NCBI GenBank assembly: GCA_020137815.1
Contig: CM035356.1
Location: forward strand, 3,968,001 to 4,032,000
Reading direction: 5' to 3'
DNA: 64,000 nt
Origin: Hormiphora californensis
Taxonomy: Eukaryota > Animalia > Ctenophora
Below are positions 1 through 64,000 of this stretch, one piece after another. The notes under the pieces were generated by a model. The model saw nothing but the letters and a program-made list of their open reading frames with translations, had not been told where the DNA came from and searched no databases. Numbering within the stretch: position 1 is the first letter of the stretch; every line of letters starts with the position of its first letter. The translations under genes and the position numbers were made by a program.

Positions 1-1814
1 TGTTCTCAATCTGCCTCTTGTCCTGCGTGATGTCCCTTGCTGAAGTCTTGCAGTTTCCAATTTCCTTCATAACATTCGCCACCTAGACACAAATTATTGT
101 AATTATTGCCGGGGGGGGGGGGGGGCTCTAGTTTGATGAAATACAGTACGAATTCTATTTGTTGATAGCTGGCCCCTAAAAATTACTCACCTCTCTCTTC
201 TTTGCCTGTACCATACACTTCAATGACTCGCTATCAGACTGCAGGCTACCGTACTTATCACTCGCTGTTTCAATCTCACTCTCAAGCTTCTTAATCTGAC
301 TGTCAACTGCCCGAACTTCAGAGTTTTTCGCAGTCACTTTCCGATCGAAATCAGGGGCTTTTTCAGTTTTTAGTGAGGTTATGTACTTCTCCAGTGGCTC
401 TGCTTCCTGTTCCAGCGCAATTACCTAACAAGGGGGAAGTGATACATCCGAGATGTCTAAAAAACTACAAACTGAAAGGCAACTACCGCCGGTAAATTAA
501 ATGAGATTAAAATCAATTAATAATTGAATTAAATGAAAATCACCTTGCTCCACACTAGCTCATCTTTTGCTGCACTAATTTTATCCCGGAGTCCTTGGAG
601 TAGGTTTGCCTCTGCGTACTTGCTCTTGGTCGAGAAAAACTTAGCCCTCATTTCAGGTAGACTAGCTTCTTTTCTCCGTATTGTGCTGTTGAGTGTCACA
701 ACTCTGTTGTCAATCTCCTAAATATGAGATGATGTTACCATAGCAACTACTAGCAACTACAATTACTAGCAACTACAAACATCTCCTAATAAGGAAGGAA
801 TTATGTTACCATAGCAACTACAAAATCAATTGTACCTGGTAGTCGTTAATCATTGTTTCGAGGTGAGTGGATTGAAGGAAGAACTTGTATTTGTCAGAAG
901 GTTCCTTTGTAGCCAGGAACTTCTTACTCATTTCTTGGTTCAGAATACTAATTGGGTTGGTAACCTGGGGGGGGGGGGTAAAGTTGGGTCAATGAACCGT
1001 GGGTTGTGTAGTTTAGGCCATTAAAAAGATTCTAAAAAAGAAAAATTGGCTATAAAATAACTTGATATGTCAAAGTCCATAGTTTCAATGCTTTGTCTGT
1101 ATTACTGCTCCCCTAATAATACAGCGTGTTATTATACCTGTATGTTGTAGTGACTAAGCAGGAGCTGTAACTGGTTGTGAGTGCTCGAAATGGTCTTCCC
1201 AGTGTGAGATTTCAACTTGTAGTAACTTTGTGACTTAGCAATCTTCCTCTCTACAGTTACCGTATCGCCGTAATCCTGGAAATGTGCAATAACTTTATAA
1301 ACAGTGAAAGAACAATACTGGCTACAAAATTCTCTGAGAAGGGAGATCTCTAACCTCGTAGTTCCAAGCTGATTGTTTATCATTAGTGTTACAAAGGGTG
1401 ACAGTCACTTTAGCGTATGTGGATCCCTGTTTGATAAACTCTGTAATGTTGGCACCTCTGTTTGTAGCGTTACTCTTACCGCCTAGCCCTATCAGCAGGG
1501 CCATCAGGATAGCTGATTTACCACCTGAGACAAGGTAAGATCGTTAGGACATTATCATTCTCGACCAGGTAAAATAATACGGGAAAGTTTGGCAGACTAA
1601 TTAAAACTCGGTCTAACTTACTCCCGTTTCGGCCCACAATAAATGTTATCGAAGGGGCTAGTTCCACTTCAAAGTATTCGTGACACATGAAGTTCTCAAG
1701 TTCGATCTTCATAATACTGCCGGGGACATGACGTGGCTCTGCTAACGAATCAGTAATCTTCTTCTTTTTCGACGAGCCGCTCGGACCGTCGGGGGATCGC
1801 TTTACTTTCGACAT
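1..1814 (-). CDS. SMC6: Structural maintenance of chromosomes protein 6, 5' exons; gene runs off the left edge
   Basis: Exons at about 1814-1622, 1524-1354, 1276-1139, 963-835, 717-545, 424-191 and 81-1 have GT-AG borders. They give IELENFMCH...[31 protein letters not shown] (Walker A) and ERKI...HYNIQ, characteristic of the SMC6 N-terminal ATPase head. Confidence 0.9.
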
Positions 1815-2144
1815 TTTTTGAAGTTTCACTCAGACATGGTTCTAATGGGAAAATATGGTATTATCTTCCTTCCACGCCTTGTGAGAAAACAAGCTTTGGC
1901 CAAGAAAAGAGACAGAAACGATGTTTGTTGACAGTTAGAGGAGAAAAAAAACTAGCCAAAAAGGAAAAAGCGAAAGAAATAAAGTTTTTTTTTTTTAATT
2001 CACTAACCCCAACACCGATTGGCATCACTTTCCAACAGCCGAAGAGAAGCTGCCGAAGAGAGAAAGGGGGTAACCATATGAAGAGTTAATCGCGATGAGT
2101 CTCATTCACATTGGGTTCGATCATTTGCCCCCGGTGTTGGGGAT

Positions 2145-3656
2145 AGTAATAAATAAATCTTAAAATCGCTCAAATATTACTATAAATAAATAAATCTTAA
2201 AATCGCTCAAATATTACTATAAATAAATAAATAAAATCTCACACATGTTTCAAATATTGAAGTCCATGTTTTCCAATCCTGTTGGGGCGTACTTTGTACG
2301 GCATCCTCTGAGTGACCTCAGGGTGGCTACCAGTAGGCAGAACCTGAGCCGCCTTCTGATTGCCGCCAAAGCCTCACTGTAGATTTCTCCGTGTTTGTTT
2401 TCAATCAGTTTGGCTGTCTTCTTAATCGCTCTGTCCATTTCAGGGCCAACACCACCTGTTGTGGTAAACACTAGTGGAGAAAAGGTCCCACCCTCGACAA
2501 TCTGGACTCGTCTCATGTAACAGGTCTTCTTGGACTTCTCGTGGTTTTTGTACAGAGATGATGGCTTGATATTGAGATAAGAAGCTGCCATCGGGTGACA
2601 GACTCTGACATCCATGTAGGACATCTGGTCAGGAGCCCACAATCCCATGCATACGATGTCCATACGGGCGTCTCTGTCTGTATTTGCCCAAGGATATTGC
2701 TGCATTTCTTGGTCGTAATCCTCACATGGTTGTAGGAGTTTTTCAGTTTCTATAGACCTGACACCAGCGTAGGATAAGATATCAGCAAAGTTGTCTCTCA
2801 GGCGGTCGTGTCTGTAGATTGTGTAACCACCTTTGTGACAGGACAATGCGTGATCGGCACTGTTACTGGACCCACATGGGCATTTGGAGGGGAGATCGAG
2901 AAACGGTAATCCAAATCGAAGGTGCATCGCATCGACAAACTCTTGTTTGGTCAGGTGATGTCCATGTGCTTCGATGGGTCTTGCTGTCAGCCAAGAGGAT
3001 GCCCCAGGTTCTTGGTTTAGTGATTGTAACCGGTTTTCCGTGTCAGTCATCCTTGCTTTCAGGGATTTCACCTGGACAAGATGTCTTTCGATTGTACTTT
3101 CTTCGCATTCCTTGGTTCTCTCTCTGGTGATCTTTTCGATTTTGTCTATCGTAGGACCATCCAGTTCTTCATCTGAGAGAAGGTGCTCCACTAATGGGCC
3201 TGTGCAGTGGAGAGAATGCTCGTATGCAGTGTCAGCCGAGAGCATAAGGAACCATAATAAAGTTCAAGAGCGCACCCCATCCAAGAGCGCACCACCTCCA
3301 AAAGATACCACTTCAAGAGCGCACCACATCAAAGAGAGCTCCCCATCCAGAAGATACCGCGCGCAGGGGACACCACGCGCAGAAGAGACCGCACGCGCAA
3401 ATACAACGCCGCGCTGGTCTCTTCTGCGCGTGGTGTCCCCTGCGCGTGGTATCTTCTGGATGGGGAGCTCTCTTTGATGTGGTGCGCTCTTGAAGTGGTG
3501 TCTTCTGGAGGTGGTGCGCTCTTGGATGTGGTCTCTTTTGGGTGTGGTACGCTCTCAGGTGTGGTCTCTCTTCGATCGGGTGTGCTCTTGGGTGCTCTTG
3601 GAGGCTCTTGAACTTTATTATGGTTCCTTATTGGGTTTTCAATTCCTAGACCCCCC
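2145..3656 (-). mobile_element. 5'-truncated CRE-clade (RLE-type) non-LTR retrotransposon, interrupted by a MITE
   Basis: ORF 2250-3245 has GASSWL...CPCG...HALSC..GG....RHDRLRD (zinc knuckle) and RMDI...DVRVCHP...KKTCY...FSPLVF (restriction-like endonuclease). GGLGIENP lies on the far side of the MITE (3630-3656). The 3' tail has (TTTA)n and a 37-bp tandem duplication. Confidence 0.8.
3246..3629. mobile_element. Palindromic MITE with internal caagagcgcacc-type subrepeats
   Basis: TIRs are aaggaaccataataaagttcaagag / ctcttgaactttattatggttcctt. The arms are mirrored around a ~25-nt spacer near 3391-3415, and an AT duplication flanks the element. Confidence 0.85.
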
Positions 3657-3659
3657 AAA

Positions 3660-3814
3660 TAAAGTCCATTTTTATTCAACTGTTCACCCCCCAAAGTCGT
3701 GCGCGGAATTGTTTTGCGCGTTTATCACATGTTAACGTGTAGCGCGCGCAGCGTAAATTAAAATATCGCACGCGCACGAATTGAGGGGTGAACAGTTGAA
3801 TAAAAATGGACTTT
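3660..3814. mobile_element. Short MITE; a second family copy lies at about 21940-22092
   Basis: A ~30-bp TIR (taaagtccatttttattcaactgttcacccc) is present at both ends. The same internal sequence (aaagtcgtgcgcggaatt...tttatcacatgttaacgt) recurs at 21970-22020. Confidence 0.8.
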
Positions 3815-5002
3815 AACGCGATTTTTTTATTTATCACAATGAAAATTTTCCGCGCGCTTCAGCTTAGCGGCAGAGCTTTTAATTTTTAAATAAGCGCGTT
3901 ACATGTTTTGCAGCGCTTAACTCGAAATTTCGGTCGTGGATGAAAGGCTGCACACCACTGGGCGCGATTATAATCTGGGTGCCTTGCAGCCTGTTTACAG
4001 GTGCGCGCTGCCAAAAGAGTATACTTAGACCGACTTTTTTCAAACGGCTATAGCCATGGAACCACATGGTCGATTTGTGTAAACTAAACGGTATCAGTTA
4101 GAGAATCGATAGCCCTAACCGGTAACCCCAAACCAAACCCTAACCAGACCCTAACGGATAGCCCTAACCCGTCGCGCGCGCCAAAACTACGAATTGTTAG
4201 CAATGAAAGGCACCCAGATTTTAACGTTTTCCCACACCACTTGCACTGGTTGCGAAACGAAAAATCAACCCCGACGAGATTTTTAACAGTCCATTTTTTT
4301 CAACTGTTCGGCTGACGGCTACCTCTGAGTTCTGACCTCTTTACGTTTCTTATGATATCTACTGTTCTAGGGTCCTGAGCTGTGATTGGCTGAAATTTCG
4401 AGCGCCTGAAATTTCAGCCAATCAGAGTGCAGGATTTGAGCCGCGTGTAAGAGCCTCGGCCTGGAAGCGTATATTAATGTACTTAATTTTTAACTATATT
4501 TTATACGTATAGTGTAAGAGCGGGAGAGTCATATATTTTCTTATATTGAATCGATATAAATTGTGAAGTTCATATTCATATTCATAGCTTCCACTGGGCT
4601 TTCACTAGTGAGGGGTGGGTGCAATGAAGCTACCGTTCCCCGTCCTAGGTGATGTGATGTGACCGCCATTTATGGGGTGGTTTCTGTGGGGTGAAGTAAC
4701 GCCATCGCCCATCGCCTCCTTAAAGAACGATATCGAAGAAGGCAAAATGCTCAGATCACTATTCTCTACTACCTACAACAATCTTATCCCATTCTGATCA
4801 GCCGCTTTAACTTTAAGATTGTGGTCAGGCGAACAGATCAGTTTAACACGACCTCCCAGACACACAGAACGTGTCCCAACCCCATGTACCTAGTAAAAAC
4901 CTAACTGAAACCAGTAATTAAACAATATTTAATTGTTTCTTGTTGAATGTTGATAACTCTAGTTCACACAATTATGTTATAGGTCTGATGTACCAGTGAA
5001 CA

Positions 5003-8000
5003 ATGGATTTCAACGGTAAGTGTACGATTTTGTGAGCATTTATTAGGAAATATATTAGCAATATTAGGAGCAATGAGCATTATTAGGGTCATATATTAGA
5101 GCATTATTAGAAGTTAACAAAATTCTTTCGTTTATCCAACATTCATTGCTTTTTATGAAAGTTCTCATTAACTCTTCAGTTCACCAAAGGCAAGGGGGCG
5201 CAGAGCCAGTGCTCTTTGAGGATACATCATCTCCCCACCAACAGGTCAGGTATCACACACAACACCATAAATTATGATAGCGGGGGACGAGCCGTACCTC
5301 CGAAACGGTGATAGTTGTGCAAAAACAAACTACGGGAACATGCTGGAACAATTCCTGGACGACTTTTTGCAAATTATGAAATTTTTATTCAAAAGTTCAT
5401 TTTTCATTCATGAACTTTCTACACGTTCATTAATGAATTAAGGACTCTAATTTACCGAGAGTTGGGTATTTTGTTTGGGTTGGATTTATCTTTCTAATGA
5501 GCACCATAAACATCAAATTGAAGCACCAGGTCACATGGCAGTTGAGAAAATGCACATGCATGATTTTGGCTCTTCCTGCGACTTTCAATCGGCTGTATCA
5601 CGGCTACCTTTTGTTCAATCTTTTTTAAAATTTGGGGGAACATCGGATAAGCAAAGATCTTTCCTCACAAGAAAAATCAAGGTCAAAACTCAAAGTTCAT
5701 TTTTAAGTGTTGGTAGTTCATTCCACTCATTCAGGAACCAACATCCCTAAAGTGATGAAAAGTGATGGTTTTTGTTTGGCCGATACCCTGCAATGATAGA
5801 GAGGTGTAAAAATACGTTTCCGGGCTAGTTAGTGAGTGTCCATGTGATCATGATGATATCTGACACCTTTTCTGAGCCATAATTAACGGATTTTCTCAAA
5901 TGCAAGCATGTGATTTGAGTTTTCGCGATTGGTATCGTGCAGCAATGTTGAGAGATCTCATAGCACCTCAAAAATGATGATTAGTTCAATGAAAAGAATT
6001 GATTTATGATAGAAAAGATTAAAACAGACGTCAAAATGAACTAAACGATAATTTTCAATCATAAATCAACTCCTTTCATTGAACTAATCATCATTTTTGA
6101 GGTGCTATGAGATCTCTCAACATTGCTGCACGATACCAATCGCGAAAACTCAAATCACATGCTTGCATTTGAGAAAATCCGTTAATTATGGCTCAGAAAA
6201 GGTGTCAGATATCATCATGATCACATGGACACTCACTAACTAGCCCGGAAATGTATTTTCACACCTCTCTATCATTGCAGGGTATCGGCCAAACAAAAAC
6301 CATCACTTTTCATCACTTTAGGGATGTTGGTTCCTGAATGAGTGGAATGAACTACCAACACTTAAAAATGAACTTCGAGTTTTGACCTTGATTTTTCTTG
6401 TGAGGAAAGATCTTTGCTTATCCGATGTTCCCCCAAATTTTAAAAAAGATTGAACAAAAGGTAGCCGTGATACAGCCGATTGAAAGTCGCAGGAAGAGCC
6501 AAAATCATGCATGTGCATTTTATCAACTGCCATGTGACCTGGTGCTTCAATTTGATTTTTATGGTGCTCATTGGAAAGATAAATTCAACCCAAACAAAAT
6601 ACCCAACTCTCGGTAAATTAGAGTCCTTAATTCATTAATGAACGTGTAGAAAGTTCATGAATGAAAAATGAACTTTTGAATAAAAATTTCATAATTTGCA
6701 AAAAGTCGTCCAGGAATTGTTCCAGCATGTTCCCGTAGTTTGTTTTTGCACAACTATCACCGTTTCGGAGGTACGGCTCGTCCCCCGCTATCATAATTTA
6801 TGGGCCACACACAACACCATATATGGGCATCACGTGCCACTAATGACACATCATCTCTTCATAAACAGGTTTTTAGTATCACATAGCAACTGCTAAACCT
6901 CTAACACCCCTTCAGGCCCCGAGAAGTGCCCCCATCCACCACCACCAGTATAACCCTCAGCAGGGATCTGCTCCCCAACAACAGCAGCCCAATTTCGAGC
7001 AGTATGGTCAGTATATGAGGGACCCCATGGTGGCAAATATGGCCATGCAGTATGGCAGCAGTCTCGCCACCACTGGGAAGGCCTATGTTGAACAGAACGT
7101 GAGTGAAGAATTGTTAGTGTTGTTCTATCGTGGCAACTATCATCATGATTGTATCATGGTTATAATGTTTTGGTAATATTCAAAACTAGGACATTCTCAA
7201 TATTTTTAGGGTCTCTAATCTCTTAGCTGCAATTGGGGCCCTTAGCTACACCTAAAATACTTCTACCGTGTCTTTGCTTCCTAACTAATGACTAATCAAG
7301 GCAAATCACTCTCCCCCTCTTTTCAGCTGGACAGATACATCCCTATATCGCGGGTTAAGTTCTACTTTGCAGTCACCACTGACTATGTGGTACACAAAGT
7401 GTTGCTTCTCATATTCCCATTTCTCAACAAGGTATACATCAACTTCCCTTTTACACTAAGTATATACAGTTGGACCCCGATTTACCGGGAGGATAAAATT
7501 CCCCCGATATGGGAAAATAACGGTATTTGAACCCGATATACCGGGCACCCCAATTTACCGGGCAAAACCCTTTCCCCCGAGCATCCCGGTAATTCGGGGT
7601 TCGACTGTATCTGCTATTGTTATTGGTCTGTCCTATTGATGCCTAACAGTGCACCCTCCTGCCTCTGCCCTCCATAAATATCACCCCCTTAGGAATAGTG
7701 TACCTACCAGGACCACACTCTTCTCCCCCAGTCACCCCCTAATTAGGAATAGGGTACCTACCAGGACCACCCCCTCCTCCCCAGTCACCCCCTAATTAGG
7801 AATAGGGTACCTACCAGGACCACCCCCTCCTCCCCAGTCACCCCCTAATTAGGAATAGGGTACCTACCAGGACCACCCCCTCCTCCCCAGTCACCCCCTA
7901 ATTAGGAATAGGGTACCTACCAGGACCACCCTCTCCTCCCCCAGAAATATCACCCCCCCCCCACTTTATCAGGAATGGGGGTGCAAAACAGTGACCCCCC

Positions 8001-9727
8001 CCCCCCCCCCTCGCCCAGAAATATCACCCCCTTAGGAATAGGGTACCTACCAGGACCACCCTCTCCTCCCCCAGCCACCCCCCCTCACTTTATCAGGAAT
8101 GGGGTGCGTACCAGAGCGGTGGTAACGAACCGACACGGCACCTAAATTCACCAGATCTTTACATTCCCCTCATGGCGTTCGCTACATATGTTGTCGCGGT
8201 TGCTATTGCACTGGGAAACCAGGGAAAGTAAGTCACAATACTGTTAAGTTGCTATACCCATTTCCCCTCCCCCCGCTATTTCTATTTCCCCAAATTAACC
8301 CTCACTCCGCCCCTGTTAACCCAAAACTAACCCCAAATTAACTCTCTCCCCAGGTTTACTCCAGAACTTCTTGGAATGACAGCTACCACTGCATTTCGTC
8401 TGGTTCCTGATTGAGATTGGAATTGTTCAATTAGCTATGTACCTTATCAGCGTCTCAACAGAAATTAAAATCTTTGACCTCGCTTCTTTCTCTGGATACA
8501 AATATGTTCAGTAAGTTTGAATTGTTCACACATTTGTAATTTGTTGTAGTGTCCAGGCGACTCAACAAATGTCCAGCAGAGTGCAGAGTGATAACCGCTT
8601 TTCTTCTATGGGCATTAAGTAGAGATCCCTCTTCTAATTGAACTTAAGTTTCCTATTAACATAACATTGCTATGATAACAGCAAAACTGGATCACTCTCC
8701 CCGGCCTCTCCAACGTGGCATGGGCTAACGGAGGGAGCGGGAAGGGTCTACCACCGAACCGTTCTAGTGTTGACTTGCTCGCGCGAACCGCGCGCAGTGT
8801 CATACAGGGTGGCTCAAATTTTGAGTCAAAATCATATCTGGAATAATTAAATGAATAATAAAATAGCTAATTACAATACATAATAATTTATAATTTACAC
8901 GAAAGATTGTAGCTGTCAATGCAACCGCAGAGCCATAACTCAACTAGTAACAAGTTCTCACTGTTGGACGTTGGTGATCGTGTGTCTAAGGTTGAAGAAT
9001 GAGATGAGCAGGAAAATAATTTTGGTTGTTGGGTGGTACCCTTCGTGTGTCAACAGCTGGGAAGCATGTATAGCCCCATTTGATTCTCACAGTGCGCTCA
9101 GATGGGGTCGGCGGCGCCAGACAGCTGGGAAGCAGAGTCACCCCATGAAGGGTACCACAGAACTACCACGACCCTGTGTGTCCCACCACTAACAATTAAC
9201 TCCCCCCCCCCTTCAGTATGATAATCTGTGTAACGATGGCGATATTTCTCGGTACCATGGGGTACTACTTGGCATTCCTCTACAGCAGCGCTGCCATTGT
9301 ATATTTCCTGGTGAGTGTAGTAGATCGTGTATGGGGGAGGGTAGGGAGTAGTCAGTAGGGGGAGTCCGAGTTGATTTAAATATACTTATCATGATCTACT
9401 ACCCACTGATATCCGGGGGATTATTAGCATCGATTATATCGTGTTGGTTATGCCTGGGGTCATCCTGGACCCAGATAGATGTTATCCCACGCATAACTAT
9501 TTCTCTATTTTCAGATTTGTTGATTATTTCTCTATTTTCAGATTTGTACGTTGCGCTACATCATTCTTCCTGATGCGGCCGGGTCAGATCGAATTGCACA
9601 TGGAAGCAAGAGACGGAACAACCTACTCCTCCTAATTGCCTTTATTCAGCCCCTAATTATGTTCTGGCTCACATATCACGTAACATACGGACCTGATGCT
9701 GTCGAAGTGGCGGGCAAGAAACTCTGA
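5003..9727 (+). CDS. YIF1: YIF1 family ER-Golgi membrane protein, 8 coding exons
   Basis: Exons are 5003-5015, 5180-5244, 6916-7098, 7327-7431, 8097-8227, 8354-8510, 9217-9310 and 9542-9727. Motifs include LFEDTS, DPMVANMAMQYG, KFYFAVTTDYVVHKVLLLIFPF, NSPDLYIPLMAF, DLASFSGYKYV and QPLIMFWLTYH. There is one extra T near 8394-8396. Confidence 0.92.
5265..6803. mobile_element. 1.54-kb foldback element in YIF1 intron 2
   Basis: Near-identical inverted arms of about 750 bp start at ccataaattatgatagcgggggacgagcc and surround a short spacer at about 6014-6053. The mirrored ORFs 5475-5750 and 6318-6533 reflect this symmetry. Confidence 0.92.
7467..7607. mobile_element. Tc1/mariner (pogo-like) MITE
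   Basis: Structure is TA|cagttggaccccgatttaccggga ... tcccggtaattcggggttcgactg|TA, with CAGT/ACTG termini and a TA target duplication. Confidence 0.8.
7680..8096 (+). repeat. ~55-bp minisatellite in YIF1 intron 4 resembling the downstream acceptor and exon start
   Basis: Repeated ttaggaatagggtacctaccaggaccaccccctcctccccagtcaccccctaa, compared with the real junction atcag|gaatggggtgcgtaccag. Confidence 0.85.
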
Positions 9728-10077
9728 AGTGTGAAATTGAGGGACGAAAAGGAACTTTTTACAGTCGTGGGAAATTGGAGAAAGAAGGGAGAGTGTACCG
9801 TCTGTGTTATGACCTAGCAACATAGCAATATCAATACATTTGTGAATATAAAATGAATATTATGTTGTGTTATTGCTTGTGTCGAATTGTTTTGGCAGAT
9901 ATTGTTTAAATCCAAGTTCTTTCTTTTCTCTCCTAAACTGGCAATGAAACTGAAATATTGAAACAACAAAGAGCAGTTAGGCACCGTTACCAGGTTACCT
10001 GATCCTTTCCCGCTCAACGAGGAGAGTGGTAACCCTGCTTACAGGCGCCGTGCTTACTGCAGGCATCGTGATAACAC

Positions 10078-10147
10078 TGTCTGGCGCCGCGACCCATCTG
10101 AGCGCACTGTTTTTGAGAATCAAATGGGGTATGGCGCCGCCATACAG
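10078..10147. mobile_element. ~70-bp MITE family with multiple dispersed copies
   Basis: Termini are ctgtctggcg(g)cg...cgccagacag with an internal ctcagatggg(g)tc. Other full or partial copies lie at about 9075-9125, 36002-36068, 38925-38993, 40531-40568, 42770-42830 and 49117-49164. Confidence 0.8.
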
Positions 10148-10448
10148 TGCTAACAAGCACAGAGCAGGGAGGCTAAAACAAGTGGCCCTTGTCAGCGCAT
10201 ACTACGCAGCTCTGCAGTTCAACAGAGCGCGCACCGCGCCAAGCTCTCTACGATTTGGGAAATGTCGGTAGACCCCATCATGTCACGGAAGTTAGATTTC
10301 AGAAAATACACCCTGTCCTCTCAATGTGAGAAATTGATGTATTACAAGGGTAGAGTCTACCGATCCGTGCTGATTTTTCCGGTACCTCCTTTCCTTAAAC
10401 CATAAAAGCAGAAAATAAACACTCATCTCCAGATAACAAGAATATTAA

Positions 10449-13314
10449 CCACCCCCTGTCCGGAGTACTGCTTTTTTTCCTTCTGTGTGTGTGTCGCAAC
10501 ACTGGAATCGTGCGCGTTCAGGGCATGTTTCAAGTTCCACGTGTCATAGCATAGCCCCTAATTAGATTAACGGATAATGATTCACACTAGGTTCAAGCCC
10601 AGACAATTCCTAATACCGTAGATCAAACCCGGACTTGATTGGATAAACACAGGCTAGGCTATGGGCTCTTTTGTAAAAGTCGTCATGATTCTGTACACCA
10701 CGGAATCTGTCAACCTAGGCAGCTTCTCCGGCTCACTGGAAGAATAATATCCCGAAATTCAAAAAAAGGCGAGATATGCCCTCTAGACAATTGTCTGCTG
10801 AAGAAGCTGGTGTAATTTTTTTCAAGATCCGACGTAAGACGTAGCCAGTTAGCTGTAACATTTGAAATCATGCTCATAATTCGTGTGGTGCGTCACAGTG
10901 CTGACACATTGATGTTTAGAGAGTACTGCTTTTTTCCAGAGTACTGCTTTTTCTCTCTCTGCCAAGAGGGCGCGTAGGGGGCTGTGTGTGGGGACTGTGA
11001 ATGTGTTGGAGTGTGGTGTATCAAGGCAGTGTGTGTGGTATTCTGATTTCTGTCTCTTACACGACTTAGTGTACCGGATACTATAAGCTGATACTATAAG
11101 CTGATAGGAGTAGACTGTTATTATACATGACTCATAATGCTTCATATTCCCCTCAGCTGTCCCTACCGGCGACCCCACCCCTCATCTGCTCCATCTCTCA
11201 GCTTACCTACCCCTCATCTACTCCAACTACCAGGCACCAGCTATCCTACCCCTCATCTCCCTCATCTACTACATCTCTCAGCTATCCTACCCCTCATCTA
11301 CTCTATCTCTCAGCTACCCTTCCCCCTCCCCATATACTACATCTTTCAGCTACCCTGCTCCTCATCTACGCCATCTCTCAGCTACCCTACCCCTCATCTA
11401 CGCCATCTCTCAGCTACCATACCCCTCATATAATACATCTCCCTGATATCCTACCCCTCACTCCTCATCTACTCCATCTCTCAGATACCCTACCCCTCAT
11501 ATATAATACATCTCTCAGATATCCTACCCCTCATCTATTCGATCTCTCAGCTATCCTACCCCTCAGCTACCATATTCCTCAGGTACCCCAATACTCCATC
11601 CTGCTAGATAACTGTAAGATCTTATTAGATGCTTCCCCCAGGATACCCACCAGACCAGGTTGTAAGGGTACCTGAAAGGTTCTAAGGAGTATCTAATGAG
11701 GTCTGGTGGGTATTCTGGGGGTTTTAGAAGCATCTAATAAGATCTTACAGTTATCTAGCAGGATGGGGTACCTGAGGGATATGGTAGCTGAGGGGTAGGA
11801 TAGCTGAGAGATGTATTTTATGAGGGGTAGGGTATCTGAGAGTTGACGTAGATGAGGGGTAAGGTAGCTGACTGCTGAGATGAGGGGCAGGGAAGCTGAG
11901 AGATGTAGTAGATGGGGAGGGGGAAGGGAAGCTGAGAGATAGAGTAGATAAGGGATAGGGTAGCTGAGAGATCGAGTAGATGAGGGGCAGGGAAGCTGAG
12001 AGATCGAGCAGGATGGGGTATTGGGGTACCTGAGGAAAATGGTAGCTGAGGGGTAGGATAGCTGAGAGATGGAGTAGATGAGGAGTGAGGGGTAGGATAT
12101 CAGGGAGATGTATTATATGAGGGGTATGGTAGCTGAGAGATGGCGTAGATGAGGGGTAGGGTAGCTGAGAGATGGCGTAGATGAGGGGCAGGGTAGCTGA
12201 GAGATGGAGTAGATGAGGGCTAGGGTAGCTGAGAGATGGAGTTAGTAGATGAGGGGTAGGGTAGCTGAGAGATGTAGTAGATGGGGAGGGGGCAGGGTAT
12301 CTGAGAGATGTAGTAGATGGGGAGGGGGAAGGGTAGCTGAGAGATAGAGTAGATGAGGGGTAGGGTAGCTGAGAGATCGAGTAAATGAGGGGTAGGGTAG
12401 CTGAGAGATGGCGTAGATGAGGGGTAGGGACTAGGGTATCTGAGAGATGGAGTAGATGAGGGGTAGGATATCTGAGAGATGCAGTAGATGAGGGGTAGGA
12501 TAGCTGAGAGATGGAGTAGATGAGGGAGATGAGGGGTAGGATAGCTGGTGCCTGGTAGTTGGAGTAGATGAGGGGTAGGTTAGCTGAGAGATGGAGCAGA
12601 TGAGGGGTGGGGTTGCCGGTAGGGACAGCTGAGGGGAATATGAAGCATTATGTGTCATGTATAATAACAGTCTACTCTTATAATATCCGGTACACTAAGT
12701 CGTGTAAGAGACAGAAATCAGAATACCACACACACTGCCTTGATACACCACACTCCAACACATTCACAGTCCCCACACACAGCCCCCTACGCGCCCTCTT
12801 GGCAGAGAGAGAAAAAGCAGTACTCTGGAAAAAAGCAGTACTCTCTAAACATCAATGTGTCAGCACTGTGACGCACCACACGAATTATGAGCATGATTTC
12901 AAATGTTACAGCTAACTGGCTACGTCTTACGTCGGATCTTGAAAAAAATTACACCAGCTTCTTCAGCAGACGATTGTCTAGAGGGCATATCTCGCCTTTT
13001 TTTGAATTTCGGGATATTACTCTTTCAGTGAGCCGGAGAAGCTGCCTAGGTTGACAGATTCCGTGGTGTACAGAATCATGACGACTTTTACAAAAGAGCC
13101 CATAGCCTAGCCTGTGTTTATCCAATCAAGTCCGGGTTTGATCTACGGTATTAGGAATTGTCTGGGCTTGAACCTAGTGTGAATAATTATTCGTTAATCT
13201 AATTAGGGGCTACGCTATGACACGTGGAACTTGAAACATGCCCTGAACGCGCACGATTCCAGTGTTGCGACACACACACAGAAGAAAAAAAAGCAGTACT
13301 CCGGACAGGGGGTG
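10449..13314. mobile_element. 2.9-kb non-autonomous foldback transposon, piggyBac-like, carrying inverted 28-bp minisatellite arrays
   Basis: TTAA flanks both ends (10445-10448 and 13315-13318). Termini are caccccctgtccggagtactgc / gcagtactccggacagggggtg. The unique arms are about 700 bp, followed by (ctactccatctctcagctaccctacccctcat)-type arrays facing a central palindrome at about 11596-11765. Confidence 0.88.
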
Positions 13315-13447
13315 TTAACAGTGCAACACAAATTTACACACTCTTGATTCCCGGTATTTCTAAAGATTTTCACAGTTTTTCAGAAACGTTGGGCCAGCCA
13401 ACAACAGAACGAAATCAGAAGAATTGAAAAGAGTTCCCTCCCGATCT

Positions 13448-14369
13448 TTAGGCGAACCCGACCGTAGCGTAGTTTTGGTGGACCTGAAAATATGATATTT
13501 ATATTGTTAGTTTGATGTCTTGTTCTCATATTGGCCGGAGAGGATTGTGTGTATTTGGATTTGGTTATATTTCCAGAATGATGATGGTGAGAGTTAATTT
13601 AATCTAGAAAGTTTAACTCTCGACAACCTACATACCTCTGCCTTGATGTCGGACACGAGATCCATGAGCCATGCCACAACCTTCTCCTCATTATCAGCCA
13701 GAGACGCATCGAGTTTCTTGGAGTCAGCCTCGCTCTGTTTATCGATCTGTGCAGAGTAGTCCTCCCCATAACCCTGAGACTGAATAGGAAATAGTGATTA
13801 GTTGATAGTTGTGTTCATGTGGAGACTGGATAGGACAGGGTGTTATTGATTAGTTGTGTTCATGTGGAGACTGAATAGGAGATATTGATTAGTTGTGTTC
13901 ATGGTCAATTGAGTTCTTGAAAAGATGAAATAATACAATGCTCCCTCCCCTGAATAGAACCCCATTGAAACAATTAATCTGAGAACAATGATATATAGGA
14001 ACAGCGGCGGATTACCTTAGCCATTTTTTCCTGGAAATCGGCTTCCATTTTCTTTTTAAATGCCGTAATTTCCTTTTTAGCTTCCTCCTTGGCTTCTTTC
14101 AGCCTCTTTTGCTTCTCTGAAAAGGGGGACAAGAAACTTAAGAAACTTGCCATTTTGTGATAAGTATAACAACCAAACTTAGACAGACAAGATAATCCAA
14201 TACAAATCAATGTTGATGTGACTTAAATGGCGAGAGATGCAGACAAGATATTACAGATGCCTGCATGCTCGATATCGATGTGCTTACTCTTTTTTGCCTC
14301 CGCAACCTTGGCGTTAGCCCTCTGTTCCGCCTGGAGTAACCTTTGAATTCCCTCTGATTTGGTTGCCAT
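13448..14369 (-). CDS. ATP6V1G: V-type proton ATPase subunit G (120 aa, 4 exons)
   Basis: Exons 14369-14288, 14116-14016, 13779-13636 and 13483-13448 join in frame: MATKSEGIQRLLQAEQRANAKVAEAKKK KQKRLKEAKEEAKKEI...VSDIKAE VHQNYATVGFA*. Confidence 0.95.
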
Positions 14370-17029
14370 CCTATCTAGTGGGAGGTAGTTATTTTGTAAT
14401 TTTGTTCCTGCCAAAATAGACTGGGACTTTCAGGTTTTACAATTAGCACTGAATTGTTGGTGACGCAGTCACCCTTACAACTCCCAAACTGAATTGGCAC
14501 AGCCATATTAGTGCCACAGAGAGAATGGTGGGACAGTGAACACCCGAGTTACCAACGGCCCGACCAAAATCAAATGCTGCCCTTTCAGGTTTTCAACTAG
14601 AGGACCTAGACTGATGTCGCAGTTACAAACTGGAATCTACCATCAGTTCGAATCATGGTGCTGAACCACGTGAAAGATATATGTAGTCTTATAGGATGAC
14701 GGTAGTTGACGGTCTTACTACTATTTTTGAGATCGTGGCTGGTGTCCTATTGTCCTATGACCTATATGACAAGGTGACTGGCACAGCTGTACCTCTATAT
14801 CAAAGTGTTGGATTACTGTTTACGTAAAGCACAGTGGACACCCAACCTGCTATGAGTTTGGCATCTATGATCTAGAATTACTGACACTGGTAGAAAGTAG
14901 ACATGGCCCTGTTGGCAAACTCGGTTGAGTTAGGGGTTATCCTACGTAAAGAAGCTGGTCTGGCTAAGTTTACAATGGTTACGTACAAAGCCTAATGGCT
15001 ATAAAAACAGAGCTCATAGTATAAAGGTGCCACGGCTTGAAGAAAGCCTGGAACTCTGATCTGAATGACTTAATTTCCCTGACTTAGATTCTCTGTCGGC
15101 TGTAGCAGCTGGGCGCTTGCGGGGACGGGTGAATAGCATTGTAATTCGGTTGCATTTATAATTGGGGGTCCCGGGCTGGGAAGAAATAGGACGTGAACCC
15201 AAGTCTGATTTTGAGAAACTGTCCGCCCCCTTTTTTTAGCATAGCTCCATCACCTGACAACATAGAGACTTCAAACTTGGAGGTTAGGAAGATCATGTCG
15301 AGTTCTTTCTTACCTCTAAATTTGAAGTCTCTATTTTATCAGGAACCGGATATAACTCGAAAATAATTTTTCCGAAAGGCGAAACCGGACATTTTTAAAA
15401 AACCAACTTTAAAGTCGGATTTTTTGAAACTGTCACCCCAAAATGACCGCGCAAGTGAAATTTATCAATTTTGACGCGCACACCACACGTTAATATCGGA
15501 TTTTTTGAAACTGTCACCCCCCTGGGTATTTTCAAATTTCGTAAATGACCATAAAGCCGGTTCCTGACGAGATAGAGACTTGAAATTTGGAGGTTACGAA
15601 GATCTTGCTAAGTTCTTCCGAACCTCCAAATTTCAAGTCTCTATCTTATCAGGAACCGGAGATATGTCAAATTTTGTTATTTCAGGGGGGTGACAGTTTC
15701 AAAAAATCCGACTTTAACATGTGATGTGACGCGCAAAAACATTCCGCGCACGAAAAGGGGGGTGACAGTTTCAAAAAATCGGACTTTAGCTTTTCGAGTT
15801 TCCAAGTTTTTAGAAATGACCTGGCATGGCGCACGCGCAATCGATGCAGCGCAAAATTAAATAAAAGCAAAATGCGCGTCGCTCGCGATGACATATTTTT
15901 TATTTTTATTTTTCCAGGCGGTGGTTTTTTTAAACTGTCCACTCGATTTCGAAAATTTTCCGGGGTCTTTCGCTCCCTTGGAATGCGCTGCAGCCCCCTC
16001 ATGCGCGCACCCCCGCAACGAGGGGACTGAAGGGAATGCCGCGCGCGCGTTTGGCCTGAGCTCAGGACGGGCCCGGCTGGGTCGAAGATAACTTTGCGAG
16101 CGAAAAAACGGCGGTGCTTATAACTTTGGCCCCTGAAGTCCGTTTGACTTGATTCTTTCACTAGCTGTTAGATCTGACAATTATCTACCTTGCTGTTTTT
16201 GAGAGGAGTTAATTGGACTTCAGGAGGCTGAGCAATAACCGTTCAAAGATGGGTTGTTTTCAAAAAGTGACGTCACGATTTCCCAAATTGAGGCTCATTT
16301 TCTCGAGTTTTCAAAAGTTTTCAAACTTTTTTCTTTTGAAATTTCTTTTTCAAAGTTTTGAAAATTTTGAAATTTTTACTTTTCGACACAGTTTGTTCGA
16401 ATTGTGTTTGCGATCGACCACAGACCCGTCGCAAACCTCTTGTACTATCTCTATTTCACGAACAAGAAATGTTTGATGTTCTCAGTAAGTCAGCTCTCAC
16501 GCCGGACCGAAGGTCTGAGCGTGAGCTCGGTTTAGTAGCTCGCTTAACTGGCCGAATGGACAGACTTCGTAGCATGGCAAAGAAAAATGAAGGGTTAAAG
16601 GGCAAAGCAAGAAACGACCACCGACATCAAGTTGTGCCCTGGCTCAGACTGGTCAAATTCCTTTGCTCTACCACTAAAAACAATACCTTGTTGCCAGGCC
16701 ACCTTACGACTATAGAGTTATGTTTAATGTTGGTATCGGAGATACCTCACACTCTGTCTACCTTTGTAATGCACGCTTCGTGCGCTGGCAAGGGAGGGGT
16801 AACTTCGTTACCAAAGAGTTGTGTAGCTTTATTGGGCCGGGTATCTTTAAACACTGAATAACTGTATCATTCTAAGTAGTTGTCATTATGGATGAGATAA
16901 GATTCGATAATCGATATGAATGTTACGAGTACTTGGTGTGGGAACAATGTCATACGGAAGAACCATCGTTGCTTTGATGCTCCTGAAGCTGTAACTTGTA
17001 AGTTAGATTTCTCGCCTAATCCTCGTTTT

Positions 17030-17077
17030 TCTCTCTCTCTCTCTCTCCCGGCTTTCCATTTCTATATTTTCTTCTCC

Positions 17078-17119
<42 letters not shown>

Positions 17120-17820
17120 ATCTCTCTCTATCTCTATCTCTATCTCTATCTCTATCTCCATCTCCATCTCCATCTCTCCATCTCTCCATCTCTCCATCTC
17201 TCCATCTCTCCATCTCTCCATCTCTCCATCTCTCCATCTCTCCATCTCTCCATCTCTCCATCTCTCCATCTCTCCATCTCTCCATCTCTCCATCTCTCCA
17301 TCTCTCCATCTCTCCATCTCTCCATCTCTCCATCTCTCCATCTCTCCATCTCTCCATCTCTCCATCTCTCCATCTCTCCATCTCTCCATCTCTCCATCTC
17401 TCCATCTCTCCATCTCTCCATCTCTCCATCTCTCCATCTCTCCATCTCTCCATCTCTCCATCTCTCCATCTCTCCATCTCTCCATCTCTCCATCTCTCCA
17501 TCTCTCCATCTCTCCATCTCTCCATCTCTCCATCTCTCCATCTCTCCATCTCTCCATCTCTCCATCTCTCCATCTCTCCATCTCTCCATCTCTCCATCTC
17601 TCCATCTCTCCATCTCTCCATCTCTCCATCTCTCCATCTCTCCATCTCTCCATCTCTCCATCTCTCCATCTCTCCATCTCTCCATCTCTCCATCTCTCCA
17701 TCTCTCCATCTCTCCATCTCTCCATCTCTCCATCTCTCCATCTCTCCATCTCTCCATCTCTCCATCTCTCCATCTCTCCATCCCTCTATCCCTCTATCCC
17801 TCTATCCCTCTATCTCTCAG
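17030..17820 (+). repeat. Polypyrimidine microsatellite with a core of (CCATCTCT)n over about 600 bp
   Basis: Perfect 8-bp period from about 17170 to 17780, flanked by (CT)n, (CTATCT)n and (CCTCTATC)n. Confidence 0.97.
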
Positions 17821-17942
17821 ATTCTGTTCCGGAAATAAAATTACTGGGCCAACGTACTATGAGCTAAACACTTGAGTAGGGGAACCGTTCACAGCCGCTT
17901 CTCATCGCCAGCAGATCTTTATTGATGGATTCACAGACCCTG
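17821..17942 (+). pseudogene. SMAD: Decayed R-SMAD (SMAD1/5- or SMAD2/3-type) MH2-domain exon
   Basis: The AG...GT-bounded exon reads TYYELNT*VGEPFTAASHRQQIFIDGFTDP, compared with the R-SMAD consensus YYELNxRVGExFxAS...VDGFTDP. TGA sits at the Arg position (17873-17875), and there are upstream indels around a YWA motif. The next acceptor at 20683 continues in phase as DSGR. Confidence 0.8.
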
Positions 17943-17974
17943 GTAAGTGGTTCTAGTCTAGAAGTGGGTTAGCA

Positions 17975-20110
17975 TGGATTCACCTCTGGACCCCTACTAA
18001 GCAACGTGGACCCCTTCTAACCCACCTCTGAGTCCTTTTACCTCAGCAGTCAGCTCCCTACTAACTCCCTCTGAAACCTCTCTATTATATCTCACCTCTG
18101 GAATCTTCTAACCTACCTTTGAACCCCCTTCTAACCCAACTCTGAACTCCTCCTAAATCAACTCTTAACCCCTTTAAACCACCTCTTGACCCCTACTAAT
18201 TACTACCCCACTCCTCGAACCCCTCTAACCCACCCTTCATCCCCTTCTAACAAATCTCTCAGCTCCCTAATAACCCACCTCCGGACCTCTTTTAACTTAC
18301 CTCTCGACCCCTTCTAACCCACCCCTAGTCACCTTCTAACCCACCTCTGGAACTCTAGTAACTCACCTCTCGACCTCTTCTGACTTCTAACCCACCTCTT
18401 GACCCCTTACCCATCTCTCGTACCACTTCTAACCCACCTAACAGACCCCTTCTAACCGAACCGTCAGATCCCTTCTAACTCTCCTCTAGACCCCTTCTAA
18501 CTCACCTCTCATCTCCATCTCTGGACCCCTAGTAACTCACCTCAATCCCTTTTAGCCCACCTCTCGGCCCCTACTAAGTACTAACCTATTTCTCGTACCC
18601 CTTTTAACCCCCTCTATCCCACCTCCCGACCTCTAGTAGAGGTCCTCTACTAACCCATCCCTCGACCCTTTCTAACCCACCTCTCGACCCCTATTAACTT
18701 ACGGCCACCCTTGGCCCCTTCTAACCCACATCTGAACCTCATCTGATTTCTAACCCACCTTTTGACACCGTCTAAGTCACTCTACTAAGTACTTACCCTT
18801 CCCTCGACCCCTTCTAACTCACCCCAGGACCCCTTCTAACTCACCTCTAGACCCCTTCTAACTCACCTCTCAATCCCTTTTAGCCCACCTCTCGACCCCT
18901 AATAAATACTAACCCTCCCCTCGACACATTCTAACCCACCTCTTGACCCCTTTTAAACCACCCCTAAACCCCTTCTAACTCACCTCTTAACCCCTTCTAA
19001 CCCACCCCTAGACGGACCTCTAGACCTCTTCTAACTCACCTCTCAATCCCTTTTAGCCCACCTCTCGACCCCTAATATGTACTAACCCTCCCCTTGACAC
19101 CTTCTAACCCACCTCTTGACCCCTTTTAAACCACCCTTTGAACACTTTTAACCCAACTCTAGTCCCATTCTGACCCACCTCTGGACCCCTAGTAACTCAC
19201 CTCTGTCCCCTTCTAACCCCCTTTTAACCCTTCTTTCCCACCTTCCGACCTCTACTAAACCACCTCTCGACCCCTTCTAACCCACCTCTCGACCCCTTCT
19301 AACTCATCTTTCAACCCCTCTTAACCCACCTCTCGACGCCTTTTAATCCACCTCTCGGCCCCTACTAAGTACTAACCCTTCCCTAGACCCCTTCTAACCC
19401 ACCTCTCGACCCCTTCTAACTCATCTTTCAACCCCTTATAATCCACCTCTCGACCCCTTTTAATCCACCTCTCGACCCCTAGTAACTCACCTCTTAACCC
19501 CTTCTAACTCACCTCTAGACCCCTTCTAACTCACCCTCGACCTCTTCTAACCCACCCCTAGGCCATAGACCCCTTCTAACTCACCTCTCAACCCCTTTTT
19601 ACCCACCTCTCCACCTCTACTAAGTACTTACCCTTCCCTCGACCCCTTCTAACCCTTCCCTCGACCCCTTCTAACCCACCTCTCGACCCCTTCTAACTCA
19701 TCTTTCAACCCCTTTTAAACCACCTCTCGACCCCTTTTAATCCACCTCTCGACCCCTCCGAAGTAGTTACCCTTTCCTCGACCCCTTCTAACCCACCTCT
19801 CGACCCATAGTAACTCACCCTGGACCCATTAGCGGTTAGCCTTCTAAGTTTTAACCCACCTCTCGTACCCCTTCTAACCCACCTCTTGACCCCCTTTATA
19901 ACTTACCTCTCGTATCCCTTCCCTCGACCCCTTCTAATTGCTATTACTCACCCATCGACCTCTTCTAACCCAACTCTCAACCCCTTCTAACCCACCTCTC
20001 GTACCCCTTCTAACCCATCTCTCGTATCACTTTTAACCCACATCTCGACCCCTACTAAACCACCCCTCAGTCCCTTCTAACCCATCTCTAGACCCTTTCT
20101 AACCCACTGC
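17975..20110 (+). repeat. Degenerate ~22-bp C-rich minisatellite
   Basis: Many diverged copies of cccacctctcgaccccttctaa with extreme C/G strand skew. Confidence 0.92.
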
Positions 20111-21271
20111 ACCTCTCGCCACCTTTTATCCCACCTAGATTGTAACCTAGATGCTATCTCTCTATCTAGAGATCCCATATTTGCATCCCTAGATGCCTTC
20201 TTTCCATCGCTAAATACTACATCGCTATCAAGACCAACATCGCCATCTCCAATTTTCGTTTTTAGGTCCTCCACCTCTACCTCCATCTCCATCGCTATCT
20301 CTACCTCTATCACTATTTACCATTATATCCATCCTTATCTCCATCGCTATCTACATCACCATCTCCAACATACATGTTAGTACCCCACCCTAATTTTAAA
20401 GCTACCGGCTACCCCATCCTCATTTATTACCCCATCTCTCAGTTAGCCCACGCTACCTCTCACTCTCAACTACTCAGGTACCCGTAGTCTCTGATCTCTG
20501 CCATCTTGCCCGCCGGGTACCCCATCCTGCTAGATACCTGTCATATGCTGCTTGCCCCTAAAACCCTCAGATATATACAAAATTTATCACAACTTGAAAC
20601 CCCTCAGACGCTACAAAATAACCCCCAGAGCATAGGCTTATGGTTAGTGGTTGGGCTTTCTTAACAGTGCCTATTTCTTTAGATAGTGGAAGGACCCTAA
20701 ACGCGGAGATATGGGGCTGGTGGAGAAACAACTCTTCGAATTCAGATTACAGCACGTAGCAGCTTGTGGTACACATTTCTGCGATGTACAACAGATTTGC
20801 CTCACCTAAACTTGGGTTGCCTATATAGACTCAATCACTGATTCCAGGGTAATTTGCCCCAAAATATCTGAGGAAGTGGCTCATGTTATTTATGAAACTT
20901 ATTGAAGTATTTAACATGTTTAATATGTTTCTAATTATGATTTCATGTTTCTTAATTTTGCCGGTTACCAAACATTAACCAAACCGTTAAACGGTTACCG
21001 TTTTATTTTGTGTGTCACTCTCTGGTACACTTTTGAACTGTGTGGAATCATAACTGTCGCGCGCGGTACTCTTATGATGGTGCTAGCGGTGCTAAAGTAA
21101 GCAGTGTCAGCAATGCTAAAGTAGGCAGTGTCAGCATTAGCCGCGGTATTCGCTCCAGGCCCCTTATATTATATTATAAGGGGCCTGCAACGTATGCCAA
21201 TTCGCTCCCTTGATGATTGATCCCTGCCGGGGCTTGCCGCCCATGGGCCCTACTCGCGGGTGCTCTATACT

Positions 21272-21931
21272 AGGGTTATCGATCTTTGGAATTGGCTTTT
21301 CGAGACTTCGGGCGTCCAGCATGAGGACCGGGGGTCTACATGGATTCAGAGAATCATATGCGCGCAGGCAGCAACCCTGTGGGCGAGCCGTACGGGCCGA
21401 TAGTTAATAATAGTTTTTTAAAGTTTTTAAAAGTTAATAAAAGTTATAAATAGTTAAATTCCAATTTTTTATTTAAGCGACAGGCCGCCGCGCATCAAAA
21501 TGCAGCGCTTGAAATCGATTTCCGGTTCCTGATAAGCTAGCGACTTTTTCTTGGTGCCATTGGAAAGATAAAAATTTCATCTTTCCAACGCAACCAGGAT
21601 AAAGTCTTTATCTTATCAGGAACCGGAGATATGACCAATTAACCAATTGAGTGCGCGGCGGCCTGTCGCTAAAATAAAAAATTCGACTATAAAAATGCGC
21701 GGAACCCTGAAAAAGTTGATTTTTTTCGGCTTTTCAGGGTGCCGCGCAATTTTAACTTTTTATAACTTTTATTAACTTTAAAAAACTATTATTAACTATC
21801 GGCCCGTACGGCTCGCCCACAGGGTTGCTGCCTACGCGCAAGTGATTCTCTGAACCCCTTAAGTCCCCTGGTCATCATGCTGGACGCCCGAACATTCCAG
21901 TATGACTTTCGTTGCGCAAATAGATAACCCT
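21272..21931. mobile_element. Inverted-repeat element (MITE/foldback)
   Basis: 21310-21410 (cgggcgtccagcatga...gggccgatagttaata) is mirrored at 21788-21890. An inner palindrome runs gcgacaggccgccgcgca...tgcgcggcggcctgtcgc. Confidence 0.7.
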
Positions 21932-22189
21932 ACTCTATACTCCATTTTTTTTCCAACTGTTCACTCCCTAAAGTCGTGCGCGGAATTTTTTTGCGCGTTT
22001 ATCACATGTTAACGTATAGCGCACACCACCCAAATTCTAATTTTTATTAAATTTCAGTTTTTGGGTGAACAGTTGAAAAAAAATGGACTTTACCCCCTAC
22101 GCCCCCGCCGGGGTTGCGCCCATGGGCCCTGTCTGTGGGGGGTTTTCACCCCCAAGCCACGCCCCGCCCCCTGACCGACGGTCAGTGAC

Positions 22190-23117
22190 CGATCTAACTG
22201 AGGTAGGCCGCTGGTCAAAGATTAACAACATGAGCCTCAATGAAGACAAGTTTGAAGTGCTCCAATACACCTTGAATAAAACCTTTCTCCTGAAACAACT
22301 TCCCTTTGTATCGGAACTGGACTCATATTACACACTTCAAATTAATCCGAAAGGTTGTGTTCGAGATCTCGGAATCCAACTTTCAAATAACCTGTCCTGG
22401 GAAAACAAATCGGAAAGATGACCACTGATGGTAGAAGGATAAGTGCTTGGGTGTTACGTGCCTTCAAGACCAGAGAAAAGAGGACCATGCTGATTCTCTA
22501 CAAGACGTTGGTACGCAACAAACTTGAATACTGCTGTCCACTCTGGGATTCTGCAAAAATCTCAGATATTCAAAAAGTTGAGATAGTTCAAAGAAAGTTC
22601 ACAAAACGAATCCAAGGCATGAGTGAACTCACTTACTGGGAACGACTAAAGAAACTAGGGATCCTGTCGCTTCAACGAAGGCGAGATTGCGAGAACGGTA
22701 CTCCATAATTATGGCCTGGAAAATGGCCAACGGGGAAGCACCGAATAACATTGGTATCCGGTTTTACCACAGCGAGCGTCTCGGAAAAAGAGCGGAAGTA
22801 CCAACATGCCCCACAACTACACAGACATCAGTCGCCACGAAGTATCATAACTCATTTGCTTCAAGAGCGACCCGATTATGGAACACTCTCCCGAGGGACG
22901 TTAATTTGGCGGAAGACCTACCGTCGTTTAAAGCACTTCTTGGGAAATGGTTGAAGAGGATGCCGGACAGACCCCCGGTACCTGGATATACCAGACAAAA
23001 CAATAACTCAATTCTGGACTGGAAACATCTTGTATCCAGGGAGGGGGAGGCTCTGTGAGGAGCTGACACCGGTGCAGCATCTGTACAAAGTTATTTACAA
23101 GATTACAAGATTACAAG
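22190..23117 (+). mobile_element. 5'-truncated CR1/L2-group LINE (RT C-terminus, frameshifted)
   Basis: WSKINNMSLNEDKFEVL...VRDLGI...LYKTLVRNKLEYCCPLW...LSLQRRR...RLWNTLP is spread across ORFs 22083, 22418 and 22687. The 3' tail is (ttacaaga)n. Confidence 0.88.
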
Positions 23118-23366
23118 TAACTGCCACCTGCACCCTTAGCCCCAGAAGCACAGGGACACGCCAGCCCGGAGGCTCAGCTCTGTCCCTGTGTCCATCCAGC
23201 ACGATTTTGAAAATTTCCAAATGAAGATTTAAGAATTAAGAGTGCGGGCGGACAGTTTTTAAAAAAATCTGACTTTAAATTGGGGGATAATCGCTTTCGT
23301 AATGAAGTTTTCCCGAAGTTTTATGCAAATTGACACCACGATCGAATTCTATATTTTAGACTTGAT

Positions 23367-26300
23367 ATGGACCACACTCTACGGGACAAGCGTCCTGTGG
23401 GGTGTTCCAAGGAGCCCGGGATGAGACCTGCCCGACCATCGTCTCCACGAAACCAGGTACTAATCAGCAAATAACAAATCAGGATAAAACTCCGCTAATT
23501 ATACGCATCTTATTGACACAATTTTCTGATTAACTTATCGGCCCTCAGGACGTTTCGTATGTGCTTTCCAATGCCTTCGGAGAGCTGTTCTCCAGTGACG
23601 TTTTGGAAGACACAACGATTATAAACTTGGAGACAAGCAGGACACACGATGACGATTTTCATGACTACTACGTTCAACTTCTCACAGAGGTGGGTACAAT
23701 TATTTACAAAGGTGTCTGTGTGAAGTAAAATCGTGATAATAGGTAACTGCAAAAGGGAAGTAGTTGAACCTCCCTCATATCTCTACTGTCCATTCTTCCA
23801 ACTATTACATCTCTTTATCACCCCTTTCTTTAGATTCGAACGGAGCGCAGTAAAAGGGTCGAGGAACTTCGGCTAGTGGAGGACCACATGTTGAGTGCTT
23901 ATAATCTGGCCAAGGAACAAAACCTCAACATTGAGCGTGATGAACGTGCTCTGGGGATCCCTGAGCGTAAGTACATATATACCCTGCTAACTTAAATAAT
24001 GCGCCAGTCCCACTAGCGCGCTCTCGATAACCAGCCAGTCCAGCGGCAGATTATTTCCCACTGGCAGGTTATTTATTTTTAACTCCTATGTTACATTCAA
24101 AGTGTGTGTAAATGATCAGTTCTTACTGAAATACAGAGGGAACACTGTTTGGAAGAGTTACACACTAAATTGGAGAGAAAGAAACAACACATTCCGTCAA
24201 TTACTCTCTCTTTATCTTCCCTTTTGTTTCACTATCTCAATTCCTCTGTGTTATGTCTGGCATGCCCCATATCTTGTTATTTCTTTCTCTCTCTCCTTAG
24301 TAACTGTTACCAAACAATGTACACTCAATTGAGAGATGTTTTTGACTGTTTCTCAGTTCTCTTTGTGTGTTTTGATTAGTGTTCTCTCTCTTGTTAGTGT
24401 GTAATACTTGTAACAAACAACTAAAGCAGGGTATATAACCTATAAACTCTTGCCACAGACGCGTTATAGGTTTAAACCCCTCCGCCTCTCCCTCGGCTAC
24501 GCCTCGGGATCGTCGTCGTGATTTAAACCAGTTTATCCGCCAGTGGCGGATAAACTACAGCTACCTTCTCCCAGCGGCGCGCTGGGAGAAAGGTATCTGA
24601 AATAACGCGCCACTGGCAAGAGTTTATACCTCATATAATGTTCGTTGTCCGAACCGGGCGTGATATTACATTCATGTAGTATGACATAATATATGTTAGA
24701 TACTTTAACTAACCCCGCTGTTTTAAGTATTTTATAACTGTTGTATTACCCCACGCAGTATTTATCAATAAGTATACCTCTCTCAGGGCACGTTGGTATG
24801 TCTTCCTACCTGGATAATGACCTGCTAAGCCGTTACAACCTCCTAACCCCGTCCTCCTATTTGAGGCCATCTCCACCATCCCTGGAATCCCCAACAATCC
24901 CTGACCTCCCTCACTTCATGAGAAACACCGAGGTATATTGGTATATAATTTGGGGTAATTAACTCTTTAATTGAGGGTAATTAGTTGTACAGTACAGGAA
25001 ACTACTGCATGGAGGTCTAATAGCTTCCCATTCCCGTTGTTGTGATGTAGTTGTATTATTACGCTCCAGTTGCAGATTGGAGGCTGGCGCCAGTTTCTGG
25101 CGCCAGCCTCCAATCTGCAACTGGCGCAAGCTGGGAGAGTCCCTGTGCGCGCGAAATATCTTCGTTGACTAGCAGGGTTTTCGATGTGATTTGCATCTAG
25201 AGTGGCGCGCGCGGCAGTGTCAGCAGTGTCAGCAGGGGCCTGCCTCATTGTAACTAACTTCGGTCGCAAAATCTCTAACTGGACCCTTTTGTTAACTTTT
25301 ATGTACTTGATGTATAGGGTATGCCGGGACAATTTAGACCACCGGGGAATTTGATACGTTTCTCACTTAGTAAAGCTATTTTACTGGGTAGAACTATTTT
25401 AGGTGTACATACAAAGGTAAGGAATTCAATACACACATAAAAACCGTACACACTAGGGACCCCACACAGCGTCTGCTGCAGCTAAGGGGCCCTGAAAACC
25501 TGATAGAAGGCTAGTAAAATACTGCAAAAGCCTCGACACGGAAATTTAAGTACTAAAGAGAGGGGGTAGAAAATACCTGGCGGACTGGCGGCTATCCCGA
25601 GGGTGGAGCAGCCCCATATCTCGGACTGTGAACATGAACAGAGTGGGAAGGGATGGGGGGGGGGAGGTGTAGAGTGTACTATAGAACGTTACTGGGTACA
25701 ATGGATTCAATAAGGTGTTTCTTAGTGAGACGGACAAACTCAGTCAAAGATTCACTCTGTCTGATAGGGTAGGGTAGCTTATTCCACAAGTCAGTGACCC
25801 GGTGAAAAAAGCTAGTCCTAAGAGCCCTATGAGTGTTCGTATTGTAGGCAGACATGAAAACTAGAGTCGTTCTGTCACGACCTTCCCGAATGTCAGTATT
25901 CTGACGGGTGGCCCTGAGTGTGCTGGGGTTGATCGGTTGAATGTACTGAGGGACAGTGATGCTAATCATACCATACACAATCTTGTAAAACAATCTGAGA
26001 TCGTTAAACTCGAAAAGCTGCCTAAACGGGAGAAGGTTCAAACTCAGGAGATGATCTACATACTCGTCATTAGTATACGAGGCAAGTGGTTCATTTCTGA
26101 TCCATTTTACAACCCGTTTTTGTAGCAATTCAAGTGACTTCAGGCTACCAGCATTCACACACGACCAGACCTGATTACAGTGCTCAACTAACGATCTCAC
26201 CATGGATAGATACAGAGTCCTCTTACAAGAACTCCTATAGAGGAAATAACAAGTCCTGCGGAGCAGGTTGAACTTAAACGACATGGATGTTATAATGGAG

Positions 26301-29300
26301 TCACAGTGAGAGTTGAAATCTAAAGTGCTGTTGATGACAATACCCAGGTCACGTTGGTTAGTGACATACTCCAGAGCCACCCCTCCAAGAGAGTAGAAGT
26401 ACTTGTGGAAGGGGAGGCTACTGAATGGGTTAGATGACTGGGTGGTAGGGCTGATGACACTCAGAACCTGGCACTTAGCTGGGTGGAACCGCATCATGCT
26501 CCGAATTGACCAATCATACAAGGCATCAATTGACTTCTGAAGTTCAAAATGATCACTCATACTGTCTATTCTGCGCCAGATCTTGGTGTCATCAGCATAC
26601 AAGGAGATGTTAGTCCCAGGTGAAGTTTCGTTAAAAATATCGTTAATAAACAGGACAAACAATACAGGACCTAAGATGGATCCCTGGGGTACACCAGAGG
26701 CCACCGGAAGGATATCAGAGCTCTCACCATCAATAACAACTTTCTGACATCTACCCTTCAGGTAGCTCCTAATGAGTCCCAGCAACTGACCACCCACACC
26801 AAAACCCAGCTTCAGCTTACTCAGTATCAAATCATGATTACAAGAATCGAAGGCACGGGAGAAGTCAAAATATATAACATCTACCCTCGCCCTCGCGTCT
26901 AATGCTTCTGCCAGATTGTGGGTGAATGGAATAAGTTGTGTGGTACAGGATCTACCTCCTAGAAAACCATGCTGACGGGGGATCTAAGTGGGGGGAACAG
27001 ACATCTAAAATCTTAGGCTTGACAATCCTCTCCAGGACCTTAGAAACGAGAGAAAGTAGAGATATGGGTCTATAGTTAGCCACGTCTCTCCGATCTCCTT
27101 TTTTAAAGACAGGTACTATTGAGGCAAGCTTCCAAGCGTCGGGAAATGTACCCACCCTAGCACAATTGTTATACAGTAACCAGAGGGGGTAAGTGAGAGA
27201 CCCAGCACAGTTTTTGAGGACTCTGCCAGGTATCCCATCATCCCCGCAGGCCTTAGAACTATCAATAGATGCAAGGGCAGTATACACTTCGTTATAGGTG
27301 AAGAACACTGAGCTCTCAGACTCATCTACCTCAATATCGTAGCTACTAGGAGCAGTGAAATGTGAGACAAGATGGTTGTTGAACAGGTTCGCCTTACCAG
27401 AGGGATCAGACCTATACACACCGTCACTAAATACGCTCTCGGGGATACGCAGGGTCTTACTGGACAACTTAACATGAGACCAGAACCTCTTGGTGATACC
27501 ACACCCAGAATCAACATCAAAATAGTCGTTCATTCTAGATGAGATAACCCTCTTTAGGTTTTTTCTAGCCCCATAATAAGCTGCCTTATTCTCAGGAGAG
27601 GGGTTGCCACTGAGACGAGATCTCAGGGTCTCCTTCCTGTTTCTAGCTCTCACCACATCACGATCATCATGCCACGACGGGGTGAAAGGGTTTCTCACAC
27701 GCTTCTTGGGGATGTACTTCTCACACAGACTAACAATTACTCTCCTCACATTCTCCCAGGAATCGTTGATATTAACACTAATAAGCCGATCCCAGTTCAC
27801 CATGCCAAGCGCGACATTCAGTGGGACGGGGTCGAACTTTCTAAAGTCATAACGGAATCTGGCGGGACGACTACTCCGGTTGAAACTTAGATTAATATTA
27901 AATCTCAGCCCGTAGTGATCAGAACAACACACCTCATTCACATCACAAACTGACAACTGTCCAACAAGATCCGGGCAGTTGGTAAACAACAAATCTAAGG
28001 TGTTACCAGAGACATGTGTAGGGGACATAACAAGCTGGGAATGACCTAGTTCACCACAGAGAAAATCAACAAACTCACCTTCAAGGGCATTCTTAGTGGT
28101 GCCATCGGGCCAGGAGATCCCTGGCAGGTTGAAATCACCGACTAAGAAATGCCGCTTGAAACTCCTGGTTTTGGCCAGGTTCAACAAATAACTTTTAACA
28201 TTGGACAGGTTAACAGATGTTAACGAACTAACTCGGTAAAATGTGGTGATGCAGAAACTTATGTTGGTACTACAGTTGAAAACAACACTGAGAATCTCTG
28301 CCTGGGTACTAAAGCGGTCAAACCTTATAACTAGATAGAGAAAGATCTTCCTTATGCGCTATGAGCACCCCACCACCATTGGCCCTAAACTTCTTGGGTT
28401 GGTCGGGGTCAAAGGGATGGGTGGCAGCACAGCGATCCAGTCTAAACACTTTGTACCCATTAGAGAATATCTCACTAGGCTTGATATTGCTTTTCAACCA
28501 TGTCTCGTTAATGACTATGATATCAGGCTTGTGAGTGTAGATGAAGTCCTGGAATTCTAGAACCTTGCTCACAGCCAGGTCAGGAGAGGTCTGACTAAGG
28601 TTAGCAGTGTGAACAAAGCCCCGAACATTGTTATAGAGCACACTCAGAGAACGAGGTCCTGGGTTGGCAATACTGGGGTTACAGACAAACAGCATGAGGA
28701 AGTTCATCACACACAAGAAGAGAGAAATCACAATACGGGACGTACCGTGATCTCTCTGTCTGGTGGCAAAGATGATGATACACACTAGATTAACATTAGG
28801 TCTAATAGTACACAGGGGATGGGAAGGGGGGAGGAGGGGCAGAACGGCTGGGGTTACCGTGGGGGATGGGTTAGTGATAGACAGGTGAGCAAAGAAACAG
28901 AGTGAAACGATAAACGTGTACATGAACAGTCCGAGAATGAGGCCACATACCAGTTCGAGGAAAGCCGCAAGGTCCGCAGGTCCTTCTAGATTCCCCTGGT
29001 TAACACATCTAGAGACATAAACACATTTTCCAATCCTCTCTCTATATAACTCTAAACAGATTGGTATTAGTGGCGAGAAGGGGGGCTACCCGTGTACAGG
29101 TAAAAACAGTTTAGTGGGGGCAAGAAGGGGGCGGACCGGGGTAAACAGCGAGGTAGGTAGAGCAAAACGGGTTAGGGAACGACCAGCAAGTAGAGGGTTT
29201 GGGGAGTGGGGATCAGATAATCAAACTCGAGTAAATATCAAATTAAATATTCAATCACTGTGAGAGTAAAAACTGAGAATCTTAACTTGTTACCAAAAAG

Positions 29301-32300
29301 GGAACAAAACACAGTCCAGCTAAAAATAGACACTATAGCTCCACCCTCCCCAACATTCTCTACCCCTGGTTTAGGAAGAACAGTCTCCCAAATAAGGTAT
29401 AAAGAGTTCGATCACGTGACAAGCGGTGCAACACAGTGCTCTCTCTCCCTCGCTCCTCACTACCCTTGCCTGCAGATGTACAATACATATAATACACGAC
29501 ACGTGATCAATCAGGCAGGGACTAACAAAGACAGTCATAACACAGATCACTCATTCAGTTGACTCACATTTGTGATCCGTCTCTTGAACGTATCGTCAGA
29601 CATCTTAACAGAGAACATCTTAACCGGCCCGTCGAAATACACCTTGCTCACTCCCTCACACTCCTCCAGTTGCCTCTTCCTCTCCAGAACAGCAGGTGGG
29701 GTATAATGGTAGGCACCAATCCTCTTCTTTCTCAGTGGTCCCTGTCGCCGGTAATCAGAAACAATGTCTTTATCCCGGATGTGACTAAAAACAACAGTAA
29801 CTGAGCGGGGTTTGGCTGGATCCTTCAATTTATTCCGGTGTACAGTTGATATCCGGCTGGAAGTGAAGTCGGGAATTATCTCCCTAACATGCTTGGTCAC
29901 CACCTCAGTGATGTCCTCGCTGGGGTCCTCCTTTATACCGGTCAGAATGGTGGTAGATCTCCCGGAGTATGATTCAGACTTCAGCAGGCGGTCCTCAAGG
30001 GAGGGGTCGCTGGTCTGGCCAGTGGAGACAAGAGGTCCCATCGACTCCAAACGAGTCTCAAGAGCTGCATTACTCTTCTGGAGCTCAGCAACGGTGCTTT
30101 TGAGAGCAGCATTTTCCTCTCGGATCTCAGCGATGGCAAAATACAGAACATTGAATACTGAGGCAATGTCACCATGTTTAGCAGCAAGTTTTTTGGACTC
30201 AGCTATCACCTTTGTCTGGTCTAGAGCAAGAAAGGCACTGGTATCGGTTCTAGTACGGGTAGCAGTGACCATTTTAATTAATCAAGGTGGCAGGAATTTG
30301 TTGGGGGTGAAGTAGAGTAGATGTATCAGGAGCTTGGAAAAACACGACCAAATATACGATGGCAATTGCAATGATGACGTCATCATATCTCCTAGGCAAT
30401 GGAGGAGCACGAGAAAGCGAGAAAGTTAACTATCAACAGGCAGCCAGCACCAATTCCTCCAAAAAAGATCAAACGATCTACCCTATCAGCCGGTATAAAT
30501 ATTTGTCAATTGTTTAACCGCCACCGTGCGTTATAACAAGTATAAACTATAACTGCAGTAGCCACCCACCTCACTGCAGTACTGGTATTATGCACATATT
30601 GAATTGTGTGTTGTACACATGTTGCAACAATAGTTGCAAGTGTAGCCCCCCCCCCCCTGTAAACATGTGTGTAGCCCCCTGTACAAATGTTCCCCAATTC
30701 TTCACGGTGTAGCATCAACAGGGAACATGAAGATTGTGGCCCCTCCCAAGACAGCCTGGAGAGAGAGCATGAACCCAGATACTAGGATACAGGAGCAGAA
30801 GGTAAGACAGAGAGAGAGAGAGTTTTGGTGTGAAGCGGGTGAATGCATTTTGTGTTGAGGTCTGAAATTTTGGTCAAGTTATTTATTTGTCTCATAGAGT
30901 TACTCGGCCCAATTTTATCGCTCCACGACATTTGGAACTATGGTAGTCTAAGGGAGTGGGTGGCTTTTTATGCCCCACACGGTAGCTAAACTAAATTGAT
31001 AACATCTTGTTATTTCAGGGTCTGGAGAAGTTGAAGGCTAGAAGTAACTTCCTAAAGTCTAAACGATTTACCGCGGATGATTCGGAGGCCATCTTTTGCA
31101 CCATACCCGAGCGGGTTCATTTTGATAAGTAAGAAAATTCAACAATACTAAATAATATCATAGCACTGGCAAGTGCCCCGGGCCCAAAAGGGGGGTGTGG
31201 GGGCACAGCCCCCACCATAAACGGGGGTGTGGGGGCAGAGCCCCCACCTTAGAAATACCCTCTAACTCAAAAAACAAAAGAGAGAGCACACGCAACACTT
31301 CTACACACAAGCGCGTGAAAACCTGCCAGTGCTACTATATACCATTGCAGATTTCGGGGTTTTTGATGCTTTAAAAAAGCATGTTCCAGATGAAGTAGAG
31401 AGCTGAAATTTTGTACTCTGAGGGCCCTCATATAGGAGAAGAGGCATGCAAATTTTCAGAACGATCGGATGTAAGGTAAAAATTTGCCAGAGGGGTCCCA
31501 AAATGCAAAAATGTAAGGAGGGGGAGGGGGAGGACGCTTTTTTATCTTTGAGTGTTCTCCTAAACCACAAATAGTAGAGACTTGCCGTTTGGAACAGTGG
31601 TTCCTTACATCATTGCGCTCGGTAATAGCTGTGTGAGAACTTCGAAATCGCCATAGTTCATTAATTATTCATTAATTAGTCATTACATATTCATTTAAAC
31701 CATGGTCGCGATATGACACGACTCGAAGGTCATAGAATCTTGAAACCGGTCTTTTTCGACGCGGAATCGTCGATTTATGGGGGGTCTTACTCGGGACAAA
31801 AATCTCTATCTCGCACCGTTAAGCCGTTATTTGCATATTTATGCACCTATTCACGATTTTATGCATATTTTCAATATTTTCACTTCGGTTGGTCCTAGAA
31901 CGTTTTCATGGACATATTTCGACGCAAAATAGTCGATTTATGGGGGGTCGTCCCCCGGACAAAAAGTCGTATCTCGCACCGTTAAGCCGTTATTTGCATA
32001 TTTATGCACCGATTCATGATTTAATGCATATTCTGAATATTTCCAGTTCGGCTGATCCTAAAACGTTTTCATGGACATATTTCGACGCAAAATAGTCGAT
32101 TTATGGGGGGTCTTACTCGGGACAAAAATCTCTATCTCGCACCGTTAAGCCGTTATTTGCATATTTATGCACCGATTCATGATTAAATGCATATTCTTAA
32201 TATTTCCACTTCGGCTGGTCCTAGAACGTTTTCATAGACATATTCCGGCGCAGAATAGTCGATTTATGGGGGGTCGTCCCCATGACAAAAAGTCGTATCT

Positions 32301-32620
32301 CTCACCGTTTAGTCGTTATTCGCATATTTATGAACTATTCAAGTTTGAAAATATGCAAAAATCAGAAAAAATAGCTTTTTCTATTCAACACCAAAAAGAA
32401 CATAAATTAAGTCCAAAAACCAATTAAATAAATTAGTTTGGAATGCCCGGGCCCATGTGGTGTCACGGGGGTAACACCTTTAGGCTACTATCATAAATGA
32501 TGGATATCGAGAGAGAAAAAGGCAAAGGAAATTAGGATAGAAAGAGTGAGATATAATCAAGAAAGACGGAGAGATAAATAAGAGGAGAGAAAAAAAGAGG
32601 GATATAGTGAAAGAAACAGT

Positions 32621-32670
<50 letters not shown>

Positions 32671-35600
32671 TAGAGATAGAAAGATTGAAGGATAACAATT
32701 AACAATTAACGAGATATGCCGTTAATTATGGCAGTAGCCTAAAGGTGTTACCCCCGTGACACCACATGGGCCCGGGCATTCCAAACTAATTTATTTAATT
32801 GGTTTTTGGACTTAATTCAACAATACTAAATAGGTGTAATATGTAATTTTTACTATTTACCCACTTTAACTGTTTTTTACTCCGCCAGGTACGCTATCGG
32901 TGGATCGTACGAACAGAAAGTGAAAGTAAAGAACATTAGTAACACAAGTCGGCAATTGAAGATACTTCCCCCGAAAACTAAACACTTTACAATGACGAAA
33001 AGTAAGTGACTTTTAAATTCGTTTTTAATCAAAGTGCCACTTACTTCAAACTATCAAACTCACTCAGTAGTAGTTAGGTCGTGATAACTGTGAATACTTC
33101 TTAGTATTAAATACAGTTGATAATTTGCCTTGTTTGACACACTCTCTCTCTCTCTCTCTCTCCCTCTCTGGAGGGTAAGAACAATTTATACTGACCCCGC
33201 CCCGAATTATTACAGCTGTTGATCCCTCTGTGAATGGAGCCATTGCACCTGGATTGGCAGTGGAGTATACTGTAACATTCCTCCCGGACACCCTGGGCAG
33301 ATTTGAGGATGGCATTCAGATAGTGCCCCAGGGTGGTCAACTGACCACTGTGGAACTATTGGGAGAGAGAAACCCTCCCAAGCTATCTCGTAAGTTTTTA
33401 AAAAAGTGGAAGAGAAAAGGTAGTGAATCATAGAAAAATTGTGACATTTCAATAACGAAAAACTCAACCCTTTAGTCGAAGAAACACTTGATTGTGGCTA
33501 CTGTTTGGTGAATGGAACTCTAAAGAGTCAGTTTGTGTGCAAGAACACTGGTGGGGAGGGTGTTTTTCAACTCTACCTACACGGTCAGGTCCCTGAGGTG
33601 TTCCAATTTAACGACCTGCCCCCTCCTGAGTTTCAAATTGATGAGTCTGTGTTTAGCATTGCTCCTACATCATTTGCACTGGGGACCGGGGAGGAAATTA
33701 CACTTGATATCACTTTCAAACCTGTTCAGGTACAAAGTTCATCTGATTCATGATTCGTGATTCGTGAATTTAATATTCCTGATAAATTTTGGATAATTTC
33801 TTGAATCAGTAATGGCATATTCTTACCCTTTTGATTCAATGTTTTCCTTTTTTTTGCAGGCTGAGCAAAGTTCAATGAAATTCACTGTTGCTATTGACAA
33901 CTGTACCTCCAAAACGTATACAATTGTCGCGGAGGCAGAGGTGTGTCGAGTTCAAGTAGTTGCTGTTAGTGGAGGTAGGTCCCATTTTTAGAGTAGCTGT
34001 GGTAAATCATGATTCATGTGTGTTGAGTGTGGTGTCTCACCCCTTACTCAACAAGAGTGTCCTGGATAACATACATTAGAACATGTATTAGAAGGGTCAA
34101 ACACTTTTGATTATTACTCAAAAAAGAATCCATCTCGCCTGATGATTGGTTTCCCGTTAGTGGTATTATTTCGTTGTGGAATCCATCTTTATCTCTATAT
34201 TCTTTGTTTCCCAATTCAGGAGAGAGTACGGTGGATTATGATATTCGATCTGCCGAGGAGAACACGCCCGTGACAGTTAACTTTGAGGATCAAAACCCGG
34301 GTACTTCTGGACAGAAAGTGTTTATTGTCCGAAACTGTGTGTAAGTTTGGAGGGTGGCTTGGGACATGGAGGGGGAAACTGTGTGTAATTTTTAGGAACT
34401 TTTAGGGTGGCTTGGAAGATGAAAATATCATTGCTTCCTAACTCAGAGAATCTACCCCTAAAGTAGAGCTAGGAATATCACTTCTCTCCCTCTCTCTAGA
34501 CACGTTCCATAACCTCACTTCTCTCCCTCTCTAGACACGTTCCCCTACACTACTTCTCTCCCTCTCTCTAGACACGTTCCCCTGCACTACGAATGGGAAA
34601 TGTGCCGGGTACTCTCTGAACCAAATCTCTCCCTCTCTCTAGACACGTTCCCCTGCACTACGAATGGGAAATGTGCCGGGTACTCTCTGAACCGGAGGAA
34701 AAGGAGAGAAAGTTGTTGCGAAAAGATGAAGAGTCACCGTTTGATATTTCACCAGTTTACGGTGTGCTGCCACCATCCACAGAGAGCTCTTTTACTGTCA
34801 TGTGTACACCACAACAGGTTATAATGTTTGCTGTTAACTGTTAATTAGTTGTTAATGTTAGAGTATTAGGTAACAGAAATCGTATACTCCCAGTTTATTG
34901 GTATCCTCTCAAGATATGATTCACGTTCTTCTCGCATTCTTTACTTTCTAACATATACCTCATACAGGCGGGTAAATTTGATAATGTAGCACGGCTATGG
35001 GTGGACAATGTCCCAACTCTACTACCGAGTGGGCTTGTTATGGAAAGGAAAGATTCTGTTCGGGTGTCTATCTCCCATCTTGCTCAGCCACACCAGGTAC
35101 CATTTAGTTGCATAAATGTGAGTGTAATGAACAAACACTCTGAAATAGGGATATTTAATATCATTTGTTGTAAGGTTAGGAGCCTCTATATCAGGAACCG
35201 ACCGAAACAAGTAAACAACCAATCAGAACTCGTTATTTAGGTCACGTGACTGGTTATCAGCCAATCAGGGACCAGTATTTCCTGATTCGGTCGTTTCCTG
35301 TTAAATATAATGCCCATTTTACTAATGTGTTCCTTCCATTAGGTCAAAGTAGAGCCTCCAGCAATAATTGTTCCTGATCAGAATCTCATTAACAACACCG
35401 TCACAAAATCATTCAAAGTAATCAATGGCAGTCTCTCCTCCACAAATGTCTCCTTCTCGTGCCCTGAAGATGGAGACCTGAAGATGACCGTGCGGCCTGA
35501 CAACCTCACTGTCGGTATGTAAATCAGGGAGTGGGAAACTTTGATTTGTTTGGTTGGTGAATGGTGAATGGTGATTGGTGATACATACTAAGTCGACGTT

Positions 35601-38600
35601 CTATCAAGCTCCAGAGAGCGGTGATACCCAAACTGGTTAACCTAATCATTTTCGTGAAAGGGAAACTTTTATTTGTTATGTTTCCAAACCCCCTCCCCCA
35701 TTTTAGGTTCAGGAACAAGTAGAACTGTTGAGGTCGATGTGCAGTGTAGTAAGACCGGGAGTAGGGAGGCCTACCTTACATGCAACTTCGAGAACATCGA
35801 AAAACCAACTAAAATCTTGGTCAAGGTAATTCAATTTCGAGGTTTAACGATTGGCAATATTTTGTCCCGTGTGTAACTTTCTCGCGCCCGCTCAACCCTA
35901 TCACTCGTTTTTGCATCGATGACTTAGACCTTCGCGCGCGTCTTCACTCTGTTTCTATGGAGACCGTGGGAAAGTTATAGAGGATTTCAACTGCGATCGG
36001 ACTGTATGGCGGCGCCAGACCCCCATTTGATTTTCATCACGCTCAGATGGGGTCGCGGTGCCAGACAGGGATCGGAAAGCTATCCTGAGCGGCCCAGAAT
36101 CCACTTAGATTGTCGTAACAGGGGCCTTAATCAGTAACATCACCATTCTTCAAGTTCACCTAGTAAATTGAACTCTCATTTTCAGGCTAGTTTCCGCGGA
36201 CCTCGAGTGACAATTGATGCTGATTCAGAGGACCCTGTCCTAGATTTTGGGTTCATTCACTATACACCGGGCTGTACGATTCAGCGGCAATTTACTATCT
36301 TTAACGAAGATTGTGTGACAGCAAAGTGGAGTCTGTCCGAGATGGAACATTGTATCGATAAAGATTATGTAAGTGTGGATAAGATCAAGGGTTATGGAGT
36401 TTTTTCTCTCTACTACTACAATTTCGAATTCTATTTTGTGCTCGAATCGGGTCTGCCAGACAGGGAAGCCACCACTCCTAACACATGTTCCTTTGTCCAG
36501 GGCCAATCTGAGTTCACCTTCTCAGAGTCAAGTAGTGAGATAGGTCCGTACGAGGTTCGCAACCTTCACGTCTCATTCCGACCCCATGCTCCCCGATCAC
36601 TGCACAGTTTCATTGAGTGTCGTGTGGAGGACGGTACGGGTAGTAAAATTCGAGTTGCGGGTGAAATTCAAGAACCGAACGTGGTCCTCCAAAAGTCTAC
36701 TATTGATCTTGGAGTGGTGTATGTGGGGGTCCCTGTGAGGAATGTGATCACTTTTGAGAGCTTGAACTTTGCTGATTCAACCTTTACTGTTTGTTTGGTA
36801 AGTTGGAATCTCTCCCTCTCCTTCTATCTCTCTTCCCTTCTATCTCTCTTCCCTCCTATCTCCCTCCCCTTCAATCTCTCTCGCCTTGTTTCTCTCCCCG
36901 ATTCTATCTCTTTCTCTTGATCAGTTGATCTTAATTAATCTTAATTTCATAATTTCAGGCAGAAGGTAAAGATAGCAGTTTTGGACACATAGAATTCGAT
37001 TTTACAGAAGGAGTTGTCTACGCGGGTGCAACCCAAAAACTCCCCTTTAAATTTACCGGCCGGGAGCCAGCTCAAATCGAGGAGTTCATTGTTCCCTTTA
37101 AGATGTCCGGGGATAAGATTCTGGCACTAGCGGTTAAAGCTACTGTCCGTGGTCTGGAGATAATCCACGAGACTCCCTCTCACGATCAGATCTCCCCTGA
37201 TATCGGGATGGACGCCCCTAATCTTGATTTCGGAACCGTGGATATCTTCTCCCCCTGCACAAGGGTTTTAAAGATCACCAACCGATCACACATCGCGACA
37301 CACTTCCAGGTTGAGGTAGGCAAGTACACGGGAGCCCTGTGTGAGGTACCCTCAACTACGACAGGAATGCGGGCCATCTCTGAGCGATCGACAAGACTTG
37401 GAACACATCTGTTAACCAAGAGCACACTTCTTCTAGACCCAAATTCACGGTCCAAGAAGCGAGAGGAGGATGTGTACTGGAAGAATCAACTGAGTGGTAA
37501 CAATGGGATCTGTTTCCTGGTTACCCCTTCCTCCGGTTATCTCCCTGGTAACGGCGTTACCATAGTTACCATTCATTGCAACAGTGACATGTGGGGTTCC
37601 TACAGGGACACTCTTGTCTCAAAAGTGGGTGATTTGGAACCCGTCCAGATCCCCATCTCAGTAGATGTCCTTGGCTCACCTCTCATCTACAAACTTTCCA
37701 ACAACAGCCGACCAATAGTTCGGTTTGGTAGTTACCCTCTAAATGAGAAGCCCATCCCGCGGACAGTACAGATAAGCAACCAAGGGCCCATGGATATTAG
37801 GTTGGATTGGGAAGGCTACAATATAGAGTCACATGATGAGACTTTACTGGATTTGAACTTGTACATTGGAGAGGCCTTCCCTAGGGTTGATGGAGGTGAA
37901 ACGGGAGGGTTCGGTGAAGGTAGTGATCTAATCCGAGTTGGAGTTCGGGCCCACCAGGGTAACAAAGCGGAGGGTCCCTTCTCTTTCTCCCCCTCCCAGT
38001 GTAGAATCCCCGCTAGAGGCACGGCTAAAGTAACCCTGACATTCAACCCTGGTTACGGTTGCTCAGGTAACCAAGGTAACGGTGACTTCTCCTCCTTTGG
38101 ACTTGGTTACCAAAGTATTGACACTCACCGAGATACCCCCAACTGCACCCGACTCCAGGGGGAGAATATAGAGCCATTGAGGATCGACATGACTGGGAAA
38201 ATGGAGGTACCAGATGTTGTCGTGACTGCCGAGGAACACGGTTTCACTTTCAAACTGATGGCGGGAATTGTTAACTCTCATTCTGGGGAACACATCAAAA
38301 TCCACAAGATCTCAGTTTTGAATAGCAGCAAGTTGCACCTTGATTTTGAGATGAGTACAGAGCCACCCTTTACAATTGTATCAGAGGCGGTCAGGTACTC
38401 TCTGGTTCCTCGACAGAAAGTCAAGATTGATCATGGTTTTGTGTTGAGCAAAAAGCTGCTGAATCTACTACTGGGAGAACAGAGGGAGAACTACAAAATT
38501 GGTTTTAAAGATGGGGTCTACAGGTTAGCACTGAAATTGAAATGTTGTTGGCTATGCCTTCCCCTGAATTGAATTTGATTTCTCCAATATGTTTCAATTT

Positions 38601-39782
38601 GGCCCCCTTGTTGAGTTCTTCACCCCTTACTCAACAAATCCTAATCCCCTGTTTCCCAGTGTTTTATCTGAGGAGGCTGAGAAGGGGGGAGGTGGTGTGG
38701 AGGTGCAAGTAGAGGAGAAGATGATTGAAATGAGCCATTCCGTTAATCAGGATGAGAATAGTCAGGTAATTGGTGACACTAATCAGTTATGTTACTAAAT
38801 TATGTCCATGTCATCTACACTTGATAGTTTGGTGTTGCAGAGCAGTATTGGAGTCTTGTAAGCATGAAACTCCGCTTTCCTCAGCTAAACTAAATTAACT
38901 CAGCTGACCTCACCCCTTCCAACTCTGTCTGGCGGCGCCAGACCCCAATTTGATTCTTCGACAGTGCGCTCAGATGGGTCGCGGCGCCAGACAGTTCCAA
39001 CTGCAGGTACCCGAGAGACGATTCAACCTTCACTCATCCCTGGTCCTAAAATACACCAACGGGCACATCCAGACAGTCCCAGTGCACTGCCGGATCATCC
39101 TTCCCACCTTCTACCTCTCTGTGGAGAGCATGGTATTTGGAAGTTGTTTGGTCGGGCAGACTTCCCAACTTCCTGTCAGGATTGTTAACCCTAGTGCCTC
39201 TCCAATGCAGTGGACCGCACGGTATGGAGCCATGATTAATCAATGAATTATATCTAGATTATAACATCTCTCGATGTTGATAGTTTTAGAGAACTCAACC
39301 TTATCAAGCTGATTGTTATTTCATTTAGCCTCCCCAATCCCATCTTACTCAACAACTCCTAGCTATCCCAATTACTCAGCAATTCTCCTCTCTACATTGT
39401 TACTCAACAATCTCTATAGGTTTGAGGGGGAGAATTCAGACGGTACCTTTGCCTTGGAACCCTCTCGAGGATCCTTCCATGCTGCTGACAGTACCCTTCT
39501 TTCTCTCTCCTTCACTGCCAATACCTCCCGAATATCTACCGGGAAATTCATCTTCACCGGTATGATATAGCATGACCTATTTGCAATTAATTGTTGGTTA
39601 ATTGTCTATTAATTGATGGTTAAATGCTCCGAGACCCCATCTGATGTAAAAGAAAATGGAAGTTTGTATTGTCGTATTGATATAACACTAAAATTCACTC
39701 AGGGTCCCCTGGGGGAAGAACCGTTGAGTTGAGAGTTGAGGGAATAGGAACCCACGATGAAGTTCTTCAGAGGATTCTCTAG
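23367..39782 (+). CDS. DLEC1: DLEC1/CFAP81 cilia- and flagella-associated protein, about 20 exons
   Basis: N-terminal exons 23367-23456, 23549-23689 and 23834-23966 give PSSPRNQ/DVSYVLSNAFGELFSSDVL...LRLVEDHM. Repeated ASH/Hydin-like Ig domains follow (GAIAPGLAVEYTVTFLPDTLG, LDFGTV, CNSDMWGSYRDTL, PIVRFG), and the C-terminus reads LRVEGIGTHDE...* (39703-39782). Confidence 0.88.
25679..28923 (-). CDS. LINE ORF2 (hydrophobic leader, APE, RT), split by frameshifts near 28320 and 26975
   Basis: Three consecutive ORF segments (28318-28923, 26952-28187, 25679-26830) together cover the full APE-RT architecture. Confidence 0.88.
29547..30272 (-). CDS. LINE ORF1 protein (coiled coil plus RRM-like region)
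   Basis: Heptad region EIREENAALKSTVAELQKSNAALETRL, followed by ESYSGRSTTILTGIKE...VHR...PRSVTVVF, typical of LINE ORF1. Confidence 0.8.
   Translation of the reverse strand: MVTATRTRTDTSAFLALDQTKVIAESKKLAAKHGDIASVFNVLYFAIAEIREENAALKSTVAELQKSNAALETRLESMGPLVSTGQTSDPSLEDRLLKSESYSGRSTTILTGIKEDPSEDITEVVTKHVREIIPDFTSSRISTVHRNKLKDPAKPRSVTVVFSHIRDKDIVSDYRRQGPLRKKRIGAYHYTPPAVLERKRQLEECEGVSKVYFDGPVKMFSVKMSDDTFKRRITNVSQLNE
31155..32813. mobile_element. 1.66-kb insertion with ~155-bp internal tandem repeats and a terminal hairpin, flanked by a 19-bp direct repeat
   Basis: aattcaacaatactaaata occurs at 31136-31154 and 32814-32832. About 4 tandem units span 31730-32330, and ~82-bp inverted arms lie at about 32406-32488 and 32733-32817. 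Confidence 0.75.
35192..35300. mobile_element. 109-bp TIR-bounded short repeat
   Basis: Termini are caggaaccgaccgaa / ttcggtcgtttcctg, with internal CCAAT and CACGTG motifs. From recall it resembles a very abundant Pleurobrachia repeat (unverified). Confidence 0.7.
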
Positions 39783-40292
39783 ACTGTTCTACAGAGGATT
39801 CTCTAGACTGTTCGATCTAGATGATACTGTTCTACAGAGGATTCTATAGACTATTTGCTGGAAACTGGACAGTCCAGTGGACTAGAAAGGACTGTGTGTT
39901 TGAAATCTTAAAATAGTGACAATGTTAGCGGCACCTAGTGATACGATGAGTCTGTTTTTATGTCTTCTTTCTGTAAAATATATGTGAATAGGATTATAGT
40001 TTCAAAATATAGGTGTTTATTGTTTTGTTCAGCCCCTTTTTATGTTTCGGGGTGCAGTGGAACAGGGTCGAGCAAGGCAATATCTGGCGATATCACTGAT
40101 ATTATCAGCTTTACTTTTATGCTAAAACTTAAAAACAGCTTATTTCACAAGGGTGAAAATATCGAAACCAAACTTATAAGGTAATTTATTTTCAATAATT
40201 CTATTAAGTCCACACCTCATTCATCATGACATAATGCTAATTGCTAAAGTCCTTTTCTTTCTCTTACCATCCTTCACATATCTCCTTTTTGA

Positions 40293-41335
40293 TTAAGCAG
40301 AGCACGCACCGGCACATTGGTTGTTTCGGTACTGGGTGCAATCATCGTGAGTGGAACAGGTCACCTTGGTGTTCTTCGCCTCATTACCCTCTAGATAACA
40401 CCACTCAGCACATTTTCCACAACACCCTGGAAGGGAGGGAGGTTGTTGAGAGAGAGAGAGGAAGGAGGGAGGTTGTTGAGAGAGAGGGGGAGGGGTGACA
40501 TACATCTACACATCTCTTGGGACAAATGTTCTGTCTGGCGCTCAGATCGGGTCGGCGCCGCCAGACAGCGGGGATGGAAGCTAGGTTGGTTGAGAAACAG
40601 TGATATGACCATAAATGGGCATCACGTGATATGACCATAAATGGGCATCACGTGACATGACCGTATATGGTAGTGGGGGACTCACCATCGGGCATGTAGT
40701 CAGTGAGTTTGCACCATCCCTGACATCCTGAGGCGCAGTATCCCTTGTGACATCCGTAGGAACATCCCATGTACCTGATAGGAAGGGGGTATGAGAGAGA
40801 GGGGATCCCGAATCGATCAGTGTGGGGCAATTCAAAAAAAGCATGTAACGATTTTTGATTAGACCCATTCTATTGGAGCATATCAGGCCCTAGCATATCA
40901 TAATCAGCTAAATGACGACTTCAGAGTCTGAAGTTCAGACCTATAGCTTATGCCTTATGATTTGATTCTACCTTAGCTGTCTTGTTACTCAACAATAGCT
41001 GTCAGTACTATTTACTTACCTAGGAGAGTAGTTAGCTCCTGCGTTCCTCTTGCAGACATCGTTGGTAACGTTACACAGCCAACCATCCTCATCGTACATG
41101 CACCGCGAATCTGGTAGTTAGGGGTGTTGTTAGGGTTTTGTTAGGGGTGTTGTTAGGGGTGTTGATAGGGGTGTTGTTAGGGGTGTGTTGATAGGGGTGT
41201 TGTTAGGGGTGTTGTTAGGTGGGGCGGGTCTTTATCAACGATGCACTACGAATCTGGTAGTTTGGGGAAGAACCGGATATAACAGTACTTACAAGCGAGA
41301 GGAAGGAGAGCGAGGGTTAGGAGAAACAACTTCAT
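40293..41335 (-). CDS. Small secreted cysteine-rich protein (118 aa, 16 Cys)
   Basis: Exons 41335-41293, 41110-41020, 40774-40686 and 40426-40293 have GT-AG borders and matching phases, total 357 nt. Protein: MKLFLLTLALLPLA YSRCMYDEDGWLCNVTNDVCKRNAGANYSPR YMGCSYGCHKGYCASGCQGWCKLTDYMPDG CCGKCAEWCYLEGNEAKNTKVTCSTHDDCTQYRNNQCAGACSA*. Confidence 0.88.
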
Positions 41336-41720
41336 TTTTATTTAGAAATTTCCTTGACTGATCCAGATGTCTCTTTTATTGTGGTACTGAAAATAAACTA
41401 GTTATGGTTAATGGAATTAGAATGGGCCGAGAATCTAGCTCTATTTTAAATTAATTAACACATCAAATTCAATTGTCGTTTCAAAAGTACAACTGAATCG
41501 AATTTTCCTCGATTTGGCCCCTAACCTACTATTTCACGAGCTGTTCTTGATCCATATAGCCATCAAACTTCGCAGGTTGATTTTACTACAGTCGGGATCA
41601 ACATAGAGTCAGAGATGTTTGGAAATTCCTCTTCTTTCCACTCCCAGAAACAAAACGCCAAACTCAATGTCATTATATTGTTCAGCTAAACAGGAAGTAA
41701 GTTGGTTATAAAGAAAAGTT

Positions 41721-42558
41721 GGGGGGGGGGGCCGGCTGAAGTTTTTGAAGTCGACTTCAAAAACTTCAAAGAGAAACTTAGGGTGGAAAACTTCAAAAAC
41801 TTCAAAAACTTCAAAAACTCATATCTCCTAAACCGTTGAAGATAGGCCCTATGTTGCTTCATAACTCTTATATAAACTTGCATATTCCGAACAAGATGCA
41901 CCCCTTTAAAAAGCCCATAGTCACTCATAAACCATTAAAACTGGGTCTAGCCCAAAAAAAGTCATGCGCACACACAAAATTATGAAAATATCCCATAATC
42001 CCTCGAATTAGATGAGGTGGAGACTTCATTTTGGCACGTACCCCCACTAACTCGAGGCCGCTGATGATTTTGGTGTCCATATTTTTTTCACTACTCCCTT
42101 CATAAAAAAATTTGCATTTTGTGAAACTGGCAAAAAGGGTGTGGCCCCACAAAATCTTTTGAAAATTTACTTGATAATTTTTAAACACTTTCTTTGCATT
42201 TTCTAGGTAATTTTTTGAGTTATAGAATGAAAATGAAATCTGTTTTTACAAAAAACTTGAATTTTTTACACCAAATTGTGCCATGGATTTCATGGCTAGG
42301 AATCATTGTAAATATCCTAATTTGTGGTAGAAAAAGGGCAGACAAGGACGGATAACTTTGCCACAATATGTATTAAGCATGAAACTAACCTAAACAAGTG
42401 TAATAATTGTCACTGATAGCATATAAAAGTAGTTTAGAGTTTTTGAAGTTTTTGAAGTTTTTGAAGTCAACTTCAAAAACTTCAAAAACTCAAAAAATAG
42501 GGTGGAAAACTTCAAACTTCAAAAACTTCAGCCGCCCCCCCCCCCCCCCCCCCCCCCC
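41721..42558. mobile_element. Non-autonomous DNA transposon with poly-G/poly-C termini and (aaaacttca)n subterminal repeats
   Basis: An 8-bp TSD gaaaagtt lies at 41713-41720 and 42559-42566. TIRs are G-run+cggctgaagtttttgaag / cttcaaaaacttcagccg+C-run. Confidence 0.85.
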
Positions 42559-43179
42559 GAAAAGTTTAGTGGGAGTTTATAATTCAGTTAAGCTACAATC
42601 ATTTATTATTAATTTACAAACTTGAAAGATAAAACAAAAGACTTTCACAGAATTATGAATGCTTCATCACCACATTGTGATCACTCTATCTATACAAAAT
42701 CACCTTTCAGAGCTTAGTAACTACAATTCGAACTTTCAAATATTTACAGTTTACCCAATACTTCCGGAACTGTCTGGCAGCGCCGACCCGTTCTGAGCGC
42801 ACTGTTTTGATAATCAAAACGGGGTCTGGGCCGGGGCCGTGATACTGTTTCATTAAGCTCTCGACTCTCCTTACGAATTAAATTATGGTTCCAGTGATTC
42901 CACTTGGCGAGAAAAATATATACATGTATCAGTATCACTAAACGTGTGTGTATGACATGCCTGTATGATCTATAAAAATATTATGGCTATCAAAATATAA
43001 AGTTGTGCTTGGTTCAAAACAACCAAACCAGGCCATGGTTCAGTACAGTTATGTTTAGGCCTACTAAGTAAAATTAAATGATATATTAAAGTTTATTGAA
43101 ATTGAATGAAGGCATCATCTCGCCTGCAGAACAGCTCCATCTCTCTAACTCCCTACTATCATATAGCATGACAGTAACA

Positions 43180-60745
<17,566 letters not shown>

Positions 60746-61455
60746 CTGGAGGTGATACAACGTTATACCCTAAATTATGATAATCTGATCAATGCACTGG
60801 CAAGCGCCCCGAGCCCCGAGGCCCATTCGAACACGTTCTCACCCCGTCCCCCTATTTCTTAGTAGTCGAGCCTAGATGTATTGAGAGTTATACAGGGTGT
60901 GAACTGCATGTCGTGTTTGCTAGTCGCGAGCGCGCTTGCGAGACAAGCAAACACGTCAAGGTTCATTAACAAGCATGCTGCTCAGTCATTTTAGATTTAA
61001 TACACAATGTAAGGATACCATGTAATAGGTGAGACTCTTGCCGTCACCCTCGTTCAAGTCCCGTGAAAAACGGAGCAGTACACGCAAACTGATGCCCATT
61101 TTCCTCGCGTGACCCCGATTCAGCAGTTTGAGACACCAACTCTTTAGGGGGCCATATCTCAGGAACCAGACAAGATAGGAAAAATCGCCGTCTAACGAGG
61201 CGTACAGTTTTTAATCTAGTTTACCACTGTACCGGCCGTTTCACTCTCCGACCTAAAACAAAAATCGCAACCCCACAAAACTTCAAAATAATGAAATTCG
61301 CATCTCGCATGTCGTGTTGCATGTCGTGTTGCATGTCGTGTCATGTTATTGACGCGCTCGCGTTCAACTCTCACACAGCAGCTGCAGAACATGGCGGGAA
61401 ACATCGAGGAGTAGAGAGAGGGTCGGTGCCGAATAAAATATTTCTTGATCTTGAT

Positions 61456-64000
61456 CTACTCCATCTCTCAGCTATCCTACCCCTCATCAACTCGATCTCT
61501 CAGCTACCCTACCCCTCATCTACTCCATCTTTCAGCTACCCTACCCCTCATCTACTCCATCTTTCAGCTACCCTACCCCTTATCTAGTCCATCTCTCAGC
61601 TACCCTACTCCTCATCTACTCCATCTCTCAGCTTCCCTATTAGGGAAGCATAGAGATGGAAACGATTAGGGGTAGGGAATCCCTATCCATAATCGTTTCC
61701 ATCTCTATGCTTCCCTAGCCCTCATCAACTCCATCTTTCAGCTACCCTACCCCTAATCTAGTCCATCTCTCCGCTACCCTACTCCTCATCTACTTCATCT
61801 CTCAGCTACCCTACCTCCCATTTACTCCATCTCTCAGCTACCCTACCTCCCATTTACTCCATCTCTCAGCTTCCCTACCTCCCATTTACTCCATCTCTCG
61901 GCTTCCCTACCTCCCATTTACTCCATCTCTCAGCTTACCTACCTGCCATTTACTCCATCTCTCAGATACCCTACCTCCCATTTACTCCATCTCTCAGCTT
62001 ACCTACCTTCCATTTACTCCATCTCTCAGCTTCCCTACCTCCCATTTACTCCATCCCTCAGCTAGCCTACCTCCCATTTGATCCATCTCTCAGCTTCCCT
62101 ACCTCCCATTTACTCCATTTCTCAGCTTCCCTACCTCTCATTTACTTACTCCATCTCTCAGCTACCCTACCTCCCATTTACTCCATCTCTCAGCTTCCCT
62201 ACCTCCCATTTACTCCATCTCTCAGCTACCCTACCTGCCATTTACTCCATCTCTCAGCTTCCCTACCTCCCATTTACTCCATTTCTCAGCTTCCCTACCT
62301 CTCATTTAGTACTCCATCTCTCAGCTACCCTACCTCCCATTTACTCCATCTCTCAGCTTCCCTACCTCCCATTTACTCCATCTCTCAGCTACCCTACCTC
62401 CCATTTACTCCATCTCTCAGCTTACCTACCTCCCATTTACTCCATCTCTCAGCTTCCCTACCTCCCATTTACTCCATCCCTCAGCTTCCCTACCTCCCAT
62501 TTACTCTATCTCTCAGCTACCCTACCACCCATTTACTCCATCTCTCAGCTTTCCTACCTCCCATTTACTCCATCTCTCATCTTCCCTACCTCCCATTTAC
62601 TCCATCTCTCAGCTACCCTACCACCCATTTACTCCATCTCTCAGCTTCCCTACCTCCCATTTACTCCATCTCTCAGCTTCCCTACCTCCCATTTACTGGG
62701 AGGTAGGGAAGGTAAGCTGGAGATGGAGTAAATGGGAGGTAGGGAAGCTGAGAGATGGAGTAAATGGGTGGTAGGGTAGCTGAGAGATGGAGTGAATGGG
62801 AGGTAGGGTAGCTGAGAGATGGAGTAAATGGGAGGCAGGGATGGAGTAAATGGGAGGTAGGGAAGCTGAGGGATGGAGTAAATGGGAGGTAGGGAAGCTG
62901 AGAGATGGAGTAAATGGGAGGTAGGGTAGCTGATAGATGGAGTGAATGGGAGGTTGGGTAGCTGAGAGATGGAGTAAATGGGAGGTAGGGAAGCTGAGAG
63001 ATGGAGTAAATGGGAGGTAGGGAAGCTGAGAGATGGAGTAAATGGGAGGTAGGGAAGCTGAGAGATGGAGTAAATGGGAGGTAGGGTATCTGAAAGATGG
63101 AGTAAATGGCAGGTAGGGAAGCTGAGATATGGAGTAAATGGGAGGTAGGTAAGCTGAGAGATGGAGTAAATGGGAGGTAGGGAAGCTGAGAGATGGAGTA
63201 AATGGGAGGTATGGAAGCTGAGAGATGGAGTAAATGGGAGGTTGGGTAGCTGAGAGATGGAGTAAATGGGAGGTAGGGAAGCTGAGAGATGGAGTAAATG
63301 GGAGGTAGGGAAGCTGAGAGATGGAGTAAATGGGAGGTAGGGAAGCTGAGAGATGGAGTAAATGGGAGGTAGGGTATCTGAAAGATGGAGTAAATGGCAG
63401 GTAGGGAAGCTGAGATATGGAGTAAATGGGAGGTAGGTAAGCTGAGAGATGGAGTAAATGGGAGGTAGGGAAGCTGAGAGATGGAGTAAATGGGAGGTAT
63501 GGAAGCTGAGAGATGGAGTAAATGGGAGGTAGGGTAGCTGATAGATGGAGTGAATGGGAGGTTGGGTAGCTGAGAGATGGAGTAAATGGGAGGTAGGGAA
63601 GCTGAGAGATGGAGTAAATGGGAGGTAGGGAAGCTGAGAGATGGAGTAAATGGGAGGTAGGTAAGCTGAGAGATGGAGTAAATAGGAGGTAGGGTATCTG
63701 AAAGATGGAGTAAATGGCAGGTAGGGAAGCTGAGATATGGAGTAAATGGGAGGTAGGTAAGCTGAGAGATGGAGTAAATGGAAGGTAGGGAAGCTGAGAG
63801 ATGGAGTAAATGGGAGGTAGGGTAGCTGAGAGATGGAGTAAATGGGAGGTAGGGTAGCTGAGAGATGGAGTAGATGAGGAGTAGGGTAGCGGAGAGATGG
63901 ACTAGATTAGGGGTAGGGTAGCTGAAAGATGGAGTTGATGAGGGCTAGGGAAGCATAGAGATGGAAACGATTATGGATAGGGATTCCCTACCCCTAATCG
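61456..64000. repeat. 28-bp minisatellite foldback, centre about 62698, truncated by the window end
   Basis: (tactccatctctcagcttccctacctcccatt)-type units switch strand at about 62698. A unique hairpin at 61641-61717 is mirrored at 63945-64000. Confidence 0.92.

What the first reader, a model, noticed from the sequence alone, without database searches (positions are those of the whole stretch)
16916..20850. R-SMAD MH2 exon with its intron embedded in a TIR-bounded element: possible transposon gene capture
Seen: exon 17821-17942 encodes YYELNT*VGEPFTAAS..IFIDGFTDP and keeps canonical splice sites. The next acceptor (20683) continues DSGR before similarity is lost, and an upstream donor at about 16998 joins a non-SMAD segment. 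No MH1 or rest of MH2 is visible. Known: DGFTDP followed by RFCLG is the R-SMAD MH2 signature, and Pack-type DNA transposons capture genomic fragments with their introns. Inference: a TGF-beta pathway fragment has been mobilised into a chimeric cassette that could produce a spliced non-coding transcript or small RNAs matching the parent SMAD.
Basis: partly seen in the sequence, partly recalled or inferred. Interest (0 to 1): 0.72.

Follow-up and report, generated by a model that had tools for sequence, protein, structure and literature searches.

The report
Mass-copied SMAD exon in comb jelly
One exon of a growth-signal gene (Smad1/5), likely from a comb jelly, is broken in this copy but keeps its splice sites and is read at 25 or more times single-gene depth in two DNA samples, so it was likely picked up and spread by a mobile element, though not by the ends first proposed.

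Summary
The exon is real. 17821-17942 is the first MH2 exon of a ctenophore Smad1/5 (80% identity over 30 aa to Mnemiopsis), with both splice sites. This copy is dead: two stops and a 5-nt deletion. No other SMAD piece lies in the window, and 'DSGR' at 20683 is not SMAD-derived.

It is not a lone decayed duplicate. In DNA contigs of two samples, single contigs on the exon and its donor junction run at 20-33 times the depth of single-locus contigs. About 81-82% of depth has the TGA stop; smaller classes have CGA or CTT there. Two contigs of a marine RNA library lie on the exon only, one in frame and joined to non-SMAD sequence on both sides.

The proposed 15201/23276 ends fail: no target duplication, the motif occurs 9 times in the interval, 15201 pairs with 15412 in its own small element, and it is single-copy by depth.

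Best reading: DNA-level capture and spread by an unidentified non-autonomous element, most likely rolling-circle type. This is a new member of a known kind. The scan's index held no earlier finding of it on other DNA.

The parts
17821..17942 (+). Smad1/5-derived first MH2 exon (phase 0 to phase 1); dead in this copy: TAA 17836-38, 5-nt deletion near 17850, TGA 17873-75; member of a high-depth family
   Evidence: identity, lesions; 144 and 82 contigs laid on 17805-18110 in X1 and X5, single contigs up to depth 5522
16998..17820 (+). Candidate upstream intron: GTAAGT donor, (TCTCCATC)n array 17073-17818, pyrimidine-rich acceptor
   Evidence: X5 depth 654-2192 over 17805-17826
17943..20682 (+). 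Candidate downstream intron; 17943-18110 is high-depth like the exon; 22-bp minisatellite array about 18125-20107
20683..20900 (+). Candidate downstream exon, not SMAD-derived; weak likeness to the 3' flank of one RNA contig; right end approximate
   Evidence: no SMAD similarity; top of 96 local AG sites, p 0.05-0.075; copy number not measured
16408..16997 (+). Upstream block, low multi-copy (about 2x in X1, 6-8x in X5), with a donor at 16485 and the exon end at 16997; no protein match; holds a very abundant 39-bp hairpin motif at 16776-16814
   Evidence: (no match)
15201..15412 (.).
   Evidence: self-palindrome, reverse motif at 15416; X1 contig 15051-15307 depth 196, no differences; bin 15160-15264 at 1.2x and 0.9x
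15409..15788 (.). Very abundant MITE-like element of the same terminal motif, with a nested copy at 15490-15717
   Evidence: (summed depth 0.25-1.3 million; joints skipping the 224-225 bp nested copy)
15895..16314 (.). Separate very abundant repeat; near-baseline depth on both sides separates it from the SMAD block
   Evidence: bins 15790-15894 at 287/145 and 16315-16419 at 622/155
21271..21932 (.). Palindromic MITE with TAGGG ends and an 8-bp target duplication (hAT-like; superfamily label recalled)
   Evidence: CTCTATAC at 21263 and 21933
21935..22095 (.). Small MITE-like element of the shared terminal motif, with both its own ends; like 3660-3815
22200..23120 (+). Decayed 3' piece of a LINE with a short tandem tail; ends approximate
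   Evidence: E=6e-7 to the window's RT ORF; that ORF is RVT_1
23248..23283 (-).
   Evidence: depth not measured
14016..14372 (-). Neighbour: V-ATPase subunit G, first two exons; used as single-locus depth and RNA control
   Evidence: PF03179; spliced X16 contig; DNA depth 169-226

Best explanation
This is a broken copy of the first MH2 exon of a likely comb-jelly Smad1/5 gene, with its splice sites and intron edges, that was likely captured as DNA by a non-autonomous mobile element (most likely rolling-circle, Helitron-like) and likely copied to dozens of sites, while the ends proposed at 15201 and 23276 are not its carrier. Shown: the exon's origin, its lesions, the retained donor junction, high contig depth in two samples, three sequence classes at the stop codon, and exon-only contigs in one RNA library. 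Inferred steps: (1) an intact exon was copied with intron flanks; (2) intact copies multiplied first (CGA class, 6-8x); (3) one branch gained the TGA stop and became the majority, another kept an open frame with two extra codons (CTT class); (4) some copies are transcribed and the exon's own splice sites join it to foreign exons. Most of this RNA would be non-coding, and a 42-residue piece would not fold as an MH2 domain (general knowledge of the fold). Of the 0.55, I put about 0.35 on a Helitron-like carrier and 0.20 on a TIR element with other ends.
For: Origin: (88 of 122 nt identical to the lobate-type Smad1/5 transcripts L001 and L002; 11 synonymous and 6 non-synonymous codon differences in 29 codons). 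The same exon limits are seen in P0001, a read-through from a 600-bp contig.

Amplification: X5 single contigs at depth 5522 (exon), 4554 (across the donor) and 3549, against single-locus contigs of 82-226 (X5) and 148-213 (X1), i.e. 20-33x for the two deepest. Class shares agree in two samples of two studies: TGA 0.82/0.81, CGA 0.10/0.05, CTT 0.08/0.14.

DNA-level, not retroposed: the donor junction and 170 bp of intron are high-depth. One copy in 64 kb between V-ATPase G and a DLEC1-like gene fits a dispersed insertion. Depth falls from the exon (25x or more) to the upstream block (2-8x) to the flanks (1x), as nested subfamilies would give.

RNA: 2 X16 contigs on the exon and none past 17947; one leaves the genomic sequence within 4 and 2 nt of the two splice sites and has 11 extra letters (122+11=133, frame kept); the other ends at 17941. 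Its RNA-to-DNA depth ratio is about 18 times that of the most abundant MITE, so DNA carry-over is a poor explanation. Micro- and minisatellite-filled interior and no target duplication found fit a Helitron-like carrier (pattern recalled, with precedent in PMC4224331 passages).
Against: The carrier's ends were not found, and no empty site or second full copy was seen: no genome is held and collection scans with exon motifs found 0 matches. The tool warns that summed contig depth is no copy number; only single-contig depths are used as a floor, and they are halved if the baseline contigs are one haplotype. Depth cannot tell dispersed from tandem copies. No convincing Helitron 5'-TC or 3' hairpin-CTRR pair was identified by eye. 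The upstream block is far less abundant than the exon, so the window's layout is not the family's common form. RNA evidence is two contigs from one mixed marine library (1 of 2 RNA-type runs laid; X18 had 0), strand unknown. No contig laid in X1 or X5 shows the window's own letters at 17872-73 (sum check), so the window copy may be a rare or mosaic version. Nothing right of 18110 was laid.
Confidence: 0.55

Rival explanations
1. A lineage-specific family of SMAD-derived chimeric genes that expanded by ordinary segmental or tandem gene duplication; some members (CGA and CTT classes) code for protein and the window holds a dead member.
For: Open-frame classes at about 6-8x (CGA) and 11-21x (CTT) baseline; an in-frame RNA contig joined to non-SMAD flanks; an exon-intron-like layout with donors at 16485, 16998 and 17943; no element ends found.
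Against: About 81-82% of depth carries the stop. No such protein in 5.8 billion clusters or 1.84 billion representatives beyond the two lobate hits, though this species' proteins seem absent from those libraries altogether. Neighbouring genes are single-copy, so the duplicated unit is small.
Confidence: 0.25
2. The exon sits in a satellite-like tandem unit amplified at one or a few loci; the window copy is a stray.
For: Both flanks are tandem repeats; contigs show local duplications at the exon start and in the intron start (tables 5c and 7).
Against: No second copy in 64 kb; three distinct classes stable in two samples; graded copy number of the upstream block.
Confidence: 0.12
3. The first reader's Pack-type element bounded by TIRs at 15201 and 23276 moves the cassette as one 8-kb unit.
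For: A 30-bp, 83% inverted match; the two ends share the TCCGCCC variant of the motif; the right end has TTAA outside.
Against: No target duplication; similarity stops after about 35 bp; 9 motif copies in the interval, 8 of them locally paired, 15201 with about 15412; 15201 and two internal stretches are at or near single-locus depth while the exon is at 25x or more. The 23276 end could still belong to a carrier with another left end; its depth was not measured.
Confidence: 0.05
4. An ordinary single decayed duplicate, with the high depth coming from chance, another organism or non-chromosomal DNA.
For: The tool cautions against reading contig depth as copy number.
Against: In X1, 113 of 144 contigs laid are 95% or more alike. 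X1 and X5 hold the organism by long, near-identical single-locus contigs. Class shares repeat in two studies.
Confidence: 0.03

Closest known systems
Bat Helitrons carrying host exons and partial introns, e.g. HelibatN3 with the NUBPL promoter, first exon and partial intron at about a thousand copies (PMC4224331; 12 passages seen)
   Same: Host exon copied at the DNA level with intron sequence and amplified by tens to thousands; some copies keep open frames.
   Different: Here the piece is an internal coding exon of a signalling transcription factor in a ctenophore, and Helitron ends and empty sites are not shown.
Pack-TIRs of animals, including the multicopy Ssk-FB4 family of Drosophila (PMC8277862; abstract and sections 9 and 14 read)
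   Same: DNA-level capture, multicopy spread, transcription as chimeric RNA, possible young protein family.
   Different: Pack-TIRs are defined by two TIRs of one element around a 100-5000 bp insert with a known parent; the proposed ends here fail. The multicopy families in the section read have 3-4 loci, far fewer than the depth here implies.
Ctenophore Smad1/5 (M. leidyi AEP16394.1, B. microptera XP_063692753.1). M. leidyi has five Smads, two of them Smad1/5 (PMC3169577 passages)
   Same: The exon is their first MH2 exon: 80% over 30 aa, same limits as in P0001.
   Different: One exon only, broken in this copy, no MH1, no rest of MH2, no C-terminal SSxS; present in many copies.

Membership tests
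Pack-TIR (criteria of PMC8277862, section 14) | Two TIRs of the same element flank the insert | tested here: not met
   15201 pairs locally with about 15412, is single-locus in depth, and similarity to 23276 ends after about 35 bp
Pack-TIR (criteria of PMC8277862, section 14) | Target-site duplication at the element's ends | tested here: not met
   No direct repeat of 4 bp or more at any boundary pair in 15190-15206 x 23270-23292
Pack-TIR (criteria of PMC8277862, section 14) | Parent copy in the same genome at 90% identity or more, free of flanking TE | not testable with these tools
   No genome held; parent-like CGA-class contigs exist at 6-8x depth
Pack-TIR (criteria of PMC8277862, section 14) | Captured piece keeps introns (not a retrocopy) | tested here: met
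   High-depth contigs span the donor into the intron
Helitron with captured gene fragment | 5'-TC and 3' hairpin plus CTRR, inserted in AT without target duplication (recalled) | tested here: inconclusive
   Read by eye only: a TC after A at 16414 near the left edge of the multi-copy block; the CTAG at 21270 belongs to an inserted MITE junction; no 7-bp duplication for 16395-16415 x 20860-21300
Helitron with captured gene fragment | Empty site in another haplotype or paralogous locus | not testable with these tools
Helitron with captured gene fragment | Multicopy amplification of the captured exon with intron edge | tested here: met
   not specific to Helitrons
Functional R-SMAD gene | MH1 domain, complete MH2 and C-terminal SSxS | tested here: not met
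   Only MH2 profile positions 12-45 hit in six frames of the window; next best iE 0.51
Functional R-SMAD gene | Open reading frame | tested here: not met
   Two stops and a 5-nt deletion in this copy; other classes appear open over the stretch seen
Processed (retroposed) pseudogene | Joined exons without introns | tested here: not met
   Single exon with both splice sites; the parent's neighbouring exons are absent

The most novel reading that the evidence does not exclude
A mobile element has turned one Smad1/5 exon into a portable, spliceable cassette in a comb jelly, and an open-frame branch (about 10-20 copies) now makes a young family of chimeric proteins bearing the start of the MH2 domain, or the family's RNA feeds small RNAs that tune the parent Smad1/5: transposon-born regulators of BMP-type signalling in a ctenophore.
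Probability: 0.12. Interest if true: 0.78.

Novelty: new member of a known kind. Interest (0 to 1): 0.5.

Why it matters
Gene-fragment capture and amplification by DNA elements is known from plants, bats and flies. A core developmental signalling exon spread to dozens of copies, with dead and open-frame branches side by side and some exon-only RNA, gives a natural test of how new chimeric genes or silencing RNAs arise in a ctenophore. It also warns that SMAD counts, primers, RNAi or CRISPR designs on this exon in this species would hit many copies. I saw no report of such a family in six literature searches (listings only: 15 of 82, 15 of 34, 15 of 875, 15 of 160, 7 of 7 and 12 of 877 papers). 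Repeat libraries and supplements of ctenophore genome papers were not read and may list it.

Tried and rejected
Own-genome search: no genome held. Exon DNA motifs: 0 matches in metagenome contigs and viral contigs. Protein search at 22-70 aa: no candidate. Search of 1.84 billion representatives: 5 hits, of which 1 is P0001 and 4 are unrelated repetitive proteins, dropped as chance. Related-locus scan: 5 loci of 302 candidate stretches, all continuous across the exon junction and so transcript-like; no genomic parent and no family member.

SMAD origin of the 20683 exon: a by-eye likeness (MGLV to IGLL, ITDS to LSDS) failed all shuffles. SMAD origin of the upstream exon: p 0.25 and 0.72; no homologue; no Pfam match. 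The 173-aa ORF 16340-16858: no Pfam match, frame-breaking indels in X5, Atlas search unavailable. Rfam on 14400-23400: 4 weak microRNA-hairpin hits on the MITE hairpins, all below gathering score.

The 3' flank of the X16 RNA contig has no match in the window at up to 3 mismatches; its likeness to 20683 is only suggestive. Run X18 had no contig on the exon and none on V-ATPase G, so it is uninformative. The 11 marine and viral metagenome rows with small shares were not used, except X16, which was laid. No fold or complex prediction was run: a 40-residue broken fragment would not inform.
Full report
Setting. No whole genome is held for this window. The interval lies between a V-ATPase subunit G gene on the minus strand (Pfam PF03179) and a DLEC1-like gene further right (E=8.5e-25). 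The nearest named homologues of the exon are ctenophore proteins, so the animal is likely a comb jelly. Earlier notes on this genome say the same (unchecked notes).

The exon. 17821-17942 is 122 nt with a CAG acceptor after a pyrimidine tract and a GTAAGT donor. Read with X at the stop, it matches PDB Smad1 (E=4e-4) and Pfam MH2 positions 7-35 (E=1.3e-4). A search of longer proteins gave 2 of 2 candidates, both 80% identical over 30 residues: M. leidyi Smad1/5 and a read-through protein, P0001, from a 600-bp contig. P0001 leaves the SMAD sequence at the same two points, which implies a 127-nt parent exon (inference). Against transcripts L001 and L002 the window has 88 of 122 identical letters and one 5-nt gap. 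The first 12 codons are SMAD in another frame and contain a second stop, TAA at 17836-38. This copy cannot code for SMAD.

No other SMAD part. tblastn of three full-length proteins and a sliding 40-residue test found only this exon (output partly cut). A profile of five ctenophore-type MH2 domains hit only this exon in six frames (iE 1e-11; next unrelated hit 0.51). The 20683 segment is not the parent's next exon: 4 of 4 DNA tests gave p 0.69-0.90 and 15 of 15 protein tests p 0.09-0.96.

The proposed termini. 15201-15228 and 23246-23275 match as inverted repeats over 30 bp at 83%, and similarity stops soon after. The motif is common: 15 hits in the window, 9 between 15193 and 23280, 0 in 20 kb of shuffled sequence on one strand; the five seeds hit by construction. 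Eight of the nine pair locally into small palindromic elements (15201-15412, 15409-15788, 15490-15717, 21935-22095); only 23276 is unpaired. No direct repeat of 4 bp or more flanks the proposed ends. In X1 one contig of depth 196 runs unbroken over 15051-15307, and the bin 15160-15264 is at 1.2x (X1) and 0.9x (X5) of single-locus depth. The 15201 end therefore does not travel with the exon.

Copy number. The run search listed 18 runs; four were laid: X1 (first sample), X5 (second sample, another study), X16 (marine RNA library) and X18. Single-locus contigs have depth 148-213 in X1 and 82-226 in X5. On 17805-18110, 144 contigs were laid in X1 and 82 in X5. Single X5 contigs reach 5522 inside the exon and 4554 across the donor, 20-33 times baseline. 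Summed depth at the stop codon is 136-153 times baseline, but overlapping contigs inflate sums and the tool says depth is no copy number. I take about 25-fold as a floor (half that if baseline contigs are one haplotype) and about 150 as a ceiling. The intron start to 18110 is also deep, so the copies are DNA-level. The upstream block 16408-16994 is only about 2x (X1) and 6-8x (X5); stretches at 15790-15894 and 16315-16419 are near baseline.

Three classes. At 17873-75 the depth splits into TGA (0.82 in X1, 0.81 in X5), CGA (0.10, 0.05) and CTT (0.08, 0.14). Loose ends at 17851 and 17859 supply the letters that the window lacks, so the CGA and CTT classes appear open over the stretch seen; loose ends at 17836 show a short internal duplication in other copies (reading of the tables is mine). 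The shares agree between two studies, as a fixed genomic family would give. Against the window copy itself: no laid contig has its exact letters at 17872-73 (sum check 0.0 and 0.1), so it may be a rare recombinant or an assembly mosaic, or its contig was filtered out.

RNA. X16 holds the organism or a very close relative: one contig joins the two V-ATPase G exons with one difference in each. It has 2 contigs on the SMAD exon and no depth from 17948 to 18110. One is 191 nt, of the CTT class, with 11 extra letters that keep the frame; it leaves the genomic sequence 4 nt before the acceptor and 2 nt after the donor, into sequence that is neither the introns nor the SMAD RYCIGLL motif. The other keeps the stop and ends at 17941. 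RNA-to-DNA depth is about 18 times higher for the exon than for the most abundant MITE. This favours transcription and splicing over DNA carry-over, but it rests on two contigs of one mixed library, with strand unknown; X18 gave nothing, on the exon or on V-ATPase G. The 3' flank of the first contig scores best at the 20683/20687 site among 96 local AG sites, but 478 of 8784 AG sites in the window score as well (5.4%; shuffle p 0.075): suggestive only.

Mechanism. Shown: origin, lesions, retained donor junction, high depth, three classes, exon-only RNA contigs. Inferred: DNA-level capture of one intact exon with intron edges, spread by a non-autonomous element, decay of most copies, and splicing of the exon into chimeric transcripts. 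I favour a rolling-circle carrier because no TIR or target duplication bounds the multi-copy block, the interior is filled with micro- and minisatellites, and abundance is nested. Its ends were not found, so this step is weak. A plain gene-family expansion (0.25) and a tandem array (0.12) remain open because depth cannot place the copies.

Comparison with what is known. It works like the bat Helitron captures (NUBPL exon and partial intron at about a thousand copies; passages of PMC4224331) and the multicopy Pack-TIRs such as Ssk-FB4 (PMC8277862, abstract and sections 9 and 14). It fails the Pack-TIR test for the proposed ends and is untested as a Helitron. M. leidyi has five Smads, with two Smad1/5 (passages of PMC3169577); those passages mention no fragment family. 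Six literature searches showed no report of an amplified SMAD exon in their listings. No supplements were read; repeat tables of ctenophore genome papers may bear on novelty. The scan's index gave no look-alike by place, sequence or words.

Verdict. Observation partly confirmed, interpretation partly supported: amplification yes, proposed TIR carrier no. New member of a known kind; interest 0.5.

Noticed in passing
window 16776-16814 and 14457-14480: A 39-bp motif with two short TTC-loop hairpins has summed depth of 240,000-400,000 with unrelated flanks on both sides in DNA and RNA contigs; a related hairpin lies at 14459. It may be the end of a very abundant element family.
   Followed up: partly
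window 3653-3816, 4273, 15193-15788, 21925-22096, 23280: A family of small palindromic elements shares one terminal motif, often with TTAA outside and AG as first letters (Kolobok-like by recall). All clear copies lie in two spacers: between the SMC-like ATPase at 1518-1829 and the next gene, and between V-ATPase G and DLEC1-like.
   Followed up: partly
window 10450-13314 and 61454-64000: Large foldback structures: 638-bp arms at 99% around 32-bp minisatellites, and a second one at the window's end. 20400-20600 is a decayed relative of their inner part.
   Followed up: partly
window 5265-6803: Near-perfect palindrome, 752-bp arms at 99% with a 35-nt spacer, flanked by a direct repeat of about 14 bp.
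   Followed up: no
window 21271-21932: MITE with TAGGG ends and an exact 8-bp target duplication, inserted at the end of another small element.
   Followed up: partly
window 25679-29085 (minus strand): LINE with endonuclease and reverse-transcriptase frames split over adjacent ORFs, followed by a 244-aa ORF at 29547-30281.
   Followed up: no
window 17872-17873: The window's two letters here appear together in none of the laid contigs of either DNA run; each belongs to a different copy class. Possible gene conversion or polishing mosaic.
   Followed up: partly
window 15080-15187: One X5 contig of 611 nt aligns on both sides with about 305 letters between, against 106 in the window: an insertion or replacement polymorphism just left of 15201.
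   Followed up: no
L004, L005: Two divergent Smad1/5-like transcripts with long linkers (535-540 aa frames) and a three-residue insertion in the same exon region, likely the second ctenophore Smad1/5 paralogue.
   Followed up: no
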